Of a stretch of 64,000 nucleotides of DNA, positions 1 to 64,000 are shown in pieces; position 1 is the first letter of the stretch, and each line of letters opens with the position of its first letter. The notes beneath the pieces were generated by a model. That model worked only from the letters and a program-made list of their open reading frames with translations, searched no databases and had not been told where the DNA came from. A program made the translations under genes and the position numbers. Origin of the DNA: an uncultured Candidatus Saccharibacteria bacterium. Lineage in GTDB: Bacteria; Patescibacteriota; Minisyncoccia; Phycocordibacterales; UBA9973. The stretch covers positions 82,381-146,380 of the forward strand of contig CAZGNC010000002.1 in NCBI GenBank assembly GCA_964527235.1, in the 5' to 3' direction.

Positions 1-561
1 AGATACAAAATTCTCTAATTCTTCAAGTTTAAACTTGGTGAAATTTTTCTTTAGTATCATATCTTTGCCTTTCCAGAACAAAACCCCTATTAATTCCTCC
101 ATACCGACCCCGAGATCTACCGCTTGTCTAAAATAAATCCATAAATTCAATTTATCTCTATTGCCGAACGCATTTGCAAGAAGAAAATTGTCGAACTTTT
201 CTTTTTTCTCTTTTGGAAGTTCAAAAATATTAAGCTCTGTTCGAACTTTTCTAAAAGCATCTAATACCGGCTTCTTTAGTTGTCCTTCTAGAAAAATAAA
301 CTGATTACCTGATTTTTCCATTGATTCTAATTTATTCAGGATAAATTCTTGATTCTCCTCACGGTCAAAAATATTTTCAAAAAATATTGCCATACTACCG
401 AAAAACAAACTCTCACTAGAACAGAAATTCTCTATCTGGGCTGGATCGAAGTTGTTGCGATTCACGAAAAAGCTCTCTGTTTTTTTAGAAACCGAGTCGG
501 TAAATTTTTCATAACTGGCATATTTTTTTTTCGCATCGTCACCGGCAAAGAGATATATCAT
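1..561 (-). CDS. DNA polymerase III delta subunit (HolA)-like, partial. N-terminus is in the window; the gene continues past position 1.
   Basis: I verified the minus-strand frame is open from the ATG at 561-559 to the window edge. The translation starts MIYLFAGDD, typical of HolA N-termini, and later has a GVLFWKGKDM-like domain III motif. It was missing from the ORF track because there is no stop in the window. Confidence 0.5.
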   Translation of the reverse strand, partial: MIYLFAGDDAKKKYASYEKFTDSVSKKTESFFVNRNNFDPAQIENFCSSESLFFGSMAIFFENIFDREENQEFILNKLESMEKSGNQFIFLEGQLKKPVLDAFRKVRTELNIFELPKEKKEKFDNFLLANAFGNRDKLNLWIYFRQAVDLGVGMEELIGVLFWKGKDMILKKNFTKFKLEELENFVS

Positions 562-579
562 GTCGAGCTCTGATAAAAA

Positions 580-1095
580 CTATAATTTTACTGATTTTTT
601 GTACTCTGCGTAGTGTGCCCCGTATCTGGCTTCGAGCTCTTTCTCTTCTTGTCTTAGAAAGACAAACTTTGTCACCAACGAAGCAACAGTGGTGAGGACA
701 ACCACAAATACACCATTTGAAATGAAACCAAAACCAAGCAATAACATATAAAGTCCTAAGTGCGTTGGGCTACGAGTATAAGCATAAGGCCCACGGTAGA
801 AAGTCTCTCTGGTGATATCTTCTCGATGCATAGTTCTCGATGTGTACTGTGCCCAGAAAATAAGGACAGTAGCCAACACCAACATCACTGCCCCAATAGG
901 AGCAAGCATCTCATTAGAGACTATCTTTATTTTAAAGATTAAATCCAAAAGTACCCCACCCAAGAAAGAGAAGAAATATAAGAAATAAGAATGAGCTAAA
1001 ATACGATGTATTTTATACTTATGCAGAGGGTCATCTTCGTGCCCGCCACTAAAGTTATTATCGAGTTCTATTAGTTTTGCGTCGAGGTCATCCAT
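580..1095 (-). CDS. Isoprenylcysteine carboxyl methyltransferase (ICMT)/phospholipid methyltransferase family membrane protein
   Basis: 177-aa ORF, multi-TM, with the C-terminal EExxLxxxYGxxYxxY motif (EEKELEARYGAHYAEYKK) characteristic of the ICMT/PEMT family. The likely start is the internal M of MDDLDAKL. Confidence 0.6.
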   Translation of the reverse strand: MDDLDAKLIELDNNFSGGHEDDPLHKYKIHRILAHSYFLYFFSFLGGVLLDLIFKIKIVSNEMLAPIGAVMLVLATVLIFWAQYTSRTMHREDITRETFYRGPYAYTRSPTHLGLYMLLLGFGFISNGVFVVVLTTVASLVTKFVFLRQEEKELEARYGAHYAEYKKSVKL

Positions 1096-1119
1096 GGCGA
1101 AATTATAGCACAAAACAAC

Positions 1120-3495
1120 CTATTTTACCTCTCCGAAATTGTTCCCGAAACCAGAGTGCACTTCTAGAGGAATGTCGGTTTTATAGTGTAAATATGATCT
1201 CTCGAGCACTCCCTCCATAGCATCTTTTATAACCCGCTCTGCCTTTTCTAAAACTTCCTCTTTAACTTCATACACAAGTTCATCGTGAATCTGTAAAATC
1301 AAATGCGCGCTATTGAGTAGCCCGGCTTTAGCCAAATCTTCTTCAGCATACCGAATAGCGAGCTTTACTATATCTGCAGTAGCTGTCCCCTGTATCGGTG
1401 CATTGATAGCGGTACGCAAAGCCATGCTCTTAAGAAACGGAATTCTTGAATTAATATTTGGGAACCATCTGCGTCTTCCAAATAAAGTTAGCGTGTAAGA
1501 ATTTTTCATTGCGAATTCTTTTACACTTTCTAGATAACTTTGAATTCCAGCAAATTGATTGAAATAATTATCATAGAATTTCTGCGCTTCTTCGCGAGTG
1601 CCTCCTAGATTCTTTTGAAGAGCTGAAACTCCCATACCGTAAATTATTCCAAAGTTTATGACCTTTGCCCTACGGCGCATTTCAGCATCAACTTTATCTA
1701 TCGGCACACCGAAGACAAATGAAGCTACTCCTGCATGAACATCCTTTCTCTCTTTAAATATCTCGGTCATTTTAGGGTCGCCTGACAGCATAGCAGCCAC
1801 ACGTAGTTCTATCTGACTGTAATCAAGAGCTAAAAGCTTATGGCCTTTCTCGGCAACAAAGCCACCCCTTATGCGTCTACCTAGCTCAGTTTTTATAGGT
1901 AAATTTTGCAAATTCGGATCTTGCGAAGAGAACCTCCCGGTGCTTGCTCCGTTTTGAATAAACCGTGCATGAAGCCTGCCGTCACCGCCTGCCATCTGTG
2001 GGATCACATCTATATAAGTAGATAGGAGTTTTTGCAATTCCCGATAGCTTATTATTTCTTTGATTATCGGATTTTCTTCTTCTAGTTCTTCTAGGATAGA
2101 TATCTTGGTAGAGAAAGCTCCACTAGCTTTTCTTTTCTTGCCCGACTTTATTCCCATCTTCTCGAAGAGCACCTCCCCCATTTGTTTGGGTGAATTAATA
2201 TTGAATTCCGTACCCGCCATCTTGTAAATCTTGGCCGAAAGCTTATCAAGTTCGGTATGATATTCTTTGGATAAATCTTTGAAAAAATCCTTATCTATAA
2301 GTATTCCCCGCTCTTCCATCTTTTTAACCATTGGGATTATTGGTTTTTCTATTTCTTCGTAAACTTTTTCCAAGTCATTATCTTTGAGTTTTTTGAATAT
2401 AAACTCACGTGCCTTATCGAAAGATTTCGTGTTGGCAAAATTTAAAATATCTTCTAAGTTGGGATTAGAAATATCAGAGTTAATAAGCCAAAGCGCGATA
2501 GAAGTCTCCTGAAGTTCCTTGGGGTCAACCTCAGTTTCAACTACCGGAGCGCTTATAGTTTTGTTGTCGCTATGACCATTCTCACCAAAAAAAGTTTTGA
2601 GGCGATTAAACAAACTACGAAATTCAAATTTCGCAAATATCTTCTCGATTTTCTGGGCATCAATTGTTTCCCAAAATGTTTTTTCTGGAATTTTAAAATC
2701 TATCGGCACATCGGTGCGAATTTTCGCCAACGTCTTCGAAAACAATGCTTCTTCTTCGTTGTTTTTAATAAGTTCTATCAGTCGTGGAGAAAGTCCTGCA
2801 TCTTTAAACTGCTTTTCATCCTTTTTAATATTTTTATAAATCTCCTCAATAGTTCCAAATTTAGAAATCAGTGTTGTGGCGGTTTTCTCACCAATCCCCT
2901 TAATGCCGATAATGTTGTCCGATGGGTCGCCACGAAGACCCTTGTAATCAGGCAGAAGTTCTGGAGCAAAGCCGAAACGTGCCAATACTGCTTCTTCGTC
3001 ATATAGAATAGTGTCGTTAATTCCCTTTTTAAGAGTATATATTTGAACTTTCTTGCCATCAATCAACTGCATAGTATCCATATCCCCAGAAGCAATGATG
3101 ATTTTCACATCCTTGTCTTTCTTCATTTTCGTAACTATTGTGCCCAAAACATCGTCAGCTTCAAATCCTGGAGCATCGTATATCGGTATGCCAAAGGCCT
3201 CAAATATCTCTCTAGAATTTTGGAGCTGAACCACCAAAGCGTCGTCGGTCTTAGCCCGGCCAGCCTTGTAGGCATCATAAGCTTCATGTCTAAATGTCTT
3301 CTGAGGTAAGTCGTAACAAGCAACGATATAGTCAGGCTTGAGCTCTGAGATAATCTTCATTAACATAGTAGAGAGCCCGTAGAGAGCCCCCGTTGGCTCA
3401 CCGGAAGACGAAAGGAAGTCAGGCAAGGCATGATAGGCACGATGAATTATCGCGTGGGAATCGAGCAGGACTAAAGTCTTGTTTTTAACAGCCAT
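1120..3495 (-). CDS. polA: DNA polymerase I (5'-3' nuclease plus polymerase; compact, Taq-like size)
   Basis: Motifs seen: N-terminal 5' nuclease (LLDSHAIIHRAYHALP), and in the polymerase domain DYSQIELRVAAMLSGD (motif A), RRRAKVINFGIIYGMG (motif B) and QIHDELVYEV (motif C). The probable start is MAVKNK at 3495. Confidence 0.9.
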   Translation of the reverse strand: MAVKNKTLVLLDSHAIIHRAYHALPDFLSSSGEPTGALYGLSTMLMKIISELKPDYIVACYDLPQKTFRHEAYDAYKAGRAKTDDALVVQLQNSREIFEAFGIPIYDAPGFEADDVLGTIVTKMKKDKDVKIIIASGDMDTMQLIDGKKVQIYTLKKGINDTILYDEEAVLARFGFAPELLPDYKGLRGDPSDNIIGIKGIGEKTATTLISKFGTIEEIYKNIKKDEKQFKDAGLSPRLIELIKNNEEEALFSKTLAKIRTDVPIDFKIPEKTFWETIDAQKIEKIFAKFEFRSLFNRLKTFFGENGHSDNKTISAPVVETEVDPKELQETSIALWLINSDISNPNLEDILNFANTKSFDKAREFIFKKLKDNDLEKVYEEIEKPIIPMVKKMEERGILIDKDFFKDLSKEYHTELDKLSAKIYKMAGTEFNINSPKQMGEVLFEKMGIKSGKKRKASGAFSTKISILEELEEENPIIKEIISYRELQKLLSTYIDVIPQMAGGDGRLHARFIQNGASTGRFSSQDPNLQNLPIKTELGRRIRGGFVAEKGHKLLALDYSQIELRVAAMLSGDPKMTEIFKERKDVHAGVASFVFGVPIDKVDAEMRRRAKVINFGIIYGMGVSALQKNLGGTREEAQKFYDNYFNQFAGIQSYLESVKEFAMKNSYTLTLFGRRRWFPNINSRIPFLKSMALRTAINAPIQGTATADIVKLAIRYAEEDLAKAGLLNSAHLILQIHDELVYEVKEEVLEKAERVIKDAMEGVLERSYLHYKTDIPLEVHSGFGNNFGEVK

Positions 3496-3512
3496 TATGG
3501 AAATTATACCAT

Positions 3513-5231
3513 TTGGGCTATACTTTATATACAATGGCATCTTTTGATGAAGAAAAGCAGAATAAAGACCTAGAAGACCTGCTCAAAGAAGAGGAAGAGC
3601 AGTTGGTGCAGATGTTGGCAGAAACTAAATACAACATGCCTTACGCCAACATGCTAAATATCGGTATCGACAACGAGGCACTTAGGTCTATCCCCGAAAG
3701 CGAAGCCGTCGCTCATGGAGTCGCTCCTTTTAAACTTTCAGGTAAAAATATTTTCATCGGTGTTCGCTCTCCTTCTCCTGAATTAATGCAAGATATTTAT
3801 GAAAAAATTGAGAAACAGGGATTGATACCGGTTTTTTATATGGTTTCCAAACGAAGCCTGGAGAAAGTCTGGAGTCGTTATAAGGAACTTTCACTAGCAG
3901 AAAATTCTAAAGCGGGAGGCATCGAAGTCTCAGCAACGGCACTTCAAGAAATAATCAGCAAGATAGCCAAGATGCAAGACGTCAGCAATCTGATCAACCA
4001 AACCGTCGAAGAAGAAAAAGTTCACAAAATCTCTCACCTCCTAGAAATTATTCTAGCTGGAGCCATAGCTATCAAAGCATCAGACGTGCACATAGAGCCA
4101 GAAAAAGACGGCTGTCGCGTTAGACTAAGACTGGACGGAGTACTCCAAGACGTCGCTTATTTAAAAATGGATGTATATCCTCTGCTTGATTCCCGCATCA
4201 AGCTTCTATCTGGAGTAAAATTAAATTCTCAAACCACTCAAGACGGAAGATTTAGTATTGTTGAGGGTGGAGCTGAAATAAATGTCCGTTCTTCTTTTAT
4301 TCCTGGAGCATACGGAGACTCTATCTCTATGAGAGTGCTCGACCCAAGAGCTATCCAAATAAAAATGGAGGAAATGGGAATGGATGCTTCTCTGCTTAAA
4401 CTCGTAGAACAAAACATTGCGAAACCAAACGGGCTCATCTTGGTTACAGGACCAACTGGCTCGGGTAAAACCACTACTCTTTATGCTTTCTTAAGTAAGA
4501 TTTACTCTACTGAAATAAACATAATAACCATCGAAGACCCTATCGAATACCACCTAAATGGCATCACTCAAACCCAAATAAACCTAGGCAACAACTACAC
4601 CTTCCCTGAGGGTCTGCGTTCAGCACTACGCCAAGACCCCGACGTAATAATGGTGGGAGAAATACGCGACGAAGACACTGCAAAAATAGCAGTGCAGTCG
4701 GCCCTCACTGGACACATGGTTTTCTCAACACTTCACACCAACAACGCAGCCGGTACAATCCCCCGCTTGATAGACCTTGGAGTAAATGCAAAGATTTTAG
4801 TCTCTGCGCTATCACTCTCAATGGCACAGCGCTTGGTCAGAAAACTCTGCACAAATTGCAAAAAAGAAAGATCTCTTACCGAAGAAGAGTCTGGCTTGTT
4901 TAAAACAATTATAAGTCAGATGAAAGAAGACGGTAAAGAATTAGAAAAGTTTGGAGTAAAGAATGCCGATACGGATAAAGTATTTTCTGCAGTTGGGTGT
5001 GAGAAATGCAACATGACTGGATACACAGGTAGGGTTGGAATATTCGAAGCAATCAAAACAGACGAGGCTATTGAGAAAGTTATGACAGAAAACCCAAGCG
5101 AGCGAGAAATAAAGAAAGCTGCACGAAAGCAAGGAATCCTAACTATGCGCGAAGATGGTATTGTGAAAATTCTAAGTGGTATTACTTCTATCGAAGAAGT
5201 CGCGGGAGTAGTAGATCTAAAAGAGGAATAA
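3513..5231 (+). CDS. pilB: Type IV pilus / type II secretion assembly ATPase (PilB/GspE family)
   Basis: Walker A GPTGSGKTT, GspE-type Asp/His boxes, and a C-terminal tetracysteine motif (CTNCKK...CEKC). The start may instead be MASFDEE at 3534. No pilC or pilM neighbour is present in the window. Confidence 0.85.
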   Translation: MGYTLYTMASFDEEKQNKDLEDLLKEEEEQLVQMLAETKYNMPYANMLNIGIDNEALRSIPESEAVAHGVAPFKLSGKNIFIGVRSPSPELMQDIYEKIEKQGLIPVFYMVSKRSLEKVWSRYKELSLAENSKAGGIEVSATALQEIISKIAKMQDVSNLINQTVEEEKVHKISHLLEIILAGAIAIKASDVHIEPEKDGCRVRLRLDGVLQDVAYLKMDVYPLLDSRIKLLSGVKLNSQTTQDGRFSIVEGGAEINVRSSFIPGAYGDSISMRVLDPRAIQIKMEEMGMDASLLKLVEQNIAKPNGLILVTGPTGSGKTTTLYAFLSKIYSTEINIITIEDPIEYHLNGITQTQINLGNNYTFPEGLRSALRQDPDVIMVGEIRDEDTAKIAVQSALTGHMVFSTLHTNNAAGTIPRLIDLGVNAKILVSALSLSMAQRLVRKLCTNCKKERSLTEEESGLFKTIISQMKEDGKELEKFGVKNADTDKVFSAVGCEKCNMTGYTGRVGIFEAIKTDEAIEKVMTENPSEREIKKAARKQGILTMREDGIVKILSGITSIEEVAGVVDLKEE

Positions 5232-5257
5232 TCGAACTAAGTCTATTAGTGCAAAAA

Positions 5258-6034
5258 CTAGTTCAACAACCCTTTGAAAACCAAACAGGCTGGCCCAGTC
5301 AGCCAAATATTATCGTAATTTCCCTCTGATTTTTTTTCAAACTCTACAAGAAGCTTCCCTCCTCTAGTTTGAACAGTGCAAACATTACTAGCTAAAAGCC
5401 CTAAATGATGTGCTGCTATCGCTACAGAAGTAGAGCCAGTACCGCAAGCCATTGTCTCATCTTCTACCCCTCTCTCGTAAGTACGAACATGCAGAACTCC
5501 ATCCTTAATTTGAGTAAAATTTGTATTGACCCCATTCGGATCCGAATACCTTATCTTGCGACCTTCAGACACAACAGGGAAATTTTCAATATCTTCCACA
5601 AACATCACATTGTGTGGCGTAGTGCCAGAAAACAAAAACGGCAGATTGTTGCGTGTTAAAATTTGAGAAACATTTTGCATTTTTAATTTAACAATATCTC
5701 CATCTATCTCTGCTTTATGCTCTCCATCCACCGCCATGAAATAAACTTCTTTCGGATTTTTTATTATCTTTAAAACATTGTGTGCGAAATGCACGATACA
5801 CCTTCCTCCATTACCACACATTGCACCTGTGCTGCCATCACTGTTTATATAAACCATTCTGAAATCAAACCCGGGCTCTTCTTCTAAAAGCATTATCCCG
5901 TCTGCTCCAACGCCAAACCTCCTGTGACACAAAAGCTTAATTAATTCTATGTCTTTTTTATCAAAAAGAGGATCTCTGTTGTCTATCAATATAAAATCAT
6001 TACCTGCACCGTGATATTTATAGAAATTTTGCAT
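5258..6034 (-). CDS. dapF: Diaminopimelate epimerase
   Basis: N-terminal YHGAGNDFILID and the catalytic-Cys motif MCGNGGRC. Confidence 0.85.
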   Translation of the reverse strand: MQNFYKYHGAGNDFILIDNRDPLFDKKDIELIKLLCHRRFGVGADGIMLLEEEPGFDFRMVYINSDGSTGAMCGNGGRCIVHFAHNVLKIIKNPKEVYFMAVDGEHKAEIDGDIVKLKMQNVSQILTRNNLPFLFSGTTPHNVMFVEDIENFPVVSEGRKIRYSDPNGVNTNFTQIKDGVLHVRTYERGVEDETMACGTGSTSVAIAAHHLGLLASNVCTVQTRGGKLLVEFEKKSEGNYDNIWLTGPACLVFKGLLN

Positions 6035-6046
6035 ATTTTAAATTAC

Positions 6047-6078
6047 ATTACCTGCTGACATGTTTTGTCAGCAGGGCC
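6047..6078. terminator. 10-bp perfect stem hairpin (CCTGCTGACA tgtttt TGTCAGCAGG), probable terminator of the small minus-strand ORF
   Basis: A perfect inverted repeat seen directly in the sequence, with flanking T/A-rich runs. Confidence 0.4.
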
Positions 6079-6120
6079 GCACTCATTATTTATTTTTGTG
6101 GGACAAGACCCAACAATCTA

Positions 6121-6330
6121 CTAATCTGCTCCCGCGAACAAAGAACCTCCATTATCCCAAACCACGGGCAAGCCATCAAAAATCTTCTCTGATGAGTTAC
6201 CGGAAGCTTTGTGAGTAGACGCTATGTGTTCAGCGTATTCTCTACAAGAGGCTTCAATAATAAGAGTATAGATGTGACTACCTTCGCGGTTCTTGATCTT
6301 GTAAATGAAGAACATGGTTACTCCTGGCAA
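6121..6330 (-). CDS. Small hypothetical protein with weak GIY-YIG-like N-terminal pattern
   Basis: 69 aa. FFIYKIKNREGSHIYTL...EYAEHI loosely aligns to the GIY-YIG consensus (YVYIL..DGSxYIG..DLxRRLxEH). No stronger support. Confidence 0.3.
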   Translation of the reverse strand: MPGVTMFFIYKIKNREGSHIYTLIIEASCREYAEHIASTHKASGNSSEKIFDGLPVVWDNGGSLFAGAD

Positions 6331-6430
6331 GTGTCTGTATACAGATTACAAAAACAGCTTACAAATGTTAAGTTTTCTAACATTCATCTTGTGTTTTTAA
6401 CTTTTTGTAAAATCTGTTAAGATTCCCAAT

Positions 6431-7090
6431 ATGATCAAAATACACCCGATTGTGCGGGAAATATTACTAAAAGAAGTAGAGGCGCTGTTTGCCTTAACTA
6501 ACGGGTATATGAATATGAGTAGCTATGCTCACCGCATACTCCCCCGAGTAGAAGCCAAAGCCAAGAAACCGGTCACCATAACCAGCCTAGTCGTCTCTTT
6601 ATCACGGCTTAAAAAAGAATTAAAAAAGGAGAAACCCCTGATACATAATGTAAAAATAAAAAACATTACCACCAAACTACCCTTATCTGAAATAATTTAT
6701 GAAAATAGTAACAAATTTATTAACGAGCTAGAATCTCTGCACAAGAACATATCTTTAACCCAGGAAGATTTTTTCACCACCACCATAGGAACCACTGAAG
6801 TTGATATTATCTGTTCTTCTAATTTAGAAAGCAAAATACTTAAACATTTTAAAATAAAACCCAAATTTACAAATCATGGCTTTGCCGCCATAGGAGTTTC
6901 ATACGGACCTGAAGTTTTCGGCACCCCGAACGTCTTCTTTTCCCTTCTATCTATCACAGCTCGAGCACGCATCAACATTGAAGAGCTGGTTTCCACACCG
7001 ACTGAATTAATTTTTATTGTCGCAGAGAAAGATTTTAGTAAAACCGTGGCTTTGTTTTCAGAATTACATCGAGAAGTTCGTGAGAAATAA
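6431..7090 (+). CDS. Hypothetical protein (possible ACT-like regulatory fold)
   Basis: 219-aa ORF with a coherent composition and no recognisable catalytic motif. Confidence 0.45.
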   Translation: MIKIHPIVREILLKEVEALFALTNGYMNMSSYAHRILPRVEAKAKKPVTITSLVVSLSRLKKELKKEKPLIHNVKIKNITTKLPLSEIIYENSNKFINELESLHKNISLTQEDFFTTTIGTTEVDIICSSNLESKILKHFKIKPKFTNHGFAAIGVSYGPEVFGTPNVFFSLLSITARARINIEELVSTPTELIFIVAEKDFSKTVALFSELHREVREK

Positions 7091-7095
7091 AAAAA

Positions 7096-7238
7096 GCATT
7101 AATCTCTAAACAATCCTTTCAAAGATAAACTTCAAAAGTAACAAATTCTTGAAGGATAGTTCCAGCGAGCTAATTAAAGTGCCAAAACGTCCTACGCAAA
7201 TTTGTATAACCTGTGGCTGATTGCTTAGAGATTAATGC
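7096..7238. repeat. MITE-like element: 20-bp terminal inverted repeats (gcattaatctctaaacaatc ... gattgcttagagattaatgc; 19 of 20 complementary) flanking about 103 bp of non-coding sequence
   Basis: The inverted repeat is seen directly. It lies between the hypothetical gene and the ruvB promoter region, whose TATAAT-like -10 is at about 7290. Confidence 0.5.
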
Positions 7239-7358
7239 CTTCTCTTGCTTACAATTATACTATTATAGAGTAGCGCCTAGATGCTATAATGTGCATAGAG
7301 GTGTTGATACCCTGTTGATAAACTTATTACTTCGGTAGTATAGCATATTACTAAACCA

Positions 7359-8357
7359 ATGTCAAGTAACAATAATGAGAAAATTGAAGACTCTGTTTTA
7401 GACCAAACCCTGCGCCCAACAGCCTGGGAAGAGTACGTTGGCCAAAAACACATAAAAGACAACGTTAAAATCCTGCTCAAGGCAGCCGAAGAACGTGGCC
7501 ATATACCCGAACACATACTATTCTACGGCCCTCCAGGGCTCGGCAAGACTACTTTAGCTCACCTTATAGCTAAAGAGACAGGCCGACAAATGAAAGTCAC
7601 CTCAGGCCCAGCCATAGAAAAGGTTGGTGACCTGGCTTCGGTTCTCACCAATCTATCCCCTGGGGACATACTTTTCATAGATGAAATCCACAGACTCAAC
7701 AAAATGGTGGAAGAAATACTCTACCCTGCGATGGAGTCAGGAGTGCTCGATATCATCATCGGCAAGGGACCATCAGCTAGAACGATACAGCTAGATCTAC
7801 CTCCTTTCACTCTTATAGCGGCAACCACTCGTGTCGCTCTAGTTTCCTCCCCTCTTCGTTCACGTTTCTCTGGAGGAGTTTTCAGAATGGAATTTTATTC
7901 TAACGAAGAAATCGCTCAGATTGTAAAAAGATCTAGCTCACTACTGAAAACCGAACTAGACGAAGAAGCATTGCACGAAATAGCTAGACGCAGTAGGTGT
8001 ACTCCAAGAACAGCAAACTACTTCCTAAAGCGCTGTCGAGATTATGCTCAGGTGCATAAGAAAAATTTAGATAAACAAACAGTGAAAGGCGCGTTGGATA
8101 TGTTGGCGATAGATGAAATAGGACTTAATGCTCTCGATAGAAAATTCTTAGAGATACTAATAGAGAAATTTAACGGTGGACCGATAGGACTCAAGACTAT
8201 AAGCGCCGCTCTTGCTGAAGAAGAGGCAACAGTAGAAGAAGTTATGGAGCCTTACTTGATACAACTAGGACTTCTAGAACGCACCGCTCGTGGACGAGTC
8301 GCTACCAAAAAAGCCTACGAGCATTTGGGTTTTGACTTTGTGGACGAAGCGAAATAA
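7359..8357 (+). CDS. ruvB: Holliday junction branch migration ATPase RuvB
   Basis: GPPGLGKTTLAHLIA Walker A, RuvB sensor motifs and a C-terminal winged helix; 332 aa. Confidence 0.95.
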   Translation: MSSNNNEKIEDSVLDQTLRPTAWEEYVGQKHIKDNVKILLKAAEERGHIPEHILFYGPPGLGKTTLAHLIAKETGRQMKVTSGPAIEKVGDLASVLTNLSPGDILFIDEIHRLNKMVEEILYPAMESGVLDIIIGKGPSARTIQLDLPPFTLIAATTRVALVSSPLRSRFSGGVFRMEFYSNEEIAQIVKRSSSLLKTELDEEALHEIARRSRCTPRTANYFLKRCRDYAQVHKKNLDKQTVKGALDMLAIDEIGLNALDRKFLEILIEKFNGGPIGLKTISAALAEEEATVEEVMEPYLIQLGLLERTARGRVATKKAYEHLGFDFVDEAK

Positions 8358-8369
8358 ACTGATACACAT

Positions 8370-8906
8370 ATGGCAGGACATAATAAATGGGCGCAAATAA
8401 AACACAAAAAGGCTATTACTGATGCCAAGAAAAGCAAGATTTTCTCAAAGCTTGTGCGATTCATCGCGGTTGAAGCACGGCTCTCAGGTGGCAAAGACTC
8501 TCCGGGGCTACGTGCGGCCATTGAAAAAGCGCGCAAGGTAAACATGCCGGCAGACAACATTGAACGCGCAATAAAGAAAGCCAGTGAACCTGGTGTGCAA
8601 ATGGAATCTATCGCCTACGAAGCATACGGCCCAGGTGGTGTAGGAATAATTATTGAAACTTTAACAAACAACAAAAACCGAACCGCTCAAGAAATAAAGC
8701 ACATACTTTCAGTCAACGGCACAGCACTAGGATCCATCGGCTCGGTAGTCTGGGCATTTAAAAAAGAAATTTCTCCAGAAGGATTAGTGTGGCTACCAAC
8801 TTCAACCATTTCCCTGGGAGATGAAGACTTGAACCTTCTAGGGAAACTAGTAGAAGAACTAGAAGAAAACGACGACGTGCAGGAAGTATTTACCAACGCG
8901 GAATAA
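8370..8906 (+). CDS. YebC/PmpR-family probable transcriptional regulator (short, 178 aa)
   Basis: N-terminal MAGHNKWAQIKHKK...NIERAIKKA is the YebC signature. The protein is about 60 aa shorter than canonical YebC. Confidence 0.8.
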   Translation: MAGHNKWAQIKHKKAITDAKKSKIFSKLVRFIAVEARLSGGKDSPGLRAAIEKARKVNMPADNIERAIKKASEPGVQMESIAYEAYGPGGVGIIIETLTNNKNRTAQEIKHILSVNGTALGSIGSVVWAFKKEISPEGLVWLPTSTISLGDEDLNLLGKLVEELEENDDVQEVFTNAE

Positions 8907-8917
8907 AATATTTATAT

Positions 8918-9421
8918 ATGAGAATTTTAGGGATAGATCCTGGCTTTGAAAGACTAGGTATCGCCATACTTGAGAAAAATACTTCTGACCCGAAAGAACA
9001 TGTCGTCTTTTCTACGTGTTTTAAAACTCCGGCGAGCTTGCCTTTTGAGGAACGGCTTAAATTAATAGGCACTGAGGTAAAAGAAAAAATAAAAAAATAT
9101 AAACCAGACATACTAGCCATAGAAACACTGTTCTTAACTAACAATCAAAAGACGGTTATGCGTGTGGCTGAGGCCCGGGGAGTGGTTCTATATGAGAGCA
9201 TAAGTGCTGGTTTGCAGATTTTTGAACTATCTCCTCTTCAAATCAAGATGTCTATTACTGGATATGGTCGTGCTGACAAAAAACAAATACTCAAAATGGT
9301 GAAAATGCTCGTAAAGATCGAGGATTCTAAGAATTCAGACGACGAACTAGACGCCATAGCTGTAGCTCTAGCTGGTTTTGCTGAAAGCAAAAATATCAAG
9401 AGGTTGACCCAGAAAAGCTAA
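8918..9421 (+). CDS. ruvC: Crossover junction endodeoxyribonuclease RuvC
   Basis: MRILGIDPGFERLGIAILE N-terminus with the catalytic Asp; 167 aa. Confidence 0.9.
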   Translation: MRILGIDPGFERLGIAILEKNTSDPKEHVVFSTCFKTPASLPFEERLKLIGTEVKEKIKKYKPDILAIETLFLTNNQKTVMRVAEARGVVLYESISAGLQIFELSPLQIKMSITGYGRADKKQILKMVKMLVKIEDSKNSDDELDAIAVALAGFAESKNIKRLTQKS

Positions 9422-9430
9422 GTCAGCTAG

Positions 9431-9439
9431 TTATCCACA
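9431..9439. promoter_or_regulatory. Perfect DnaA box TTATCCACA within the 15-mer TAGTTATCCACATTT
   Basis: Exact consensus 9-mer. The same 15-mer recurs at 38866-38880. Confidence 0.4.
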
Positions 9440-9563
9440 TTTTTCAGTATTAATTCTTGCTAAAGAAGAATGTTTTTGATAAAACTAAAGAAAATAATTT
9501 TATTAAGATATTTTAAGTGTTTGTTAATTGGTCGTTTATAAAAATTTAGAGTAAAAATTTCGC

Positions 9564-9701
9564 ATGGATTACGATGATGAAAGTGGAATAGAGGAGCAAA
9601 CCTTTAAAGTCGAAGAAGATGATGATCTTCTTGAACCCCCACTAGATATGCCTGATGACTTTGACGAGCTTGATGAAGACCCAGAGGATAAATTCCACTA
9701 A
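9564..9701 (+). CDS. Hypothetical 45-aa highly acidic micro-protein (MDYDDESGIEEQTFKVEEDDDLLEPPLDMPDDFDELDEDPEDKFH)
   Basis: ORF below the track threshold. About half its residues are D/E. It is followed directly by an intrinsic terminator hairpin. No strong RBS, so it may be non-coding. Confidence 0.25.
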   Translation: MDYDDESGIEEQTFKVEEDDDLLEPPLDMPDDFDELDEDPEDKFH

Positions 9702-9736
9702 AAACAAAAATACCCCGCTTGGGGTATTTTTGTTTT
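9701..9736. terminator. Bidirectional rho-independent terminator (aaaataCCCC gctt GGGGtatttt) between the convergent acidic ORF and tyrS
   Basis: 10-bp stem with T-runs on both sides. Confidence 0.55.
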
Positions 9737-9744
9737 GTGAAGTT

Positions 9745-10938
9745 TTATTTTATTTTAATAAAACGATGTTTGCCAACTTTATAAACATGACCCTTCACAA
9801 CCACGTCGCTCTCTGTTATTTTCTTATTATCGGTTAGATCAGTCACCGCCCCTGCTTTTAAAAGTCTAAAGGCTTCTCCCTTAGAGCTAACCAACCCAGC
9901 ATTAAGTAATATCGGGGCTATGACACCACTCCCCTCTATTTCTTCTACTTCGTCGGGGACCTCTTTCTTTTGAAATTTTCCATTGAAATCTAGCTCAGCC
10001 TTACTTGCTTCTTTTTCTCCGTAAAATATTTTTGTAATTTCTTGCGCCAGTTTTAGTTTGAAATCTCGAGGATTAGCACCACTACTCATCGCATTTGCCA
10101 TTGCGCTTATTTCTTCCATCGACAAATCTGTGATTATCTCGAAGCCAGGAATAATCAACCCGTCACTCCAACTCATAACCTTGCCAAACATTTCTTTCGC
10201 ATCTTGATTAAGAGCAACCATGTTGTTTTCAGTTTTGCCCATTTTCTGGCCAGAAGAATCCGTTAGAAGCTTGGTTGCTATGACAAACTTTTCTTTATTT
10301 TTGATAGATTTCATCAAGTCGCGACCTACAAGCATGTTGAATGTTTGGTCATTTCCTCCTATCTCGCCGTCTACATCCATCTCAACAGAATCTATCCCCT
10401 GCATTAATGGATACAAAAACTCGTGAATATAAATTGGCTTATTTTCTTCAATGCGTCGCGCAAACATGTCCCTCTTGAGCATCTGCTCAACTGTCATTAA
10501 AGAAGTAAATTCAAGAACATCATTAAACTTTTTCTTCGCCAACCATTTGGAGTTAAATTTAAATTCAGCTTTGTTTGCCCCAGAAAAAGAAATAATTTTT
10601 GAAGCTTGTTTTTTATACTCTTTAAGATTCTGGATCACTTCTTTATGGGAGAGTTTTTTACGAGTAGCCATTTTATCTGTCGGGTCGCCAACCATTGCAG
10701 TAAAATCCCCCATAAGCAAAATTATCTTGTGGCCAAGCTTTTGAAACTTGCTAAGTCTTAGTAGTGGAATAACATGCCCCAAGTGTAAAGTTGGCCCAGT
10801 CGGATCAATGCCCAAATAAAGGGTCAGGCTTTCACCTTTCATCATTTTAGATTTTAAAAATTCGCGACTTGGAAAAATATTCTCAATTCCACGACTCAAC
10901 AATTCATCTATCTTTTTTTCATCTGTTACCACTTTCAT
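9745..10938 (-). CDS. tyrS: Tyrosyl-tRNA synthetase
   Basis: Class I HIGH motif (GIDPTGPTLHLGHVIPL), KMSKS variant KMGKT, and a C-terminal S4-like domain; 397 aa. Confidence 0.8.
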   Translation of the reverse strand: MKVVTDEKKIDELLSRGIENIFPSREFLKSKMMKGESLTLYLGIDPTGPTLHLGHVIPLLRLSKFQKLGHKIILLMGDFTAMVGDPTDKMATRKKLSHKEVIQNLKEYKKQASKIISFSGANKAEFKFNSKWLAKKKFNDVLEFTSLMTVEQMLKRDMFARRIEENKPIYIHEFLYPLMQGIDSVEMDVDGEIGGNDQTFNMLVGRDLMKSIKNKEKFVIATKLLTDSSGQKMGKTENNMVALNQDAKEMFGKVMSWSDGLIIPGFEIITDLSMEEISAMANAMSSGANPRDFKLKLAQEITKIFYGEKEASKAELDFNGKFQKKEVPDEVEEIEGSGVIAPILLNAGLVSSKGEAFRLLKAGAVTDLTDNKKITESDVVVKGHVYKVGKHRFIKIK

Positions 10939-10977
10939 AACTCCAATAATAGCATATTTTCTGCTATAATCATCTTA

Positions 10978-13518
10978 ATGAAAAGAATACTAAAACACCT
11001 CAAACACGCCCGCAATAATAGGCATTTCTGGAAAAACATAGCCTTCCTGGCATTGGGCGGTTTTATTTTTTTAACCAGTCTGGGAATGCTATGGTTTTCT
11101 TCACTTAAAATTCCCGATTTCAGCTCTCTGGCTGACCGAAAGGTTATAAACTCTACAAAAATATACGATAGAACTGGAGAAATTTTACTTTTCGACATCC
11201 ACCAAGATGTCAAAAGGACAAACGTTGCATTCGAAGACATGGGAGCAAATATCAAGAATGCGACCGTGGCAATAGAAGATGCAGAATTCTACAACCATGG
11301 GGGTATAAAATTCAGCTCTATTATAAGAGCAATCATAGCGAACCTAACATCAACGTCTAGCACTCAGGGAGGATCCACCATAACCCAGCAGTTAGTAAAA
11401 AACACACTCCTAACTCAAAAAAGGACATACACTCGTAAAATAAAAGAATGGGTATTGGCCATAAAGGTTGACCGCTCTATGCCGAAAGATAAAATCTTAG
11501 AATACTATCTCAACGAAGCTCCTTATGGAGGTGCTATCTATGGCATAGAGGAAGCTTCTAAGAGTTATTTCAACAAGAAATCATACGACCTAACTCTAGC
11601 AGAAGCAGCTTACCTAGCTGCAGTACCTCAATCCCCTACCATGCTTTCTCCTTATGGTAAAAATGTCACCAAGCTTGAAGACAGAAAAAACTTAGTACTA
11701 TCTAGAATGAAACAACTCGGCTTCATAACCGAAGAAGAATACAAGTCCGCCAAAGCAGAGAAGGTAGAATTTGTTTCTCAACAAGTTGGTGGCATTAAGG
11801 CACCCCATTTTGTATTTTTCATAAGAGATTACTTAGAACAAAAATACGGAAGCGAGTTGGTTGAGAATGGGGGTCTTAAAGTTATAACTACTCTGGACTA
11901 CACACTTCAAGAAAAAGGTGAACAAATAACCAAAGACGGAGCCCTAAAAAACGAAAAGGACTGGAATGGAGAAAATGCGGGCTTGGTTGCGATAGACCCT
12001 AAAACTGGCCAGATATTAACAATGGTAGGGTCACGCGACTACTTTGATAAAGAAATAGACGGCAACTATAACATAGCTACAGCTACCCGTCAGCCTGGAT
12101 CTTCTTTTAAGCCTTTTATATACGCTACTGCGTTTAATAAAGGCTTTACTCCTGAGACAGTTCTGTTCGACCTACCAACAGAATTTTCAACAACCTGTGA
12201 TGTCTATGGTAAGGCTCTGCCGGGACGTAGTCAGAGTACTTGCTATAAGCCTGACAACTACGACAACATGAATCGTGGGCCTATGAGTCTTCGTAGTGCT
12301 CTCGCAGAATCTATAAACGTGCCTGCAGTTAAACTTTTCTATCTAGTCGGCTTAAGAGACGCTCTAAAAACAGCAGAGGAGATGGGTATTAGCACCCTAA
12401 CAGATATAGGTAGATATGGATTAACCCTAGTTATCGGAGGTGGAGAAGTATCTTTACTTGATATGACTTCAGCTTATGGAGTATTCGCAAACAGTGGCAT
12501 TCGAAACCCTTATACAGGAATTCTTAGAGTAGAAGACAAAAATGGAAACGTCTTAGAAGAATTCAAAGATAAATCTAGGGAAGTTCTTCCTAAGAATTCA
12601 GCATTAACTATTTCAGATATTCTCTCTGATAACGTAGCTAGAACACCAACATTCGGCGCTAACTCATTATTGAAAATTGGAAGCAATGACGTAGCAGTAA
12701 AAACCGGTACCACCAACAGCAATCGAGATGCTTGGACTGTAGGATACACTCCATCTGTAGTAGTAGGAGTATGGGCTGGAAATAACGACAACACCCCGAT
12801 GAGAAAGGGTGGTAGTGCGCTGGCTGGACCTATTTGGAATAAATTTATGGTTGAAGCCCTTAAAGTTATGCCAAATGAAAAATTTGAGAAACCAAATACC
12901 GAAACAGATCCAGAAAAATTAAAACCAGTACTACGAGGTTATTGGATGGGAAACGAAAGTTTCTTTATTGATAAAATATCAGGAAAACTAGCCAATGAAA
13001 GCACCCCAGATGAAACTAAACAAGAAAAAGTTATAACTAATGTTCACAGTATTCTTTATTGGGTTGATAGAAATGACATATTAGGAGCTCCACCTAAAGA
13101 CCCTGAGGACGACGCTCAGTTCAAACACTGGGAAGTTCCAATACAAAACTGGTGGGCGCAAAACAGTTCCAAGTATCCAAGAGTTACTTTGAGCGATAAA
13201 CCTAGCGAAGAAGACGATATACACAACAATGAGTCTTTCCAGCCAAAAGTTACTGTTCTTGAACCTAGTGAGGTTAAGAAATACAAAGAGAATCAACGCA
13301 TCTATCTCAAGATAGATAGTAAAAGCCACTTCCCTCTACAAAAAATGGATATATTTATAAATGACGCTTATATATCAACTTCCCAAGCACCATTTAATTT
13401 CTCATTTATCCCAGTGGATATTTCTGATATAAAAACAGAGAACGAGTTGAAAATAATATATTACGACACTGCTTACAATAAGGGTGAGGTTTCTTCTACA
13501 TTTAAGGTAGAAGAATAA
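10978..13518 (+). CDS. Class A penicillin-binding protein (transglycosylase plus transpeptidase, PBP1A-like) with a long C-terminal extension
   Basis: GT51 motifs EDAEFYNHGGI and TITQQLVKN; transpeptidase motifs SSFKPF (SxxK), SxN and KTGTT. N-terminal membrane anchor. Confidence 0.9.
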   Translation: MKRILKHLKHARNNRHFWKNIAFLALGGFIFLTSLGMLWFSSLKIPDFSSLADRKVINSTKIYDRTGEILLFDIHQDVKRTNVAFEDMGANIKNATVAIEDAEFYNHGGIKFSSIIRAIIANLTSTSSTQGGSTITQQLVKNTLLTQKRTYTRKIKEWVLAIKVDRSMPKDKILEYYLNEAPYGGAIYGIEEASKSYFNKKSYDLTLAEAAYLAAVPQSPTMLSPYGKNVTKLEDRKNLVLSRMKQLGFITEEEYKSAKAEKVEFVSQQVGGIKAPHFVFFIRDYLEQKYGSELVENGGLKVITTLDYTLQEKGEQITKDGALKNEKDWNGENAGLVAIDPKTGQILTMVGSRDYFDKEIDGNYNIATATRQPGSSFKPFIYATAFNKGFTPETVLFDLPTEFSTTCDVYGKALPGRSQSTCYKPDNYDNMNRGPMSLRSALAESINVPAVKLFYLVGLRDALKTAEEMGISTLTDIGRYGLTLVIGGGEVSLLDMTSAYGVFANSGIRNPYTGILRVEDKNGNVLEEFKDKSREVLPKNSALTISDILSDNVARTPTFGANSLLKIGSNDVAVKTGTTNSNRDAWTVGYTPSVVVGVWAGNNDNTPMRKGGSALAGPIWNKFMVEALKVMPNEKFEKPNTETDPEKLKPVLRGYWMGNESFFIDKISGKLANESTPDETKQEKVITNVHSILYWVDRNDILGAPPKDPEDDAQFKHWEVPIQNWWAQNSSKYPRVTLSDKPSEEDDIHNNESFQPKVTVLEPSEVKKYKENQRIYLKIDSKSHFPLQKMDIFINDAYISTSQAPFNFSFIPVDISDIKTENELKIIYYDTAYNKGEVSSTFKVEE

Positions 13519-13520
13519 AT

Positions 13521-13778
13521 CTATCGGATATCGTGTGGGGTTCTTTCTCCTAAGTACTCGCGTATCTTTAAAAATATTTTTTCTTTCTTTATGAGAATTT
13601 CGTTCTTATAAATTGGTTTCGCATCTAAGAAAATAGTTCCATTTTTAACTTTTACATCTTTGGGTTCTAATGGTAGGCCTATGACTTCAGTTATGGCACG
13701 TCGAACAGACTCACCCTTAAGTTCTTCTCCAGCTAGAAGATTACCAAATCTACTCAGAAGATCTTTAATCTCTATCAT
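13521..13778 (-). CDS. DUF721/DciA-like small protein
   Basis: 85 aa ending ...GTIFLDAKPIYKNEILIKKEKIFLKIREYLGERTPHDIR, which follows the DUF721 pattern (..L.V..dspvwaqeL.flk..ll.kln..lG....dIr). It sits immediately downstream of dnaN, the canonical genomic position. Confidence 0.5.
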   Translation of the reverse strand: MIEIKDLLSRFGNLLAGEELKGESVRRAITEVIGLPLEPKDVKVKNGTIFLDAKPIYKNEILIKKEKIFLKIREYLGERTPHDIR

Positions 13779-14872
13779 CGATTCATTGGCATTATTAGGT
13801 AAGTAAACGAGCTATCAGACACAGGAGAAACAACCATTGGTTTAGAAGCTTGGTTGAGCCTTATAGACACACTATCGGTGTTTATAGATTGAAAACAATC
13901 CATAAAATATTTATGACTGAAACTAAGATCCATGTCTTCCCCTTTTAGGGTTGCATCTAGTTGGGTTTTATTTTCTCCAACATCATTGTTCTGTGAAGAA
14001 AGTTCAAATATTTTATCTTTTGGTTTAATAGAAAAGTTAACTTGATTAAATTTATCTGAAAATATATTGGAGAGTTTTAAAGCGTTTAAAAGATCTTGCT
14101 TGAGAACAACTATCTCAGTATTAAATTCTTTAGGAATAATCTGACGATAATCAGGAAACAATCCGTCTATGACTCGAGAAGTTAGGTAAACACTATCTGA
14201 TGAGAAAGATATCTGGTTTTTATTAAAACAAACCTTTATATCTTCATCATATTCGCCAAATACCCTCAGTATCTCAGGTATATTCTTAAAGGGTATCAAA
14301 ACCCCCATAACTTCTTCCATCCTCTTAATCTTAACCTTCTTCTCAGCTAGCCTAAATGAATCAGTAGAAACAAATACTAAATTATCCCCTTCTGAATACA
14401 TATAAACACTAGATATCTCTGGCTTTATATCAGAAACCGAGGAACTGTAATAAACAGACTTTATACCATCCATTAATTTCTTAGCTTCTATCTCAAATGC
14501 AGTACCCTCAACCATAGGAATAGTTGGGAAATCTTCACTTGGTTGTCCTTTTAGCTTTATTTTATTCTTCTTGGTTTTAATTAAAATATTTCCTTCATCA
14601 CCCTCTATTAATATATTCTCGTTTTTAAAGACATTAGAGAATATACCTGACAATACAGAGCCTGAGACCGCCGCTACGCCTTCTTTTTCAACTTTAGCTG
14701 GTACCTCTACCTCAATACCTAAACTAAGGTTTGTGGCACGAATTTTGAGCGATTTACTAGAAGCTATGAGTAGTATAGAGTTCAGTACTGGCAGAGTTAA
14801 ATTCTTCCCTGTTATCCTTTCTGCTTTATAGATTGCTTCTTTGATTTTTTCAACACTACACTCTAGTTTCAT
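13775..14872 (-). CDS. dnaN: DNA polymerase III beta sliding clamp
   Basis: 365 aa with a typical DnaN N-terminus (MKLECSVEKIKEAIYKAERITGKNLTLPVLNSILLIAS) and three-domain length. Confidence 0.9.
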   Translation of the reverse strand: MKLECSVEKIKEAIYKAERITGKNLTLPVLNSILLIASSKSLKIRATNLSLGIEVEVPAKVEKEGVAAVSGSVLSGIFSNVFKNENILIEGDEGNILIKTKKNKIKLKGQPSEDFPTIPMVEGTAFEIEAKKLMDGIKSVYYSSSVSDIKPEISSVYMYSEGDNLVFVSTDSFRLAEKKVKIKRMEEVMGVLIPFKNIPEILRVFGEYDEDIKVCFNKNQISFSSDSVYLTSRVIDGLFPDYRQIIPKEFNTEIVVLKQDLLNALKLSNIFSDKFNQVNFSIKPKDKIFELSSQNNDVGENKTQLDATLKGEDMDLSFSHKYFMDCFQSINTDSVSIRLNQASKPMVVSPVSDSSFTYLIMPMNR

Positions 14873-15088
14873 ATGTTTATATCTTTATATATTTAAATTA
14901 TTAATACTATTAGTTGTGTGGATATGTGTATAACTTTTTCTAATCTTATTCTGTAAGGGTATTTTAATTTTTTTATATTTTTTATTTATCTAATAAATTT
15001 TGATATTTTTCAACTAACAGTGTATGTATTTATTTTCAGTGTTTTTGTTCATAAGTTATCACCAGTGTATTCCCCTACTTACCCACAG
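14873..15088. promoter_or_regulatory. Candidate oriC/DUE: extremely AT-rich dnaA-dnaN intergenic region with degenerate DnaA boxes
   Basis: Boxes seen: TGTGGATAT (14917-14925), TTACCCACA (15079-15087) and AGTTATCACCA (15054-15064). Long A/T tracts look like a DNA-unwinding element. Confidence 0.5.
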
Positions 15089-16435
15089 CTATTTGAACAT
15101 AATTCTTATCTGATCTATTTCTTGTAATAGTTGAGGATTATTTTTTAAATCAGATTTTATTTTTAAATAAGAATGAATTACTGTTGTGTGGTCCTTTCCT
15201 CCAAGTTTCTGACCTATTAAAGGGTAAGACACGTTAAAGTCCTCTCTAAGAATATACATAACTATTTGTCTTGCCTTAACTATTTCTTTTCTTCGAGTCT
15301 TTTCATAGATAGAAGATTCTTCTAGATTGTAGTAGTCACTTATTATTTTCACCACATCTTTTATGGCTACATTTTTCTTAGGTTTGATGTTGTTTTTAAG
15401 TAGGTTTTTTACCTCAGGTATAGAAAGAGGCTTATTTTTAAGGCGATATTGGCAGATTATGGTGTTTAGACTCCCCTCTAACTCACGGATGTTACCTTGG
15501 ATTGAAGAGGCTATGTACTCCATAACTTCTTGGCTTAGGTCTATTTCTAACTCATTCAACTTCATTTTTAATATTGCTAATCGAGATTCATACTCAGGCT
15601 CAGAGATATCAACAATCATACCTGCAGCAAATCTAGACTTTAGACGGTCGGCTAGTTCAGGTATGAAATTAGGGTGCTTGTCAGAAGAAAAAATAATTTG
15701 TTTATTGTTCTCGTGGAATGTGTTGAATGTATGGAACAGTTCTTCTTGGATCTTTTCCATTTTTCCTATGAATTGGATATCATCGATGATTAGAAGATCA
15801 TATTTTCGATACTTTTCTTTAAAAGAGTTTGCTTTGTTGTTCTGCAGAGAATTTATAAAGTCAGTTGCGAACTTCTCTAGGGTCATGTAATGAACCTTTT
15901 TATTTGAATGCTTTTCTTTTATAGCATTACCCACTGCCTGTATTAGGTGGGTTTTACCTAAACCAGTGCCTCCATAAATGAAGAATGGATTATATTTGGT
16001 TCCAGGGTGCTCTACAATAGCCTGGGAGGCAGCATAAGCTAATTCATTAAACCCTCCAACGATGAAAGAGTTGAATTGATATCTAGAATTAAGGTTATCT
16101 TCAGGGTTTATGTATAGATCCTTTAGAGGTAGCTCCTCCCCTGTGGTTGGGGCTACTATTTTCTGGACTTCAGGTTTACTCCCCAGATCCATTTTAGTTA
16201 TGGTGTATTCAACTGCACGCATGTTCTCATATGCGTTAGCTATGGTCTTAGTTATTAGCTTATGATATTTATTCTTAAGCCAATCTCTAACGAATTCATT
16301 AGGTACACCCACGTAGATGATCCCCGTTTCTTCCTTTAAAATGCAGGTGTTTTTAAACCAAGTGCTAAAATTAGCCTTTGAAACCCCTGCTTCTATCTCG
16401 AGTAGGCAATTTTTCCAAAGTTGTTTTGTATCCAT
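15089..16435 (-). CDS. dnaA: Chromosomal replication initiator protein DnaA
   Basis: AAA+ Walker A GGTGLGKTHL, Walker B IDDIQF, and a C-terminal DnaA-box-binding helix-turn-helix (...HTTVIHSYLKI); 448 aa. Confidence 0.95.
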   Translation of the reverse strand: MDTKQLWKNCLLEIEAGVSKANFSTWFKNTCILKEETGIIYVGVPNEFVRDWLKNKYHKLITKTIANAYENMRAVEYTITKMDLGSKPEVQKIVAPTTGEELPLKDLYINPEDNLNSRYQFNSFIVGGFNELAYAASQAIVEHPGTKYNPFFIYGGTGLGKTHLIQAVGNAIKEKHSNKKVHYMTLEKFATDFINSLQNNKANSFKEKYRKYDLLIIDDIQFIGKMEKIQEELFHTFNTFHENNKQIIFSSDKHPNFIPELADRLKSRFAAGMIVDISEPEYESRLAILKMKLNELEIDLSQEVMEYIASSIQGNIRELEGSLNTIICQYRLKNKPLSIPEVKNLLKNNIKPKKNVAIKDVVKIISDYYNLEESSIYEKTRRKEIVKARQIVMYILREDFNVSYPLIGQKLGGKDHTTVIHSYLKIKSDLKNNPQLLQEIDQIRIMFK

Positions 16436-16571
16436 CGACCTACATTATACTATCTTGTCTACTAAAGAGAACTTGTAAAAACTTATTAACTATGTTGATA
16501 AGCTGTTGATAATCTAATTACCAGGGGCGCAACTTTTGACTTTTTGGGCTTTGGCGGGTATACTCCTTGAT
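16436..16571. promoter_or_regulatory. Divergent dnaA/rpmH promoter region with two direct near-consensus DnaA boxes (TGTTGATAA at 16493-16501 and 16504-16512)
   Basis: Each box has one mismatch to TGTGGATAA. Confidence 0.4.
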
Positions 16572-16706
16572 ATGTCGCAAACATACAATCCTAAAAAGAG
16601 GAAAAGAAGCAAAGCTCATGGATTTCTAGTTAGATCTAAGAGTAAAACAGGCCGAAAGGTCCTTTTGAGAAGACAAAGAAAGGGGCGCGCGAAGCTGTCT
16701 GTATAG
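16572..16706 (+). CDS. rpmH: 50S ribosomal protein L34
   Basis: Hand translation gives [44 protein letters not shown] (44 aa). It is below the ORF-track size cutoff. Confidence 0.9.
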
Positions 16707-16733
16707 CCTTTATTTAAGCCTTTTGGCTTTAAA

Positions 16734-17060
16734 ATGCTACCTAAAAAGAATCGGGCCAATAAAAATAAGGTAGAAAGGGTGTTCAAAGAGGGAAAATTTG
16801 TAAATTCCCCCTTTTTTAGCTTTAAATTTATATTAAATAAACAATCTAATACTAGGCAAATCTCTGTAGTAGTGCCTAAAAGTGTGTCTAAACTAGCTGT
16901 TTCCAGGAACAGGCTTAGGAGGCTAGGTTATCAAGTCTTAGAGCAATATTTAGACCTATTCCCCGCTGGTATTGAGGGGGTTTTGATGTTTAAGAGGATA
17001 AATGAGGATATTTTAGCTATAAGTAATGAAATTAAGCAGATTGCTAGTAAAATTAATTAG
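16734..17060 (+). CDS. rnpA: Ribonuclease P protein component
   Basis: 108 aa, basic, at the conserved position after rpmH; sequence matches RnpA (..KKNRANKNKVERVFKEG..). Confidence 0.85.
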   Translation: MLPKKNRANKNKVERVFKEGKFVNSPFFSFKFILNKQSNTRQISVVVPKSVSKLAVSRNRLRRLGYQVLEQYLDLFPAGIEGVLMFKRINEDILAISNEIKQIASKIN

Positions 17061-17241
17061 TTTATATCAAAAATACATTTCCGTTTTAACTAAAAGGAGC
17101 TGTGTTTTTTATCCTACATGCTCAGAATACACAAAGGAAGCCATAACTAAATATGGCACCCTAAAGGGCTCTCGTTTGGGCATTTTGCGTATTTTAAGGT
17201 GCCATCCTTGGCAAAAGGAGCATATTGACCTAGTTCCTTAG
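17026..17241 (+). CDS. yidD: Membrane protein insertion efficiency factor YidD
   Basis: CVFYPTCSEYT...RILRCHPW signature; 71 aa. Overlaps the rnpA 3' end. Confidence 0.85.
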   Translation: MKLSRLLVKLISLYQKYISVLTKRSCVFYPTCSEYTKEAITKYGTLKGSRLGILRILRCHPWQKEHIDLVP

Positions 17242-17290
17242 ATATTTATATTTTCTAGCGTTTTAGAGTGTTTTCATATAGAATGGAATA

Positions 17291-18016
17291 ATGTTGCACT
17301 ATATTTGGGATACTCTTTTATATGAACCTTTATTAAACGCCCTAGCCTTCCTGGTGTCAGTTGTCCCGGGTGGCGATGTGGGTATAGCGGTTATCTTGCT
17401 TACTATTTTAGTTAAGGTTGCCCTCTTCCCTCTTTCTCAGAGATCCATAGAAAGTCAGGCAAAGATGAACTTACTCGCCCCTGAACTTAATAAAATAAAA
17501 AATAGCGGCGCAAGTAAAGAAGAACAAGCCCGTTTAACTTTTGAATTATATAAAAAACACAAAACTAATCCTTTTTCAGGATGTTTGTTGATTTTAATTC
17601 AAATACCTATAATTTTCGCCCTGTACTATGTTTTTTATAAAGGTATTAATTTTGAAAACGGTATTTTGTATTCTTTCATCCCAACTCCAACAAATTTAAA
17701 CATGGAGTTTCTAGGAGTAATTAATTTAGCTGGAAAAAGTATCGTGCTGGCAGTATTGGCAGGTGTTTCTCAATACCTTCAAGCTCATTTTATGCCAAAA
17801 CCAAATACTTCTGGCTCTGAGACGGGTTCTTTCCAGGAGAGCTTCGCCAAGAGTATGCATGTTCAGATGAAATATTTCTTCCCAGTGGTCGTTGCTTTTA
17901 TTTCTTATGGTATTTCAGGTGCAGTTGCATTATATTGGATTACGAGTAATATCTTTGCTGTAGGGCAACAAATTTACGCAAACCATAAAAAGAAGTCCAT
18001 GGTGCTCGAACAGTAG
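17291..18016 (+). CDS. yidC: Membrane protein insertase YidC/Oxa1 (short form)
   Basis: 241 aa, multi-TM, in the conserved rnpA-yidD-yidC-jag synteny. Confidence 0.85.
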   Translation: MLHYIWDTLLYEPLLNALAFLVSVVPGGDVGIAVILLTILVKVALFPLSQRSIESQAKMNLLAPELNKIKNSGASKEEQARLTFELYKKHKTNPFSGCLLILIQIPIIFALYYVFYKGINFENGILYSFIPTPTNLNMEFLGVINLAGKSIVLAVLAGVSQYLQAHFMPKPNTSGSETGSFQESFAKSMHVQMKYFFPVVVAFISYGISGAVALYWITSNIFAVGQQIYANHKKKSMVLEQ

Positions 18017-18028
18017 CCTAAAACCCTT

Positions 18029-18508
18029 ATGAATAAAGCAGAAATAAGCAATTTAATAAAAGAACTTATTGAGAAGACCTCTGTGTCAGTAAGTAATATT
18101 TCTGTGAATGAAGATGGTGGTAAAACAACCTGGTTTTCTGTTGAAGTTGATAACCCTAACCTATTTTGTGGTCGTGGTGGTGAGGCTCTCTCTGCGCTTA
18201 ACCATGTTGTTAGGAAAATAATTGAAGGAAAAAATTTCGCTGATCAATCACAAGGCAGAGAAGAATTTCGCATCCTCGTAGACATAAATGATTTTCAGAA
18301 AAAGAAAGTAGATAGCGTAAAGGCTACTGCTCACATGATGGCAGAGCGTGCACGATACTTTAAATCAAACATAGAAATTGATCCGATGTCTGCTTTTGAG
18401 CGTCGAGTTATACATGAATTTCTTTCTGATGCTACAGATATAAAGACTGAATCAATGGGTGAAGGACCTACTCGCAGAGTAGTTATAAAATACGTCGGGC
18501 AGATTTAG
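18029..18508 (+). CDS. jag: Jag/KhpB RNA-binding protein (KH plus R3H)
   Basis: C-terminal R3H motif (ERRVIHEFL) and synteny after yidC. Confidence 0.8.
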   Translation: MNKAEISNLIKELIEKTSVSVSNISVNEDGGKTTWFSVEVDNPNLFCGRGGEALSALNHVVRKIIEGKNFADQSQGREEFRILVDINDFQKKKVDSVKATAHMMAERARYFKSNIEIDPMSAFERRVIHEFLSDATDIKTESMGEGPTRRVVIKYVGQI

Positions 18509-18513
18509 TTTGG

Positions 18514-19833
18514 CTACTTGAGCTTGAGCTCCCAGAGATGGGAGTCTTTTTTGTTTATAAAGAAAAGATAATTTTCATCCTGGTCTAGTGCGAGCTTGAT
18601 GTTGTCCATGTCTTCTATCCCCTTACCTGAGCTCATGTCGGAAATTATCGATCCTGTTTGCGTTGCAACGTCGATTTTCCAGATTTCATCTGAGAAAGAA
18701 ATTTTACCCATATACCATGCATCTGGGTAAGATGCACCCTCTATGTATTTAGGAACAGAGCAATATATATAGTCACTAGAATTACTCCAGACACATTTTT
18801 CTGGAAGAGTTTTTATTCCTAGAGTGCTTGAGGTTTTGGTATTAATATTAAAAATCTCAAGAGATAAGCTGCTGTCGGTCCAGAGGACTAATTTGCCTGA
18901 AGGGCTGGTTAACGTCGTAAGGCCGTTGATATCCCCTATAACTCTATTGAAGTCTTTTCTGGTGAGATTTATGGCATACATATATCCTAAGACAGACGAG
19001 GAGGGCTTGGTGGTAAGGGTGATGAGATCTTTGTTTGGCCATTGAGATAACCACTCAGTGAACGGGCTGTCGAACACCTGCACTTTTTTATCTCCTAGTA
19101 GCCCTGATGTTGAGCCTATCGCGTTCTCGCCCACGTTTAATAAGTAGAAAATTTGGGATTTATCGGGAGATATACTCATGTCTGTGATGTTGTCAGATAG
19201 AAATGTGCCAGTTACTTCTTTGTCCCCGGTTGTGGTGTCGTTTATAGTTTCTTTAGGTATGTTGCCAGAGAAAGAAAGAATCGTCACATCATCATATTTA
19301 GTAGATCGCATGACTACTGACTCAGTGTTTACCCCGAAGAAAGCTTCTTGCACCCTAGGTACAAGAGTTTTAGATAATTTCTGCTCTTCTATTTTGTCAG
19401 CAAAAGATTGGTATATGTTTCCGGTAGCTTTTTCAACATACCTTACTGCCAGAGCAAACTCCGTGGATATAGAGCCACTTGTTGGTGTAGTAGAGCCTGA
19501 GGTTGTTGTGTCAGTGCTCGGTGCAAAGACTACATCAGTGATTCTTTCTTTGGAAAAAAGTCCAAAACCAGCTACGGGCATGCTGGAGATCATTCTTAGA
19601 TTGGTCTCTGTGCCTGTGTACGTAGGTGTTTCTTCTTCACCTTCAGGGGTTGCCCCATTTCCGTTTGGAGTTGTGGTCGTTGGGTTTTTCTTGAATGGGT
19701 TAAATTTAACAAGGAAATTAGTAGGTGTCGTCGCCCCTCCAGTGTTATTGTCTTTACGGAAATAAATAAAAGCAAAAACTCCAGCGACTATGATTAATAT
19801 TATTATAAATAGTATTGTGTTTCTTTTTGACAT
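18514..19833 (-). CDS. Membrane-anchored Thr-rich extracytoplasmic protein, hypothetical (beta-rich or propeller-like)
   Basis: N-terminal TM (ILFIIILIIVAGVFAFIYF), a Thr/Gly-rich linker, then about 330 aa of beta-rich sequence. It is the last gene of the long minus-strand array. Confidence 0.6.
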   Translation of the reverse strand: MSKRNTILFIIILIIVAGVFAFIYFRKDNNTGGATTPTNFLVKFNPFKKNPTTTTPNGNGATPEGEEETPTYTGTETNLRMISSMPVAGFGLFSKERITDVVFAPSTDTTTSGSTTPTSGSISTEFALAVRYVEKATGNIYQSFADKIEEQKLSKTLVPRVQEAFFGVNTESVVMRSTKYDDVTILSFSGNIPKETINDTTTGDKEVTGTFLSDNITDMSISPDKSQIFYLLNVGENAIGSTSGLLGDKKVQVFDSPFTEWLSQWPNKDLITLTTKPSSSVLGYMYAINLTRKDFNRVIGDINGLTTLTSPSGKLVLWTDSSLSLEIFNINTKTSSTLGIKTLPEKCVWSNSSDYIYCSVPKYIEGASYPDAWYMGKISFSDEIWKIDVATQTGSIISDMSSGKGIEDMDNIKLALDQDENYLFFINKKDSHLWELKLK

Positions 19834-19840
19834 AAAATTA

Positions 19841-21211
19841 TTATTTTAAACCTGAGCATGTGCCACTTGTGTAGCCAGCTTCATTACTAGCTCTACTAAA
19901 ATGCATAGCGTCCTTCTTGGTTTTCCAATAACCACCCCAACCAAATCCTCTGCTTGTAAAAAGTTGCACAAATGCTAGCGGCATATCTGTTGTACATGGA
20001 GATGAAGAGTTTACATAAGGATTGGCGCTAGGGTTTATGTCTATAGCTAAGCCGAAAGCGTGGGCTGAAGGGGTTGTGCTTGTTCCTGTGGCACTTCTTG
20101 GATTAAAGCCACCCACTGAATTTATTCGATAATTTCTAATTGCAGGGTTTGTGCTGTTTTTCCATGCCGTATCTATTATTTGAAGATCCGCCACAATTGA
20201 TTTGTGAACAGTAACACCCTTCCCTAAAAAAACGATATTTACTAAGTTTGCGCTGTCACAAGATACAATTCCTTGTCTGTTTGTCTTTCCACAAATAACA
20301 CCCGGGTCTCCGTCTATTTCAGGGCCTTCGACAAACTGTATTGTTGTTGGATCTATGTCTAAAACAGTGTTAAGTATTTTGGGATTAATTGTATACAGAA
20401 TAATCCAAGCCCCCATTGCTATGAGAAGTCCAACGACCGCGTCTGTAATCCTTTTCTTTCCCTCTCCTTTCGCCCCAGGAAGTTCACTGGTAATGTATTC
20501 TAGGCCACCCATTATTATCATCAAAACTGCGAGCACTGCCGAAATGCCTATGACTAACTTTATTATTACATTTAGATAATTACCCAGTGCATTCGGTGAT
20601 GCTGTATCTATTGGTTCTGTTAGGTTTGGTAATGGTGCAAGAGGTTTGTAGATGGTGGTAGAAGTGGTGGTGTTTGTGGTTGTTGTGGGTGTACCTAATG
20701 GTGTTGTGTTGCCCAACCAGTTCCAATTATTGCCTAGCATATCGCAGGTACCTTCACAGTCATAACCTAGCTCATTCTTACCTTCAGAAGAGTAGTCTGC
20801 ACCGCCGTCACTAATGTTTGTTATACTGACATAGTATTCGCACTCAGGAAGCCTTCCTGAAATTCTGGTCTCACATTCTGATTCACCAGTTTTGTAATTT
20901 AATGAAAAGTTGTCGGAGGTTGTAGATATTTTCCTATTTTCTATTTCTGTCACATCATCATCTGGCCCCAAATAGTCTTTTTCTGTAATACTTATTTCTA
21001 AAGATTTTCCAATACAATTTTTTGTAGAAACGTCGATTCTTATTTGTGGAGGGTTGTTGCCCTTGTACCAAGAAGTTGCTTGGGTGCCAGAGGGGTTGAA
21101 TTTAGTTGATTGTATCGTGCATTTTTCAGCTGCCTGTGCCGAAAAGTTCAATCCAATTACAAAAACTATCACTGAAACAAATATTAGTATGTAGTTTGAA
21201 ATTTTACTCAT
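19841..21211 (-). CDS. Fusion protein: signal peptide, Cys-rich extracellular domain, TrbC/VirB2 pilin-like two-helix hydrophobic module, and a C-terminal M15 (LAS-family) zinc peptidase
   Basis: The pilin-like core ...KLVIGISAVLAVLMIIMGGLEYITS...AVVGLLIAMGAWIILY resembles the TrbC/VirB2 motif (AVLMIIWGGxxY). The C-terminus has SAHAFGLAIDIN and ...DAMHF, matching the Zn-ligand pattern of VanY/L-Ala-D-Glu peptidases. Confidence 0.6.
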   Translation of the reverse strand: MSKISNYILIFVSVIVFVIGLNFSAQAAEKCTIQSTKFNPSGTQATSWYKGNNPPQIRIDVSTKNCIGKSLEISITEKDYLGPDDDVTEIENRKISTTSDNFSLNYKTGESECETRISGRLPECEYYVSITNISDGGADYSSEGKNELGYDCEGTCDMLGNNWNWLGNTTPLGTPTTTTNTTTSTTIYKPLAPLPNLTEPIDTASPNALGNYLNVIIKLVIGISAVLAVLMIIMGGLEYITSELPGAKGEGKKRITDAVVGLLIAMGAWIILYTINPKILNTVLDIDPTTIQFVEGPEIDGDPGVICGKTNRQGIVSCDSANLVNIVFLGKGVTVHKSIVADLQIIDTAWKNSTNPAIRNYRINSVGGFNPRSATGTSTTPSAHAFGLAIDINPSANPYVNSSSPCTTDMPLAFVQLFTSRGFGWGGYWKTKKDAMHFSRASNEAGYTSGTCSGLK

Positions 21212-22194
21212 TAAAATTGTATGCTTATTTCTTTCTTTGCAGTCTGGAATATTTTGTAACTGTTCTCAATTTCAAGTTTTAAGGTTGATATTCCAGAAGA
21301 GTCGCCTGCAACCTGAAGAGGGATCATGTTGCTTTTTGAGTTTTTATTTTCAACTAAAATTCCATTTATGTACCAATTCCAAATTAATTCAGGTCTACCT
21401 ATTTCTTTTGGTGAAATAAAATACGGGATAGCAGCTAGTGTCTCCTCACCCTGTATTTGATATTGATTAGACAGTGCTTGGTCTAATAACACTCCCATAG
21501 ATGTATCATTTTTATAAAACACAATTTCCGGGTTTGTGGGGGTTATGTTTATTTGGCCTTCTGCTTGGCTTTTCTGGTCCCCTGTTGTCGCGATTGCTGA
21601 TATGCTATTAGAACTATCAAGAAAGCTTCCTGAATATATGAAGAAGTTTTTTCCATAACCAGATTCATTGGGTTGATTGTTTAGGTCTTTCTTCCAGACA
21701 TAGTTCATGTTTTTAGGGTTTACAGAAGTATTCGCTGAGGTCTTTATTTCAGGCATGGCTACTACTTTTATTTTACTATCTGATACAGGTAAAGCTTTCC
21801 CTTTATAAAAAGGAGGAACATATGAATCACTAGCTTGCCAAAGCAGGATCATGGACGAGGGTTTCAACACAACCGTTTTCTCTATTTGGCCATCAGGGAG
21901 AAGAATTCTCGCTCGGACGGTGGTCGTCGTTCCCGAGTCGCCGATAGTTAAAGATAGAGATTTTTTGCCCACACCCGATAGTGCGCTTTTATCATTTATA
22001 AACCAATTGATTTGTACGCTATCTAGGTTGGCAGCATAGCTTCGAAGAGAAATATTTACGTTGGAGTTTGGGCTAGGGTTTTGTGGTGAAACATCAACCA
22101 GGATGCTGCTTGGAGATACGGCTAGGACTGGGTCGGCAAAGCCTACACCCAGTACTAGTACTAAACATACCAATAAATATTTTAAACCCATCAT
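21211..22194 (-). CDS. Secreted hypothetical protein (signal peptide, beta-rich or Ig-like)
   Basis: N-terminal MMGLKYLLVCLVLVLGVGFADPVLA signal peptide; 327 aa. Confidence 0.6.
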   Translation of the reverse strand: MMGLKYLLVCLVLVLGVGFADPVLAVSPSSILVDVSPQNPSPNSNVNISLRSYAANLDSVQINWFINDKSALSGVGKKSLSLTIGDSGTTTTVRARILLPDGQIEKTVVLKPSSMILLWQASDSYVPPFYKGKALPVSDSKIKVVAMPEIKTSANTSVNPKNMNYVWKKDLNNQPNESGYGKNFFIYSGSFLDSSNSISAIATTGDQKSQAEGQINITPTNPEIVFYKNDTSMGVLLDQALSNQYQIQGEETLAAIPYFISPKEIGRPELIWNWYINGILVENKNSKSNMIPLQVAGDSSGISTLKLEIENSYKIFQTAKKEISIQF

Positions 22195-22212
22195 AATAAT
22201 AAAATTATTATA

Positions 22213-24054
22213 TCATTTATAAGGATTTCCCGCTGTCTCTAATTCCATTTTTGCCTTTTTTATTGAAAGGATCTGTGATGGGTCAGATGTGATTATCTGG
22301 TCTTCGGTGTAAGAAGCCACTATTTTTATAGCTACGTGTTTTAGTCCAGCAAAGAATATACCCTCTCCTACTCCTGATTCAAGCAATAAGTACTTTTCCT
22401 CGTCCGTTAGGCTAAATGTCTTTTGAAGTACGTCTATTGTAGTTGGTGACTGCTTTAGTAGTATTTGGATAGAAGAGTTGGTTATTATCGGTATTCCATA
22501 AGGAGAATTCATAAAGTCGCCTGCGTCCTGGGTTATGGTTGCAAGGCCTAGATAATACTTTCTTCCACGTTTAGCAATAGAGTATAGGAAAGAAGCAGTG
22601 TCTTCAGATTTCATCATCCACCAAGCTTCGTCGACTACTAACAATCGCTTTTTAAGGTTTTTTCGGACAGCGTTCCATATGTAGTGCATAACGATATACA
22701 TAGCTACTGGCTTCAGGTCGTCTTCCATGTCGCGCACAGAGAACACCACAAATTTCTTGTTGATATCTACGTTCGAAGGACGGTTTATGAAAGTAGCCCA
22801 AGTTCCCTTGGTGTACTTGGTTAGTCTTTGCATTAAGCTTTCACTTCCCTGCATGCCACCGAGCACCATCTCGAAATCAGACAATAGTGGTGGCTCGATA
22901 TTTGAGAAGTCAGACTGTGTAGTGATATCTTTCAATGCGTAGGTCTCTGATATGGCGCGATCTATTAATGAATCTTCTTCTGGGGTAAGTCCTCCTAGCA
23001 TTAAGCGAAACAAACCAACCAAGTTAATTATGTTTGACCTCAATACGTCTTCTGCGGTTTCGTCTTCTCTGGGAACTGGTAGATCGAAAGGATTAATATG
23101 GTGATCAGAAGATAAAGAGATATTGAAATATCTACCACCAACTGCTTCAGCTAGATATTCATATTCTCTTTCTGGATCGATGACTATAACATCAATGTCG
23201 AACATTAAGGATCTTAGAATTTCGAGTTTAGTAGCATAGGATTTTCCAGAGCCAGCCTTAGCAAATGTAACAGAGTTATAGTTCTCAAGAGAAAATCTAT
23301 CGAAGATAACGAGGCTAGAGTTGTGGCGGTTTATGCCATATAGTATTCCCTTGTCTGAAGTAAGGTCGAAGGAAATGAATGGGAAAATACTAGAAAGTGG
23401 GTCAGAGTTTAGCTTCTGGTGTACTTCTAGTAGGTCTGTGCCTAGTGGGATAACGCTCTTGAAGCCCTCTTCTTGTTGGAATAATGCAGGTTTTATATAG
23501 ATCAATTTGGATTCAAGCATTGATTTGACCTCATTTTCAACCCTAAACAGATCAGCTTCGTTGTCACCATAGATGGTTATGTAAACTCCAACATCAAACA
23601 TCTTTTCTTGTGCTTGGATTAAGTTGTCACGAAGTTCTTCGAGGTCTTGGTGAGCAGTGTCGAGCATTGGGTCACGCACCATTCCCTTTGCTTCTCGTAT
23701 TCCTATCTGGCTTTGCACCTCGGCAACTTTTTTCTGGAATTGTCTTAATACTACAGAAGTATCAATCGGGTGAACGAAAATAGAAACATCAAAAATTTTA
23801 TCCAAGTTTATTATTGGCGAGAACCAATTATCAGATAAATATCTAGGATAAGAAATTATAAAGAAAGTGCGAGCTATTTTATCACCCAAGTTTAGGCCCT
23901 TAGATTCTACTTTGAGTGCTGAAGGGGCGATAACGTCAGCAAGTTCTAGCGTCGCTGACTTGTAAATTTCTTCTGGTAGGACAGACAAAACAGAGCTTTT
24001 CATTTGCCCTACTTCGTCACTTTTTCTTCCCAATAATTTATCAAAAATTCCCAT
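22213..24054 (-). CDS. VirB4/TrbE/CagE-family type IV secretion ATPase, C-terminal ATPase part
   Basis: Walker A FAKAGSGKSYATK and Walker B LLVVDEAWWMM. The most likely start is MGIFDKLL at 24054; the longer ORF extends to 24144, overlapping the upstream gene. Confidence 0.85.
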   Translation of the reverse strand: MGIFDKLLGRKSDEVGQMKSSVLSVLPEEIYKSATLELADVIAPSALKVESKGLNLGDKIARTFFIISYPRYLSDNWFSPIINLDKIFDVSIFVHPIDTSVVLRQFQKKVAEVQSQIGIREAKGMVRDPMLDTAHQDLEELRDNLIQAQEKMFDVGVYITIYGDNEADLFRVENEVKSMLESKLIYIKPALFQQEEGFKSVIPLGTDLLEVHQKLNSDPLSSIFPFISFDLTSDKGILYGINRHNSSLVIFDRFSLENYNSVTFAKAGSGKSYATKLEILRSLMFDIDVIVIDPEREYEYLAEAVGGRYFNISLSSDHHINPFDLPVPREDETAEDVLRSNIINLVGLFRLMLGGLTPEEDSLIDRAISETYALKDITTQSDFSNIEPPLLSDFEMVLGGMQGSESLMQRLTKYTKGTWATFINRPSNVDINKKFVVFSVRDMEDDLKPVAMYIVMHYIWNAVRKNLKKRLLVVDEAWWMMKSEDTASFLYSIAKRGRKYYLGLATITQDAGDFMNSPYGIPIITNSSIQILLKQSPTTIDVLQKTFSLTDEEKYLLLESGVGEGIFFAGLKHVAIKIVASYTEDQIITSDPSQILSIKKAKMELETAGNPYK

Positions 24055-24061
24055 ATATTTA

Positions 24062-24709
24062 TTATAGTTGTGTGCCAACTTGAATCTTACCTTCTTGCTC
24101 TCCGGGATTGAAAACTTTATAAAAAATTTCAACGACTTCTTCACTACCTAGCTGGATTGATTTAATGCCACAGCGAGCAAGCCCTTGCTGAACTACGTTC
24201 ACTCTTTGTTCAAGCTGGGAGCGTTGTTCTTCGAAATCCATCTGACGGCTAGCATTTATCTCAGACTCTTCCCTCTTTTTAAATATTCCCATCAATGCAT
24301 TTGATTCTGATTTTAGACTCACACGAGAATAAGGCACTACCACGAAGAAAGTTTTAGTCATTATGCTTACAGAATCTGTGAATTTCCTTATAAATTCTAT
24401 GTATTCCTTGGTTTGAAGTTTAAGTAGCGGTTCGTTGAGCACTTTCATTCTGTCTTCTAGAGTTAGAAGATAAGGTCGAATATCTAGTCTTCTAGACTGA
24501 ATTGAAATTTGAGCAGAGAAATCCAGGGTGTTTAGAAAGCTTTGGAACTGTAGAATTATGGCTTTCTGCTCGTCGTTGGATTTGAGCGATAAGTTGGTAG
24601 AGTTGGCTAGCACAACAGCACGAAGACCTCCGTCTTTTAGGATTATGATTCCATCACGGACTTCTTGTATTGGTACGAAATCTTGGGCTGCTTTTGCCTT
24701 TATTGCCAT
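24062..24709 (-). CDS. VirB4 N-terminal domain encoded as a separate 215-aa ORF
   Basis: ...QDFVPIQEVRDGIIILKDGGLRAVVLANSTNLSLKSNDEQKAIILQFQSFLNTL...SIQSRRLDIRPYL matches the conserved N-terminal region of VirB4/TraC/TrsE proteins. Its TAA stop is 7 nt upstream of the ATPase ORF start, in a different frame. Confidence 0.6.
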   Translation of the reverse strand: MAIKAKAAQDFVPIQEVRDGIIILKDGGLRAVVLANSTNLSLKSNDEQKAIILQFQSFLNTLDFSAQISIQSRRLDIRPYLLTLEDRMKVLNEPLLKLQTKEYIEFIRKFTDSVSIMTKTFFVVVPYSRVSLKSESNALMGIFKKREESEINASRQMDFEEQRSQLEQRVNVVQQGLARCGIKSIQLGSEEVVEIFYKVFNPGEQEGKIQVGTQL

Positions 24710-24737
24710 TGAAATTTTATTTTTACAAACCTAATAA

Positions 24738-25157
24738 CTAATTTCTTTCTTTGTTTAAATCCAAAACGTCTAAACTCCAAGCCAAATCACGCAACTTCCC
24801 ACTACTCATTTTGATTTCGGGTGCGGTAGTTGGTTTTTGGTTGGCGAATGCTTGTGCTCTTTGCTGATCATATGTTTTCGGCTCCTTCTTCCATATATAC
24901 AGTTTACTCTGCATGAAGTATTTTATACTAGCTTCTAGCATGTCTACGAATGGTTTATTGTTGGGCCTGTAGAAAGTTAGCGCCACAGTAAGTGCTATGA
25001 GGATAACCAACGGAATAAATCCCCAGAAAAGACCCAGCAGTCGATACACAACAAAACACATCCCTCCCCCTCCTGCCAGGTATATGAACTGTCTGAAAGT
25101 GAAAGGGCCAAAAATTTTATCTTCTATTTCTAAAAATTGTGGTACTTTAAACTGCAT
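24738..25157 (-). CDS. VirB3/PrgI-like small two-TM T4SS protein
   Basis: 139 aa. FLEIEDKIFGPFTFRQFIYLAGGG followed by two TM helices, the PrgI/VirB3-type pattern that normally precedes VirB4. Confidence 0.5.
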   Translation of the reverse strand: MQFKVPQFLEIEDKIFGPFTFRQFIYLAGGGGMCFVVYRLLGLFWGFIPLVILIALTVALTFYRPNNKPFVDMLEASIKYFMQSKLYIWKKEPKTYDQQRAQAFANQKPTTAPEIKMSSGKLRDLAWSLDVLDLNKERN

Positions 25158-25160
25158 ATC

Positions 25161-26309
25161 TTATTCTATCACTTCTCGGTACGGATCGGTACCAGACTTA
25201 GGGTCTTTATTTAGAGCTGGTGCCGGAGTTGCAACTTTTGAAATGTTTTTCATCGCATAGTCAGTTTGAGTTTTAGGGATTTGGAAAGTTCCGGCGAATT
25301 TTTGCGCTTCGATAGACTTAGGAGGAGTTGGCCCACCAGAAGCAAGATGCCATTCTTGTTTGAGCATCTCTTCTCTGTCTATGTTGTTGGCTGGGTTTGG
25401 AGCAGCAGGCTGCTGTGCGACTCTAGGAGGAGGTGTTGGGATTGGAGCATTAGGCATAATAGGAGATGGTCTTGGGATTGGGACCACGTTATGGGCATTT
25501 GGGGCATTCTTTACATCAGGCATAAGCTCTATGCCTGCCTTTTTCAACGTTTGCATGTCGTCTTTTAGGGTGTGCACAGTTGAGGCAGGGTCTGGGATAA
25601 CTGTTTTGGCTGGTGCTGCTGTCGGTGCTGATGCTGGGGTTTTGTTTTCACTACTTGCGTTCATCATGTTTTCTCTGATTTTCTTTATTATCTTTTCATT
25701 TACATCAGTTACTAACTTTGGAATTAGTTCAGTTGGGATTTTAAGCTTGTCTTTTAGCGCTTGTTCGAATTGAGTAGGTTGAATTACTCCAGTTATAACA
25801 TCAACAGTTACTACTTCTAGAATGCCTGTCTGCTCTACGTTTAGCTTGTTGTCTTTAGATATAGTGTAAATTATGTTTTGGTAATCTAGCTTGGAGATAG
25901 CATCTTGGACATTTTTTGCCAAGTTAGCAAAGCGTTCATCTAGTCCTTGTGTTTCGAGTTCTGGTTCTGGATTCTGAGAGTTTGCCTTAAATGTATTATT
26001 TAGCTCTGTTTTTATTGGGTTTATTACTAGGCTATTTATCTCTTCAAGCATGTTGCCGAATGCGTCTTTCGCCAATAGAGATATTTCTTTTTTAAGATTT
26101 GACTCGAATTCTTCTGTGGAAATTATGCCCAGTAATACTAAAGTGGCCTCAGTCCCAAGAGTTTGTATTTGAGCCTCAGTTAGGTTGTATTTAATACTTA
26201 TCCTCTTCAATGTTTCTAACCAGCTCATGCTTGCAAACATTGATTGAACTGTTGGTGGCAACTTTGCGTAAAAAATAGCTATATTTTGTTTTAATTCTTC
26301 AGGATTCAT
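25161..26309 (-). CDS. Hypothetical protein with Pro/Ala-rich C-terminal half
   Basis: 382 aa, no TM, proline-rich low-complexity tail. Co-oriented with the T4SS genes. Confidence 0.55.
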   Translation of the reverse strand: MNPEELKQNIAIFYAKLPPTVQSMFASMSWLETLKRISIKYNLTEAQIQTLGTEATLVLLGIISTEEFESNLKKEISLLAKDAFGNMLEEINSLVINPIKTELNNTFKANSQNPEPELETQGLDERFANLAKNVQDAISKLDYQNIIYTISKDNKLNVEQTGILEVVTVDVITGVIQPTQFEQALKDKLKIPTELIPKLVTDVNEKIIKKIRENMMNASSENKTPASAPTAAPAKTVIPDPASTVHTLKDDMQTLKKAGIELMPDVKNAPNAHNVVPIPRPSPIMPNAPIPTPPPRVAQQPAAPNPANNIDREEMLKQEWHLASGGPTPPKSIEAQKFAGTFQIPKTQTDYAMKNISKVATPAPALNKDPKSGTDPYREVIE

Positions 26310-26325
26310 TGTTTTAAATTATTTT

Positions 26326-28575
26326 TTAATGATGTCCTCCCCCACCTCCGTGTGATTCTTTCTTCTCATCTCCTACGTGAGATAGGTCAACGTTTATTTT
26401 TACATTTTTGAGTGCATCAGATATTGTGGTGCCCAAGTCTTTAAAGAATGCCCCCTGTCCCTTACCATAATCTACCCCCATTTGCTTGAATCCTCCACGC
26501 ATACTCAAACCAATAGCCCCAACTATCCCTGCAGTTAGTTTAGAAAACATTGTTCCTTGCTCCTTGGCTACAACTTCAGCTACGTTGCGTAAATCATATG
26601 TCCCTGTTACACCTGATTGCACGACACTACTTATAATTCCTTGCTTAGGCCGAGCCTCAACAATTGTATGTAAGTCGTCCCATGTTTGTTGTGTAGCAAG
26701 AAGTCCTCCAGCAACGGGACCATGGGCGCCTGACCCTATTGCATTATTGATGATATCTCTTTCTTGTTGTGTTAATGAATCCCATTTCCTCCCTTGTAGT
26801 GCTATGCCGAGTGGGTTAGCAGCAGCATTGTTGCCTGAGTTTTCTCGTACAGCTCTGTCCCTAGCCATTTTTTCTCTAGCTTCATATCTTTCTTGTCCAT
26901 TTAGTTCATCCCATTTTTTCTTTGAACCATGCGTAATAGTATTCGCAATTGAATCTAGTTCATGTCGGGCATGGGCTGCGTGCCGTACTCCTACTTGGTC
27001 AGTATTAAGTAGATTACCAAGCGTTCTTTGTGCCCCAGCAATTCCCGTGCCTTGTTGCATTAGTCCTACTAACTGATCTTTTCTTGAGCTAAATATCTCT
27101 GATCTTGCCTTAAATCTCTCAACTATATTGGAATTTGGGTTATTCAATATTGCTCTATTGGCCACTATCCTGTTTGTGTTTTGCTGAATTCTATTAGCTG
27201 CAGTATCCCCCGTAGAAGCTCCTTTCATAAAGGCTCCTACTGTATTTCTTCCCACAAATGCTGTGCCTAGTGCTGCGCCTCCTATGCCCACAACTCCTGC
27301 AGTCTTAAGCCCACTCATCACTATGTCGGTAAACTGTCCTGAAGCTGATTTAGCATATTTAACGCCCTTAAGAAGTAGTATGACAATCAACACCGCAGGC
27401 ATGAAGAGTATTATTAGCTGGGCTATTGCGCCTTTATTGTTGCTGTCAGCGACAGAGGCAAATATTTTCGCATTAAGTATTTCTGATATGACGTACAGGA
27501 TGAACATGAATATTGCCGCCATGAAAGAAGTCTGGAAGAGTTGCCCTATCCAGCTATCGAAGCCTATAGTGTCCTTCCCCCTTAGGCTAGGTACTGCCCT
27601 TGTTACAAAGGCCACTGGCGATACGATCATTAGCATCATCAAGGTTAACATTCTCCCAAGCATACTTATACCAGCCATTAAAAATGCATAAGACAAAGCA
27701 AAAGCAATAATTCCGTATATTACCATCAGAGATATTTTAAAGGTTGTACTTAGCTGAGGTGTTCGCGGATCTTGTTTTAAATTTTCGAAGAATGTCCCAC
27801 TAAAAAATGCATTGACATCAAAGCCAGAAATAAGAGCAGCGCCGAGCTCCTTTTCTCCCTGGTTTGCACTTATTGCATTCTGTACTGGGCGAGAGGTGTT
27901 TATTTTATTGTAGAAGACTAAAGCCGTTATGTTCGATGCATCTATGACTACCTTAGTGAAGAAAAGGCTAAAGTTCACAAGAAGAGCTACCATGATAACT
28001 GTAGCAACTATTTTGTTTGCTTCCCCGTGGCCTAGGTCTAGGATTTTTTGTATTGCAGCGTAAAGCAATATAAGGATAAAGAAAATATTGGCTAGGTCGC
28101 GAACAACTGTCCAGATGCTGGCAACAAAGTCAGCTTTATACATATTACTACTTAGCGTCAGTGCGGCCGTGAAGTCGAACATTTTCGCAAAGACAGCCAT
28201 CAACATCGACGGCAGAGTAACAAAGAAGACGTAAGTTACTTTCTGGATACATCCTTCTAGGCTAAAGTCTAACAAGTTCTCACAGTCATCTAGGTTTTTT
28301 TCAAGTTCTGATTCTTGTTTTGGTGCTGGATTGCTTGAAGAGTATGGAGTCCAGATTGCATTATTTCCATCAGATCCCATTTTGGATTCACAGGCTACCT
28401 TATTCATTTTGTGTACAGTTTGTTTTACATGGCGATTCCCTTGAGCTGTCGTGTATTCACAGGTTCCTAGTAATTCATCTGCTACAGCTTGAGTTGAAGC
28501 CATGGAAAAACCTGCTACCAAGATAGACAGTGCGAATATAAATGGGATTAATTTTTTAATTATTTTCGCTAACAT
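26326..28575 (-). CDS. VirB6-like polytopic membrane protein with hydrophilic C-terminal tail
   Basis: Signal/TM at the N-terminus, about 6-8 TM helices in the middle, and a tail with three degenerate WDxL repeats (KKWDEL, RKWDSL, QTWDDL). The call rests on position in the cluster and topology, not a motif. Confidence 0.45.
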   Translation of the reverse strand: MLAKIIKKLIPFIFALSILVAGFSMASTQAVADELLGTCEYTTAQGNRHVKQTVHKMNKVACESKMGSDGNNAIWTPYSSSNPAPKQESELEKNLDDCENLLDFSLEGCIQKVTYVFFVTLPSMLMAVFAKMFDFTAALTLSSNMYKADFVASIWTVVRDLANIFFILILLYAAIQKILDLGHGEANKIVATVIMVALLVNFSLFFTKVVIDASNITALVFYNKINTSRPVQNAISANQGEKELGAALISGFDVNAFFSGTFFENLKQDPRTPQLSTTFKISLMVIYGIIAFALSYAFLMAGISMLGRMLTLMMLMIVSPVAFVTRAVPSLRGKDTIGFDSWIGQLFQTSFMAAIFMFILYVISEILNAKIFASVADSNNKGAIAQLIILFMPAVLIVILLLKGVKYAKSASGQFTDIVMSGLKTAGVVGIGGAALGTAFVGRNTVGAFMKGASTGDTAANRIQQNTNRIVANRAILNNPNSNIVERFKARSEIFSSRKDQLVGLMQQGTGIAGAQRTLGNLLNTDQVGVRHAAHARHELDSIANTITHGSKKKWDELNGQERYEAREKMARDRAVRENSGNNAAANPLGIALQGRKWDSLTQQERDIINNAIGSGAHGPVAGGLLATQQTWDDLHTIVEARPKQGIISSVVQSGVTGTYDLRNVAEVVAKEQGTMFSKLTAGIVGAIGLSMRGGFKQMGVDYGKGQGAFFKDLGTTISDALKNVKINVDLSHVGDEKKESHGGGGGHH

Positions 28576-28589
28576 TTTTAATAACTTTT

Positions 28590-31025
28590 TTAAAACTGTG
28601 TGTCCCCTGCGTGTTTGTAATCATTGTCATTTACTTTAAACAGAAGACCACAATCTATATCTACGCTTACAGGGAATCCGTTTGCAATATCTCCATAATA
28701 CCAATGAGCATTAACCATAGGCAGGTCAGTGAACCCCGGAGTGCCTAAAGTGTTGCCAAAACCATTTCTGAATGTGAATAGAGATTTTCCTTTATTGTTT
28801 GAGAACTCAGGTCTTATTATGTCGCCATGGCTAAATCCATTTACTATTGGTACATCACAGAAAACTTCTCTTTCAGTTCCAGATGAAGTCATGATTGGTC
28901 CTGGAATTAAGTTCGGTTCTCCCCCGAGATCGCGAGGAATCAAGAAGTAATAGCTCTGTCCTTTCAATGAAGAAATATTTGTTGTGCTTTTAGCTCCACC
29001 TGGTGCAGACCACCCAGCAATGGTTCGCTCTTGTGCGCACTGGTTCTCTAGTAGAAGCAGATTCTGCTTTCTCTCTTTCATTAAATCAAGCTGGCTCCTA
29101 AGGTCTTCGATTCCTGCTGAGTTTGCCACAGAAGCAGCAATAGCATCGTATTGTTTTCTTATATTGATTAGATTCTTTTCTTGAGGTGAGCCAACTGCTG
29201 GCTGGGTGGTTATGGGAGCAAGCATGGCTTCTATAGAATTCAACCTTGTTAACACGGTCATCTTCTCTCGCTTTTTGTCAGTTATTTGCTTGTATTGTTG
29301 GTCGTTAGTGTCTAATTCTTTTATAGCATCTATGTACAATATACTGTTAGGCAACCCAAATCCTCCTTTCTGTGTAGGGGTTATCATCTTTAGATTTATC
29401 CAATCTTTTAGTGCACTTACTGCATATCGTATCTCGCGAATTCCATCTTTAGATGCTCTAACCTTAAGAGGACTGTCATTGGTTGTTTCTGTCATAATTT
29501 TCCCATTTATGACTCTATCTTTTTCTTCATCAAGTCTGGTCTCCCATCCTTTTTCTGGTCCTGGTATGCACATATCTAGTCTCTTAGCTACTGGCCAGAT
29601 TCCATCTAGAACTTCTATTAACCCAGGATTTTGGTTGTTGCTGGTGTTGTTAGATATAAGTTGTAGCTCGAGTGCTGTGTTTGCTATAGCTCCTGGTATG
29701 TAGGTTGCAACTCCCGGAGTCGCACAGTAGCTAGGAGGTGTTGCGTTTGCACAAGTGTTCCCAACATCTTCTTGGGTGACTACCCCTGTTGCTGGGTCTG
29801 TTACTATGGTTTTACCACTGACTTCTTTCTTGAAATCATCAAGTACAATTTCTTGGTCTGGCATTCCGCTCCATGGTGTGTCGCTGTCTGAGCCACCTAG
29901 TGTTTCTCCATAGTAATTAAAGCTGTCATCTGCTGGTGGGTTTACGTGGTTGGATAGTGCTGTCAAACCATCACCTATAAACTTATTTAAAAGAGCATCG
30001 AATATGGTAGCTAGGCTGTTGCCCAGAGCTGCATTTAGAGATGCTTGTTCCTCGGGCTTATTCATTGCTCCTATTATTTTAGAAGCTACGACTGATCCTG
30101 GAGTGGTAGTAGCAAGTCCTTCAGGGCAGGCATATTGCATGTCGAAGTTAGCTCTTGCAGCGTCTACTGCAGATTTGTATAAGGATCTGTATGTTGGGTC
30201 ACTTGCTGCACGTGCCTCATCATAAGGTACTGTGGACGGGTCGAAGCTTGGTTTATTGAAAGGGTTAAGTTGACTTTTGGATGGGTCAGATTTGCAGACT
30301 TGAGGCGACAAGAATCCCTGCCCTTGTTGCAGAGCATCATTTACTTTTTGGGTAGCTGTTCTTGTAGTGCCGTCTAAATTTATCGCTAGTTCTTTCGTCA
30401 CTAACATATCGAATCCGATAGCATTGTTTTGTGGGTATTGGGTGTTCACCAAGAAAGTGTCCCATCCTCCATAGTTGAAGTCTACTCGATATCGCTGTAG
30501 TTCATAGGGGTCATTTGTAATTCTACTCATAGAGTACTCCAGGTTGTCTGAAAGCTGTCTCTTGTAGCTTCCTATGACTCCTAGAAGATAATTTTTACCG
30601 AATGGAAATCGTATAGAGTCATAACCTATGATACTAACTAGGTCTTTTATTTCTGATTTAGCTACATCCTGAAAGAAAGATCCTGGATTTTCTAAGAAAA
30701 GAGGTGCTCCGTGAAAGCCTGTATTTATCCAGTTTACGGTACTCTTGGTCATTTCAGCCAAGGCTTTCCTAGCAACAGCTTTTAATGTTTCTCTCACGAT
30801 AGCTTTAGCTATTTCTTTTAGCTGGGCTGCTGTGCCGGTAACATTCGCTGTTGCGCTTAGTGCGCTTGAAATATTCCCTACTACTCTTTGAATTGCCGCT
30901 ACTGGGTCTACCCATTGTGCTTCAGCCTTTTTGGGAACTGTTAGGAAAATAAAAGACGGTGCAAGAATAAGAACAACAAGTATTGATGAAATGAGTTTTT
31001 GAATTTTTTCTTTTTTAAAAGTCAT
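28590..31025 (-). CDS. Large (811 aa) membrane-anchored secreted protein, hypothetical (surface or adhesin-like)
   Basis: N-terminal TM/signal (ILVVLILAPSFIFLTVPKKAEA), then a long extracytoplasmic domain without recognisable motifs. Confidence 0.6.
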   Translation of the reverse strand: MTFKKEKIQKLISSILVVLILAPSFIFLTVPKKAEAQWVDPVAAIQRVVGNISSALSATANVTGTAAQLKEIAKAIVRETLKAVARKALAEMTKSTVNWINTGFHGAPLFLENPGSFFQDVAKSEIKDLVSIIGYDSIRFPFGKNYLLGVIGSYKRQLSDNLEYSMSRITNDPYELQRYRVDFNYGGWDTFLVNTQYPQNNAIGFDMLVTKELAINLDGTTRTATQKVNDALQQGQGFLSPQVCKSDPSKSQLNPFNKPSFDPSTVPYDEARAASDPTYRSLYKSAVDAARANFDMQYACPEGLATTTPGSVVASKIIGAMNKPEEQASLNAALGNSLATIFDALLNKFIGDGLTALSNHVNPPADDSFNYYGETLGGSDSDTPWSGMPDQEIVLDDFKKEVSGKTIVTDPATGVVTQEDVGNTCANATPPSYCATPGVATYIPGAIANTALELQLISNNTSNNQNPGLIEVLDGIWPVAKRLDMCIPGPEKGWETRLDEEKDRVINGKIMTETTNDSPLKVRASKDGIREIRYAVSALKDWINLKMITPTQKGGFGLPNSILYIDAIKELDTNDQQYKQITDKKREKMTVLTRLNSIEAMLAPITTQPAVGSPQEKNLINIRKQYDAIAASVANSAGIEDLRSQLDLMKERKQNLLLLENQCAQERTIAGWSAPGGAKSTTNISSLKGQSYYFLIPRDLGGEPNLIPGPIMTSSGTEREVFCDVPIVNGFSHGDIIRPEFSNNKGKSLFTFRNGFGNTLGTPGFTDLPMVNAHWYYGDIANGFPVSVDIDCGLLFKVNDNDYKHAGDTQF

Positions 31026-31055
31026 TATCTTGTTCTTTATTATATAATTTACTTT

Positions 31056-31928
31056 CTAGTTATTCAATTTTTTTACCAAGAAATCAGCTAATTTATCCAA
31101 TGCAGATTGTAATAAGTCGCTATTTTCTTCGTATTTACTGATTGCCCCCATTGCAACTATGGGGTCTACCTCAAAAAGTTGTATGTCAGATATATTTTCT
31201 ACTACTCTTTGTAAGGCATTTATCATGTCTAGATGTAGCTGAGCTAAATCCTTCGGGACCGTCATGTTCTTGAAGTCATTTATTGATGAGGACTTCTGTT
31301 TTATTATCGGGTCTAATTTTATGAGGGCCTCGGCGTTTACATTTTCACCGTCATTTACGAATTCTTTTAATATATCAAGTACATTTACTGAAACAGGGTA
31401 CTTTTTGTTGATATTATCTATGGCTGTGACATATGTTTGGATGGCTGTAGGGCTGTTGTCTAGGCTAGTTTTGATATCAGATGCCAAGAAAACCTTTCTT
31501 TGCACCGAGTTTTTTATTTGGCTTGCTAGTGATTCTGTTAGTTTATCGGCACTAGCATCATCTACTTCCCCGGCTTGGTTTAGGGCTACTATAGTAGAAA
31601 ATAGCTCTCTAGAGAATTTATCAGTTTCAGTTAGAACCTCTTCTCCTGTAACAGTGTCTTTGGTGTCGGTGGTGCCTTCTTTTTCTAATTTTAGCTTAGC
31701 TATTTCTGCTCCGTCTTCTTCGCCGTCACCATCAGTGTCTTTCATTGTTGGGCTGGTGCCCCATAGTCCCTCTTCCCAATTCATTACTCCATCTAAGTCC
31801 GTATCTGTGCTTACTAGGTCAGATAGTTTCATGTCTCCTGAATATATTCCCGCACTTTCTCCAGAATTATTGTTGAATATTGTTTTACTTTTTATCAAAA
31901 AAAGCACAAGCAAAACAACTACCGTCAA
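31056..31928 (-). CDS. Membrane-anchored secreted protein with Asp-rich Ca-binding-like repeats
   Basis: N-terminal TM; DTDLDGVMNWEE...DTDGDGEEDGAE resembles thrombospondin-type-3 or dockerin-like Ca-binding loops. Confidence 0.55.
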   Translation of the reverse strand: MTVVVLLVLFLIKSKTIFNNNSGESAGIYSGDMKLSDLVSTDTDLDGVMNWEEGLWGTSPTMKDTDGDGEEDGAEIAKLKLEKEGTTDTKDTVTGEEVLTETDKFSRELFSTIVALNQAGEVDDASADKLTESLASQIKNSVQRKVFLASDIKTSLDNSPTAIQTYVTAIDNINKKYPVSVNVLDILKEFVNDGENVNAEALIKLDPIIKQKSSSINDFKNMTVPKDLAQLHLDMINALQRVVENISDIQLFEVDPIVAMGAISKYEENSDLLQSALDKLADFLVKKLNN

Positions 31929-31983
31929 AACGATTAAAAGAATCCTTTTGTTTTTTAACCAATCTAATTTAATTATCTTTTAA

Positions 31984-32754
31984 TTATAGCACTTGAGATA
32001 GTAGAAGCCAGTCGGAAATGGGTAAATCTTCTGCTCTTTTGTCCCCTATTTTCATTTCTTTCAATTTTTCGCTTGGAATTATGTTTTTCAGGTTGCCACT
32101 GAGCTTCTTTCTCTTGTGCGCGAAGCCCGCGTGGACTATTTTCCAGAAATTTTCTTCATTTGCTTTGCCTTCCTCGAAGGTTTTTCTAGAAATATCGGTG
32201 ATGCTGATAACAGCAGAGTCTACTTTTGGTGCTGGAGAGAAATATCTAGCTTCTACCTTGGTCACTATCTTAGGAACACCATAAGCTTTCACTGACATAG
32301 AAAGGATGCTTTCCTTGTTGTCTCGGGCTACTATCCTTTTAGCCACTTCGTGTTGCACCATAAGCACCATGCGTTCTGGCTGATTGGTTTCAGTTAGGAA
32401 TTTTTTGAGTATTGCGCCAGTTATGTTGTAAGGGATATTGGCGATTATCTTGTAGGACCCTTTGGGTATGAATTCTAAAATATCTTCGTTTTTGAGAATT
32501 AATTTCCCATTAGCTATCTCTTTCTCAAATTTTTCTTTCAAGAATTCAAATAGTTCGAAATCTTTCTCGATGGCAATCACACAACCAGCTTTCTCTAGAA
32601 GTTTTTCTGTTAGGGCTCCCTTCCCTGGTCCGATCTCGAGCACTACGTCTTTCTCTGAGACTTCTCCTGCCTCAATTATTTTATTTAGAGCACTTTCGGA
32701 TTTTAGAAAGTTTTGCCCTAGAGATTTTTTTGCTTTGTGTGTTTGATTTTGCAT
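31984..32754 (-). CDS. rsmA: 16S rRNA (adenine1518/1519-N6)-dimethyltransferase
   Basis: SLGQNFLKS...VLEIGPGKGALT SAM-binding motif; 256 aa. Confidence 0.9.
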   Translation of the reverse strand: MQNQTHKAKKSLGQNFLKSESALNKIIEAGEVSEKDVVLEIGPGKGALTEKLLEKAGCVIAIEKDFELFEFLKEKFEKEIANGKLILKNEDILEFIPKGSYKIIANIPYNITGAILKKFLTETNQPERMVLMVQHEVAKRIVARDNKESILSMSVKAYGVPKIVTKVEARYFSPAPKVDSAVISITDISRKTFEEGKANEENFWKIVHAGFAHKRKKLSGNLKNIIPSEKLKEMKIGDKRAEDLPISDWLLLSQVL

Positions 32755-34709
32755 TATATGTAAATTGTTTTTATTCCACCTTTCTCCCCTTCTTTCTCTA
32801 GTATATCCGCTGGGATGTCAGCTAGAAACTGTGAGGGCGCATTAATTTGTCGAGTGCCGAAGATCGTACGAAAGTTTGCGAAAGATAGGAATAACTTTTC
32901 TTTCGCACGAGTCAGTGCTACATAGAAAAGTCTACGTTCTTCCTCACTATCTTCTTCGTTTTTTGTTTCACCATCGCGTTGGTGCGGGAACAACCCTTCT
33001 TCGAGGCCGACGATGAACACATATTTAAATTCTAGACCTTTCGATGCATGCACTGTCATTAATTTTATACCATTCTTCTTTTCTTTTTTTACACCACCGC
33101 GTTCTTCTTCGGTCATTATGCTGTCTTGATCTGAGGCCAAAGAAGCGTCTTCTAGGAGCTTTTCTACCCCTAGGCCGTTTACTAGGTTGTCGTATTTTAA
33201 TGCGATGGTTGCTAGCTCTTTTATGTTTTCGAGTCTTTCTAGGTCCTCATCTCCCCCATTTCTAAGTTCGTCTTCTATGCCTGACTTTTTAACTGTAAAC
33301 TTTATAACTTCACTTGCGCTTTCTGTCTGAATTTTGTTTTTTATTTCTTCTAGAAGTTCGTAGAAGCTTTTGATTTTTAGTTTTGTTTTTATTGGCAGGC
33401 TTTCTATTTCTCCAGCAAAAAGTTTCGCCAATGTGGCTTTGCCTATTCCGCGAGTTGGAAAGTTTATAATTCTTTTTATTTCAGACAGGCTGTCTTGGTT
33501 TAGTGCTGCACGTAGGTACGCCAGAGTGTCTTTGATTTCTTTTCTTTCGAAGAATTTAGTACCTAAGACTTGATAAGGCACACTGTAGCGGATCATCGCT
33601 TCTTCTAGGGCTCTCGACTGAAAGTTGGTGCGATAAAGTACTGCGATTTCAGAGAGTACGTCTTTTTCTTTATCCAATATTTCTAAAATTTTTGTTGCGA
33701 CAAATTCGGCTTCATCGTTTTCTTCTAGAGCTTCATATAGGCCGATTTTATCCCCTGTTGTGTTCTTGGTGAACAGATTTTTGTCAGGGCGATATTTATT
33801 TTTCTTGATTACCTCGTTCGCTGCTTCTAGTATGTTTTGAGTTGAGCGATAATTTTGTTCAAGCATTACAACTTTTGCATTTGGATAATCCTTCTCAAAA
33901 CTTAAAATGTTTTTCAAGTTTGCTCCGCGCCAAGAATAAATATTTTGATCAGCATCGCCCACCACACATATGTTTTTATGTTTCTCACTAAGTAGGCGTG
34001 ACATTAGATACTGCACTTCGTTTGTGTCCTGATACTCATCTATGTGAATATATTCCCAACGTGACTGATAGTTGGTTCGTATGTTCTCGTTTTCTTTCAA
34101 TAATTTTGTAGCTTTTAAAAGCAAATCGTCGAAATCCAGCGAGTTTTCTTTGGCCTTCTTGGTCTCATATATAGCCCATACCTTGGCCACTAATTCTTGA
34201 AAAGAACTTCTAACTTTCTCGCGGAATCTATCTAAGGTAACGAAATTACCCTTTTCTATGCTTATTATTCCTTTAACCTGGCCTGGAGAGTATTGTTTGG
34301 GGTCATAGCCCAGCTCCTTTATGGTTTCTTTTATGATGCTTTTTGCATCACCCTCGTCTAGGATGGTGAAATACCTTGTTAATCCTAGCTCGCGCGCGTT
34401 TTCCTTTATAATATGGACCCCAAGAGAGTGAAAAGTACTAACAAAAGGGGTGGTGTTCTGCTCTGGGGCGTTTCTGGCTATTTCTGTGCTGATGCGTTCA
34501 CGCATTTCTTTAGCAGCTTTGTTGGTGAAAGTTACTGCTAGGATGTTCTCTGGGGCAACGCCTTCTTTGATAAGATTTATAATTCGGTGAGTGATAGTCT
34601 TGGTTTTCCCTGCCCCAGCTCCTGCCACAACCAAAAGCGGCCCCTTGGTGTGAGTAGCCGCTTCTAGTTGCTTTTCATTGAGACCTGCAAGGTGTTGCAT
34701 GTCTTTCAA
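32754..34709 (-). CDS. pcrA: ATP-dependent DNA helicase PcrA/UvrD family (compact, 651 aa)
   Basis: Motif I VVAGAGAGKTKT plus the UvrD motifs through the C-terminal region (...VHASKGLEF...). Confidence 0.9.
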   Translation of the reverse strand: MKDMQHLAGLNEKQLEAATHTKGPLLVVAGAGAGKTKTITHRIINLIKEGVAPENILAVTFTNKAAKEMRERISTEIARNAPEQNTTPFVSTFHSLGVHIIKENARELGLTRYFTILDEGDAKSIIKETIKELGYDPKQYSPGQVKGIISIEKGNFVTLDRFREKVRSSFQELVAKVWAIYETKKAKENSLDFDDLLLKATKLLKENENIRTNYQSRWEYIHIDEYQDTNEVQYLMSRLLSEKHKNICVVGDADQNIYSWRGANLKNILSFEKDYPNAKVVMLEQNYRSTQNILEAANEVIKKNKYRPDKNLFTKNTTGDKIGLYEALEENDEAEFVATKILEILDKEKDVLSEIAVLYRTNFQSRALEEAMIRYSVPYQVLGTKFFERKEIKDTLAYLRAALNQDSLSEIKRIINFPTRGIGKATLAKLFAGEIESLPIKTKLKIKSFYELLEEIKNKIQTESASEVIKFTVKKSGIEDELRNGGDEDLERLENIKELATIALKYDNLVNGLGVEKLLEDASLASDQDSIMTEEERGGVKKEKKNGIKLMTVHASKGLEFKYVFIVGLEEGLFPHQRDGETKNEEDSEEERRLFYVALTRAKEKLFLSFANFRTIFGTRQINAPSQFLADIPADILEKEGEKGGIKTIYI

Positions 34710-34723
34710 TATAACATAATTTT

Positions 34724-37700
34724 CTATAATTTTACTTTATCTAGCTGACCCATTTGAGCTACCCTTAGCAAGGCACGATTGATATAGTCCTCTGTGCTTT
34801 CATTTCGGCCGAAAAAGAATAGGGATTTACCTTTTGGCTCTAGGCCAGTAAGTTCGCGAAGTTTCAGAACATAGGCACTTAGTTTGCTGATAGATTCATT
34901 TCCCGCAGAACTTGTTGTGCTTTCTATTAGATCTTGAGCAGGGGTTTCCTTCAACATGACTTGCATTTGATCCAATACTTCTTCTGGGAACATTGTTTCA
35001 AGGTTGTGTTGGTTTACTTGCATAGCTTGCGCGCTTAGCATTTCTACTGTGACTGATTGATTTAATCCCTCCATTTGCATCTCTGCTATTACATTTCCAT
35101 TTCCTAGTTGAGTAATTTTTGTAGGTATAGGCTTTACTCCATCTGGACCATAGTACACATTTTGTTCTAAGCCAGGGGCATCTCCTGTCGGTAGATTTTC
35201 AGGTGCTTGGCCTACTCCAGATGTACTCGATTTTGCCATTATCTCGTCTGGGATTTTAATCCTTGTGTCAGTGTCCGGAGTCATGTCTCGGACTTCTAAA
35301 GGCTTAGCCAAATGAGCATCAATTTTAGCCCTCAAGCTTTCCATTGTTTCTTGGTTTGATAAAGTTGAGCCAACTGGTTGATCTGGAGTGAGTTGAGCAT
35401 TCTTAACTAAGTCACTTTCAGCAAAATTGCCAATTTTCTCACTGGTTATACCGTCATGACCGATTATGCCTGTACCAGCACCATCTAGACCTTTATCCAT
35501 TCCTTCTGCGTGCATTATCTCAAGCCACCTGTTGTTGCTTATGTTGCCGATGTTGGACATTGCCGCCCCTTTGCCCTGAAGAGTGCCTGATTCCCATAGC
35601 CCACCAGCATGAGTCTGGAGTTTATCCAGCATTTGATTAAAAGCAGTGTGGTCCTTTACTTCCAAGATCCCATCTTTAAAAGATACAGCCTTACCGAAAT
35701 CTTCTGCACTTATTCCGGCTACCCCCTTGCCTTCTGTTAGGCGAACTAGGTTTGCAGCCATATTTAGGCTCTTTGTTGCAAATTCTTCGCTTATGTTGCC
35801 ATCAGCAGGTATAGCCATGCGATTTGCCGCAATGGCGTTAAAAGCCGTCTCGAGATTCTTCGGAACTCCATTTTCTCCAAGCTTGATTGAAAAATCTGAA
35901 GTTATTTCGTGGGTAGAAGATGGCATTACTGGAACCTGTGGAGGAACTGCTTCCACAGGAATATTTGGTTTTACGATGCTACTTATATCTGGTTTAGTTG
36001 CTAAAGAATCTTGCGCATTGTGTGTTAGAGAGTCTACGTGTGTGGAATCAGGCTTTGCTCCTAGTGCTCTTATGGCTGCGTCGGCTTTTTCTTTTGCTAG
36101 AGTATCAACGGCTACTGAGTCTTTCGGCATCCCTGGCATAGAATCAGTCCTTATCGAGTCGTGAGTTACTTTTTGAATTGTATCACCCTGGGTGTTTAAT
36201 TGAGCTCTGTCTATTACCCCTGCTTTCGGTAGTGAGCCTGCTGGTGTTTTCTCCGCAGCATGTTCAGCTCCTCCACCCCACCATCCTAATTGGTGTCCCA
36301 CATCTTTAATCCAGTAACCAGCTTCGGCCACAATCATGCCGTACATAGCCCCTTTCAGCGTATTTTTTATTATAAATTTTTTCTGCTTTTCTGAAATTTT
36401 CTTTTCTATTTTATCACCTTGTGAGGAAATCAGATTGCCTATTTTTTTTGCCAGCTCCTCATCTCTTTTTTCTAATTCAGTTAAAGCAATTGATGAATTT
36501 AAGTTCTCTAGAAACTCAACTTGATTTACTAAAACAGAAGACTGGTCTCCAAAGTTTATTTGACCAACACTCACTTCTCCTCTACAGTGTTCAACTAGGG
36601 CTGATAACTTTGCCATTATTTTCTCTTTCTTTTCTGGATCTTGTTCAGCTTCAGCCTTTTCTCGCATTTTATGTAAACCTTTGCTTAACAAAGTTATATC
36701 CACAACTCTACTTTTTTCTGCGCTGGTATCTTTTTTGCCTCGTCTTGCATCTTTGGCTCTTTTTGCTAATTCTTCTTTTGCTTTTACATTTCCCCTCCAG
36801 GCACCCAACACTGCACCTATTCCTGCGGTTGTTCCTGCACCCATGATGCCTGCTGCAGCAGCTAGCTGTCTTGCCACGATACCAGTTCCCAAGATGCCCG
36901 TATATTGACCTCCTCCTCCTGTCAGCAATCTCTTTATTCCTTTAGCTGATTCTTTCCCCGTTGGTGTTTCTGCGAGGCTAGCAAATTCTTTCTCTACTTC
37001 TGGGTGAGTGTAGAGTAATTGGTCAAACTTTATTGCGTTATCCATCTGCATTGATTTAACCACAGCTTCCTGTTCCCCCATATTTCTGGCATCTAGTTTT
37101 AGGATTCTTTCTCTTATTGCTTGGTATTCAGCGCGGGCTTTCTCGTATTTTTTTCTTCTACTGCTATCTTTTTCTTGACCCCATTCGTATGGCATTTCAC
37201 GGAATTTGTTTGCAGCGGTGTTGAATTCATTGGCTATTTCTCTGCTCATTCCTGTATAAGAATTTGGGTCTGCAAAAATTATTTCTGGCTTACCAGTTTT
37301 TTCATTTATTTTTACTTCTCTGCCACTCGCTTGGCTGGCTAGTCTCTCAAGGTCTGATTTTATTAGCTTCCTCCCTTCTTCAGAGGTTAATAATTCGTCA
37401 AAAACTCTTGCTTCAGCATTTTTGATTCCAACCTCTTTAATTTTGAAAAAGGATTTTAATTTTTGTAAACCTTTTGTATTTATTTTATCTTCGGAATATT
37501 GAGTTTGTCCTTTTTCTCGAACTATATCCACTATGCGTGCCTGAATATTTCGAGTTACCAATAGTTGTCGTGCCTCAGTTAACTTATCAAAATTATCTGG
37601 CAAAAGGTCTTTTATTTTATCTTTGAAGCTTTTGTCTTCTCTCGCTTCTGGCGCCTTGCTTGTATCTGGACTTGGCTGCTCTGGTGGAGTTGTGGGTGTT

Positions 37701-37975
37701 GATTCTGGAGTCGCTGATGCTTCCACGGGGTCAGGAGTTGGCACTGGCGCATCTTCTGCTTTTGGCGGAACTTCTGGCTCCTCCCATGGTTCGAATTTCA
37801 CTTCAGGGTTTCCGGTTTCAGTAGTCCCCTGTGTATTTCCGGCGGTAATTCCTTCTAGGGGCTCCCCATCTTTTTTGCCTTGTTCTGCTTTAGCCTTTAA
37901 AGCCCTTTCCCTTTTCTCTCTTAGTTCCCGTGTTCTTTCTCGTAGTTGTTCCACACTTAGACCTTCTTTAGACAT
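34724..37975 (-). CDS. Very large (1083 aa) hypothetical protein with Pro/Glu-rich N-terminus and two Gly-rich hydrophobic segments
   Basis: GGGGQYTGILGTGIVARQLAAAAGIMGAGTTAGIGAVLGAW and GAMYGMIVAEAGYWIKDVGHQLGWWGGG look like glycine-zipper membrane segments. No catalytic motifs. Confidence 0.65.
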   Translation of the reverse strand: MSKEGLSVEQLRERTRELREKRERALKAKAEQGKKDGEPLEGITAGNTQGTTETGNPEVKFEPWEEPEVPPKAEDAPVPTPDPVEASATPESTPTTPPEQPSPDTSKAPEAREDKSFKDKIKDLLPDNFDKLTEARQLLVTRNIQARIVDIVREKGQTQYSEDKINTKGLQKLKSFFKIKEVGIKNAEARVFDELLTSEEGRKLIKSDLERLASQASGREVKINEKTGKPEIIFADPNSYTGMSREIANEFNTAANKFREMPYEWGQEKDSSRRKKYEKARAEYQAIRERILKLDARNMGEQEAVVKSMQMDNAIKFDQLLYTHPEVEKEFASLAETPTGKESAKGIKRLLTGGGGQYTGILGTGIVARQLAAAAGIMGAGTTAGIGAVLGAWRGNVKAKEELAKRAKDARRGKKDTSAEKSRVVDITLLSKGLHKMREKAEAEQDPEKKEKIMAKLSALVEHCRGEVSVGQINFGDQSSVLVNQVEFLENLNSSIALTELEKRDEELAKKIGNLISSQGDKIEKKISEKQKKFIIKNTLKGAMYGMIVAEAGYWIKDVGHQLGWWGGGAEHAAEKTPAGSLPKAGVIDRAQLNTQGDTIQKVTHDSIRTDSMPGMPKDSVAVDTLAKEKADAAIRALGAKPDSTHVDSLTHNAQDSLATKPDISSIVKPNIPVEAVPPQVPVMPSSTHEITSDFSIKLGENGVPKNLETAFNAIAANRMAIPADGNISEEFATKSLNMAANLVRLTEGKGVAGISAEDFGKAVSFKDGILEVKDHTAFNQMLDKLQTHAGGLWESGTLQGKGAAMSNIGNISNNRWLEIMHAEGMDKGLDGAGTGIIGHDGITSEKIGNFAESDLVKNAQLTPDQPVGSTLSNQETMESLRAKIDAHLAKPLEVRDMTPDTDTRIKIPDEIMAKSSTSGVGQAPENLPTGDAPGLEQNVYYGPDGVKPIPTKITQLGNGNVIAEMQMEGLNQSVTVEMLSAQAMQVNQHNLETMFPEEVLDQMQVMLKETPAQDLIESTTSSAGNESISKLSAYVLKLRELTGLEPKGKSLFFFGRNESTEDYINRALLRVAQMGQLDKVKL

Positions 37976-38012
37976 AAGATTAGATTTAAAATTTATTTTT
38001 AATTATTAATTA

Positions 38013-38771
38013 TTATACACTAAGTCCTCTTCTTTTTAATTCCTCTTCAAGTTCCATTAGCTCCTTTTCATCTTCCTCGGTCCAGATCTCCTCTTCCTTA
38101 ATACCAGCACTCGTTCTTTCGACTTCGGTAGTTGTTGTAGTAATGTTAGGGCTTGTTTCTGTGTCCGTTATTGTAGGTTCTATTTTTGCTAGACTTGTCG
38201 AATTCTCGATCTCGACACTGTCTGGGTCTATCGTTATTTCTCTTGATAGTGTTTGATCAACGAATTCTGTTTCTATCGAGTCATTTTCGGTCCTTTTCCT
38301 ACTCACTTTAATGCCCTTGTCCTTTGTTCCTAGATTTAACAAGGCTCTTTCTCTTAAAAGACTAATTCTTTTTCGATTAATGCCGCCTAGCTCTATATCT
38401 ATATCTCTTTTTTCCTTAGCCGTTTTTGAGGCGTCTTTTTTAGCTGAAAGATTTTTTATAGTTTTAATTACCGTAGGTAATTCCCTATTGATTTCTTTAA
38501 GCCTAGCTACGTCTTCTCCCTTGCGAACTCGTGCTCGGTCAGTATTCTCTATATCCAAAAGACCGTTTATTTCTTCAATCAACGCAATAAGGGCTTCTCT
38601 GTCTGGGCTGGCTTCTGGCGTTTTGCTTAGAAGGGCTTCAACTTTAGACTTTTGTGAGTAAAGATCCCCTAAGTTTTTATACATTAGGTCTTGTTCCGCT
38701 AACTCTGTTACCTCCGGCGATAGTGGTACGGATTCCTTAATCTTGGTTTCAATAGTAGGTTTCTCGTTCAT
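38013..38771 (-). CDS. Acidic coiled-coil protein, hypothetical. First gene of the long minus-strand array.
   Basis: 252 aa, E/K-rich with heptad-like regions. Confidence 0.55.
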   Translation of the reverse strand: MNEKPTIETKIKESVPLSPEVTELAEQDLMYKNLGDLYSQKSKVEALLSKTPEASPDREALIALIEEINGLLDIENTDRARVRKGEDVARLKEINRELPTVIKTIKNLSAKKDASKTAKEKRDIDIELGGINRKRISLLRERALLNLGTKDKGIKVSRKRTENDSIETEFVDQTLSREITIDPDSVEIENSTSLAKIEPTITDTETSPNITTTTTEVERTSAGIKEEEIWTEEDEKELMELEEELKRRGLSV

Positions 38772-38844
38772 TCTTTATATTATACAATTTTAGCCAGCTC
38801 TTGTCCTAATTTTTGACCCCAAAAAAGAATTATTTATGCAACAA

Positions 38845-38880
38845 TTGACAAATTAGGTCAAATTTTAGTTATCCACATTT
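38845..38880. promoter_or_regulatory. Operator-like palindrome TTGAC-N7-GTCAA (38845-38861) followed by a perfect DnaA box within TAGTTATCCACATTT (38866-38880), in the divergent promoter region
   Basis: Seen directly. The 15-mer is identical to the one at 9427-9441. Confidence 0.4.
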
Positions 38881-39110
38881 GCCTTGACTTGACCCACCGT
38901 CCGGGCTACCCTTAAAGGTATAGCTCTGTGTAGTGGCCCGAAAGAAGACGGTTGAACGCTGAAAAGACAGTAACCATCGTAGTACCCTTTGTTTGCAGTA
39001 CAATTTAGGTCGTCCTGTGATTCTATCCTTATTTTATAAGGCTTAGAAAGGAAATACTACGGTATTTTGTTTGATTTATTAAACCTCAATTTAAAATATT
39101 AACCCCTATT

Positions 39111-40184
39111 TTGGCCTTTTCCCTATTGTCTGGGGCGTTTTTTGTGCCGACCCAAGCTAGGGCTGGTTTCTTGTCATCTATGTTGGGAGAAGAGGCTTCT
39201 GCCAGTACAAACATCACTAATCCTTCGTTAGAGTCCAATTCTCAGAACATGGTTCTACTTGAGGCTAATGTGTTCTCTGTTTCATCTATAGCGGACAAAA
39301 AGGCTAAGAAAACTGAGGAATCAAGTGAAGTGACTGGCAACATCGAGGTGGCTATTATGTCTAACAATGCTCTCCTTCCCACCGTAGGCCCCCTCGGTGT
39401 GGTAGACGAGGCTGGAATTGGAGGGGACGTGTCTTCTGATCAGATAAGTGTGTATGTGGTTAGAAAAGGCGACTCCCTCTCTCAGATAGCAGAAATGTAC
39501 GGTGTTACGATAGACACAATCCTTTCAGCTAACGATATGCAAAAGGGAGATACTATAAAAGAAGGCGATGTTCTGCTTATTCTTCCTTTCTCAGGCATAG
39601 AACATGTGGTTGCAAAGGGCGATACTATTAAAGGCTTAGCAATTAAGTATAAAATTGAGGTTAATGATATTCTTGCTGCTAATGAGCTAGATGTTGATGA
39701 TAAGCTCGTTGTTGGCGATAAGCTTGTTATTCCTGGTGGTAGTTTGTCGGGTGGTGGCGTTGTCGGTGGCGGTATAGCAAAAGGAGGACCATCTTCTGGA
39801 GGCACACTTAAGAATGCTAATGGTTATTTCATTAATCCAGTTCCCAGCGCTCGAAAGTCTAGAGGAACAAATGCAACACATAAAGGTGTAGACCTGGCAG
39901 CTCCAGTAGGTACCCCTATATATGCTGCAGCTTCTGGAAGAGTAAAATTTGCGAGAAATGGATATAATGGTGGCTTCGGGAATCTTGTGATTATTTCTCA
40001 TCCCAATGGCACAGAGACTTTGTATGCTCATCAATCAAGTATCAAAACTAGCGTAGGTTCTCAAGTGAAACAAGGAGATGTTATAGGATATGTTGGCAAC
40101 ACTGGACGCTCAAGAGGTGCACACTTACACTTTGAGGTTCACGGAGCTAAGAATCCAGGCAATGACTGGTCTTGGAAGCGTTAA
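39111..40184 (+). CDS. Secreted peptidoglycan hydrolase: signal peptide, two LysM domains, M23 (LytM) metallopeptidase
   Basis: LysM repeats (YVVRKGDSLSQIAEMYGV.., HVVAKGDTIKGLAIKYKI..). M23 motifs HKGVDLAA and GNTGRSRGAHLHFEV. TTG start with a signal peptide (MAFSLLSGAFFVPTQARA). Confidence 0.85.
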   Translation: MAFSLLSGAFFVPTQARAGFLSSMLGEEASASTNITNPSLESNSQNMVLLEANVFSVSSIADKKAKKTEESSEVTGNIEVAIMSNNALLPTVGPLGVVDEAGIGGDVSSDQISVYVVRKGDSLSQIAEMYGVTIDTILSANDMQKGDTIKEGDVLLILPFSGIEHVVAKGDTIKGLAIKYKIEVNDILAANELDVDDKLVVGDKLVIPGGSLSGGGVVGGGIAKGGPSSGGTLKNANGYFINPVPSARKSRGTNATHKGVDLAAPVGTPIYAAASGRVKFARNGYNGGFGNLVIISHPNGTETLYAHQSSIKTSVGSQVKQGDVIGYVGNTGRSRGAHLHFEVHGAKNPGNDWSWKR

Positions 40185-40186
40185 GC

Positions 40187-40939
40187 CTATTCTAAAAACG
40201 TAAGAGAAAACATAAGACTAACTCCAACAAGAATCATCACTATTTGAATGATGGAGTTTTTTGTTTTCTTAGATTTTTGTAGTTCTGGTATTAGGTCTGT
40301 AAGAGCTATATAAATAAATCCACCTGCCGCTAGAGGCAATAGCCAGACGTCCACAATCTGTGCGATATCTTTAAAAAGAAATGCCACCATTACGCCCACA
40401 ATCGCAACTAAAGAAGAAAGAAAATTTAACCACAACGCGCGCCCCTTGCTGTAGCCTGAGTGTATTAACACGCCAAAGTCCCCTATCTCCTGAGGTATTT
40501 CATGTAAGACTACTGCTAGAGTTGTTGCTAGTCCAACAGGGATACTGATTAAAAAGCTTGCACCAATAATTATTCCGTCAATAAAGTTGTGAACACTATC
40601 GGAGACAAGCACCAACTGCCCAGCAGGGTGAATGTGTTTTTTCTCTTTATCCTCTGCTTCTCCATGGTGATGCCAGTGTAGGAATTTTTCCAAAATAAAA
40701 AACAAGAAAATACCTAAAATTATCAGCATGCTAGTCATGGGACCTGGCGCATTTTCCATTGCCTCTGGAATTAGGTGGATAAAAGCATCACCTAAAAGTG
40801 CACCAACAGCTAGACTAATAAACCAAAATACATATTTTCTAATAATTTCCTCCTTTAAGGAAAGCGAAAAAACTCCAACAAGGGATATTAGGCTTATCGC
40901 TACAACACTACCAAATGCATATATGTAAGTTGTTAACAT
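40187..40939 (-). CDS. zupT: ZIP-family zinc/divalent metal transporter
   Basis: HEIPQEIGDFGVL metal-binding motif with 8 TM. Confidence 0.8.
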   Translation of the reverse strand: MLTTYIYAFGSVVAISLISLVGVFSLSLKEEIIRKYVFWFISLAVGALLGDAFIHLIPEAMENAPGPMTSMLIILGIFLFFILEKFLHWHHHGEAEDKEKKHIHPAGQLVLVSDSVHNFIDGIIIGASFLISIPVGLATTLAVVLHEIPQEIGDFGVLIHSGYSKGRALWLNFLSSLVAIVGVMVAFLFKDIAQIVDVWLLPLAAGGFIYIALTDLIPELQKSKKTKNSIIQIVMILVGVSLMFSLTFLE

Positions 40940-40954
40940 TTTTTCAGTAAATTA

Positions 40955-43078
40955 TTAATTTGGACAATTAGTAGAAGACGCATGCGCGTTTGTGACCTTA
41001 GACACTCCTGTCGAATCTACGCACCAGTGGCTTTGCTCTGGGTCGTCGGTGATTAGCTTCGCTGATAATGCCCAGGCAGTACTAGAACTCCAGCAGGATA
41101 TCGTGTCTTTGATCTCGTTAGACTCATGTGTTTTTTTGACAGAGTCAATTGCCGATTTGATATTTTTGTCTGTGAATAAAGTATTCGCAGTATCGCATTT
41201 TCCTTTTGCAGAGGCTTTGCCATAAGAATTATTACTATCATAATATAGCTCACCATTAGCACGAATATTGGCGAGATTTGCTTTTATTGATGCGTTTGCA
41301 CCTGTATTCATGGCTTCTCCCAGTGGAGAGTTTTTGATAATATCTTTTAGATTTTTGGCGTTTGAGGGGGTATCAATTATAACTTCTTGGTTTATATCTA
41401 AAATAGAAAAAGTAAAAACTATATTGGCTTGCTTGTCAGATAGCTGGGTAACCTTTTCTGAAGGAACGACGCGCATTCTGTATTCAATTTGTGCCGGGAA
41501 TCCTGCTTTATCGGTCCACACTGTCAAGAATGTATTTTTATTGTAGTAATCAAAGATCTCTTCAAATTCGTTGCTTTCAAAATATTCAAGTAGGCCTGGG
41601 TCATTTATAATAAATTGATAATTTTTATATTCCCCGTTTGAAGCTTCTGCTAATAATTTCTTGTAAAATGGTACAACAGCCTCCTTGCGTATTTTAATAT
41701 CGTATCTGTATAATGTTCGGTCTGCGATTTTTTCACTTGATGGTTTTTTACCAAATTCGATTAATTTTTCTTCGTCAGCAAATTGCACCACTTTTTTTAT
41801 TATTTTAGAAAACTCTTCTTTGTTTTCTTTGTATGTTTGTTCCATTTCCGGCAATGACTTAGCTATCAAAGAAAGTTCATCGTATCTATTACTAGATTCT
41901 GATGCAGTAGTTAGTTTTACCCATTCTCCTTTCACAGACGATAAGGCTCCTAGGAATAAGCTAGGGATGTTGTTGATTTTTATAAAGTAATCGCTGTCTT
42001 TCTTTAGGGCATCGATGTTTACTTTGTATGTTAAATCTCCGAAATTTCCATTAGCATCAATGTTAAATTTCCAGTTAGATTTCTCTAGATCCGCAGCCGC
42101 TGACAAAGACATGTCTGCTGAAAGTTCTGCCGGAAGGTATGTAGTGTATTCTTCCATTTGTAATAGAAATGGTTTTGGGGGTTCGGGTTGTAGGTATAAA
42201 TAAGATTCACTTTCTTTGGTGAAAGTTACTTCCTGGCCAGAGATTGGTGTTCCTTCGTTGGTATAACCATAAGATTTTTTGATATTGGAGATTGCTTCTT
42301 TGGTTTCAAAAGAAACTTTAAGAGAAAAATTCTTCCCCCCGTCTGTAAGGGTGTATTGGTAAGGGTTGCCTGTTGCAGGGTCTTTTAAGGATGGTACAGT
42401 ACCATAAAAGTAGGTATTTTTACTCTTCAGATCTTGAAAAAATTTTTCCAAAGAGGAAGGTAGGGGTTCTTGGTATTTTAGTTGAGACAGTATAGAATTT
42501 ACGTCTTGTGCTCTCTTGTAGTCATTCGCGTATAATTTTTTCAATGCTTCATTATTAGAAATCTTTATTTCAAAGGGCTCAGCTCCTTCTTCTCGTGGAG
42601 TAATTGCGAGCGAGGCGGTGGCTTTATAAGAAGAAGATTGGATTTGTGTTGTTTTTTCTAGAATGCTACTTAAAAAGTTGGCTTCTGTGTATTGTTTTAT
42701 TCCAAAAGGCCCTATTTTTTCAAAATAAGCAAATGCGGTAGCACTTATTAAAATTGCCAACACAGCAAAACAAATAACATAAACAGATAGGTGTTTTTTG
42801 TTGTTTATTATTTGTGGTTGTTCGATTGGACTGCTGAACCCCTGAGGGTTGTTGACTGGGGTGTTTGTCGCAGTAAAAGTTGCTGGGTTTGCTGTTATTG
42901 GTGGTTGTAATGGGGGGTTGGGTTGTGTTTGTGGGTTTAATTTTACGAATTCAAAGGCAGCCATTACATCTGCCTCGACCCACCCACCGCCAGTTATTAG
43001 ATTTGTTTTTATTATTTCTTGCGAAACCCCCTGCGCTAACTGACTATAAACATAGTCGAGTAATTGTTTATTAGGCAT
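40955..43078 (-). CDS. Large (707 aa) single-pass membrane protein with Cys-containing C-terminal extracellular domain, hypothetical
   Basis: Soluble N-terminal domain, Pro-rich linker, a TM (HLSVYVICFAVLAILISATAFAYF) and a long ectodomain. No motif recognised. Confidence 0.6.
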   Translation of the reverse strand: MPNKQLLDYVYSQLAQGVSQEIIKTNLITGGGWVEADVMAAFEFVKLNPQTQPNPPLQPPITANPATFTATNTPVNNPQGFSSPIEQPQIINNKKHLSVYVICFAVLAILISATAFAYFEKIGPFGIKQYTEANFLSSILEKTTQIQSSSYKATASLAITPREEGAEPFEIKISNNEALKKLYANDYKRAQDVNSILSQLKYQEPLPSSLEKFFQDLKSKNTYFYGTVPSLKDPATGNPYQYTLTDGGKNFSLKVSFETKEAISNIKKSYGYTNEGTPISGQEVTFTKESESYLYLQPEPPKPFLLQMEEYTTYLPAELSADMSLSAAADLEKSNWKFNIDANGNFGDLTYKVNIDALKKDSDYFIKINNIPSLFLGALSSVKGEWVKLTTASESSNRYDELSLIAKSLPEMEQTYKENKEEFSKIIKKVVQFADEEKLIEFGKKPSSEKIADRTLYRYDIKIRKEAVVPFYKKLLAEASNGEYKNYQFIINDPGLLEYFESNEFEEIFDYYNKNTFLTVWTDKAGFPAQIEYRMRVVPSEKVTQLSDKQANIVFTFSILDINQEVIIDTPSNAKNLKDIIKNSPLGEAMNTGANASIKANLANIRANGELYYDSNNSYGKASAKGKCDTANTLFTDKNIKSAIDSVKKTHESNEIKDTISCWSSSTAWALSAKLITDDPEQSHWCVDSTGVSKVTNAHASSTNCPN

Positions 43079-43162
43079 TGTATATAGACTACTAAATAAT
43101 AATACTTACTTTATATTATCATGATTATTAGTGTCTCGGAGGGGATAACTATATTTTTTTTG

Positions 43163-43233
43163 TGCGGGATGGGAGAATCGAACTCCCAACCTCAGTTTGG
43201 AAAACTGACGTTTTACCATTAAACTAATCCCGC
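43163..43233 (-). tRNA. tRNA-Gly(TCC)
   Basis: Folded by hand: acceptor GCGGGAT/ATCCCGC, D-arm GTTT/AAAC, anticodon stem TCAGT/ACTGA with loop TTTCCAA, T-arm GGGAG-TTCGATT-CTCCC, 4-nt variable loop. Close to E. coli tRNA-Gly(UCC). Confidence 0.8.
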
Positions 43234-43292
43234 AGACCTGGTAGATTTATACCAGAAAAAGAGTTTAAAAACAAATTTCCTACGTAATGTCT

Positions 43293-45056
43293 CTAATCTC
43301 TCGGATGGGTGTGTTTTTGTTTTCGTGTCGGAATATACAGCATATCGATATATTCTTTTAGCATTCTGGAGGTTGAGAAATTGTTTAATATGAGATTTCT
43401 GGCGTTTTGCATTTTTTTATACCACACAGAGTTTTCTTTTTGAGTTATAAATTGTTGGTATTCAGGTATTATTTCTTTCTCAAGCAGATAGCGCAATTCT
43501 TCGCCGTTCTCAGAGCTGTTGACTACCCAGCCTATTCCCCCCGCTTCTACTTCACTGATCCAGCCGTCGTTGGTCGATAATGTAAGTGCACCGTTTAGGG
43601 CAGCTTTCATGCCACTAGTGCCACAAGCCTCTCTACCTATAACTGGAGTGTTGAGCCACATATCAGCCCCCATGGTTAAGATAGAAGCAACCTCTGTGCT
43701 GTAATTAGGAATGAATACTGCAATCCCCTTTAATTTTTCTTCGATGGCTTTTTTAATCACAGAAACCAAAGGGCTCTCATTTTCTCCAGTAGGTCCCGAA
43801 TAAATAATTCTTATTGGGACGGGAGAATTATTTGTAATTTCTAAGATTTTATCAATGTTATCTATGAAAAGCATGGGTTGCTTATAGTCAACCATACGTC
43901 TTGCCCATACTAGAATTAGGTCATTTTCTCCCCAGGTTTGACCAGTTTGTTTGGTCACAAAATTTAACAGAAGTTTTTTATTCTCAGTGTGTTGTTCTAA
44001 AAGGTTTAAATCTGAGTTGTCTTTAATCTTGTCCCATCTCTTAATAAATATGCCGTTGGTAACATTCTGCATTTTTTCATCGGGCCAGACCTTTTTTGCT
44101 TTTTCTAAGTGAAGTTTACTAACAGTGTTTGATTTGTTTGAGAGTCTAAATGACAGAGTTGTCATCGACAAAAGATTTGAATCATAGTTGATAGCTCCAA
44201 GATCTGCGATGTCTTTACCTTCTAATCCCATTTCTTCAGCATATTGGGCCATGTATTGGGCTACTTTTTCTGACAAGAATTGTTCTTGTCCCGCAGCAAC
44301 AAGGGTGTGGTTAGTGAAAACTATATGCTTTCGTGCGTAAGTGCACGCATCTTCAAAGCTTGCACGCTGGTGTTCCATTTCATGCCTTACTAGCTCTAGT
44401 GCTAGAAATGCCGAGTGCCCTTCATTTAGATGGTACACTGATGCATGTATGCCGAGCTTGGCTAGTAATCTAAATCCACAAATTCCTAGAATTATCTCTT
44501 GTTTTAGTCTGGTGTCACGATTCTCCGCATATAGATATTTTGTTATTTCTATATCCTCTGCTGAGTTCTCTGGTGTATCAGTATCTAGTAGGTAAACTTT
44601 CGCATTTCCTTCTTGCCAAAGCCAAGCCCTCACAGATATCATTCTATTTTCCATAGGCAATGAAACGATTATTTCTTTACCATTAGTGTCTACAACTTTC
44701 TGTAGGTTGTGACGGTGCTCATCAGTAGATAGATTACTCTGAGCTTTTTGGTAGAGTAGGCCAACAGCCACAAGTGGGAAATCTTGCATTGCAGTTTCAC
44801 GAATGTAGTCCCCTGCTAAAATACCAAGCCCGCCGGCGTATGTAGGAAGCGCTGAGTCTAGAGCGTATTCAGCAGAGAAATACGCTACGGGGTTCTTGGA
44901 GAATGCTTTGTATTCTTCGCCATTTTTAAATTCAGAAAACCATCTTTCAGTTTCTAGTGACAGCTTGTCGACACTTTTATCCCCCTCTCTGTTCTGGTTG
45001 CCCGCCACGAATTTCGTAATACTTTGCTTTATATTTTTCAATAGTTGATTCAACAT
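43293..45056 (-). CDS. Alpha-glucan phosphorylase (GT35, short archaeal/thermophile-type)
   Basis: AYFSAEYAL...PTYAGGLGILAGD is the GT35 signature; 587 aa. Its 5' end overlaps the upstream GH57 gene by about 80 nt. Confidence 0.75.
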   Translation of the reverse strand: MLNQLLKNIKQSITKFVAGNQNREGDKSVDKLSLETERWFSEFKNGEEYKAFSKNPVAYFSAEYALDSALPTYAGGLGILAGDYIRETAMQDFPLVAVGLLYQKAQSNLSTDEHRHNLQKVVDTNGKEIIVSLPMENRMISVRAWLWQEGNAKVYLLDTDTPENSAEDIEITKYLYAENRDTRLKQEIILGICGFRLLAKLGIHASVYHLNEGHSAFLALELVRHEMEHQRASFEDACTYARKHIVFTNHTLVAAGQEQFLSEKVAQYMAQYAEEMGLEGKDIADLGAINYDSNLLSMTTLSFRLSNKSNTVSKLHLEKAKKVWPDEKMQNVTNGIFIKRWDKIKDNSDLNLLEQHTENKKLLLNFVTKQTGQTWGENDLILVWARRMVDYKQPMLFIDNIDKILEITNNSPVPIRIIYSGPTGENESPLVSVIKKAIEEKLKGIAVFIPNYSTEVASILTMGADMWLNTPVIGREACGTSGMKAALNGALTLSTNDGWISEVEAGGIGWVVNSSENGEELRYLLEKEIIPEYQQFITQKENSVWYKKMQNARNLILNNFSTSRMLKEYIDMLYIPTRKQKHTHPRD

Positions 45057-46467
45057 CTTTGTGTGGTATTTCTACTCTTAATAAGTCTATCGCATTAATC
45101 GTATCATAAATATCTAATTTGTTTTCTAGTTTAAACATAGCATCACGCCAAAGGATTGCTTTCTCGTATTCGTGTCTTTCCACTGCTTGTTGTTCTAAGC
45201 CCTTCATCATGTCGATAAAAGCATAATAAACTCCCTCCTCGGCTCCACCCTTGCCGACTGTTCTGTCCTTAAATGGTATCCTGAGTATGTCTTTTTGTGA
45301 TTGCATCATCATGCGAATCTTCCCTGTTCTTTGCCAATTAAATGCAGTAGAAATAATCTTTTCATAAAAATCTCTCCCCTCTTCTATTGTTTCTTTTTGA
45401 ACATTAGGTACATGCCTTAGGGTGTCTAGCAAGTTGTATGCGCCGTACTCAATCATTTCCAAGCTCCACCATGGTTTTGCTGAGGCCCACCAGAAATGAT
45501 CTGAAGCCAAAGACATGTCCATTTTTTCGCGCACTAGTTCGTATCGTGGGTGCGATTTGTCCATTTTGTAAACTTCTTGTAACACGAGTTCTGTGAGTTC
45601 CCACTGCCATTTATGGATTATATTTTCTGGGTCATTCCAAGATAGAAACTGAATTCCATGCTCTATATCTTCCTTGCTTGACGCCCATGTTGCCTTGGCT
45701 GGAGCTATTTCTTTTTCTTCTTTGTAAAATTCTTTTACCTCAGAAATTTTAATTAATTCAAATTCTTTTGTTTGAAAAACTTCAAAAAGCATTTTCTCAA
45801 GTCCTGGTCTGTGGTGACCGAAAGTTTCAGCGTCCATCGCTGTGACTATGTAGTTACCAGTTGCGAGATCGTCCTTCATTGCGTCGTGGAGAGTGTCGCT
45901 TGATCTCACGACAGCACTCATTATTAAATTACTTAGTCTTCTACTGCGAAAGAATACCTGCATATCTGTGTCTTGTAATTTATATATTTGACTATAGTCT
46001 ACTTGCCCCACTTGGCCTCCACAGGATATCTCATCTAATATTATCCATTTAAAACCAAGCTCGTTTAGGATTCTGCCAATTCTCTCATCGTAAGCCATTT
46101 CTGGTGCGAAAAATCCATTAGGTGAATACTCTCCCAGAAAACGTTTTAAGGTTTCTGTGTTGAGTGTTATTTGTCTTTTAATTTCGTCGTCAGAAAGTAA
46201 TGGTAACAGCGCATGATATTTTGCTGAGCCTGTAATTTCTATCCTGCCTTCGTCTACTAAGGTTTTGATATCTGCGATTATGTCGTTGTGTTCGTATTTA
46301 TGAAGAAGCTCGAACAGGGCGCCGTTTATATTTACGGATAGTTTAACTTCCTTATTTTTTTTGATGCCATCGATTATTGGTCGATAGCTTTGGGCTACGA
46401 TAGCCTCAAGTATATCCGGTTGTTGATTAACAGGTTGATAAAAATGTAAGAAGTTTGCCCATTTCAT
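44977..46467 (-). CDS. Glycoside hydrolase family 57 protein (alpha-glucan branching-enzyme-like)
   Basis: N-terminal ANFLHFYQP motif (GH57 HxHQP-type) and a TAMDAETFGHH catalytic region; 496 aa. Confidence 0.75.
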   Translation of the reverse strand: MKWANFLHFYQPVNQQPDILEAIVAQSYRPIIDGIKKNKEVKLSVNINGALFELLHKYEHNDIIADIKTLVDEGRIEITGSAKYHALLPLLSDDEIKRQITLNTETLKRFLGEYSPNGFFAPEMAYDERIGRILNELGFKWIILDEISCGGQVGQVDYSQIYKLQDTDMQVFFRSRRLSNLIMSAVVRSSDTLHDAMKDDLATGNYIVTAMDAETFGHHRPGLEKMLFEVFQTKEFELIKISEVKEFYKEEKEIAPAKATWASSKEDIEHGIQFLSWNDPENIIHKWQWELTELVLQEVYKMDKSHPRYELVREKMDMSLASDHFWWASAKPWWSLEMIEYGAYNLLDTLRHVPNVQKETIEEGRDFYEKIISTAFNWQRTGKIRMMMQSQKDILRIPFKDRTVGKGGAEEGVYYAFIDMMKGLEQQAVERHEYEKAILWRDAMFKLENKLDIYDTINAIDLLRVEIPHKDVESTIEKYKAKYYEIRGGQPEQRGG

Positions 46468-46476
46468 ATTTATTTT

Positions 46477-47970
46477 TTAGGAATTGAATTGATTAATTGC
46501 TTTTCGGAATAATTTTTCGTATTCTTCAGCTGATTTTTCCCATGAAAAATTCTCCTTCATGGCACGTCGCTGTATTTCATGCCAGATTTTTGGATATTTA
46601 TGTACTTCATAGGCACGTACTAGTGCTGTAAGGAATGCATATTTATCATAGTCTTCGAACACAAATCCAGTTCCAGGTTCTTTGTCAGAGGTGTGGTCTG
46701 TCACACTGTCAGCAAGCCCCCCAATTTTTCTTACTACTGGTATTGATCCATAGCGCATGGCTTCCATTTGAGTTAGTCCACAAGGTTCAAAACGAGACGG
46801 TATGAGCATCACATCTGCTCCAGCATATATTGTGTGTGGCAAAAGATTGTCGAAAGACAGATGAGTTGCAACGGTGTCGTACTTTTTATCTAGCTCGCTA
46901 AAGAACGATACAAAACGTGGCTCCCCTGTGCCGAGGACCACCAATTGCATGTTCAAGTTTTTCAAGAGTGGTTCTATTGAGTCAGCAACCAAGTCCAATC
47001 CTTTTTGCTCTGACATTCTAGAAACAATTCCTACAACGAAAGCGTCTTTGTCTTCAGGTAGGTTGAATTTCTGTTGCAAAACTTTTTTATTTTTTGCACG
47101 TTCACCCAATCGTCTTGCGTCATATTTAAATTCTACGTAAGGATTATTGGATGGATTGTAGTTTTCGTAATTTATACCGTTTAAAATCCCGAATAATCTT
47201 GAACGCCTTTCTTGTAGTAGCGGGTCGAGGAGTTCGCCATACTCTGGAGTGGTGATTTCTCGAGCATAGGATGGCGATACAGTACTTATGACATCGGCGT
47301 AGCGTATACCTCGGCGCATGAAATTAAGCTTTGCCATTTTAGGGTCAGCTATTGGTGGAATTGGCGACTGCCCATCATCGTAGTCTAGCTCGCTTACGTA
47401 TTTGTGGTCGAAGTTACTCTGATAGTGAATATTGTGAATAATCAATACGCAGGAAATTTTAGAAATTATAGAATCTTTTAAGTATTCGGTTTTTATATAA
47501 TTTGGGATAAGTCCTCCCTGCCAATCATTCGCAACTATAATATCTGGGTGCCAGTCATTTTGTGGATGACGGAGGAATTCTAGTGCACCTCTTGAAAGTA
47601 ATGCCCAACGAGATGGGTCGTCATCATAGCCATAGACACTACCCCTTTTCTCATAGTATTCTTGATTTTCCAAGAAGTAACTAGTAGATACTGCGCCATT
47701 GCTGTATTTTTTAACATTGCAAATTGAGCCAATGCTTGATCCAAAGTTTGGTATTTGAATCCCCTCTACAACATATTCCATTGGGAATTCTGTTTCATCA
47801 ATCGAAGAATATTTAGGAGTCATGGTCCTAACGTCGTGCCCCATTTCAGTCAATGCCTTTGGTAGCGCATAAAGTACTTCTCCTAATCCCCCTACCTTAA
47901 CAAATGGTGCAACTTCTGAACCTACAAATAAAATTTTTAAAGCGCTTTGTTTTGTAGAAAATATTTTCAT
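46477..47970 (-). CDS. glgA: Glycogen/starch synthase (GT5)
   Basis: N-terminal EVAPFVKVGGLGEV (KxGGL motif) and C-terminal GT-B Rossmann features; 497 aa. Confidence 0.85.
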   Translation of the reverse strand: MKIFSTKQSALKILFVGSEVAPFVKVGGLGEVLYALPKALTEMGHDVRTMTPKYSSIDETEFPMEYVVEGIQIPNFGSSIGSICNVKKYSNGAVSTSYFLENQEYYEKRGSVYGYDDDPSRWALLSRGALEFLRHPQNDWHPDIIVANDWQGGLIPNYIKTEYLKDSIISKISCVLIIHNIHYQSNFDHKYVSELDYDDGQSPIPPIADPKMAKLNFMRRGIRYADVISTVSPSYAREITTPEYGELLDPLLQERRSRLFGILNGINYENYNPSNNPYVEFKYDARRLGERAKNKKVLQQKFNLPEDKDAFVVGIVSRMSEQKGLDLVADSIEPLLKNLNMQLVVLGTGEPRFVSFFSELDKKYDTVATHLSFDNLLPHTIYAGADVMLIPSRFEPCGLTQMEAMRYGSIPVVRKIGGLADSVTDHTSDKEPGTGFVFEDYDKYAFLTALVRAYEVHKYPKIWHEIQRRAMKENFSWEKSAEEYEKLFRKAINQFNS

Positions 47971-47974
47971 AAAT

Positions 47975-48550
47975 TTAGATATACTCTATAATTATTTCCG
48001 GTACATTTTTATATTTAGGATTTTTAACAAAAGTTGGTTTACCGTTTTCTTCAACAACATAGTAAGCGAAGCCCTGCATTTTTTTCACTGGGGCGTAGTC
48101 TGCGTGTGTTGGCCAAGATATTTCCTTGGCGTTCGGTGGTGCTATTGGGCTGTTGTCTTCGGTTGCAAGCCATGTCTTCCCAATGTTTACTCCTAAGTGG
48201 CCGGCTGTGGTTGGTATTGGCACAACACTGCCTGCTTTTACAAAAATAGCTTTAACGTAAGTAACTTCATCATCTAAGGGTTTCCCTTTTTCGTCGAGTT
48301 TTCTTTCTTGCAATAAAATTATACCCTCCCCTGACAGTATTTTATAAGTTTCTAGGAAATCACTAATGTGGTAGTGACCATAAGTTTTGATGTATTCTCC
48401 TCCTACGGTGCCACTTTCCCAGACAGTGATGTTTGTTTTCTCGCTTCCACCACGAATCATAAAATAGTGGACATTAGGACCCTGAGATTGTGGGTCCATT
48501 AGTACATCGAGCATTTCTTTGTGAGAACGAGTGGCTAAAATATTGTCCAT
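47975..48550 (-). CDS. Cupin-type glucose-6-phosphate isomerase (archaeal cPGI-like)
   Basis: TYGHYHISDFLETY resembles the cPGI metal-binding GHxHxxxxxE(x)Y motif; about 190 aa, cupin-sized. The probable start is the internal MDNILATR. Confidence 0.55.
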   Translation of the reverse strand: MDNILATRSHKEMLDVLMDPQSQGPNVHYFMIRGGSEKTNITVWESGTVGGEYIKTYGHYHISDFLETYKILSGEGIILLQERKLDEKGKPLDDEVTYVKAIFVKAGSVVPIPTTAGHLGVNIGKTWLATEDNSPIAPPNAKEISWPTHADYAPVKKMQGFAYYVVEENGKPTFVKNPKYKNVPEIIIEYI

Positions 48551-48602
48551 AGTTTTAAAGGCTATACATAAATATAACATTTAAAAACAATGCAAACAAT
48601 TT

Positions 48603-49001
48603 TTAACAGCTTTTTTTAATTCTTTCGCGTAGGCTAGTACTACTAAAGTTATGCTCTCTGCTATTGAAGATAATAGGAATGGTTAGGTCGTCTCCAGTAA
48701 AAGGCTTCCCTTTATGGTCCGCACCAACAAACCTAACGTCCGGCTTTAGTTTTTTAAGAAGTTTATATAAATCTGATTCAGTTTCATATATCACTATTTC
48801 GTCTACATATTTCGATCCTTCAAGGCGGATCCTCCTCTCTTCTAGAGATTCTATAGGTTTGTTTTTGTGAGGTCTATCTATGGTTGGGTCGGTTTGTAAG
48901 CCAACGACAAGATAATCGCATTGTTCTTTGCACTCTTTTAGCATAAGAACATGACCTGCATGCAGTAAGTCCATTGTTCCGCATGTAAATCCCCTTTTCA
49001 T
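48603..49001 (-). CDS. Cytidylyltransferase-like nucleotidyltransferase (TagD/RfaE-domain-II-like)
   Basis: FTCGTMDLLHAGH is the (H/T)xGH nucleotidyltransferase motif; about 132 aa. The true start is MKRGFTCG. The longer track ORF would overlap tRNA-Pro. Confidence 0.6.
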   Translation of the reverse strand: MKRGFTCGTMDLLHAGHVLMLKECKEQCDYLVVGLQTDPTIDRPHKNKPIESLEERRIRLEGSKYVDEIVIYETESDLYKLLKKLKPDVRFVGADHKGKPFTGDDLTIPIIFNSREHNFSSTSLRERIKKSC

Positions 49002-49074
49002 GGTCGGGCCGCTGGGAATTGAACCCAGTCTAAATGCTCCCAAAGCACTTGTACTACCGGTATACTACGGCCCG
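49001..49074 (-). tRNA. tRNA-Pro(TGG), CCA encoded
   Basis: Folded by hand: acceptor CGGGCCG/CGGCCCG, anticodon stem AGTGC/GCATT with loop TTTGGGA, T-arm CTGGG-TTCAATT-CCCAG, discriminator A, 4-nt variable loop. Confidence 0.75.
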
Positions 49075-49102
49075 TAACTTACAAAACTATTTGCCGAGTA
49101 TA

Positions 49103-49543
49103 TCACAGAATAATGTTTTTGACGACTTCTACCCTAGCTTTCTTGTTTTTTGTGTCTAGGAATACAACCAGTAAATCAACCTGCCAGTCTTGTTCATCTG
49201 GTGTATCTTTGTGCAGGAGGTATGTTTGGACCGTTCTTGATAGCCTTTTAAGCTTCCAGGGATGCATATTGTCCTCTGGTCGGTAGTCGTTTGTTTCATG
49301 TGTAACATCAGCAAGGTCTGACCTTGAGACACTTTTTACCTCTACAAAGTGAAGTTTGTTGTCCTTTTGAGCTATAATGTCTATTTCACCCCACTTCTTA
49401 GTGTAATTTCTTTCTAAAACCTCAAAACCTTGTTTCACGAGAAACCTTGTGGCGATGTTTTCTCCTGCTTCTCCTAGCTTTTGTGTGTCGGAAGTGAATT
49501 TTTTAGGCATATTGATTGATGTTTCATAAGAAACATGTTTCAC
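49103..49543 (-). CDS. YraN/UPF0102 family endonuclease-like protein
   Basis: GEAGENIATRFLVKQGFEVLERNY...GEIDIIAQKD..HFVEVKS matches the UPF0102 pattern. Start is GTG at 49543 or ATG at 49510. The palindromic repeats described in the findings lie in this 5' region. Confidence 0.7.
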   Translation of the reverse strand: MKHVSYETSINMPKKFTSDTQKLGEAGENIATRFLVKQGFEVLERNYTKKWGEIDIIAQKDNKLHFVEVKSVSRSDLADVTHETNDYRPEDNMHPWKLKRLSRTVQTYLLHKDTPDEQDWQVDLLVVFLDTKNKKARVEVVKNIIL

Positions 49544-49550
49544 GTGAAAC
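49432..49550. repeat. Three copies of a 14-bp palindrome GTTTC-N4-GAAAC
   Basis: Copies seen at 49432-49445 (gtttcacgagaaac), 49521-49534 (gtttcataagaaac) and 49537-49550 (gtttcacgtgaaac), in or near the yraN start. Confidence 0.6.
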
Positions 49551-49751
49551 GTTATGTGGTTTTTTGATGTCTTTTACTAAAATAACCTTATTTTACAACG
49601 TATTTTGAATAAAAAGGTGCTAAAAAGACACAAATTCAAACTGTCCTTTATTCACATACTAACAGACTTATCCACAGTTTCTGTTAATATGTTGATATTA
49701 TAAGTGTATATCTAAGGGACATAGACTAAAATTTGAACTAGGACGAATTTG

Positions 49752-49823
49752 TGCACCCGGAGGGATTCGAACCCCCAATGACAGTTCCGAAGACTGTAGT
49801 GATATCCATTTCACCACGGGTGC
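49752..49823 (-). tRNA. tRNA-Arg(TCG)
   Basis: Folded by hand: acceptor GCACCCG/CGGGTGC, D-arm GTGA/TCAC, anticodon stem ACAGT/ACTGT with loop CTTCGGA, T-arm GGGGG-TTCGAAT-CCCTC, 4-nt variable loop. Confidence 0.7.
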
Positions 49824-49943
49824 AATTGGAAACATTATACCCCATACTTGTGAATTTTCATAATATCCTTATTTTAATAGCTTATTTAAATAAATTGCAA
49901 TATGGTAAAATTAATATATAATTAAATGGTTAAAAGTAATAAA

Positions 49944-50014
49944 GCGGTCATGGTTTAGTGGTAGAACACGTCCTTGCCAAGGATGAGACGGGAGTTCGAT
50001 TCTCCCTGGCCGCA
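49944..50014 (+). tRNA. tRNA-Gly(GCC)
   Basis: Folded by hand: acceptor GCGGTCA/TGGCCGC, anticodon stem CGTCC/GGATG with loop TTGCCAA, T-arm GGGAG-TTCGATT-CTCCC, 4-nt variable loop. Confidence 0.85.
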
Positions 50015-50023
50015 CAGAATAGA

Positions 50024-51577
50024 TTGAACTCAACAAAGGAAAACTTAATAAGCAAAATTCCTAAAGAAGTTTCACATGTAACACAAACTCTCGAAAAGGG
50101 TGGTTTTGAGGCGTATTTAGTAGGGGGGTGCGTAAGAGATCTTTTGATGGGTAGGGAACCTAAGGACTGGGATATAACTACAAACGCTAAACCCGAGCAA
50201 ATTGTTGGTTTATTTGAAAAGACTGTTTATGAGAACAATTTTGGTACTGTAGGGGTATTTATTCCATACCAAGATGTGGATCAAGACGTTTCTCGTGAAA
50301 CTAATGAGAACAGTGTTTCACGAGAAACACCAGAATATTTTAGTATAGAGGTAACTCCTTATAGATTAGAGGCAAAATATAGTGATTTTAGGCATCCAGA
50401 CCAGGTTGAGTTCAGCAATAAGCTGGAGGATGATCTTAAAAGACGTGATTTTACCATGAATGCCTTGGCCATGGATGCTAAAGGACAGATAACAGACATG
50501 TTCGGAGGCCTAAAGGACATAGAAACTAAAACAATAAGAACTGTTGGAGCGCCAGGGGATAGGTTTAGTGAAGATGCTTTGCGAATGCTAAGAGCGGTGC
50601 GATTTTCAGTGCAACTCGATTTCTCTATTTCGCATGATGTTACAGAAAGTATTTTTAAAAATGCTGACCTGGTGAAAAAAATTTCAGCAGAAAGAATTCG
50701 CGATGAATTTTCAAAAATAATTTTATCACCAAGTCCAGCTGCTGGGGTTGTGATGTTGCAAAAATTCGGATTGTTGAAAGATGTTATTCCAGAACTTGAA
50801 GAGGGAATTGGTTGCGAGCAATTGGGTGAACATATATATGATGTTTGGGAGCATTTACTCCACGCACTTCAGCATGCGGGGGATAAGAATTGGCCTTTAG
50901 AAATAAGGCTTTCGGCGCTTTTTCATGATATTGGTAAACCGAGAACTCGTAGATTTGATGCCACAAAAGCAGGCGGAAAAGGCAAATATACTTTCTATGG
51001 ACACGAAGTCGTTGGTGCCAGAATGGCAAAAAAAATAATGGAGAGACTAAAGTTTTCTAAAAAAGAGATTGATTTAGTAGAAAAATTAATCCGTAACCAT
51101 ATGTTTTTCTCTGATACTGAAGTTATCACACTTTCGCCAGTTAGAAGAATTATTGCAAAGGTTGGCAAGGAGCACATTTGGGATTTAATGAATGTTCGCG
51201 AGTGTGATCGAGTGGGGATGAGAAAAAAGGAGGCCCCATATCGACTTAGGAAGTATTTTGCAATGATTGAAGAAGCTTTAAGAGATCCCATATCGGTCAG
51301 CGCTTTAAAAATTGATGGAGAGTACATGATTAAAGAGCTTAAAATTAAGCCCGGGCCCAGAATGGGCTGGATTTTACATGCGTTACTGGAAGAAGTTCTA
51401 GATGATCCTAGTAAAAACACCGTCGAACATCTTTCAGAGCTAGTTGCGGGGTTGGATAGGCTACCGGATGGAGCCTTGCGCGCACTAGGAGAGCGGGGCA
51501 AAGAAAAAAAAGAAGAGATAGAAGAGGAAGAGGTGGAGAAATTGCATTCAAAACATGGAGTGCAGAAAAAAAAGTAA
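50024..51577 (+). CDS. cca: CCA-adding enzyme / tRNA nucleotidyltransferase with HD domain, carrying an in-frame palindromic insertion
   Basis: GGCVRDLLMGREPKDWDITTN head-domain motif, RRDFTMNA, and an HD-domain LFHDIGKP. The track ORF start at 49958 overlaps tRNA-Gly; the likely start is TTG at 50024. It contains the VSRETNENSVSRET insertion described in the findings. Confidence 0.8.
   Translation: MNSTKENLISKIPKEVSHVTQTLEKGGFEAYLVGGCVRDLLMGREPKDWDITTNAKPEQIVGLFEKTVYENNFGTVGVFIPYQDVDQDVSRETNENSVSRETPEYFSIEVTPYRLEAKYSDFRHPDQVEFSNKLEDDLKRRDFTMNALAMDAKGQITDMFGGLKDIETKTIRTVGAPGDRFSEDALRMLRAVRFSVQLDFSISHDVTESIFKNADLVKKISAERIRDEFSKIILSPSPAAGVVMLQKFGLLKDVIPELEEGIGCEQLGEHIYDVWEHLLHALQHAGDKNWPLEIRLSALFHDIGKPRTRRFDATKAGGKGKYTFYGHEVVGARMAKKIMERLKFSKKEIDLVEKLIRNHMFFSDTEVITLSPVRRIIAKVGKEHIWDLMNVRECDRVGMRKKEAPYRLRKYFAMIEEALRDPISVSALKIDGEYMIKELKIKPGPRMGWILHALLEEVLDDPSKNTVEHLSELVAGLDRLPDGALRALGERGKEKKEEIEEEEVEKLHSKHGVQKKK
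50288..50328. repeat. Pair of mutually reverse-complementary 14-bp palindromes (gtttctcgtgaaac ... gtttcacgagaaac, 13-bp spacer) inside the cca coding sequence
   Basis: They form a perfect 14-bp inverted repeat. Both copies are in-frame and each encodes VSRET. Confidence 0.65.
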
Positions 51578-51668
51578 AATATCTACCAGACTTTTGCACA
51601 ATTTGTTGTATTTTTCGTGTGATTAAGTGCTATAATAATTAAATTATTATAAGTGCTAAATAAAATCT

Positions 51669-51938
51669 ATGACAGAGGATGAACAATACAGTGCGCTCAT
51701 AAGTGAAATTATCAAAAAGCAATCAATTATTTTGGGTCCTGAAATTGCTGTGCTAAAAGCACGCAGTGTTCCTGGAATAATGGTAGACAATGATGGCAAA
51801 GTTACTGGAGTAGGAGACAATCCAAAAGAAACCTTGCAGAAATTGGTCGACCAATATGTTGAGCTTTCTGGGCAAATTGTTAAGAATGCTCTCGGTTCGA
51901 TATTTGCCAAATATCCAGATTTAAATATCAATAAATAA
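51669..51938 (+). CDS. Small hypothetical protein (89 aa)
   Basis: Co-oriented with the downstream membrane protein and two-component genes. The minus-strand ORF overlapping this region has less plausible composition. Confidence 0.4.
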   Translation: MTEDEQYSALISEIIKKQSIILGPEIAVLKARSVPGIMVDNDGKVTGVGDNPKETLQKLVDQYVELSGQIVKNALGSIFAKYPDLNINK

Positions 51939-51941
51939 TTT

Positions 51942-52673
51942 ATGACCACAGAAACATTAATAAGTTTCGCTCGGTTAATCTCATCCTTGGGTTTTCTCTC
52001 TGCTTTCTTTGTTACATTTTTAGCTGTGCGTAGATTTGGTAAATCAGCACTCGGCTCTATCTTTTCTTATATCTTGATCGGGACTGGAATATTTTTTGCT
52101 ATAACAGTTTTTCAACAACTGGGAAATGATTTTTTTAGAATTTCACCTGAATCAATGAGTCTTTGGTGGCACTTGATGTTTTTTATGGCGTTGGCATCTT
52201 TCTACTATGGACTAAAGCTTTTAGTTGGGCTTGGCGCCGCCGAAACAGAGAGCAATAAGGGGCTTAAAATTGGAGTAGAAAAAATTTGGGCTATTGTTGC
52301 TCTGGCTATATTAGTAGGAGTATTTTTCTCGGCGAATTTTTTTGAGTATGGAGTCCTTTCCTATACGAATTCTTCTTTGGGTCAAATGGGGTTTCATCAC
52401 TTTGTTGCGGTGTTACTCTCGGGCATGGTGGGTTCTTATTTACTCTTAGCAAAAAAGGACCTAGGTCAGATAGGGAAAGCTGTCGCCAGTCCGATGATTG
52501 CTGCTATTTGGATATTGAGTTTGCAACATTTCTGGGAATTGTTGGTTGAGAGTTGGCACATAGTTCCAATATCGGGCCACAATAGCGAGGGAGTAGAGCA
52601 AATATTTTTTATTGCAGTAGCGGTAAGTCTCTTGTATGCAGCTTTCAGACTGAAATCTTTCGCTAAGGCTTAA
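51942..52673 (+). CDS. Polytopic membrane protein (about 7 TM), hypothetical; possible sensory partner of the downstream kinase
   Basis: Multiple hydrophobic helices, no motif. Confidence 0.55.
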   Translation: MTTETLISFARLISSLGFLSAFFVTFLAVRRFGKSALGSIFSYILIGTGIFFAITVFQQLGNDFFRISPESMSLWWHLMFFMALASFYYGLKLLVGLGAAETESNKGLKIGVEKIWAIVALAILVGVFFSANFFEYGVLSYTNSSLGQMGFHHFVAVLLSGMVGSYLLLAKKDLGQIGKAVASPMIAAIWILSLQHFWELLVESWHIVPISGHNSEGVEQIFFIAVAVSLLYAAFRLKSFAKA

Positions 52674-52701
52674 AAATTAAGTTTCGGGGTTATTTTAGAA
52701 A

Positions 52702-54462
52702 ATGATACTAACTATTTTTTCAATAATTCTTGCTATTACTGGAGCATCCACTGCAGTGTATTTTGTTGTTAAAGACCGCCGAGCTAAAATTGCCTTGGCA
52801 AAAAGAGAGCAAGAGGTAAGTCGCCGGATGTACGAATTGGCTATATTGAAAGAACTAGGGGACCGCATCGGGTACTCACTAGATGTGCAGCAAATTGTAG
52901 ACGTGATTACTAGTTCTTTGCATCAGTTTATTGACTATAGTGCTGTGTCTTATATGTTGCTTGAGCCCGAGGAGATAATATTTAAAATTCACCTAGAGAG
53001 ATCAGTTCATCGTAGATTCGTAACTGATATACGTGATCGAATGGTAGGGTCTTTAAGCGCTCTTCTTGATAGAGAATTTGATAAAAAATCTATAAAAGAA
53101 ATTTTATCTGGTGCTATTATCATAGAAGAACTCGAAGAACCAGTTAAATCATTTTTCAACATTCCTCTCGTGATAGATGAGAAGGTTGTAGGTATCTTGA
53201 CTGTCGCTGACACAAAGGCAGGCTTGTACAAAGAAGAGGAGATGACTATTTTGTACAAAATTATCCAGCAAGCCTCAAATGCAGTTACAAGGTTGCAGGG
53301 TGTAGTTAAAACTGAACAAGCCAAAGTAAATGCAATGGTTGAAAGTATGGAAGACGGGGTGGTGATGACAGATGCAGACTTTCGCATTTTAGTTATTAAT
53401 CCTGCAGCTAAAAGAGTTATAGGGCTGGAACACAGGAATGATATTACTATATTTGATTTTATCGATAACCTTGGAGGGAAAGTCGATATTCGTGGAAGAT
53501 TAGAAGAAAGCGTAAAACTAAAAAAGTCATTTACCTCAGAGAAGTTTTTAGTAAGGGAGAAATTTTTTCAAGCTTTTGTGTTTCCTGTTAAAACAAATGC
53601 ATCAATGCCTGGGCAGGATGTTCTGGGTGGGGTTGTAATATTTCACGATGTCACTAAGGAGATGGAGCTGGCTCGAGTGAGGGAAGACTTTACTTCGATG
53701 CTAGTGCATGAACTTCGAACACCACTAGATGTGATAAAGAAATTCAGTGAGATACTAAAGAAGCCAGGTAAAAAAGTAGATGCAGCTTCTTACAAAGAAT
53801 ATATAGGAATGATTCACCAGAATGCATCTGGTATGCTTAATCTTGTTAATGATATTCTGGATATTGCCAAGCTTCAGGCGGGGAAGTTCGAAATAAGTGT
53901 TGTGCCTGGAGACATGGGGGAGATCATAGAAAACAGAATTAAATTTTTTGAAGTTTCTGCTTTAGATAAAAAAATCAAACTCAAGAGTATAGTGAGCCCA
54001 AACATGTCTAAGAACGCTTTGTTTGACCCACTTAGGATAAAAGAAGTTCTTAATAATTTAATTTCAAATGCATTAAAATTTACCAAAGAAAAAGAGACTA
54101 TCTCAATTATAGCTTTTGAGCACGAAGCAGACGCTGATCCTGATACTGAACTTAAGAAACTTAAGGTAGCACTACCTGCACCACTACCCAAAGATGCCTT
54201 TGTTAAATTCCCAGATTCTATTGTGGTATTGGTATCTCACCCTGACGAGGGCATACCGCCAGAGCAAATTGGGGAACTATTCAACAAGTTTAAACAGCTC
54301 AATAATAAAGATTTCGTAACTAACGTGAAAGGCACAGGACTTGGTCTGGCTATAGTTAAGGGCATTGTAGAAGAGCATAAAGGCCACGTCGGGGTAGTTT
54401 CTACTGTAGGGGTTGGCACTGCATTTTACTTCGTGTTACCATTATCTGGAGGAAAAGCTTAG
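52702..54462 (+). CDS. Sensor histidine kinase (TM, GAF/PAS-like, HisKA, HATPase_c)
   Basis: H-box HELRTPLD, N-box NLISNALKFT, and G-boxes ...GTGLGLAIVKGIVEEHKG. Confidence 0.85.
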   Translation: MILTIFSIILAITGASTAVYFVVKDRRAKIALAKREQEVSRRMYELAILKELGDRIGYSLDVQQIVDVITSSLHQFIDYSAVSYMLLEPEEIIFKIHLERSVHRRFVTDIRDRMVGSLSALLDREFDKKSIKEILSGAIIIEELEEPVKSFFNIPLVIDEKVVGILTVADTKAGLYKEEEMTILYKIIQQASNAVTRLQGVVKTEQAKVNAMVESMEDGVVMTDADFRILVINPAAKRVIGLEHRNDITIFDFIDNLGGKVDIRGRLEESVKLKKSFTSEKFLVREKFFQAFVFPVKTNASMPGQDVLGGVVIFHDVTKEMELARVREDFTSMLVHELRTPLDVIKKFSEILKKPGKKVDAASYKEYIGMIHQNASGMLNLVNDILDIAKLQAGKFEISVVPGDMGEIIENRIKFFEVSALDKKIKLKSIVSPNMSKNALFDPLRIKEVLNNLISNALKFTKEKETISIIAFEHEADADPDTELKKLKVALPAPLPKDAFVKFPDSIVVLVSHPDEGIPPEQIGELFNKFKQLNNKDFVTNVKGTGLGLAIVKGIVEEHKGHVGVVSTVGVGTAFYFVLPLSGGKA

Positions 54463-54511
54463 CAATAACAAACTATTAGACACCCTCGGGTCATAGTGAT
54501 AAAATACAAAT

Positions 54512-54886
54512 ATGAAAACAATACTTATAATTGATGATGAGGAATATTTCGCAAAGACTATTAGAGAAGTTCTGGATCCTAAGAAATATAAAATAATTAC
54601 TGCCGCAGACGGGGAAGAGGGGTTAAACACTGCTGCCAGAACTCAGCCAGATGCAATATTGCTTGATATCAATATGCCTAAAATGAATGGCTTAGATTTT
54701 TTACGCGCTCTAAAGGGTAATAAAATTCCAATAATCATAACCTCAAATTTGTCTTCTATGCAGACTATCAGTGAGGGAGTGGAGCTGGGAGTACGTGGTT
54801 ACATCGTTAAATCTAACGAATCTACAGAAGCTATAGCTGAAGCAATTGAAGGTCTATTCGTAGTAGCTCCTCCTAAGAAGCTCTAG
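54512..54886 (+). CDS. Single-domain response regulator (CheY-like receiver only)
   Basis: IIDDEE...D(54)-type LLDINMPKMNGLDFL and ...KPIIITS; 124 aa with no output domain. Confidence 0.85.
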   Translation: MKTILIIDDEEYFAKTIREVLDPKKYKIITAADGEEGLNTAARTQPDAILLDINMPKMNGLDFLRALKGNKIPIIITSNLSSMQTISEGVELGVRGYIVKSNESTEAIAEAIEGLFVVAPPKKL

Positions 54887-54981
54887 AATCTTTTTTAATG
54901 TTTCGCTCTTTTGAGCTCTTCAGTAAGGATTAACATCCTTAGACATCAGTCCGTCACGTGGACTAAGCGGATAGTTAGATA

Positions 54982-55638
54982 TCAGCTTGATGTTCTCTTT
55001 CTGATTTTGTATGCGTCGACAATGAATCCCAGCGAGATAATCTGCTGGAGAGTGAACCATACGTATTGCTCTCTCCACATGAGCGTTGCAGTCACTACAT
55101 TCATCAGCATGTATGCGAAGTACTGTCGCTCGTCGTCCTTCGCTTGTAGGTACGTCCCAAGCAGAAACCCACCAGAAGCAGCAATTTCCAACCACTGGTT
55201 GATGGTGATGAACCCTCCAAAGTAGTGGAAACTGTAGCCAAGTCCGAACCCGATTAGTATGTATACAATCGGATCAAGCTGGCCGAGTGTCTGATCAATC
55301 TTCTCCTTGGTGGTACCGCGCATCGCGAGCAGGAGCCCGAGCACCATGACCGGAAATGCACCTGCCTCGAGGCCGGCGAATATCCAGTTATCCTTGATAA
55401 GGAGCATTGCGACCACTGCGGGCAATCCCGTGATGTACACCAGCCATGACCTAGTACGCCACGTTTGTGCGACCACTAGATCAATTCGCTTGGTCCGCTC
55501 ATACCGCGAACAGAAGATCTTGTGAAAGAGGTAGAACGCACCTCCCCAAGTTTGTAGAAAGACTTCCATCTGGTCCTCCGTTGTAGGGTTTCGACGAACT
55601 TTCGGATACATAATAGCACTTTTAAGGATTATTGTCAA
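54982..55638 (-). CDS. Polytopic membrane protein, possibly PnuC-like nucleoside transporter; GC content clearly above the local average
   Basis: About 7 TM, 218 aa. GC is roughly 50% by inspection against about 37% for neighbours. The family assignment is weak. Confidence 0.45.
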   Translation of the reverse strand: MTIILKSAIMYPKVRRNPTTEDQMEVFLQTWGGAFYLFHKIFCSRYERTKRIDLVVAQTWRTRSWLVYITGLPAVVAMLLIKDNWIFAGLEAGAFPVMVLGLLLAMRGTTKEKIDQTLGQLDPIVYILIGFGLGYSFHYFGGFITINQWLEIAASGGFLLGTYLQAKDDERQYFAYMLMNVVTATLMWREQYVWFTLQQIISLGFIVDAYKIRKRTSS

Positions 55639-55753
55639 TCTAATTCGTCAATAAATTGTTAAATATATTCAATATTTACAATATCTATTTTAAAAACAGC
55701 GTATTTTTGTCGAAAAATATTGACACAATTTGTTTTCCTGCTAAACTTTAAGT

Positions 55754-56539
55754 ATGGAAGATAGAAATAATGAGTTAAAAAATTCACTCATAGGTGTGGG
55801 GTTAAAGGAGAAGGAGGCGGATGTTTACTTGGCAATTTTATCCCTAGGTCAAGGCACCGCGTCAAAAATAGCACGCAAGGCTAGAATAGTACGTACGACC
55901 GCTTATGATATTTTAAGCTCGCTTTTTGATAAGGGGCTTGTGACTTTGACCGGTAAAGAACCTAAGCAAGAGTATGTGGCTGAATCTCCTGATAATCTTA
56001 AAATTTATATAGAAAGCGAACTGAAGAAAATCCAAACTGATTTAGATGGAGCTAAAAATATTTTAATTCCACAATTAAAATCAATCCATAATTTAAACAA
56101 TCGTCCCAAAGTTTTATTTTATGAAGGGAAAGAAGGGTTGGAGCGTGTCTATGAAGACACTCTTACTTCTAGTGAAGAAATCCTTGCTTATGCTAGTGTC
56201 GAAGATACTGAATTAACCTTGCCCAATTATTTTCCTAATTACTATAAAAGACGTGCCTCAAAAGGAATTTCAATTCGAGCAATATTCCCCGAATCACCAG
56301 AAGCACGCAGTCGAGCCAGTTTAGATAAAGAAGAAAAAAGAACATCTCTTATTGTTCCTGATAAGTATGGATTTCACCCTGAAATAAATATTTACGATAA
56401 TAAAATAATGATAGCTTCCTGGAGGGAGAAGCTTGGTGTGATTATCGAAAGTAGTGAAATCGCTGACGCAATGAAAAAAGTTTTCGAGCTTTCTTGGGCT
56501 GAGGCGAAGCGACTAGATATAGGTAGTTCTAAAACTTAA
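55754..56539 (+). CDS. TrmB-family transcriptional regulator
   Basis: N-terminal winged HTH typical of TrmB (LKEKEADVYLAILSLGQGTASKIARKARIVRTTAYDILSSLFDKGLV), followed by a C-terminal effector domain. Confidence 0.7.
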   Translation: MEDRNNELKNSLIGVGLKEKEADVYLAILSLGQGTASKIARKARIVRTTAYDILSSLFDKGLVTLTGKEPKQEYVAESPDNLKIYIESELKKIQTDLDGAKNILIPQLKSIHNLNNRPKVLFYEGKEGLERVYEDTLTSSEEILAYASVEDTELTLPNYFPNYYKRRASKGISIRAIFPESPEARSRASLDKEEKRTSLIVPDKYGFHPEINIYDNKIMIASWREKLGVIIESSEIADAMKKVFELSWAEAKRLDIGSSKT

Positions 56540-57143
56540 AAATTTTCTCGAAGATCCTTGTGCTCCAAGGGGAGAGGTTGAATATCACAGCTAGGGTGAA
56601 AAGCGCTAGCGATATTTCTGTGCCTACAAATGAAAGCGGTATAGCGATGAGGGCGATGAATACTGGCACTAGCGTGCGTACAGTAGAGCCATGTATTTCT
56701 CGTGTGCTTATTTCAGGGTTCTTGATGTGTTCAGAATATAAAACGTAATTGCGCATAGAGAAAAGAGTAAGCCCTATAAGAACAATATGGAATCCAAATA
56801 TCGCCACAGCTAATTCATTATGGCTGAATTTTCCTAGAAGTGAGGCTGAGAAGGGAATAAGGGTGATGAATAAGAAGAATAAGGCATTGATATTTGAAAG
56901 TTTCGCGTCTACGTTTTTGGCATAAATCGAAATAAAGAAGTGGTGCGCTCTCCAGTAGGTGAAGAGTAGCGCAAACGAGAGAACATAACTCGCGAAGTGT
57001 GGGATCAGGCTTCTAAGTGCCATCCATAAATCCAAATTACTTAAAATGGATGCATCGGTTGGTACCTTTATTTCAAAAACTAAAATGGTCATAACGATGG
57101 CAAAGATGCCATCGGAGAGTTGATCTAATCTTGTGTGTGACAT
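56529..57143 (-). CDS. DUF1211/TMEM175-like membrane protein (putative K+ channel family)
   Basis: N-terminal RLDQLSDGIFAIVMTILVFEI matches the RxxxFSDGxxAIxxTLLV signature; about 6 TM. Confidence 0.7.
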   Translation of the reverse strand: MSHTRLDQLSDGIFAIVMTILVFEIKVPTDASILSNLDLWMALRSLIPHFASYVLSFALLFTYWRAHHFFISIYAKNVDAKLSNINALFFLFITLIPFSASLLGKFSHNELAVAIFGFHIVLIGLTLFSMRNYVLYSEHIKNPEISTREIHGSTVRTLVPVFIALIAIPLSFVGTEISLALFTLAVIFNLSPWSTRIFEKIFKF

Positions 57144-57155
57144 ATCACAAATATA

Positions 57156-57953
57156 TCACAAATCAATTTCTATAGAAACAGGGCAGTGGTCGCTCCCTAA
57201 GACTTCGGGTAGGATTTTCGCACTTTTTATTTTCTTTTCTAGTTTTTTACTTGTGAATATATAGTCTATCCTCCAGCCGACGTTCCTGGCGCGAGCGTTG
57301 GCAAAATGGCTCCACCAGCTGTAGTGGCCTGGGCCTTTAGTAAATATTCTGAATGTATCTACAAATCCAGCATCTATGAAGTTCTGCAATCCCTCGCGCT
57401 CTTCATCTGTGAAGCCCTTGTTGCCCACATTTTCCTTAGGTCGGGCTAGATCGTCTGGCGTATGAGCGACGTTGAGATCCCCGCAGAATATCACGGGTTT
57501 ATTTTTCTCTAATTCCTTCATGTATTCAAGAAATGCAGGATCCCATTTCTTGTGTCGAAGTGGTATGCGAGATAGGTCGTCTTTGGCGTTTGGAGTGTAG
57601 ACGCTGACTACATAGAAACTTTTAAATTCAGCAACAACTATTCGGCCCTCCTTGGTGACATCACCGTATTTGTCTTTATTTAAATTATATTTCTTAGATA
57701 TTTTTTCTGGCCAGCCGAGAGCAATAGAGAGAGGCTTCTCTTTAGTGAATATCGCGGTGCCACTGTAGCCTTTCTTCTCTGCAGAATTCCAATACTCTTC
57801 GTACTGGGGTAGGTCCATTTCGTTCTGGTTTTGTTCTGCTTTAGTTTCTTGAAGGCACAGGATATCAGGATTGTGCTCTTTAATGAAGGGGAGGAATAGC
57901 CCCTTTTTGTGTACTGCTCTGATGCCGTTGACGTTCCATGAAATTATTTTCAT
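57156..57953 (-). CDS. xth: Exodeoxyribonuclease III (AP endonuclease, Xth/APE1 family)
   Basis: MKIISWNVNGIRA N-terminus, ...LCLQETK..., and a C-terminal SDHCPV motif. Confidence 0.9.
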   Translation of the reverse strand: MKIISWNVNGIRAVHKKGLFLPFIKEHNPDILCLQETKAEQNQNEMDLPQYEEYWNSAEKKGYSGTAIFTKEKPLSIALGWPEKISKKYNLNKDKYGDVTKEGRIVVAEFKSFYVVSVYTPNAKDDLSRIPLRHKKWDPAFLEYMKELEKNKPVIFCGDLNVAHTPDDLARPKENVGNKGFTDEEREGLQNFIDAGFVDTFRIFTKGPGHYSWWSHFANARARNVGWRIDYIFTSKKLEKKIKSAKILPEVLGSDHCPVSIEIDL

Positions 57954-57959
57954 ATTGTT

Positions 57960-58937
57960 TTATTTTTTACTATGAAACTTCTTATGTATTTCTTTTAAAT
58001 GTTTATCTGTGACGTGGGTGTATATTTGCGTAGTGATAATGCTCGAATGGCCTAGTAGTGATTGCACAGATCGTATGTCTGCGCCGTTTGAGAGTAGGTC
58101 AGTGGCGAAGCAGTGTCGTATAACGTGCGGAGTTACTTTCTTGGCGATGCCCGCCTTAGTTGCGTAGAACTTTACTATTCGTTCTATCGAACGTCGGTCG
58201 AGGTTGCCGTATTCTTTACCTTTGTGTTTTTTCTTGTCATCACTTCCACTTTTTTTGTTTTTAGTTTTACTTAGTTCTGCGGGCTCGATACTTACGAAGA
58301 GCCCTTCTTCCATATCTTTGCGAGCATCTAGATATCTTTTCAGTGCAGATCTGGCTCGGTCAGAGATGAACACTACTCTTATTTTTCCACCCTTACCACG
58401 TACTGAGAGTTCTTCGGAGTTTGAGTTTAGGTTGCGCGATAGGGAACATAGCTCTCCCACGCGGAGCCCAGTAGAAAATAGTACTTCAAGTATGGCTTTG
58501 TCTCGCAATTCTTTTATGTCACTTCCTGATGGTGCAGCCAGAAGTCGCTCTAGTTCTTCGGCTGTTATAAGGTCTAGGTGTCTTTCATTTAGCTTTGCTA
58601 GTTCTATCTTGTCAGAGTTCATCGAGGTTATGTCTCTCTTGGCTAGATACTTAAGGAACATCCTCAGTGCAGTCATATAGTAGTTCTGAGTTCGTTTTGA
58701 AATTGTTTCGCGAATGTCTTTGTTGCGACCGGTGGGTTGGTTGTTGAGCCAAAGACGAAACTCTCTCACAGAGTCGAGGTTGATCTTGTCGGGACTCTTT
58801 ATCCCTTTTTTCTTTTCTATAAAATCCAAGTACTTACCGAGATAGAAGTCGTAGTTCTCGATAGTGCGTAACGCCGCCCCGCGCTCTATCTCTAAGTATT
58901 CTAAGAATTGCGTTTTAAGTTCTTTGAGTGTTGCCAC
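57960..58937 (-). CDS. Tyrosine site-specific recombinase, XerC/XerD-like, with a Lys-rich insertion
   Basis: Catalytic R...HxxR...Y region (HVIRHCFATDLL...GHSSIITTQIYTHV) and an N-terminal core-binding domain. There is an extra KNKKSGSDDKKKHKGKEYGN insert. Confidence 0.85.
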   Translation of the reverse strand: MATLKELKTQFLEYLEIERGAALRTIENYDFYLGKYLDFIEKKKGIKSPDKINLDSVREFRLWLNNQPTGRNKDIRETISKRTQNYYMTALRMFLKYLAKRDITSMNSDKIELAKLNERHLDLITAEELERLLAAPSGSDIKELRDKAILEVLFSTGLRVGELCSLSRNLNSNSEELSVRGKGGKIRVVFISDRARSALKRYLDARKDMEEGLFVSIEPAELSKTKNKKSGSDDKKKHKGKEYGNLDRRSIERIVKFYATKAGIAKKVTPHVIRHCFATDLLSNGADIRSVQSLLGHSSIITTQIYTHVTDKHLKEIHKKFHSKK

Positions 58938-59065
58938 CCCAATATTCTAGCATTTTATTGTCTGGGACATTGTGCGACATGGGTTGACTTTTGGGTGTTT
59001 TTATGTTTAATATATAGTAGGTTTGTAGTTCGTCTCAGGTTCACCCTTTAGAAGGAAAAGGTCCC

Positions 59066-59398
59066 ATGAACAGTGTCATTGCGCGTCGCCAGGGAATCCT
59101 TGTCCGGGCGGTCATCGTCATTCTTGCTCTTGCAAGCGTGGCGATCACAACCTCTCGCTCGCCGGTCAGGGCCTCAGTGAGGGGTGAAATCCCCGCTGAC
59201 GGGGAAACGTGGATCAAGGTGGATTCGGGTCGGCACGTGTTGGTGCCGAGCGAGGACATGATGTCGCTCACTCGCTTCCAGATCGACTCGATCTTGTGCA
59301 AGTGGGAGCCGGAGAATGCTCCGGCGGTGTATTGCAACCCTGCTGATCGCAAGGTGTTCACGCCGGACAGCGTCCGGCGGATGGTCGGGACGAAGTAG
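59066..59398 (+). CDS. GC-rich small secreted or membrane-anchored hypothetical protein (110 aa)
   Basis: The ORF has a good Shine-Dalgarno (aggaaaagg) and an N-terminal hydrophobic segment. GC is roughly 60% in an approximately 37% GC genome. Confidence 0.45.
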   Translation: MNSVIARRQGILVRAVIVILALASVAITTSRSPVRASVRGEIPADGETWIKVDSGRHVLVPSEDMMSLTRFQIDSILCKWEPENAPAVYCNPADRKVFTPDSVRRMVGTK

Positions 59399-59416
59399 TT
59401 TCGTCCCCAGTGTTAC

Positions 59417-59450
59417 CGGCCCCGCCCACAAGCGGGGCCGTATCTATTTC
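59417..59450 (+). terminator. Rho-independent terminator (CGGCCCCGC ccacaa GCGGGGCCG followed by a T-rich run)
   Basis: Perfect 9-bp GC stem followed by TATCTATTTCC. Confidence 0.6.
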
Positions 59451-59496
59451 CATAGACCCCCTTGCTTTTTTATAGGTTTTATGCTAGGATATACGT

Positions 59497-59760
59497 ATGT
59501 TAGCTACAAAGAAAAAACAGACAATTATTAAGAAACATCAGATTCACGAGAAAGATACTGGCTCCCCAGAGGTGCAGGTAGCTGTTTTGTCTACTCAAAT
59601 CGACGAATTAGCCAAGCATTTGAAGAAGCACAAGAAGGATAATCACTCCCGAAGAGGCCTAATCAAGATGGTTGCTGATCGCCGAACTCATTTGAAATAT
59701 TTAGAGCGCAAAAACAAGACTCGTTACGATGCTTTGGTCAAGAAAATGGACCTCGCGTAA
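59497..59760 (+). CDS. rpsO: 30S ribosomal protein S15
   Basis: ...GSPEVQVAVLSTQIDELAKHLKKHKKDNHSRRGLIKMVADRR... is the S15 signature; 87 aa. Confidence 0.9.
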   Translation: MLATKKKQTIIKKHQIHEKDTGSPEVQVAVLSTQIDELAKHLKKHKKDNHSRRGLIKMVADRRTHLKYLERKNKTRYDALVKKMDLA

Positions 59761-59786
59761 TATCTCCTCGGTGCTATAATTAAAAT

Positions 59787-60302
59787 ATGACAGTTATAAA
59801 ACATAAAGAACAGCGTGTCGGGGTTTTTATCGATACGCAAAATCTCTATCACAGTGCTCGCAATTTATATAAAGCTCGGGTTAATTTCGGTGCGGTATTA
59901 AAAGATGCAGTCGCGGGGCGCAAGCTCGTGCGTGCGGTGGCGTACGTCATCACTACCGAAGCGGGGGATGAGAAGAATTTCTTCGAAGCTCTAGAGAAGT
60001 TAGGTATCGAAACCAAGACTAAAGATTTACAAATTTTTGCTGGCGGATCCAAGAAAGCTGACTGGGACGTGGGTCTTGCAGTAGATGCTATCAAGATGTC
60101 TGCGCGACTAGACTCTGTAATAATTGTTTCTGGAGACGGGGACTTTATTCCTCTTGTTGAATACTTACAGACTATCGGTGTGCAGGTTGAGGTGGTTTCG
60201 TTTGGTAAATCAACTTCTGGGAAACTACGTGAAACTGTAGATGACTTCGTGGATCTTTCTGAGAATCCTCGCAAGTATCTCATGATGAGTGGTGGGAAAT
60301 AG
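59787..60302 (+). CDS. NYN/LabA-like (DUF88) domain protein
   Basis: VGVFIDTQNLYHSA...VIIVSGDGDFIPLVEYLQTIGVQVEVVSF matches the NYN-domain Asp pattern; 171 aa. Confidence 0.7.
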   Translation: MTVIKHKEQRVGVFIDTQNLYHSARNLYKARVNFGAVLKDAVAGRKLVRAVAYVITTEAGDEKNFFEALEKLGIETKTKDLQIFAGGSKKADWDVGLAVDAIKMSARLDSVIIVSGDGDFIPLVEYLQTIGVQVEVVSFGKSTSGKLRETVDDFVDLSENPRKYLMMSGGK

Positions 60303-60391
60303 GGCTTGACCTAACATAAGTTCGGGTGTAGTTTGAGCTTAGAGTTCTTACTCGTTTGTTACTGTGTTATTCCTCAACAGGAGTGTGTGCC

Positions 60392-60808
60392 ATGGAAATG
60401 CCTCGCGGTACGGCTGACAGGAAGGACAGGATCCATATCTTGTCGCAGATCTGCGATTCTGTTCTCCCATACGTCTGCCAGCAGCAAGCTGAGTACCACA
60501 ATATCTGGGCTGTTGTTGCGGAGAAGGTGCCTGGATTTGTTCTTCTGCTTGCTGCAGGCAATGTATGGTATGAGGTTGCTGACTTCGACGATCGGCGCCT
60601 GGCAGTATGTGACTGGAGCAGGTATTCGTACGAGAACATCTTGCTCAGCTTAGCAACTGCTGTTGGGCAAGCACTTGATTGCCCGATCGAGGATGCAACA
60701 GCTTCAGGCGGAATTCCGCCCGAAGCAGTCCGTTCAAGACTCCTGGCTGTGCAGGAAGTCCTAAATGGCATTGTCGCACAGGAACTTCGTGCGTCGGCTC
60801 TCAAGTAG
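60392..60808 (+). CDS. GC-rich hypothetical cytoplasmic protein (about 138 aa)
   Basis: ATG preceded by a strong Shine-Dalgarno (caggag). GC is roughly 55-60%. The overlapping alternative-frame ORFs are typical of GC-rich DNA and were discounted. Confidence 0.4.
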   Translation: MEMPRGTADRKDRIHILSQICDSVLPYVCQQQAEYHNIWAVVAEKVPGFVLLLAAGNVWYEVADFDDRRLAVCDWSRYSYENILLSLATAVGQALDCPIEDATASGGIPPEAVRSRLLAVQEVLNGIVAQELRASALK

Positions 60809-60832
60809 CCTGTTCCGACATCGTTCTGGATG

Positions 60833-60876
60833 GCGGGCGCCTCAATCGAGGCGCCCGCTTTTTGTTTGATTTTTCA
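60833..60876 (+). terminator. Rho-independent terminator (GCGGGCGCCTC aatc GAGGCGCCCGC followed by TTTTTGTTTGATTTTT)
   Basis: Perfect 11-bp GC stem plus a T-run. Confidence 0.65.
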
Positions 60877-60998
60877 CTTGAAAATGCTAATCTATACTAA
60901 GTAATTATTAGTTAATCAGTTCGCGTTCGGACACATAGTAATTGTTCTTGAAGTATAAGGAACAATACTGCAGTTCGAACACGAGCTCTAAGTAAATT

Positions 60999-63113
60999 AT
61001 GCAAAAAAAAGAATATAGTTTAGAGATCGGCGGTAAAACCCTAACGGCTATTTTTACCGATTTGGCAGAGCAGGCTCACGGTTCAGTGATGCTTAAGTAT
61101 GGCGAGACTATTGTCTTGGCTACAACTTGTATATCAAAAGACAAGCAAGAAGGTCTTGGCTTTTTTAATTTAACTGTAGACTATGTTGAGAGGTTTTATG
61201 CTGCGGGTAAGATTTCTGGATCGAAGTTTGTGAAGAGAGAAGGCAAACCCAGCGAAGACGCCATACTAGCTAGTCGTGTCATCGACCGCACACTACGCCC
61301 GTTATTTGATCAGTCTATTCGCCATGCGGTGCAGGTGATAGTGACGGTTATATCAGTAGATGATAACGACCCTACAATTCTCGCAGTTAATGCTGTATCC
61401 CTTGCACTAGCAGTATCGGACATTCCATGGAACGGCCCAGTAGGCGCAGTACGTATAGGTAGATACGATGATGAAACTCTTAAAGTAAATGCAGTTCAGG
61501 GTCTTCGTGAAGATGATGCGAAATATAAATTCGACCTTACTGTTTGCGGTAAGGATGGCAACATCAACATGATCGAGGCTTCGGCGCACCAGACTAGCGA
61601 GGATGAGCTTGAAAGTGCCCTTGCGCAAGCAGTAGAAGAAATCGCTAAGCTTGAGAATTTCCAGAAACAAATAGTCAAAGAAATCGGTAAAGTAAAAAGA
61701 GTTATCGAGAAAGAAGAAATAAATCCCGAGTCAGTCGAACTATTTAAAGAAAATATATTACCAAAGATGGAGCAGGCTATTTTCGCTGGTCCAGGAAAGA
61801 AGGAGATAGACGCACTGCACAGTGAATGGAACAAAATGGTGAAAGCCAAGTATCCAGACAGGAAAGATTTTGCTTTAGAAGACGCGCTTTTTGACGACAC
61901 TGAAAATGACATATTACACAAGAAGGCGATAGAGAGTGACAAGCGCGCCGACGGGCGAGCCATGGATGAGCTACGCGATCTCTATGCGCAAGCAGGAGGG
62001 CTATCGACCGTACTACATGGTTCTGGGATTTTCTATCGAGGAGGTACGCACGTTCTCTCTGTTCTAACTCTTGGAGGACCAGAAGATAAACACATGGTTG
62101 ACGGCATGCAGACAAAGTCTGAGAAAAGATTTATGCACCACTACAACTTCCCACCTTATTCAGCAGGTGAGGTTGGTCGTGCAGGATTTACCAATCGTCG
62201 TGAAGTTGGGCACGGAGCGCTGGCTGAGAAAGCATTGCTCATGGTTCTGCCTTCTCCGGTAGAGTTCCCATACACTATGCGTGTAGTTTCTGAATCAATG
62301 GCATCCAACGGTTCTACCTCACAGGCGTCTATCTGTGCAGGCACACTCGCGCTAATGGATGGTGGCGTACCTATCAAGGCACCTGTTGCTGGTATCGCGA
62401 TGGGGTTGATGTATGAGAGTGATAGTAAATATAAAATTCTTACTGACATTCAAGGCCCTGAAGATCATCACGGAGATATGGATTTCAAAGTTGCCGGCAC
62501 TCGCGAAGGCATCACCGCGATTCAGCTCGATGTGAAAGTCGATGGCGTGCCAGTTAAGATCCTAGGCGAAGCTATGCGTCAGTCAAAGAAAGCCCGCCTT
62601 TCTATAATCGACAGAATTGAGAAAGAAATAAGTGCCCCAAGAAAAGAAATTTCTACCAATGCGCCGAAGATATTGATGATGAGAATTAAGCCTGATCAGA
62701 TAGGGATGGTTATAGGTAGTGGTGGTAAGACAATCAAAGAAATAAAGGAAAACAGTGGTGCTGAAATCACTATCGAAGATGATGGTACTGTGTACTTCAC
62801 AGGTAAAGACGGCTCTGCTGAGAAAGCTAAGAAAATAGTAGAAGAAATGACTCATGAATTTAAAATTGGCGAAACTCTGAAAGGCGAAGTTGTGAAAATT
62901 GCCGACTTCGGAGCATTTGTGAAATTAAATTCTTGGACTGATGGCATGGTGCATATTTCAGAGATGGCGCCATTTCGCGTAGAGCGAGTTTCGGATATAA
63001 TAAAAGAAGGAATGATTGTGCCAGTGAAAGTTATCAAGATAGATACTGAACGTGGCAAACTAAGTTTGTCGATTAAAGAAGCAGATAAAGATTTCTTTAA
63101 GAAGCCTTTATAG
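60999..63113 (+). CDS. pnp: Polynucleotide phosphorylase (PNPase)
   Basis: Two RNase PH-like domains, a KH domain (GKVIGSGGKTIKEI) and an S1 domain (GETLKGEVVKIADFGAFVKL); 704 aa. Confidence 0.95.
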   Translation: MQKKEYSLEIGGKTLTAIFTDLAEQAHGSVMLKYGETIVLATTCISKDKQEGLGFFNLTVDYVERFYAAGKISGSKFVKREGKPSEDAILASRVIDRTLRPLFDQSIRHAVQVIVTVISVDDNDPTILAVNAVSLALAVSDIPWNGPVGAVRIGRYDDETLKVNAVQGLREDDAKYKFDLTVCGKDGNINMIEASAHQTSEDELESALAQAVEEIAKLENFQKQIVKEIGKVKRVIEKEEINPESVELFKENILPKMEQAIFAGPGKKEIDALHSEWNKMVKAKYPDRKDFALEDALFDDTENDILHKKAIESDKRADGRAMDELRDLYAQAGGLSTVLHGSGIFYRGGTHVLSVLTLGGPEDKHMVDGMQTKSEKRFMHHYNFPPYSAGEVGRAGFTNRREVGHGALAEKALLMVLPSPVEFPYTMRVVSESMASNGSTSQASICAGTLALMDGGVPIKAPVAGIAMGLMYESDSKYKILTDIQGPEDHHGDMDFKVAGTREGITAIQLDVKVDGVPVKILGEAMRQSKKARLSIIDRIEKEISAPRKEISTNAPKILMMRIKPDQIGMVIGSGGKTIKEIKENSGAEITIEDDGTVYFTGKDGSAEKAKKIVEEMTHEFKIGETLKGEVVKIADFGAFVKLNSWTDGMVHISEMAPFRVERVSDIIKEGMIVPVKVIKIDTERGKLSLSIKEADKDFFKKPL

Positions 63114-63125
63114 AGTTAGTTCAAA

Positions 63126-64000
63126 ATGGAAAATTTAGAGCCAACAACAGAGCCTATAAAAATACCAAAAGTGAAAACCTATGCCGATGATATGGTGGGG
63201 GTAATTCAGGATGGCGGGGAAGGTCTCGTGAAGAAGATAATGGAAGAGCAGGCGCAACAGGAACACATAAAAAGGACCATGACTGTTCAGTCTCGCAAGA
63301 ATGTCATGTATATGATATTGGCGATATTGATTGTCCTCTTGGCTATCGCTGGAGTTGTGGCTCTAGTTATTTATCAGAAAAATAATGAAACAGTCGAAGT
63401 TGCTCCTAGGGTGACGCCTGTTTTATTTACCGACAAGACAGAGCTCATCGAGATCGAAGGCTTTAGTAAACGCGACATATCAAGTAGTGTTAGGAATTTA
63501 GTTCGCAATACTACTTTAGAGCTTGGTAGAATACGAGATATATCTTTAACCGAGAACGGGCAAGCTGTTACGCTTGAGAGATTTTTGAAATTGACTGAAG
63601 GTAGTTTCCCCGTAGCTCGCACCGACCTTGTGCGCAACTTCTTTATCGGAGTCTTGGGTCGCGACGTTGGTGTCGAAGAAGCTAAGGGCGGAGAATTATT
63701 TTTCTTACTGAAAGTAATTTCCTTTAATGATGTTTTCGTTACGATGCGCTTCTGGGAGAAGAAGATGTTTGGAGATTTATATGATTTCTTCGGTATAGAT
63801 ATTACTCCTGAAAATAGCTACCTCCTTACTAAGGACTTCGAAGATGGCATTGTCGAGAATAAGAATGCTCGTGTTTTGTACGACAATAACCGCAATATTG
63901 TGTTTTCCTATGTGTTTATAGACGATAAAACCATTGTAATATCTACCTCTCCAGCCCCTGTGCGAGAAGTAATACTGCGTCTCACTTACGGTGAAGTACG
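63126..64000 (+). CDS. Hypothetical single-pass membrane protein, partial (continues beyond the window end)
   Basis: Open frame by hand translation from ATG 63126 with no stop to position 64000. TM helix YMILAILIVLLAIAGVVALVIY. Not in the ORF track because no stop lies in the window. Confidence 0.55.
   Translation, partial: MENLEPTTEPIKIPKVKTYADDMVGVIQDGGEGLVKKIMEEQAQQEHIKRTMTVQSRKNVMYMILAILIVLLAIAGVVALVIYQKNNETVEVAPRVTPVLFTDKTELIEIEGFSKRDISSSVRNLVRNTTLELGRIRDISLTENGQAVTLERFLKLTEGSFPVARTDLVRNFFIGVLGRDVGVEEAKGGELFFLLKVISFNDVFVTMRFWEKKMFGDLYDFFGIDITPENSYLLTKDFEDGIVENKNARVLYDNNRNIVFSYVFIDDKTIVISTSPAPVREVILRLTYGEV

Follow-up and report, generated by a model that had tools for sequence, protein, structure and literature searches.

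A chromosomal type IV secretion locus between ksgA and dnaA in a Patescibacteria genome, with a pilin fused to a peptidoglycan peptidase

The minus strand of the 64-kb stretch of DNA analyzed here (the window) carries at positions 18514-31928 a co-directional run of genes resembling a type IV secretion system (T4SS) and interspersed with large surface proteins. This raises the question of which kind of T4SS is encoded, and whether it serves conjugation or contact with a host bacterium. An earlier note, made from the sequence, had favored a dedicated secretion or attachment apparatus. It had counted eleven genes; the ORF listing gives 10, separated by gaps of 0-30 nt, and the items named in that note also sum to 10. 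Four of the encoded proteins, VirB4, TrsD, PrgI/VirB3, and a VirB6-like protein, make up the inner-membrane core of a T4SS of the monoderm (MPF-FATA-derived) kind. The locus further encodes one VirB2-like pilin hairpin and five lineage-specific accessory proteins, four of them membrane-anchored or exported and one probably cytoplasmic. The closest genomes are MAGs of Ca. Nomurabacteria, Paceibacterota, and Parcubacteria.

Core components and accessory proteins

VirB4 (22213-24054, minus strand, as are all genes of the block) is 613 aa long, counted from an ATG at 24054, and the 643-aa ORF listed for it, with a GTG start, is over-extended. It scores 364 bits against NCBIfam NF045971 (VirB4-like CD1110 family, cutoff 325) and also matches Pfam P-loop_TraG (E 7e-25) and AAA_10. 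The closest solved structure is PDB 4ag5, the C-terminal domain of a Gram-positive VirB4 (E 1e-37), and TrwK aligns to the ATPase domain (E 1e-5). Walker A (AGSGKS) and Walker B (LLVVDEAW) are both intact. An FtsK or HerA protein unrelated to T4SSs, considered as an alternative, is ruled out because the NCBIfam VirB4 cutoff is passed and 4ag5 is the nearest structure. Judged by its closest families and by the taxa in which its relatives occur, this VirB4 probably belongs to the Patescibacteria clade.

The 215-aa product of a separate gene (24062-24709), homologous to the VirB4 N-terminal domain, covers positions 2-165 of the NF045971 profile (E 1.3e-5), and the large VirB4 ORF covers positions 183-733. 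It further matches NF045975 (E 8.8e-11) and, below the cutoff, NF041427 (TrsD, E 9.4e-6). By these profile matches, TrsD is a detached N-terminal paralogue of VirB4, and the description of VirB4 as "in two pieces" is correct as a statement of homology. A frameshift was considered and rejected: the TrsD stop codon (24064-24062) lies 7 nt ahead of the VirB4 ATG, which is in another frame. The split into separate ORFs, with a TrsD of about 215 aa, is kept in 76 of 80 related loci.

A small membrane protein of 139 aa (24738-25157) matches Pfam PrgI (E 2.4e-11, 44.4 bits, cutoff 27), which bears out its reading as PrgI/VirB3-like; PrgI was found in 76/80 loci with a median identity of 53%. The best-matching families, the CD1110 family and the Mycoplasma ICE trio Mbov_0395, 0396, and 0397, are those of MPF-FATA, the class to which the locus had been likened.

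The 749-aa protein (26326-28575) is polytopic, with some 7-8 hydrophobic stretches within residues 110-400, and has a long hydrophilic C-terminal region. Its only sequence matches, below the cutoffs, are NF045848 and NF045889 (E 0.008-0.01), which are transmembrane (TM) proteins of Mycoplasma ICEs whose genes adjoin pilin-like and VirB4 genes. No TrbL Pfam match was obtained among 31 orthologues and no match in a PDB search; the gene is syntenic in 64/80 loci. We call it VirB6-like, an assignment suggested by topology, gene position, and the weak sub-threshold matches.

The five accessory proteins lack a family match; for four of them, no fold could be assigned or the matches were just faint. 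The first gene codes for a TM-anchored protein of 290 aa (31056-31928) with an extracellular four-helix bundle and a TSP3-like Asp-rich motif of the Ca-binding type. An 811-aa protein (28590-31025), TM-anchored at its N-terminus, represents an unannotated Paceibacteria family; its N-terminal half carries conserved Cys/Trp/Gly motifs and its C-terminal half was confidently modeled as a helical bundle plus beta structure. The structure models of both proteins returned generic helical-bundle matches only. A VirB5 identity for the 290-aa protein was rejected. The 382-aa protein (25161-26309), with a helical N-terminal and a Pro-rich C-terminal part, has no TM candidates and no family match in profile searches. 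It is probably a cytoplasmic accessory; its gene is syntenic and weakly conserved (about 31% identity in 49/80 loci).

An all-beta protein of 327 aa (21211-22194), exported or TM-anchored by a hydrophobic segment at its N-terminus, aligns over its full length in 76/80 loci. It probably consists of three Ig-like domains; its orthologues have just faint matches to Ig_3, PKD_3, BiPBP_C, and Big. The product of the last gene (439 aa, 18514-19833) has a TM segment at residues 7-25, a Thr-rich linker, and a conserved domain rich in beta structure, possibly a beta-propeller. It has no Pfam or NCBIfam match; 3-5 of 41 orthologues show faint PD40/propeller matches and one shows PG_binding_1. The gene is present in 69/80 loci with about 42-45% identity. 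The earlier portrayal of one Pro-rich protein and four signal-peptide or TM-anchored proteins with Thr-rich and Ca-binding-like features is accurate; the Thr-rich linkers and the TSP3-like motif were recovered.

A pilin hairpin fused to a peptidoglycan enzyme

The only pilin module in the window is part of a 456-aa protein (19841-21211) composed of a signal peptide, a Cys-rich domain, a Thr-rich linker, a VirB2-like two-helix hairpin (about 205-280), and a C-terminal M15 (LAS-type) peptidoglycan peptidase. TM segments are at 7-25, 215-233, and 255-273. Both Pfam domains exceed their cutoffs (T4SS_pilin at residues 211-274, 34.8 bits, cutoff 26.6; Peptidase_M15_4 at 376-439, 66.7 bits, cutoff 25), in agreement with the fusion proposed before. 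The pilin module also matches NF045849, Mbov_0395 pilin-like (E 6e-5). The M15 domain aligns with the Ply500 L-Ala-D-Glu peptidase (2vo9) and retains the motifs SxHxxGxAxD and DxxH. The identical fusion protein is present in independent assemblies.

Among 76 syntenic pilin ORFs, T4SS_pilin is found in 63 and a peptidoglycan-active domain in 42; an independent sample of cluster representatives has such a domain in 59 of 118. The enzyme that follows the hairpin at the syntenic position in about half of the relatives belongs to at least 10 families, and it varies even among the closest relatives. We found no mention of a pilin-peptidoglycan enzyme fusion in the Patescibacteria T4SS literature searched, including the searchable text and supplements of PMC12102498. 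The fusion with its swapped enzymes is a detail beyond that literature. The suggestion that parts of the locus may be undescribed thus holds narrowly, for this fusion and for the unannotated accessory families; the system itself, with its TrsD split, pilin, lack of a relaxase, and dnaA/ksgA position, has been published.

Chromosomal setting and likely role

The block is flanked by jag-yidC-rnpA/dnaA-dnaN on one side and by ksgA-uvrD on the other. With genes named by protein length where needed, the order uvrD-ksgA-g290-g811-VirB6-g382-PrgI-TrsD-VirB4-g327-pilin-g439, jag-yidC-rnpA, dnaA-dnaN is colinear in 77 of 80 Paceibacteria/Nomurabacteria loci, matching published Patescibacteria T4SSs. 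VirB4 is 76-87% identical across the 80 species genomes. In the 33 loci with full-length genes, median identity is 84.4% for VirB4, 81.6% for DnaA, 71.2% for DnaN, and 68.9% for YidC, and VirB4 exceeds DnaA in 32 of 33, a comparison slightly biased toward VirB4 since the 80 loci were picked as best VirB4 matches. The energizing core (VirB4, TrsD, PrgI, VirB6-like) is fully retained and is the most conserved part of the block, which is under very strong purifying selection. In GC content (0.39-0.41), the block is equal to its flanks.

Pfam scans of all other ORFs of at least 100 aa in the window revealed no VirD4/T4CP, relaxase, or VirB11, as had been noted before; nor was an integrase found within or beside the block, or a VirB8-like protein in the locus. 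Outside the conserved block, the window encodes a PilB-type T2SSE ATPase (3513-5231, plus strand) and a tyrosine recombinase (57960-58937, minus strand), both absent from the earlier note, as well as a PNPase (60999-63113). Because the block sits among core genes in conserved synteny, without relaxase, T4CP, or integrase nearby, it is not an ICE, and the earlier argument against a classical conjugative element stands.

As a whole, the locus is best explained as a non-conjugative monoderm T4SS which serves contact-dependent exchange with a host bacterium, and we consider this reading likely. If the system works like those of R388 and pCF10, PrgI would dock VirB4 and TrsD, and these two would supply the power to pull the pilin hairpin out of the membrane and to assemble it, on a platform of VirB6, as a short pilus or stalk across the cell wall. 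In pCF10, the VirB2-like PrgF is essential for conjugation, and its pilus-like assembly on the VirB6-like PrgH is an AlphaFold model (bioRxiv 10.64898/2025.12.18.695078). A pilin bearing domains of about 180 aa at both ends may fail to polymerize as VirB2 does. The hairpin topology would put the N-terminal Cys-rich domain and the C-terminal M15 peptidase outside the membrane, where the latter could open the peptidoglycan locally, in the role of VirB1. The 811-, 439-, 327-, and 290-aa proteins may build the part that spans the wall and reaches the surface, or may regulate it. Exchange would mean effector export or import of host material, not conjugation. The link to host interaction in episymbiotic Patescibacteria, also drawn earlier, agrees with PMC10633639, PMC12102498, and PMC12857230.

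A narrower reading, contained within that of exchange and compatible with it, is import: a ComB- or Ced-like machine would draw in DNA, RNA, or other contents of the host cytoplasm through a pilus-like tube and would export nothing. We regard it as possible though doubtful. T4SSs have been named as a candidate route of nucleotide acquisition (PMC11665869), and tubular structures "that may be T4SS pili" and that extend into the host have been reported together with feeding on host RNA (bioRxiv 10.64898/2026.06.21.733656). A pilin-borne wall-cutting enzyme would suit penetration of the host wall, and the PNPase in the window fits as well. VirB4 weakly matches two ATPases of archaeal DNA import, CedB (E 1e-8) and CedD (E 6e-4), but these matches are far under the cutoffs and confined to the common ATPase core. 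The locus has no import-specific component, and the direction of transport is not readable from sequence. Improbable, in our view, is a T4SS-derived organelle which transports nothing and serves only attachment or pilus display, or localized wall remodeling as the cell itself grows and divides, close to the origin-proximal genes. The locus-specific proteins, mostly of surface or wall type (Ig-like, propeller-like, Ca-binding motifs, the orthologue with PG_binding_1), the wall enzymes on the pilin, and the absence of a substrate-recruiting coupling protein would fit it. However, the strongly conserved energizing core has been kept with intact Walker motifs, some T4SSs, Ptl and Brucella VirB among them, secrete in spite of having no T4CP (PMC12102498), and variation of the wall enzyme among close relatives would not be expected if it did housekeeping in the cell's own wall. 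We consider it very unlikely that the locus exports DNA as a conjugative or mobilizing T4SS, be it as part of an ICE or as a chromosomal system with relaxase and coupling protein elsewhere. Such genes could be encoded elsewhere in the genome: VirD4-like genes occur in 2,918 Patescibacteria genomes, mostly distant from virB4 (PMC12102498). The best VirB4 families stem from conjugative elements (CD1110/CTn2 type, Mycoplasma ICE, TraC), and a tyrosine recombinase is present in the window. Against this, the conserved core-gene flanks, the matching GC content, the missing conjugation genes, and a VirB4 conserved like DnaA are unlike a mobile element. Relaxases were found in just 103 of 3,035 Patescibacteria genomes, and in S. 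epibionticum a distant T4CP homologue is non-essential while the T4SS is essential (PMC12102498, citing PMC10633639).

Comparison with known systems

With the diderm VirB/VirD4 systems of MPF-T (Agrobacterium, R388), the locus shares VirB2-, VirB3-, VirB4-, and VirB6-like functions; unlike these, it has no VirB7/VirB9/VirB10 outer-membrane core, VirB11, VirD4, recognizable VirB5/VirB8, or SLT-type VirB1. Common with MPF-FATA systems (pCF10 Prg, pGO1 Trs, CTn2 CD1110, Mycoplasma ICE Mbov_0395-0397) are the VirB4 family (CD1110 above cutoff), the TrsD/TrsE-type split, PrgI, the VirB2-like hairpin (PrgF, Mbov_0395), a polytopic VirB6-like partner, and a dedicated wall hydrolase role (PrgK, TraG, TrsG) (bioRxiv 10.64898/2025.12.18.695078). 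The Gram-positive systems, in contrast, are plasmid- or ICE-borne with relaxase, T4CP, and adhesins; the hydrolase there is a stand-alone protein of SLT/CHAP or NlpC type, and their VirB2-like proteins (50-150 aa) are unfused to enzymes.

In Southlakia epibionticum, epibiotic growth requires the homologous cluster SEML1_0006-0019 (PMC10633639, Wang et al., 2023); essentiality has been demonstrated for that cluster only. Both are chromosomal and origin-proximal, have VirB2-like pilins, and are devoid of relaxase and coupling protein. They share the core order VirB6-like, PrgI, TrsD-like (SEML1_0009), VirB4 (SEML1_0008); downstream of VirB4 lie a large unknown protein, the lysozyme-like wall hydrolase SEML1_0006, and SEML1_0005, an exported protein of Ig/PEGA-like type. 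S. epibionticum encodes its pilins in an array of six small individual genes and its lysozyme-type hydrolase in a gene of its own, whereas here a single pilin module is fused to M15. It also possesses a pair of VirB6-like giants and an NTF2-like (VirB8-like) protein, features not recognized in the present locus.

The closest agreement is with the Paceibacteria layout of Quinonero-Coronel et al. (2025; PMC12102498), who place 2,425 Patescibacteria VirB4s in a clade nested in MPF-FATA. They report TrsD adjoining VirB4 in 1,664 cases, PrgI, VirB6, VirB2-like pilins, rare relaxases, and dnaA, dnaN, rnpA, ksgA, and rpmH as neighbors; the remaining neighboring genes are assigned no identity there. 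The locus has the same MPF-FATA-type VirB4 with TrsD immediately upstream, PrgI/VirB3, VirB6-like protein, VirB2-like pilin (PF18895) near virB4, no relaxase or T4CP nearby, dnaA, dnaN, rnpA, and ksgA as neighbors, and a Paceibacteria/Nomurabacteria organism, with no difference at the level of the system. It is a T4SS of the type already described between 2023 and 2025: chromosomal, origin-adjacent, non-conjugative, and belonging to ultrasmall Patescibacteria.

Gene content of the secretion block

Ten co-directional minus-strand ORFs fill positions 18514-31928, with intergenic gaps of 0-30 nt. In transcription order (31928 to 18514), they code for g290 (31056-31928, 290 aa; accessory proteins are named by their length in amino acids), which is TM-anchored and has a TSP3-like Asp-rich motif; the TM-anchored g811 (28590-31025, 811 aa); a polytopic VirB6-like protein (26326-28575, 749 aa); g382 (25161-26309, 382 aa), which lacks a TM segment and ends in a Pro-rich tail; PrgI (24738-25157, 139 aa); a TrsD-like protein (24062-24709, 215 aa); VirB4 (22213-24054, 613 aa); the exported, beta-rich g327 (21211-22194, 327 aa); a fusion of a pilin with an M15 peptidase (19841-21211, 456 aa); and the TM-anchored g439 (18514-19833, 439 aa), which has a Thr-rich linker. 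The earlier note counted eleven genes; the ORF listing gives ten, as does that note's own itemised list. Counts of promoters (29 vs. 37.9 expected from shuffled sequence) and terminators (16 vs. 14.4) were not above expectation and are thus uninformative on operon structure.

VirB4 exceeds the cutoff of the CD1110-type VirB4 family (NCBIfam NF045971; 364 bits, cutoff 325) and also matches P-loop_TraG and AAA_10 from Pfam. The closest solved structure is the C-terminal domain of a Gram-positive VirB4 (4ag5, E 1e-37), and the second is TrwK from R388 (E 1e-5). These NF045971, Pfam, and 4ag5 matches assign the protein to the MPF-FATA lineage. Walker A (AGSGKS) and Walker B (LLVVDEAW) motifs are intact in the translation. 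PrgI has a Pfam match of 44.4 bits (cutoff 27) and is a PrgI/VirB3 homologue. PrgI, T4SS_pilin, Peptidase_M15_4, and VirB4 all pass curated thresholds, and the T4SS-like nature of the block, as proposed in the earlier note, is supported.

The same note had described a VirB4 in two pieces, and this description holds: the TrsD-like protein, which also matches the TrsD profile, covers positions 2-165 of NF045971 and the large VirB4 protein covers positions 183-733, so that the two ORFs together span the full profile. The TrsD-like gene ends with a TAA stop codon (24064-24062) and is separated by a 7-nt gap from the VirB4 ATG at 24054, which is in a different frame. A listed 643-aa ORF with a GTG start is thus over-extended. 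A separate ORF of ca. 215 aa is found upstream of virB4 in 76 of 80 related genomes. The split is ancestral and represents a gene layout like that of TrsD/TrsE in pGO1; as it is also conserved, a pseudogene and a VirB4 broken by a frameshift are ruled out.

The assignment of the 749-aa protein as VirB6-like is tentative and is based on topology (7-8 hydrophobic segments), position, and sub-threshold matches to ICE TM families (E ca. 0.008). None of 31 orthologues matched TrbL, and a PDB profile search returned no match. The families Mbov_0395, Mbov_0396, and Mbov_0397 (a pilin-like protein, a TM protein, and VirB4) are encoded consecutively in a Mycoplasma ICE. In profile comparisons, they match the pilin of the block, the VirB6-like protein, and VirB4 plus TrsD, respectively. 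This pattern suggests that the pilin, and likewise the protein assigned as VirB6-like, belong natively to the MPF-FATA lineage. From these profile matches, we consider the block to encode a complete inner core of a monoderm-type T4SS, its VirB6 part being sub-threshold, together with a pilin-like subunit and a wall enzyme.

For g439, g327, g382, g811, and g290, no significant family was detected in Pfam, NCBIfam, or PHROGs. PDB-sequence profile searches with g290, g811, g439, g327, and the VirB6-like protein gave nothing meaningful. Orthologues were scanned for three proteins (g439, g327, and the VirB6-like protein; 31-41 orthologues each). Those of g439 showed faint PD40/propeller matches, with one carrying PG_binding_1, those of g327 showed faint Ig-like matches, and those of the VirB6-like protein showed no relevant match. 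A VirB8-like protein was not recognised in the block, and according to the literature this is also the case for most classes of Patescibacteria. Neither was a VirB5-type pilus-tip or stalk protein found in the block. With a TrbJ match of E 0.011, g290 was considered as a VirB5/TrbJ-like protein; this was rejected, as the AF2 model is a four-helix bundle which resembles the ligand-binding domains of chemoreceptors. In the public annotation of g290 (P0241, 258 aa), translation is set to begin at Met33 within the protein, which leaves out the hydrophobic anchor at the N-terminus; the longer form, which has a TTG start, is covered to 99-100% in alignments with orthologues of 285-300 aa.

Chromosomal context and conservation

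On one side, the block is flanked by plus-strand jag(R3H)-yidC-rnpA and minus-strand dnaA-dnaN, and on the other by ksgA and the gene for a UvrD/PcrA helicase. The block is thus located in a canonical chromosomal origin region. Its GC content (0.39-0.41) is the same within the block and outside.

A scan for VirB4 relatives, with one genome per GTDB species, yielded 589 related stretches, of which the best 80 were examined. These are all from Patescibacteria MAGs, with 76-87% identity; their labels are Ca. Nomurabacteria, Paceibacterota, Parcubacteria, Kaiserbacteria, or Zambryskiibacteria, and "Saccharibacteria" in some bulk submissions. As determined by tblastn with all window proteins, the same gene order occurs in 77 of these 80 loci: uvrD-ksgA-g290-g811-VirB6-g382-PrgI-TrsD-VirB4-g327-pilin-g439, followed by jag-yidC-rnpA and dnaA-dnaN. 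Sequence identities were compared in those 33 loci where every gene under comparison was present at full length. Median identity was 84.4% for VirB4, 81.6% for DnaA, 71.2% for DnaN, 68.9% for YidC, 68.4% for TrsD, 54.6% for PrgI, 45.2% for g439, and 37.2% for g327. VirB4 was more conserved than DnaA in 32 of the 33 loci, which had themselves been picked as best VirB4 matches. Taken together, synteny and the VirB4 and DnaA identities point to a housekeeping-grade machine under strong constraint and with vertical inheritance, and not to a mobile element.

Among ORFs of at least 100 aa in the 64-kb window, no Pfam match was obtained for a relaxase of any MOB family, for a coupling protein (VirD4/TcpA), or for VirB11, in agreement with the earlier note. 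The VirB7/9/10 outer-membrane core and VirB11 were also without NCBIfam matches, with the former lacking Pfam matches as well; this distinguishes the block from the MPF-T VirB/D4 systems of diderms. Neither an integrase, element boundaries, a variable insertion context, nor a deviating composition was found at the block, and the nearest recombinase is 26 kb away. On the basis of core-gene flanks, fixed synteny, and a GC content equal to that of the flanks, an ICE is rejected; the absence of a relaxase and a coupling protein from the 64-kb window speaks against a classical conjugative element, as had been argued before. The block thus lies on the chromosome beside the origin, keeps its synteny throughout the class under high constraint, and has no DNA-processing partners nearby.

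Several other genes in the window lie outside the conserved block. The only T2SSE-family ATPase (3513-5231, plus strand, 572 aa, E 1e-115) is encoded 15 kb from the block on the opposite strand. It is of the PilB/GspE type and has an MshEN domain, which assigns it, as judged from its domains, to type IV pilus or T2SS machinery and not to VirB11. A tyrosine recombinase (Phage_integrase, E 3e-38; 57960-58937, minus strand) is adjoined by an NYN-domain protein and small overlapping ORFs. At this site (58000-62000), GC content climbs from ca. 0.39 to 0.45-0.46. The recombinase could be XerC/D or could mark the edge of a small integrated element. A polynucleotide phosphorylase with two RNase_PH domains and KH and S1 domains is encoded at 60999-63113 (plus strand); in a model of feeding on host RNA, a 2026 preprint links the two proteins PNPase and VirB4 as monophyletic traits of ancient origin in the phylum (bioRxiv 10.64898/2026.06.21.733656).

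Directly upstream of uvrD and on the same strand are genes for two highly charged (E/K/A-rich) proteins of 1,083 and 252 aa (34724-37975 and 38013-38771, minus strand), which have neither a TM segment nor a Pfam match. Counterparts were found in none of the 80 related loci, most of which end before that position. The gene for a wall hydrolase with two LysM domains and Peptidase_M23 (39111-40184, plus strand) lies 7 kb upstream of the block and is read in the opposite direction. M23/LysM domains have been reported on some VirB1-like matches (PMC12102498); this gene is not syntenic with the block, with matches in only 2 of 80 loci. A glycogen/starch gene set (43293-48580, minus strand), located downstream of two tRNA genes, codes for a phosphorylase-like protein, a GH57 enzyme, a GT5 starch synthase, and a cupin-type glucose-6-phosphate isomerase. 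It represents ordinary carbohydrate metabolism of Patescibacteria and is unrelated to the block.

The pilin fusion and its relatives

The 456-aa fusion protein, encoded two genes downstream of virB4, matches T4SS_pilin with 34.8 bits (cutoff 26.6) and Peptidase_M15_4 with 66.7 bits (cutoff 25). Its TrbC match (18.3 bits) is below the cutoff (27.9). It thus contains a VirB2-like pilin module of the kind covered by PF18895. The order of elements is a signal peptide, a domain of ca. 150 aa which holds most of the 10 cysteines of the protein, a Thr-rich linker, the VirB2 hairpin (hydrophobic helices 215-233 and 255-273 with a basic loop between them), and an M15 domain of 170 aa. The hairpin has a conserved NTINPxLL end. 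Given the signal peptide, the hairpin topology would leave the two domains that flank it on the outer side of the membrane. The M15 domain aligns with Ply500, the L-Ala-D-Glu peptidase endolysin of phage A500 (2vo9). As the metal-binding and catalytic motifs SxHxxGxAxD and DxxH are retained, it is probably an active wall peptidase. Identical copies were found in NCBI and two independent Logan assemblies, which rules out an assembly artefact as the origin of the fusion. A module HMM detected no second pilin gene in the window; the fusion carries the only pilin module there.

The wall enzyme of the block is thus of the M15/LAS type and not SLT, CHAP, or NlpC, and by its family it would be a functional analogue of the VirB1/PrgK/TraG-type hydrolases rather than a member of them. 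Orthologous pilin genes in relatives carry SLT, SLT_2, NLPC_P60, or CHAP; the M15 fusion itself is uncommon, while the architecture of a pilin joined to a wall enzyme is not. Of the 76 ORFs which occupy this syntenic position in 72 genomes, T4SS_pilin was found in 63 and a recognisable peptidoglycan-active C-terminal domain in 42 (NLPC_P60 in 13, VanY in 10, YkuD and Amidase_5 in 5 each, M15_4 in 3, SLT and SLT_2 in 2 each, Amidase_2 and Extensin-like_C in 1 each). At the N-terminus, some of these ORFs have Ig-like or carbohydrate-binding domains. The closest relatives, with VirB4 identities of 85.7-86.7%, differ in their cassette (SLT_2, NLPC_P60, YkuD, or VanY). When the hairpin only was used as query against 1.84 billion cluster representatives, 15,164 relatives were obtained at E<=1e-3. 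In 100 of 118 new single-module representatives, the protein continues C-terminally for 100 aa or more (median 176 aa), and 59 of the 118 have a wall-enzyme domain, from ten families.

Pilin-enzyme fusions are not mentioned in the accessible portions of PMC12102498, its supplements, and papers citing PF18895. That study found VirB1 homologues associated with virB4 mainly in Paceibacteria, and these may well be the same pilin-fusion proteins. We infer that the VirB2-like subunit also takes on the function of VirB1. The fusions suggest that the "missing VirB1" of the literature is often joined to VirB2.

Two further architectures were observed among related proteins. Poly-pilins (P0362, P0367, P0369, P0429, P0364, P0408, and P0473) are single polypeptides of 800-1,775 aa with 7-17 tandem VirB2-like hairpin modules, the longest being P0362 (1,775 aa, 17 modules). 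No mention of them was found in the cited literature; they might be cleaved to yield pilins or, alternatively, make up a covalently linked array in the membrane. Four related genomes have two pilin-fusion genes per locus, either in tandem or flanking the g439 orthologue: L005 (12871-14619 and 16024-17871, one with NLPC_P60, the cassette of the other being unassigned), L058 (12750-14201 and 14221-15648), L065 (13882-15306 and 15358-16146), and L070 (3560-5044 and 5080-6879). Where recognisable, the C-terminal cassettes within a pair differ.

Possible function and published systems

From this gene content, a contact-dependent machine is the probable reading. VirB4 and TrsD, docked by PrgI, would drive assembly of the pilin hairpin on the VirB6-like platform, the fused peptidase would open peptidoglycan, and the surface proteins would build or regulate the wall-spanning part. 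Such a machine would mediate exchange with a host cell, in one direction or the other. A role in import is a live sub-hypothesis, which we hold tentatively; tubular structures "that may be T4SS pili" have been reported to reach into the host in a cultivated Patescibacterium which feeds on host RNA (bioRxiv 10.64898/2026.06.21.733656, June 2026). Conjugation would fit the MPF-FATA affiliation of the core and is very improbable for a block with neither relaxase nor coupling protein in the window. An organelle used for attachment only is possible and also rather improbable.

The enzyme might act on the wall of the host and not on that of its own cell, as is hinted at by the rapid exchange of the cassette, which involves at least 10 enzyme families (M15, VanY, NlpC/P60, YkuD, SLT variants, amidases, and CHAP). 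Turnover of this kind among close relatives is as expected of modules directed at the host in an arms race. Taken further, the sole VirB2-like protein might be a modular surface weapon, an interchangeable drill for the wall of the host bacterium. The conserved hairpin would then dock into or polymerise on the T4SS and display the N-terminal binding domain and the C-terminal peptidoglycan-cutting cassette, and the breached wall would provide a route for effector delivery or for uptake of host material. We regard this extension as speculative and on balance unlikely. Whether the symbiont's or the host's wall is cut matters for understanding how envelopes are breached by these organisms, and the physical coupling of a pilin-like subunit to a rapidly exchanged cell-wall enzyme offers a concrete, testable handle.

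The earlier note considered that parts of the locus may be undescribed. The system as such is already described in the literature, and the block is not of a new kind; what it contributes, modestly and in testable form, is the modular architecture of pilin and wall enzyme. In Southlakia epibionticum, the one Patescibacteria species tested, the origin-proximal T4SS cluster SEML1_0006-0019 is essential for epibiotic growth; the cluster includes pilins, is similar to the conjugative systems of Gram-positive bacteria, and has neither a relaxase nor a coupling protein (Wang et al., 2023; PMC10633639). Patescibacteria T4SSs have been called newcomers to the superfamily in a 2025 review (PMC12857230), and their role has been termed "completely unknown" (PMC11665869). 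On the Gram-positive side, the VirB2-like PrgF is essential for conjugation of pCF10, with an AlphaFold model showing it as a pilus on the VirB6-like PrgH, and VirB2-like candidates occur on ca. 95% of representative Gram-positive conjugative plasmids (bioRxiv 10.64898/2025.12.18.695078, December 2025).

A survey of 3,035 Patescibacteria genomes identified 2,425 VirB4s, which group together as a clade within MPF-FATA (Quinonero-Coronel et al., 2025; PMC12102498). TrsD was the most abundant partner (1,664 copies adjoining VirB4); PrgI/VirB3, VirB6, and VirB2-like pilins (PF18895, PF04956) were found near virB4, and relaxases were rare. In Paceibacteria and Microgenomatia, neighbours of virB4 were dnaA, dnaN, rnpA, ksgA, and rpmH. 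Within the 64-kb window, the block likewise occurs near dnaA, dnaN, rnpA, and ksgA without a relaxase or coupling protein. In the largest class of Patescibacteria, the whole ten-gene block is fixed beside oriC, with an ATPase at least as conserved as DnaA. Sharing VirB4, an adjacent TrsD, PrgI/VirB3, a pilin, and the origin-side position, with VirB6 assigned by topology, position, and sub-threshold matches, the block appears to match the defining features of the Patescibacteria-clade T4SS.

Follow-up and report, generated by a model that had tools for sequence, protein, structure and literature searches.

The closest described counterparts of the gene analysed here are the VirB2-like T4SS pilins of Patescibacteria (PF18895; PMC10633639, PMC12102498), with which it shares a profile family, a signal peptide plus a two-helix hairpin, and a gene position beside virB4, close to dnaA, in a chromosomal T4SS locus that has no relaxase or coupling protein nearby. 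A pilin array is essential in Ca. Southlakia epibionticum (Wang 2023, PMC10633639); epibiotic growth depends on the Patescibacteria T4SS in the single species that has been tested, and the role of this system was called 'completely unknown' in a 2024 perspective. In a 2025 survey (Quinonero-Coronel 2025, PMC12102498) most CPR genomes with VirB2-like pilins were found to be without VirB1, and its authors concluded that pilus biogenesis needs none; VirB1-type matches clustered with virB4 only in Paceibacteria.

The described members of this pilin family are treated as small stand-alone subunits, often encoded in arrays, and canonical VirB2/TrbC pilins are about 70-130 residues long when mature and carry no extra globular domains. 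In contrast, a single gene is present here, and its 456-residue product has both an N-terminal domain of about 130 residues and a C-terminal enzyme domain of about 155 residues. The enzyme domain recalls another group of proteins: VirB1 of Agrobacterium, PrgK of pCF10, TraG of pIP501, TcpG and CD419 share with our protein a place in a T4SS operon and a predicted extracytoplasmic role in local wall opening. The Gram-positive T4SS hydrolases are membrane-tethered, as predicted here, and relatives of our gene in the same operon slot carry their domains (SLT, CHAP, NlpC/P60). However, VirB1-type hydrolases hold an SLT or CHAP domain on a single N-terminal TM helix, whereas here an M15C peptidase sits on a pilin hairpin, and heads are exchanged between close relatives. 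Phage M15C endolysins (Ply500, 2vo9; LysB4, 6akv; 8q2g) have the same SxHxxGxAxD and DxxH motifs and are the best sequence relatives with solved structures, but they are soluble lysins with a cell-wall-binding domain, while our protein has a membrane/pilin hairpin, extra conserved Cys residues and an additional N-terminal subdomain of about 75 residues.

A similar design principle is found in other filaments. In the modular type IV pilins PilB and PilC of Streptococcus sanguinis, and in flagellinolysin, a globular module is grafted onto a filament subunit, so that an adhesin or an enzyme is displayed. Type IV pili and flagella are unrelated filament systems; it is the design that we liken to the fusion, and polymerisation in the present case is a conjecture. 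To our knowledge VirB2-type T4SS pilins have not previously been described as modular in this way. In the openly full-text-searchable literature, including PMC10633639 and PMC12102498, we found no published description of a pilin-wall enzyme fusion. We interpret the gene, with a probability of roughly 0.6, as a VirB2-like modular pilin of a Paceibacteria-type chromosomal T4SS in an ultrasmall CPR bacterium, carrying a swappable wall-enzyme head that would open the wall where the machine or pilus crosses it.

The T4SS locus and its fusion gene

The window, meaning the whole 64-kb stretch of DNA that was analysed, contains a T4SS operon at 18514-31928 on the minus strand. The genes relevant here are, in order of transcription:

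26326..28575, minus strand: polytopic membrane protein, 749 aa, probable VirB6 analogue (many hydrophobic segments; position kept in related loci)
24738..25157, minus strand: PrgI (VirB3-like) membrane protein, 139 aa (Pfam PrgI, 44.4 bits)
24062..24709, minus strand: TraC-like/TrsD-like protein, 215 aa (PF26593 TraC-like)
22213..24054, minus strand: VirB4-like ATPase, 613 aa, CD1110 family (NCBIfam NF045971, 364 bits against a cut-off of 325)
21211..22194, minus strand: upstream partner gene, 327 aa, secreted, beta-rich, no known family (ORF listing, profile search)
19841..21211, minus strand: whole fusion gene, modular T4SS pilin with M15 peptidase head, 456 aa, ATG start, stop codon 19841-19843 (ORF listing)
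18514..19833, minus strand: downstream partner gene, 439 aa, no known family (N-terminal TM helix, Thr-rich stretch, beta-rich domain)

These are followed by jag/yidC and, further on, dnaA, and the same gene order, with the same slot for the pilin gene, is found in seven genomes. The 749-aa membrane protein gives weak matches to the MMCAP2_0566 and Mbov_0396 ICE transmembrane proteins. The 215-aa TraC-like protein is the counterpart of the N-terminal part of long VirB4s and has its own gene in every locus examined. A frameshifted VirB4, suspected from an 83-nt overlap between the 215-aa ORF and a 643-aa ORF, was rejected: all loci have the pair of a 215-aa TraC-like protein and a 613-aa VirB4, and an upstream GTG accounts for the overlap.

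VirB4 is 74-94% identical among the comparison loci. The proteins flanking the slot are more diverged and are nevertheless orthologous whatever head the pilin bears: the 327-aa partner at 35-65% identity in six of six comparison loci, and the 439-aa partner at 35-64% in five, the locus L007 ending ahead of the 439-aa gene. Reading of the upstream junction showed that the start codon of the fusion gene overlaps the stop of the 327-aa gene by 1 nt (TAATG), so that the two are translationally coupled; in L003 and L008 the start abuts the upstream gene.

The original prediction of a single 456-residue ORF at 19841-21211 is exact in position, on the minus strand. It had also raised the concern that the ORF might be an assembly or frameshift artefact joining two genes. 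The identical 456-residue protein is encoded by three contigs, two of which come from different sequencing runs, and is listed under NCBI as well as Logan sources; the layout is retained in orthologs at 40-60% identity; and an exhaustive search found the pilin+M15 fusion in 79 of the 150 best cluster representatives, that is, in at least 79 distinct 50%-identity clusters. An artefact is thus ruled out, both by the recurrence of the identical protein on independent contigs and by the dozens of fusions found in orthologs. All matches outside CPR align over the M15 domain only, and an apparent fusion in L089 ('Prevotellaceae') proved to be a false positive, the protein being a membrane pyrophosphatase. 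The fusion is unusual, as had been proposed, relative to classical T4SSs; among the pilins of Paceibacteria-type CPR bacteria, on the other hand, enzyme heads at the C-terminus are the rule.

Modules of the 456-residue protein

From N- to C-terminus, the protein is made up of a signal peptide, a beta-sandwich domain with six Cys, a linker rich in Thr, a VirB2-like hairpin and an M15C zinc peptidase, five parts in all. The corresponding features are:

21131..21211, minus strand: signal peptide, residues 1-27, ending AQA|AE (hydropathy peak at residues 7-25; cleavage site inferred from the AxA rule)
20732..21130, minus strand: N-terminal extracytoplasmic Cys-rich domain, residues 28-160 (translation; 6 Cys; predicted beta-sandwich)
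20651..20731, minus strand: Thr-rich disordered linker, residues 161-187 (pLDDT <50 over 137-184; composition)
20627..20650, minus strand: Y-x-x-L-A-P-L-P motif, residues 188-195 (conservation in 120 homologues)
20342..20626, minus strand: VirB2-like pilin hairpin, residues 196-290 (two TM helices, K/R-containing loop between them, T-I-N-P motif at the end)
20312..20341, minus strand: short acidic disordered linker, residues 291-300 (pLDDT <50 over 287-297)
19844..20311, minus strand: C-terminal M15C-type zinc peptidase domain, residues 301-456 (Peptidase_M15_4 match; pLDDT ~90)
20060-20062, minus strand: Zn ligand H384 (codon verified)
20039-20041, minus strand: Zn ligand D391 (codon verified)
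19910-19912, minus strand: probable catalytic residue D434 (codon verified)
19901-19903, minus strand: Zn ligand H437 (codon verified)

The predicted Cys-rich ectodomain is present, with six Cys at residues 31-156 following the signal peptide, and its sequence points to an extracytoplasmic placement; four further Cys lie in the C-terminal domain. AF2 models the Cys-rich domain as strands with pLDDT of 55-85, Foldseek yields weak Ig-like matches only, and a Pfam search of the protein gave no match in this region. The domain is a mobile module that occurs in 1-4 copies on other pilin fusions, among them proteins with a VanY head (P0016) and a YkuD head (P0029) as well as P0027 and P0032, and in yet other fusions Big_1 or Filamin modules are found at the N-terminus.

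Hydropathy gives, besides the N-terminal signal segment, two hydrophobic helices at residues ~213-236 and ~253-275, with hydropathy peaks at 215-244 and 255-280, and the AF2 model places the helices of the hairpin at 208-241 and 245-275 with pLDDT of 78-87. The two-helix hairpin foreseen from an AVLMIIMGGxxY sequence is thus found, and in its MIIMGGxxY part G235, G236 and Y239 show conservation of at least 90% among 120 homologues. The module is wider on its N-terminal side and shorter on its C-terminal side than the proposed residues 230-320, with limits at about 188-290. Its assignment as a VirB2-like pilin is supported: residues 211-274 match Pfam PF18895 T4SS_pilin (E = 1.8e-8; 34.8 bits, cut-off 26.6), as do 112 of the 120 homologues, but the score against TrbC/VirB2 PF04956 is 18.3 bits, under the cut-off of 27.9. 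Within the 64-kb window the fusion ORF is the sole match to the pilin family profile; there is no small stand-alone pilin in the window, and no small two-helix ORF in the operon.

This weak link to canonical VirB2/TrbC makes it necessary to consider that the hairpin is merely a two-helix membrane anchor, and the protein a housekeeping wall peptidase that lies near the T4SS by chance. Fold matches are non-specific, a hairpin-only profile found nothing significant in the PDB (VirB2, 8exh, only at E = 9.1), and PF18895 is itself a predicted pilin family rather than an experimentally shown one. We nevertheless consider a passive anchor highly improbable. No part of the protein is better conserved than the hairpin, which has about 20 invariant or near-invariant positions that include E243 and K248 of the loop, far more than a passive anchor would require (G222, A228, I232, G236, Y239, E243, K248, G261, L262, I275, N276 and P277 are invariant in 25 orthologs); 15 of the 120 family members reach E<1e-3 against TrbC/VirB2; and the slot between VirB4 and the conserved partners is kept in 7/7 genomes, with a coupled start in the window and an abutting one in L003 and L008. 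In two species (L049, L064) that slot is occupied by headless pilins of 161 and 183 aa, in which the Y-x-x-L-A-P-L-P motif comes directly after the signal peptide. This motif is also strongly conserved, L191 being invariant and Y188, A192, P193, L194 and P195 at least 90% conserved in the 120 homologues.

Within the C-terminal head, residues 376-439 are recognised by the Pfam profile Peptidase_M15_4 (PF13539; 66.7 bits against a cut-off of 25, E = 2.8e-18). The zinc pattern on which the peptidase had been recognised is present as S382-A-H384-A-F-G-L-A-I-D391 and D434-A-M-H437, giving the triad H-x6-D...H with DxxH; across 25 orthologs the ligands H384, D391 and H437 never vary, and conservation of D434 is at least 90%. 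The domain is modelled at pLDDT ~90 and extends over about 300-445 instead of the proposed 330-456. Of the two types that had been suggested, VanY and L-Ala-D-Glu peptidases, the second is closer: a family profile of the head finds Ply500 (2vo9, E = 1e-9), LysB4 (8e-6) and 8q2g (1.3e-3), its motifs align with those of Ply500, and in sequence the head resembles the phage L-Ala-D-Glu endopeptidases (M15C) more than VanY. Judged only from these nearest solved relatives, which are named L-alanyl-D-glutamate peptidases, the most likely target of the head is the L-Ala-D-Glu bond of peptidoglycan stem peptides. Whole-protein fold searches returned Ig-like and helical structures, with no M15 structures among the matches listed. 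No homology to VirB1, a GH23/SLT lytic transglycosylase, was found: the Pfam search gave no SLT match in the fusion protein.

The signal peptide, the K/R-rich loop between the helices and the acidic character of both flanks lead us to infer that the Cys-rich domain and the peptidase both lie outside the membrane, with the loop in the cytoplasm. The conserved Cys of the head (C318 invariant, C406 and C452 co-occurring, in 25 orthologs) would fit such a location.

Pilins are matured at both ends in RP4 TrbC and Ti VirB2, and VirB1 is cleaved into VirB1*. By analogy, the fusion could be a precursor, as the original prediction had suggested: a cut in the linker that follows the hairpin, perhaps with a second one ahead of YxxLAPLP, would yield a small pilin and a free secreted peptidase, and the fusion would serve co-export at a fixed stoichiometry. 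Disordered linkers do flank the hairpin on both sides (pLDDT <50 at 137-184 and 287-297), and the position of YxxLAPLPG right after the signal peptide of headless pilins is that of an expected mature N-terminus. However, the orthologs share no evident cleavage motif in the linker at 291-300, and profile searches recognised no TraF- or signal-peptidase-type gene in the operon. In other CPR genomes (L040, L079) the M15 subfamily of the head is also carried on a plain N-terminal TM anchor, suggesting that tethering, not release, is the selected state. We therefore regard processing as improbable.

Exchange of heads among close relatives

In relatives of our genome the operon slot again encodes this hairpin, but joined to a VanY, YkuD, NlpC/P60 or SLT head (the last in the slot ortholog P0098). 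These relatives are genus- or family-level kin, with DnaA 82-92% identical, and pairwise comparison shows that similarity to proteins with other heads stops at about residues 293-319, while the genes flanking the slot stay orthologous whether the head is M15_4, VanY, YkuD, NlpC/P60 or SLT. Among 178 proteins all recognisable heads are peptidoglycan-active: M15_4, VanY, YkuD, NlpC/P60, SLT, SLT_2, SLT_3, Amidase_5 and CHAP. Roughly a third of the heads, if not more, fall into families without recognisable function, one of which has 36 members and bears a zinc-peptidase-like motif. For unknown head family A, Foldseek found nothing significant (the top match being a Hedgehog N-domain at E = 0.45), and hhalign comparison with the M15 and VanY heads was non-significant. 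Some genomes have tandem arrays of pilin-X genes with differing heads, and in L034 a pilin-CHAP gene (a weak match) stands beside a pilin-SLT gene; CHAP and SLT are the domain pair of the Gram-positive VirB1 analogues (PMC12102498).

Thus the enzyme head is an exchangeable accessory and the hairpin is the conserved core, since two species keep headless pilins in the slot. A toxin-immunity effector, such as the T6SS Tae/Tge proteins or Xanthomonas X-Tfe, is not supported: both neighbours are the same orthologs for every head type, so that no type-specific immunity gene adjoins the pilin gene.

What could drive such exchange? One possibility, which we hold to be somewhat unlikely, is a pilus directed at the host: the hairpin would polymerise, alone or with pilins encoded elsewhere, and would carry the adhesin-like N-domain and the peptidase on its outer surface, where the peptidase would digest the wall of the host bacterium for penetration or for acquisition of nutrients or DNA, and swapping would track host wall chemistry. 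Non-homologous heads replace one another among close kin while VirB4 and DnaA remain highly similar, the N-terminal modules vary too, and heads differ within the tandem arrays, all as expected for such a pilus; a tethered enzyme would need no type-specific immunity gene, and such a pilus would supply a role for the CPR T4SS, on which epibiotic growth depends. Solved structures of conjugative pili have the pilin loop lining the lumen and the two termini pointing outward, short peptides added to the C-terminus of F-pilin are displayed on the pilus, and flagellinolysin, in enzymatically active flagella, is a precedent for an enzyme on every filament subunit. Against these points, no pilus has been seen in CPR T4SSs; globular domains of about 150 residues at both ends of the subunit would be expected to crowd a VirB2-type helical lattice; the operon has no second small pilin to dilute the decorated subunit; and the linker from hairpin to head is short, at ~10-25 residues. 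The neighbouring extracellular proteins have likewise diverged, to 35-65% identity, so fast change may reflect general surface exposure and not the targeting of a host. Moreover, nearly all peptidoglycan contains the L-Ala-D-Glu bond, so that an M15C head would not tell the host wall from the cell's own. In its fullest form, in which Paceibacteria-type CPR might build a VirB2-type 'enzymatic pilus' with an exchangeable enzyme and an adhesin-like domain on each subunit, boring through the host wall and adapting to its chemistry by swapping, the proposal is an unlikely one.

Proposed role in the T4SS and its implications

We return to the modular pilin with a wall-opening head as our preferred reading. 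A Sec signal peptide would export the N-terminal Cys-rich beta-sandwich, and the two-helix hairpin would insert into the membrane with its K/R-containing loop in the cytoplasm, leaving the M15C peptidase outside on a linker of ~10-25 residues. The hairpin would then dock the protein into the T4SS, either as a membrane-embedded subunit beside VirB6, VirB3 and VirB4, or as a unit that is drawn out of the membrane and stacks with others to form a short pilus or conduit. The head would perform the job of the separate VirB1, PrgK, TcpG or TraG hydrolases, the local opening of the wall for passage of the machine or pilus. As far as the sequence can tell, the protein most likely places its predicted wall enzyme at the point where the T4SS machine or pilus crosses the wall.

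A modular head on the pilin would explain both the lack of VirB1 in most CPR genomes that have VirB2 and the occurrence of VirB1-type matches near virB4 only in Paceibacteria. Some observations count against this reading. The YkuD heads (L,D-transpeptidase) and VanY heads (carboxypeptidase) do not simply open the wall, and because these are not hole-punchers, plain wall opening cannot be the whole story. In addition, if the enzyme serves the housekeeping of the cell's own wall, it is not obvious why heads should turn over among close relatives. The large share of heads without recognisable function, and the lack of M15 structures among the listed fold-search matches, likewise weigh against it.

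For the Paceibacteria-type lineages sampled, our results suggest a different reading of the missing VirB1: the hydrolase is built into the pilin. The swapping of heads in a fixed slot suggests that the T4SS machine carries its own wall-remodelling tool. This offers a handle on T4SS function, with a predictable wall activity, natural headless and differently headed variants, and a conserved hairpin. If the subunits polymerise, they would constitute a new class of enzyme-displaying filament; and should the enzymatic pilus prove true, it would be the first conjugative-type pilus to bear an enzyme, and the essential CPR T4SS would gain a concrete function. Finally, the unannotated heads, including the 36-member family, may be new cell-wall enzymes.

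Domain layout of the fusion protein

The single ORF predicted at window positions 19841-21211 was confirmed by the ORF listing: it lies on the minus strand, starts with ATG and encodes 456 residues. Its N-terminus is hydrophobic and ends AQA-AE (a signal peptide), and six Cys fall within residues 31-156, as expected of the Cys-rich ectodomain proposed there. An AlphaFold2 (AF2) model built on 25 orthologs (mean pLDDT 70.6) shows the following layout.

Regions of the fusion protein in the AF2 model
Residues ~30-135: beta-sandwich, pLDDT 55-85
Residues 137-184: disordered Thr-rich linker, pLDDT <50
Residues 208-241 and 245-275: helical hairpin, pLDDT 78-87
Residues 287-297: disordered acidic linker, pLDDT <50
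Residues ~300-445: alpha/beta domain, pLDDT ~90

The hairpin consists of two strongly hydrophobic segments (residues ~213-236 and ~253-275), and its inter-helix loop, SELPGAKGEGKKRITD, contains four K/R, with acidic flanks on both sides. By the positive-inside rule, we infer from these charges that the loop is cytoplasmic and that the N-terminal and peptidase domains both lie outside the membrane, which would be the same topology as in VirB2-type pilins. The predicted pilin-like hairpin is supported: T4SS_pilin (PF18895) passes its Pfam cut-off (residues 211-274, E = 1.8e-8, 34.8 bits, cut-off 26.6), whereas TrbC/VirB2 (PF04956) falls below its own (18.3 bits, cut-off 27.9). TrbC similarity nevertheless recurs sub-threshold (E<1e-3 in 15 of 120 relatives), and the Mycoplasma ICE 'Mbov_0395 pilin-like' family of NCBIfam also gives a sub-threshold match.

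In a 25-sequence alignment invariant residues are most densely clustered in the hairpin (Y212, G222, A228, I232, G236, Y239, E243, K248, G261, L262, A265, L272, I275, N276 and P277). Before the hairpin lies Y188-x-x-L-A-P-L-P195 (window 20627-20650, minus strand), which is better conserved than anything else outside the helices, L191 being invariant in 120 homologues; this motif might mark the mature N-terminus, make a subunit contact or serve as a processing site. That the fusion is processed into a pilin and a free enzyme seems doubtful to us, because no conserved cleavage motif is evident and no protease is recognised among the operon genes.

The predicted M15 peptidase is matched by Peptidase_M15_4 (Pfam PF13539; residues 376-439, E = 2.8e-18, 66.7 bits, cut-off 25), and both predicted zinc-ligand motifs are present: S382-A-H384-A-F-G-L-A-I-D391 and D434-A-M-H437. 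Across the 25 aligned sequences H384, D391 and H437 never vary, and D434 reaches at least 90% conservation; C318 does not vary either, and C406 and C452 occur together, a pattern that fits extracytoplasmic disulfides. The family profile of this C-terminal enzyme domain, or head, matches Ply500 (2vo9, E = 1e-9), LysB4 (6akv, 8e-6) and 8q2g (1.3e-3). Since its nearest solved relatives by sequence are phage L-alanyl-D-glutamate endopeptidases, the head is M15C-like rather than VanY-like, which retains one of the two types proposed.

A fixed operon slot with different heads

The fusion gene lies within a co-directional operon (18514-31928, minus strand) that adjoins jag, yidC, yidD, rnpA, dnaA and dnaN, matching the published arrangement of T4SS genes near dnaA in Paceibacteria (PMC12102498).

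Genes of the operon, in order (all minus strand)
290-aa protein
811-aa protein
749-aa polytopic VirB6-like protein
382-aa protein
PrgI (VirB3-like)
24062-24709: TraC/TrsD-like protein, 215 aa
22213-24054: VirB4, 613 aa, CD1110 family, 364 bits
21211-22194: upstream partner, 327 aa, secreted, beta-rich, no known family
Fusion gene
18514-19833: downstream partner, 439 aa, N-terminal TM helix, Thr-rich stretch, beta-rich domain, no known family

The fusion ATG overlaps the stop of the 327-aa gene (TAATG). With a pilin HMM specific to the family, the fusion is the sole pilin recovered from the 64-kb window, and none of the mapped operon genes is a small two-helix ORF. At 7/7 loci examined, VirB4 is naturally divided between the TraC/TrsD-like protein and the 613-aa ATPase; a frameshift was rejected, the apparent raw-ORF overlap stemming from an upstream GTG. 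Three large minus-strand ORFs have no Pfam match: 28590-31025 (811 aa), 34724-37975 (1083 aa) and 40955-43078 (707 aa). The first, inside the T4SS operon, has a signal peptide and a 36%-identical ortholog at a locus of another genome (L005). Elsewhere, window 58000-62000 has a GC content of 0.45-0.46 (~0.39 in the rest), no Rfam match, and several short, odd ORFs at 59066-59760.

We inspected the contigs of seven homologues. Operon order is identical in 7/7, and each has a protein with the pilin hairpin in the slot that follows the ~327-aa gene; its head is M15_4 in this window and in homologue P0010, VanY in P0016, YkuD in P0029 and P0065, NlpC/P60 in P0039 and SLT in P0098. Pairwise similarity across head types spans the N-domain and hairpin (hairpin 42-55% identity) and stops at about residues 293-319. 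Head-only profile-profile comparison finds no relationship except between M15_4 and VanY, which have the zinc motif in common (hhalign E = 7e-5); judged by sequence, the different heads are non-homologous replacements. Across all head types the flanking genes remain orthologous (identities of 35-65% for the 327-aa protein, 35-64% for the 439-aa protein and 74-94% for VirB4), and the genomes are close relatives (DnaA 82-92%, DnaN 73-85%, PBP1 65-79% identical). A toxin-immunity model is disfavoured, because the neighbours are unchanged across head types.

Among GTDB representatives, ~54 of 58 pilin ORFs are extended at the C-terminus by 80-310 aa (in most, by 140-290), and several loci hold two to three tandem pilin-X genes. 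All recognised heads are peptidoglycan-active: M15_4, NlpC/P60, YkuD, SLT, SLT_2, SLT_3, VanY, Amidase_5 and, weakly, CHAP. At locus L034 a pilin-CHAP (weak match) adjoins a pilin-SLT (L034:5932-6885 and L034:6900-7931), so that the SLT+CHAP pair of the Gram-positive VirB1 analogues TraG and PrgK is here split over two pilins. In two species headless pilins occupy the slot (L064:5878-6363, 161 aa; L049:4798-5349, 183 aa), with a YxxLAPLPG motif immediately after the signal peptide, indicating that the enzyme is an accessory to a conserved hairpin core. These variants, the fixed slot and the hairpin's dense conservation fit poorly with its being just a membrane anchor, which we consider highly improbable.

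PF18895 membership, recurring TrbC similarity, compatible topology and fold, and the fixed place in a T4SS operon lead us to assign the fusion protein to the CPR T4SS_pilin family and to regard it as a putative pilus subunit. A 2025 FEMS review credits CPR T4SS only with the 'potential to elaborate conjugative pili'.

Authenticity, spread and head families

The identical 456-aa protein occurs on three contigs, two of them from different sequencing runs, and among NCBI sequences too, where the longest contig has 216,689 bp; these independent contigs, with many homologous fusions, rule out an assembly or frameshift artefact. All 120 homologues from a word-indexed search run from signal peptide through a variable N-terminal region and hairpin to a C-terminal extension. 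An exhaustive HMMER scan of 1.84 billion cluster representatives gave 17,387 matches at E<=1e-3, of which 4,023 reach E<=1e-10 and 142 reach E<=1e-30. Of the 150 best representatives, 79 combine pilin and M15 (17 of these with the full N-domain, pilin, M15 layout), and 51 combine a Cys-rich N-domain (1-4 copies) and pilin with some other head.

A scan of species-representative genomes, a check that the original prediction had proposed, placed relatives of the protein in MAGs of several groups (labelled Nomurabacteria, Wolfebacteria, Kaiserbacteria, Paceibacterota, Minisyncoccia and Saccharibacteria); matches outside CPR cover the M15 domain only. The M15 subfamily of the fusion protein is found in further CPR genomes on a single N-terminal TM helix and long linker with no hairpin (L040:5206-6378, L079:5314-6402). 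A 43%-identical member is encoded on a contig of 2.9 kb that binning assigned to an Aenigmatarchaeota (DPANN) archaeon (L025:2-625), where the ORF ends at the contig edge and the region in which a hairpin would precede is missing; mis-binning or transfer between ultrasmall symbionts could account for it.

Head families from clustering of 172 C-terminal extensions
M15_4: 46 members
Unknown family A: 36 members (P0033 and 35 relatives, alignment A4)
SLT_3-like: 19 members
VanY: 13 members
NlpC/P60: 11 members
YkuD: 10 members
SLT_2: 4 members
Small clusters and singletons: 33 members

Unknown family A, the second-largest (examples L033:5848-6912 and L036:2151-3068), has invariant C239, C242, H255, H261, D269 and H304 and near-invariant W305 and H306, a pattern that resembles LAS-type zinc sites; its conserved Cys are C213, C221, C239 and C242. 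AF2 models it confidently, with pLDDT >90 in the head. It has no sequence match in Pfam or PDB and no significant Foldseek match (top-ranked, the Indian hedgehog N-domain, E = 0.45), and hhalign against the M15 and VanY heads is non-significant. Possibly it represents a family of zinc peptidases not yet described.

The components are already known: CPR VirB2-like pilins, M15C peptidases and T4SS-associated hydrolases. Hundreds of such proteins stand in databases under generic names ('M15 family metallopeptidase', 'VirB2 component (pilin)', 'NlpC family hydrolase'). The fusion had been called unusual; it is not rare, as the 79 of the best 150 representatives show. We found no published description of it or of head swapping in a literature search that covered few subscription journals, so an earlier mention may exist. 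Neither Wang 2023 (PMC10633639) nor the FEMS 2025 review nor a PNAS 2024 perspective mentions it. The 2025 survey handles VirB1 and VirB2 separately, and the enzyme names of the heads are absent from two of its supplementary files (PMC12102498).

A possible wall-remodelling role

We favour, at a probability of roughly 60%, a modular T4SS pilin: docked to the machine through its hairpin, the protein would use its extracytoplasmic enzyme to remodel peptidoglycan at the point where machine or pilus passes the wall, a functional counterpart of VirB1, PrgK or TraG that is built into the pilin. The organism makes and remodels its own peptidoglycan, as indicated by nearby genes for a secreted LysM+Peptidase_M23 protein (39111-40184, plus strand) and a class A PBP with transglycosylase and transpeptidase domains (10978-13518, plus strand). 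VirB1 is absent from most CPR genomes with VirB2, and VirB1-type matches cluster with virB4 in Paceibacteria only (PMC12102498); a hydrolase built into the pilin would explain both observations.

In the main rival reading, the subunits would polymerise into a pilus that displays the enzyme and an adhesin-like domain and attacks the host wall. It is favoured by the turnover of heads and N-domains between closely related genomes and by tandem arrays whose heads differ. Steric crowding and the short linker speak against such a pilus, and none has been observed (to our knowledge, a CPR T4SS pilus has never been visualised); we regard it as rather unlikely. The headless L064 and L049 proteins could act as natural controls for the contribution of the enzyme head. 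The pilin-enzyme fusion offers a testable handle on the essential, unexplained T4SS of CPR.

What the first reader, a model, noticed from the sequence alone, without database searches (positions are those of the whole stretch)
22213..24709. VirB4 ATPase split into an N-terminal-domain ORF and an ATPase ORF separated by 7 nt
The 215-aa ORF (24062-24709) has the conserved VirB4 N-terminal domain pattern. The adjacent 613-aa ORF (start 24054) carries the Walker A and B ATPase domain. Together they make about 828 aa, the size of an intact VirB4. The two reading frames differ and an A6 run (24121-24126) lies in the junction region. This is a natural gene fission, a pseudogenising or assembly frameshift, or a programmed frameshift. 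Which one it is determines whether the apparatus is functional.
Basis: partly seen in the sequence, partly recalled or inferred. Interest (0 to 1): 0.6.

Follow-up and report, generated by a model that had tools for sequence, protein, structure and literature searches.

The report
Naturally split VirB4 (TrsD-like plus ATPase)
The two adjacent reading frames are two real, separately translated genes: a small TrsD-like protein matching the front end of the VirB4 secretion ATPase, followed by the ATPase itself. This split is ancient, conserved across Patescibacteria and already published, so it is not a frameshift and the apparatus looks intact.

Summary
A 215-aa ORF (24709..24062, minus strand) ends 7 nt before a 613-aa ORF (ATG 24054..22213) in a different frame. 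An A6/T6 run sits at 24121-24126.

The 215-aa protein is homologous to the first ~180 residues of VirB4. The 613-aa protein carries the rest of VirB4, including Walker A and B.

It is a conserved gene fission, not an error, pseudogene or programmed frameshift:
- All 77 orthologous loci that contain both genes are split. Spacers run from -4 to +599 nt, in all three relative frames.
- Several spacers contain inserted selfish genes.
- A strain 89% identical in DNA shows 75 synonymous and 1 non-synonymous codon differences in ORF1, with no indels. The third-position phase switches at the junction.
- Two independent assemblies are 100% identical across the region.

The split point and gene order (PrgI/VirB3-like, TrsD-like, VirB4) match trsC-trsD-trsE of the staphylococcal plasmid pSK41. 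TrsD homologues next to virB4 in Patescibacteria were already reported (PMC12102498). A small fused clade also exists.

Verdict: ordinary, already known, low interest.

The parts
24062..24709 (-). TrsD-like / 'TraC-like' protein, 215 aa. It is a free-standing homologue of the first ~180 residues of VirB4.
   Evidence: NCBIfam hits: VirB4_plasma positions 103-253 (E 8.8e-11), TrsD/TraD family (E 9.4e-6), CD1110 VirB4 positions 2-165 (E 1.3e-5). It is collinear with residues 1-225 of the fused 797-aa relative P0232. For the AF2 model (pLDDT 76), the top 14 PDB Foldseek hits are all TrwK/VirB4 of R388. More than 7,800 homologues were found, and the top 120 are all 211-222 aa. The precomputed Pfam label is PF26593 TraC-like.
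24055..24061 (-). 7-nt spacer (TAAATAT on the coding strand) between the ORF1 stop and the ORF2 ATG.
   Evidence: Orthologous spacers range from -4 (ATGA overlap) to +599 nt, and 59 of 77 are 17 nt or shorter. That pattern is compatible with translational coupling, which is an inference.
22213..24054 (-). VirB4-family ATPase lacking the first ~180 residues, 613 aa. Walker A is at 23239-23262 and Walker B at 22621-22644.
   Evidence: NCBIfam conju_CD1110 scores 364.5 bits (cut-off 325) over profile positions 183-733 of 752. Pfam P-loop_TraG, AAA_10 and DUF87. PDB 4AG5 VirB4 C-terminal domain, E 1.1e-37. 24% identity to pSK41 TrsE from residue 40 aligned to residue 36. Motif positions.
24121..24126 (-). 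T6 run (A6 on the plus strand) inside ORF1. It is not a frameshift site.
   Evidence: The ORF1-frame sequence after the run (YKVFNPGE) is conserved, with N201, P202 and E206 invariant. The run is flanked by synonymous changes in L001 with no indel. It is present in only 13 of 77 loci.
24738..25157 (-). PrgI / VirB3-like small membrane protein, 139 aa, immediately upstream.
   Evidence: Pfam PrgI, E 2.4e-11, 44.4 bits against a cut-off of 27. The same gene order is seen in L081, L082 and L083 and in pSK41 trsC-trsD-trsE.
19841..21211 (-). 456-aa protein with a T4SS-pilin-like segment and a C-terminal M15 peptidase domain. It belongs to the same minus-strand cluster.
   Evidence: Pfam T4SS_pilin (E 1.8e-8) and Peptidase_M15_4 (E 2.8e-18).
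13775..16435 (-). dnaN (13775-14872) and dnaA (15089-16435). These are chromosomal, origin-proximal markers next to the cluster.
   Evidence: Pfam DnaA and DNA_pol3_beta domains. This matches the published origin-proximal location of the patescibacterial T4SS.

Best explanation
This is a natural, ancient and selectively maintained gene fission of the type IV secretion ATPase VirB4. It lies in a chromosomal, origin-proximal T4SS cluster of a Patescibacteria (Paceibacteria/Nomurabacteria-like) genome.

Gene 1 (215 aa) is a TrsD-like protein equivalent to the first ~180 residues of VirB4. Gene 2 (613 aa) starts at its own conserved ATG, 7 nt after the stop of gene 1. It encodes the rest of the N-terminal half plus the Walker A/B motor domain. 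Both are translated as separate polypeptides.

The mechanism is inferred. The two polypeptides would reassemble in trans to give a VirB4-like unit. In that unit the TrsD-like module would do what the extreme N-terminus of VirB4 does in R388: contact VirB3/PrgI and the membrane, and hold protomers together. The short spacer would favour translational coupling and equal dosage.

The arrangement is homologous to trsC-trsD-trsE of pSK41/pGO1-type Gram-positive conjugation systems, with the cut at the same position.
For: SHOWN:

(1) Homology of both halves.
- ORF1 and ORF2 hit consecutive parts of the CD1110 VirB4 profile (2-165 and 183-733 of 752).
- Concatenated ORF1+ORF2 aligns end to end with the fused 797-aa relative P0232 at 48% identity. 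The only large gap is 31 residues, at ORF2's N-terminal extension.
- The ORF1 model's top 14 PDB hits are all TrwK/VirB4 (prob 0.99-1.0, TMq 0.45-0.50). The next hit has probability 0.25.

(2) The split is conserved.
- The top 120 of more than 7,800 ORF1 homologues are 211-222 aa.
- Of the 150 best 50%-identity cluster representatives, only one (797 aa) is VirB4-sized; the longest of the others is 443 aa.
- All 77 of 77 GTDB species loci that contain both genes are split. ORF1 is 209-231 aa. ORF2 is 599-669 aa, apart from one 91-aa outlier.

(3) There is no frameshift logic.
- Spacers run from -4 to +599 nt. Relative frames are 0 in 20 loci, +1 in 31 and +2 in 26.
- In 34 of 77 loci no frameshift could fuse the genes.
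- Spacers in other species hold a GIY-YIG gene, 23S_rRNA_IVP genes or MITE-like inserts.

(4) Purifying selection acts on each frame up to the junction.
- L001 is about 89% identical in DNA with zero indels.
- ORF1 has 75 synonymous and 1 non-synonymous codon differences. The ORF2 part has 28 and 3.
- Mismatches sit at codon position 3 of each gene's own frame.

(5) It is not an assembly artefact. Two independent assemblies (SRR14271365, SRR14271372) are 100% identical over all 2,497 nt.

(6) The split point matches pSK41.
- The gene order is trsC (135 aa), trsD (227 aa), trsE (672 aa).
- ORF2 residue 40 aligns to TrsE residue 36.
- The ORF1 family aligns to TrsD over 161 columns (hhalign E 2.9e-4).
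- TrsE begins MIMAFLKKKK, like MAFFDFLKKK of the orthologues.

(7) Literature.
- TrsD homologues with remote homology to the VirB4 N-terminus are the most abundant T4SS component in Patescibacteria.
- 1,664 of them are associated with VirB4. The one in Ca. Southlakia epibionticum is essential (PMC12102498).
- VirB4 N-terminal domains join protomers, embed in the membrane and contact VirB3 and VirB8 (PMC12857230).
Against: - No raw reads could be mapped.
- No direct evidence (proteomics, co-purification, multimer model) shows that the two proteins associate, so the in-trans reassembly is inferred.
- The match to the curated TrsD/TraD NCBIfam model is far below its cut-off (25.6 against 200 bits). 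The hhalign probability against pSK41 TrsD is only 40%.
- The local Pfam-A copy returned no family for ORF1 even at E=10, although the precomputed annotation lists PF26593.
- Foldseek E-values for the ORF1 model are modest (2e-3 to 2e-2) and TM is about 0.47.
Confidence: 0.93

Rival explanations
1. Assembly or sequencing error: a homopolymer indel, for example in the A6 run, artificially breaks one 828-codon virB4 gene.
For: Different frames, a 7-nt gap and an A6 run nearby. ORF2's frame is open for about 90 nt upstream of its ATG.
Against: Two independent assemblies from different runs are 100% identical over 2,497 nt. A strain at 89% identity has no indel and the same junction. All 77 of 77 species are split, with variable spacer and frame. 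The ORF1-frame peptide after the run is conserved.
Confidence: 0.01
2. Pseudogenising frameshift: a recently broken virB4 and a non-functional apparatus.
For: Fused relatives of ~800 aa exist (P0232). The two ORFs sum to that size.
Against: The codon-difference counts are 75 synonymous to 1 non-synonymous in ORF1 and 28 to 3 in ORF2, each in its own frame. ORF2's ATG and N-terminal motif are conserved. Walker A and B are intact. The split is phylum-wide. The TrsD homologue is essential in a cultivated relative.
Confidence: 0.01
3. Programmed +1 ribosomal frameshift, for example tRNA-Phe slipping on the T6 run, makes a fused VirB4 in addition to or instead of the two products.
For: In this window a +1 slip on ATT-TTT-T would enter ORF2's open frame (my reading of the sequence).
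Against: The fused product would lose the invariant N-P-x-x-x-E motif. The relative frame is 0, +1 or +2 in different species. 34 of 77 loci cannot be fused by any shift, and only 13 of 77 have a T-run of 6 or more. Some species have whole genes inserted between the two.
Confidence: 0.02
4. The 215-aa protein is an unrelated accessory protein that merely sits upstream of an N-terminally short VirB4. It would not be a detached VirB4 segment.
For: No hit in the local Pfam-A. No sequence hit to PDB chains, even with a profile. The TrsD model score is far below its cut-off.
Against: Three independent NCBIfam VirB4-type models match at the expected N-terminal profile positions. It is collinear with fused relatives at 38-48% identity. 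The structural search returns only VirB4 at high probability.
Confidence: 0.03

Closest known systems
TrsD + TrsE of staphylococcal conjugative plasmids pSK41/pGO1 (MPF_FATA class). TraD + TraE of pIP501 is recalled from memory and was not tested here.
   Same: Same gene order: VirB3-like, then a ~220-aa protein, then a ~610-670-aa VirB4-like ATPase. Same cut position, with ORF2 residue 40 aligned to TrsE residue 36. TrsD ends about 13 residues after the F-Y-x-x-Y/F-D/N motif, as ORF1 does. The ATPase N-terminus is similar: M-A-F-L-K-K-K-K.
   Different: Sequence similarity is remote: 17% identity to TrsD and 24% to TrsE. The NCBIfam TrsD cut-off is not reached. The pSK41 system is plasmid-borne with a relaxase and a coupling protein nearby. 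Here the cluster is chromosomal, next to dnaA/dnaN. I saw no relaxase or VirD4 in the ORFs scanned, and only part of the window was scanned.
The patescibacterial chromosomal T4SS described by Quinonero-Coronel et al. 2025 (PMC12102498). Its essentiality in Ca. Southlakia epibionticum is from Wang et al. 2023, as cited there.
   Same: The gene set matches: VirB4, TrsD homologue, PrgI/VirB3 and a VirB2-like pilin domain. The location near dnaA, dnaN and ksgA also matches. This window is an instance of that system.
   Different: Nothing substantive. The paper lists TrsD as a component with remote homology to the VirB4 N-terminus and no assigned function. It does not, in the passages I read, spell out the identical cut point or the fused clade.
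Single-polypeptide VirB4 (TrwK of R388; CD1110-family VirB4; TraC of F).
   Same: The combined length is 828 aa. The domain order is collinear, the motor domain has Walker A and B, and the N-terminal fold is alike.
   Different: It is encoded as two cistrons, and the cut lies inside the canonical N-terminal half.

Membership tests
VirB4 family T4SS ATPase (CD1110-type, MPF_FATA) | P-loop motor domain homologous to the VirB4 C-terminal domain, with Walker A and B | tested here: met
   NF045971 scores 364.5 bits against a cut-off of 325. PDB 4AG5, E 1.1e-37. Motif positions.
VirB4 family T4SS ATPase (CD1110-type, MPF_FATA) | N-terminal ~180 residues and motor domain in one ~750-830-aa polypeptide | tested here: not met
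   There are two cistrons of 215 and 613 aa. The split is conserved in 77 of 77 loci.
VirB4 family T4SS ATPase (CD1110-type, MPF_FATA) | Encoded next to a VirB3-like (PrgI/TrsC) gene within a T4SS cluster | tested here: met
   PrgI lies at 24738-25157, and a pilin/M15 peptidase gene lies downstream.
TrsD/TraD family conjugative transfer protein (NCBIfam NF041427) | Score at or above the curated cut-off of 200 bits | tested here: not met
   25.6 bits, E 9.4e-6. This is remote homology only. hhalign against pSK41 TrsD gives E 2.9e-4, probability 40%.
TrsD/TraD family conjugative transfer protein (NCBIfam NF041427) | A ~200-230-aa protein encoded between the VirB3-like gene and an N-terminally short VirB4-like ATPase, with the cut at the same position | tested here: met
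Pfam PF26593 'TraC-like' | Significant match to the family model | tested here: inconclusive
   The database lists a precomputed hit (E <= 1e-5) for this exact protein and all homologues. The local Pfam-A scan returned nothing even at E=10. The model is probably absent from that copy.
Programmed ribosomal frameshift gene | A conserved slippery site, a fixed relative frame, and a downstream frame lacking its own conserved start | tested here: not met
   The frames are 0, +1 and +2 in 20, 31 and 26 loci. The ATG and M-G-I-F start are conserved. A T-run of 6 or more occurs in 13 of 77 loci.
Pseudogene | Relaxed selection or further disruptions | tested here: not met
   75 synonymous to 1 non-synonymous (ORF1) and 28 to 3 (ORF2) codon differences, with no indels, against L001.

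The most novel reading that the evidence does not exclude
The cut point and the basic N-terminal peptide of the ATPase (M-x-F-x-x-L-x-K-K) are shared between pSK41/pGO1-type plasmids and essentially all Patescibacteria. The split would then be ancestral to that whole branch of monoderm T4SS rather than a patescibacterial quirk.

The few fused genes (P0232, P0271-P0280, Colwellbacteria-like) would be secondary re-fusions that lost the ~31-residue N-terminal extension.

On this reading, the detached TrsD-like module and the ATPase's N-terminal extension form a docking pair. That pair would let the cell assemble or regulate the VirB4 ring in trans, for example by varying the stoichiometry of the membrane-anchoring module.
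Probability: 0.3. Interest if true: 0.3.

Novelty: already known. Interest (0 to 1): 0.12.

Why it matters
It settles the practical question: the T4SS ATPase in this window is intact and should not be annotated as a frameshifted pseudogene or 'fixed' by merging the ORFs. For the field it adds little. TrsD-like proteins next to virB4 in Patescibacteria, and their remote homology to the VirB4 N-terminus, are published, and one such gene is essential in a cultivated relative. Three modest additions are the identical cut point with pSK41 TrsD/TrsE, the existence of a small fused clade, and the tolerance of inserted selfish genes between the two cistrons.

Tried and rejected
- Sequence searches of ORF1 alone and of a 40-sequence profile against PDB chains found nothing meaningful. 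Only the structure-based search found VirB4.
- The local Pfam-A scan of ORF1 found no family even at E=10.
- I looked for TrsD in Guglielmini et al. 2014 (PMC4027160). The main text does not mention it, so the statement about TrsD/VirB4 homology is cited only via PMC12102498.
- The pELF plasmid paper (PMC13492992) turned out to use 'TraD' for a VirD4-like protein and is irrelevant.
- I considered a +1 slip on the T6 run and rejected it on comparative grounds.
- I considered predicting the structure of a fused relative (P0271) to model the interface. I did not run it, because only about 5 sequences cover its second half and the tool returns no interface metrics.
Full report
**1. What is in the sequence**

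On the minus strand, ORF1 runs 24709..24062 (215 aa, stop TAA at 24064-24062). Seven nucleotides later an ATG at 24054 opens a 613-aa ORF that ends at 22213. ORF2 is in the +1 frame relative to ORF1. A T6 run on the coding strand (A6 on the plus strand) sits at 24121-24126, within ORF1 codons GAA-ATT-TTT-TAT. ORF2 carries Walker A (AKAGSGKS, residues 265-272) and Walker B (LLVVDEAW, residues 471-478).

**2. Identity of the two proteins**

- ORF2 passes the curated NCBIfam cut-off for the CD1110-type VirB4 family (364.5 bits against 325). It covers profile positions 183-733 of 752.
- ORF1 matches the N-terminal part of three related models:
  - VirB4_plasma, positions 103-253, E 8.8e-11
  - CD1110, positions 2-165, E 1.3e-5
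  - the TrsD/TraD family, E 9.4e-6
- ORF2 residues 234-590 match the crystallised VirB4 C-terminal domain 4AG5 (E 1.1e-37). Residue 260 aligns to TrwK residue 446. ORF2 therefore still contains about 230 residues of the canonical N-terminal half, and the cut lies inside that half rather than at the domain boundary.
- An AlphaFold2 model of ORF1 (40-sequence alignment, mean pLDDT 76.3) was searched against the PDB. The 14 best hits are all TrwK/VirB4 chains of the R388 T4SS (prob 0.99-1.0, TMq 0.45-0.50, about 211 aligned columns). The 15th hit has probability 0.25.
- Sequence-only searches of the PDB found nothing for ORF1.
- The local Pfam copy has no matching model. The precomputed annotation of the protein database does label this exact protein PF26593 'TraC-like'.

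**3. Is the junction precise?**

A search of 1.84 billion cluster representatives gave 2,098 relatives of ORF1. Among the best 150, only one (797 aa, P0232) is VirB4-sized; the longest of the others is 443 aa. Concatenated ORF1+ORF2 aligns with P0232 over its whole length at 48% identity. The only large gap is 31 residues, corresponding to the N-terminal extension of ORF2.

Nine further sequences (P0271-P0280, 50-92% identical to P0271) also cross the junction. One of them is from a Candidatus Colwellbacteria MAG. The locus of P0271 shows PrgI followed by the fused gene. The two ORFs are therefore exactly collinear with a single-chain relative.

**4. Fission, error, pseudogene or programmed frameshift?**

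*Conservation.* The top 120 of more than 7,800 homologues of ORF1 are all 211-222 aa and come from Patescibacteria (Nomurabacteria, Paceibacteria and others). In 80 loci from different GTDB species, 77 contain both genes, and all 77 are split. ORF1 is 209-231 aa. ORF2 is 599-669 aa, apart from one 91-aa outlier.

*No fixed geometry.*
- The spacer ranges from -4 (ATGA overlap) to +599 nt.
- The relative frame is 0 in 20 loci, +1 in 31 and +2 in 26.
- In 34 loci no frameshift could join the frames.
- Only 13 loci have a T-run of 6 or more near the end of ORF1.
- ORF1's C-terminal motif E-E-x-V-E-[ILV]-F-Y-K-x-F-N-P-G continues in ORF1's frame past the T-run.
- ORF2 always begins M-[GSA]-[ILF]-[FL].

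*Insertions between the genes.* The spacer holds 23S_rRNA_IVP genes in three species (L046, L051, L060) and a GIY-YIG gene in one (L038). In four species (L020, L027, L032, L042) it holds a ~120-nt insert with terminal inverted repeats. This is possible only if the two are independent cistrons.

*Selection.* L001 is about 89% identical in DNA, with no indel in 1,005 nt. ORF1 differs at 76 codons, 75 of them synonymous. The available ORF2 part differs at 31 codons, 28 of them synonymous. Mismatches fall on the third position of each gene's own frame, so the phase switches at the junction.

*Reproducibility.* Two independent assemblies from runs SRR14271365 and SRR14271372 are 100% identical over all 2,497 nt.

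Together these exclude an assembly error, a pseudogene and a programmed frameshift about as firmly as is possible without read mapping.

**5. Relation to known systems**

NCBI's TrsD/TraD family pointed to staphylococcal plasmids. In pSK41 the order is trsC (135 aa, VirB3-like position), trsD (227 aa), then a 672-aa DUF87/VirB4-like gene (TrsE) 14 nt downstream.

- ORF2 aligns with TrsE from residue 40 (TrsE residue 36) to the end (E 2e-33).
- The ORF1 family aligns with TrsD over 161 columns, up to the shared C-terminal F-Y-x-x-[YF]-[DN] motif (hhalign E 2.9e-4, probability 40%).
- TrsE begins MIMAFLKKKK, reminiscent of MAFFDFLKKK and MGIFDKLLGRK in the patescibacterial ATPases.

The cut is therefore at the same place in both lineages.

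The literature already covers this. Quinonero-Coronel et al. 2025 (PMC12102498) report the following:
- They found 2,272 homologues, 1,664 of them associated with VirB4.
- The Ca. Southlakia epibionticum copy is essential.
- The cluster often lies near dnaA, dnaN and ksgA.

The window shows exactly that context: dnaN at 13775-14872, dnaA at 15089-16435 and ksgA-like RrnaAD at 31984-32754.

**6. How it most likely works**

Shown: there are two separately encoded proteins under strong purifying selection, collinear with VirB4.

Inferred: they reassemble non-covalently. In R388, VirB4 N-terminal domains connect the protomers of each dimer, embed in the inner membrane and contact VirB3 and VirB8 (PMC12857230). 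The TrsD-like protein would supply that module in trans, next to its PrgI/VirB3-like partner encoded immediately upstream. The short spacers (59 of 77 are 17 nt or shorter) suggest translational coupling. None of the genes in this cluster has a recognisable Shine-Dalgarno sequence, so the absence of one before ORF2 is not informative.

The conserved ~38-residue N-terminal extension of the split ATPases is missing from the fused clade. It is a candidate docking element, but this is speculation.

**7. Verdict**

The arrangement is the normal state of the patescibacterial T4SS and of pSK41/pGO1-type systems, and it is already described. Interest is low.

Noticed in passing
L046 (~4622-5111), L051 (~4637-5047), L060 (~4637-5100), L038 (~4634-5232). 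In each case this is the spacer between the trsD-like gene and virB4.: In four other species the spacer between the two genes has been invaded by a small selfish-looking gene. Three carry a 23S_rRNA_IVP (four-helix-bundle) gene (Pfam E 1e-35 to 4e-43), flanked by TAG/CTAA-rich short repeats. One carries a GIY-YIG nuclease gene (E 3e-17). L069 keeps what looks like a remnant of the IVP gene's 3' end.
   Followed up: partly
L020, L027, L032 and L042, in the spacer after the trsD-like stop (122-126 nt).: A ~120-nt insert has terminal inverted repeats (GGGTCACATTAGAA...CGTGATC // GATCGTGATC...TTCTAACGAG). It sits exactly at the old start codon of virB4 and regenerates an ATG at its far end, so it looks like a MITE.
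   Followed up: no
P0232 (797 aa); P0271-P0280; L081:3001-4370: A small, internally diverse clade has the two halves fused in one ORF and lacks the ~31-residue N-terminal extension of the split ATPases. At least one member is from a Candidatus Colwellbacteria MAG. Whether this is ancestral or a re-fusion was not resolved.
   Followed up: partly
window 24260-24300 (ORF1 residues ~137-150) and 24013-24054 (ORF2 residues 1-14): ORF1's low-confidence loop contains LMGIFKKREESE, which resembles ORF2's N-terminus MGIFDKLLGRKSDE. A loose 'G-hydrophobic-hydrophobic...K-K' pattern recurs at both places in orthologues. It could be chance or a shared short linear motif.
   Followed up: partly
P0212 (417 aa), P0220 (443 aa) and other 280-440-aa hits: Some TrsD-like homologues carry long Pro/Gln/Thr/Asn-rich low-complexity C-terminal tails after the conserved domain.
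   Followed up: no
window 19841-21211 (-): One 456-aa ORF combines a T4SS-pilin-like hydrophobic segment (Pfam T4SS_pilin, TrbC) with a C-terminal M15 D-Ala-D-Ala carboxypeptidase-type domain. This is a pilin-like anchor fused to a cell-wall hydrolase.
   Followed up: no
L001 (CAYRYY010000073.1, 6.4 kb): The contig carries this patescibacterial T4SS segment (ORF1 with one amino-acid difference) but is deposited in a MAG labelled 'uncultured Gammaproteobacteria bacterium'. It is probably a mis-binned contig. Many other loci are labelled 'Candidatus Saccharibacteria' although their closest relatives are Paceibacteria/Nomurabacteria.
   Followed up: no
window 13775-16435 and 16436-17290: dnaN and dnaA lie about 2 kb from the T4SS cluster. 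The ~850-nt stretch upstream of dnaA has no ORF of 120 aa or more and may contain oriC. It was not examined for DnaA boxes.
   Followed up: no
window 21211-28605, the 30 nt upstream of the start codons of seven cluster genes (the 749-aa ORF through the pilin/M15 gene): None of the seven T4SS-cluster genes inspected has a recognisable Shine-Dalgarno sequence. The upstream regions are simply A/T-rich.
   Followed up: no
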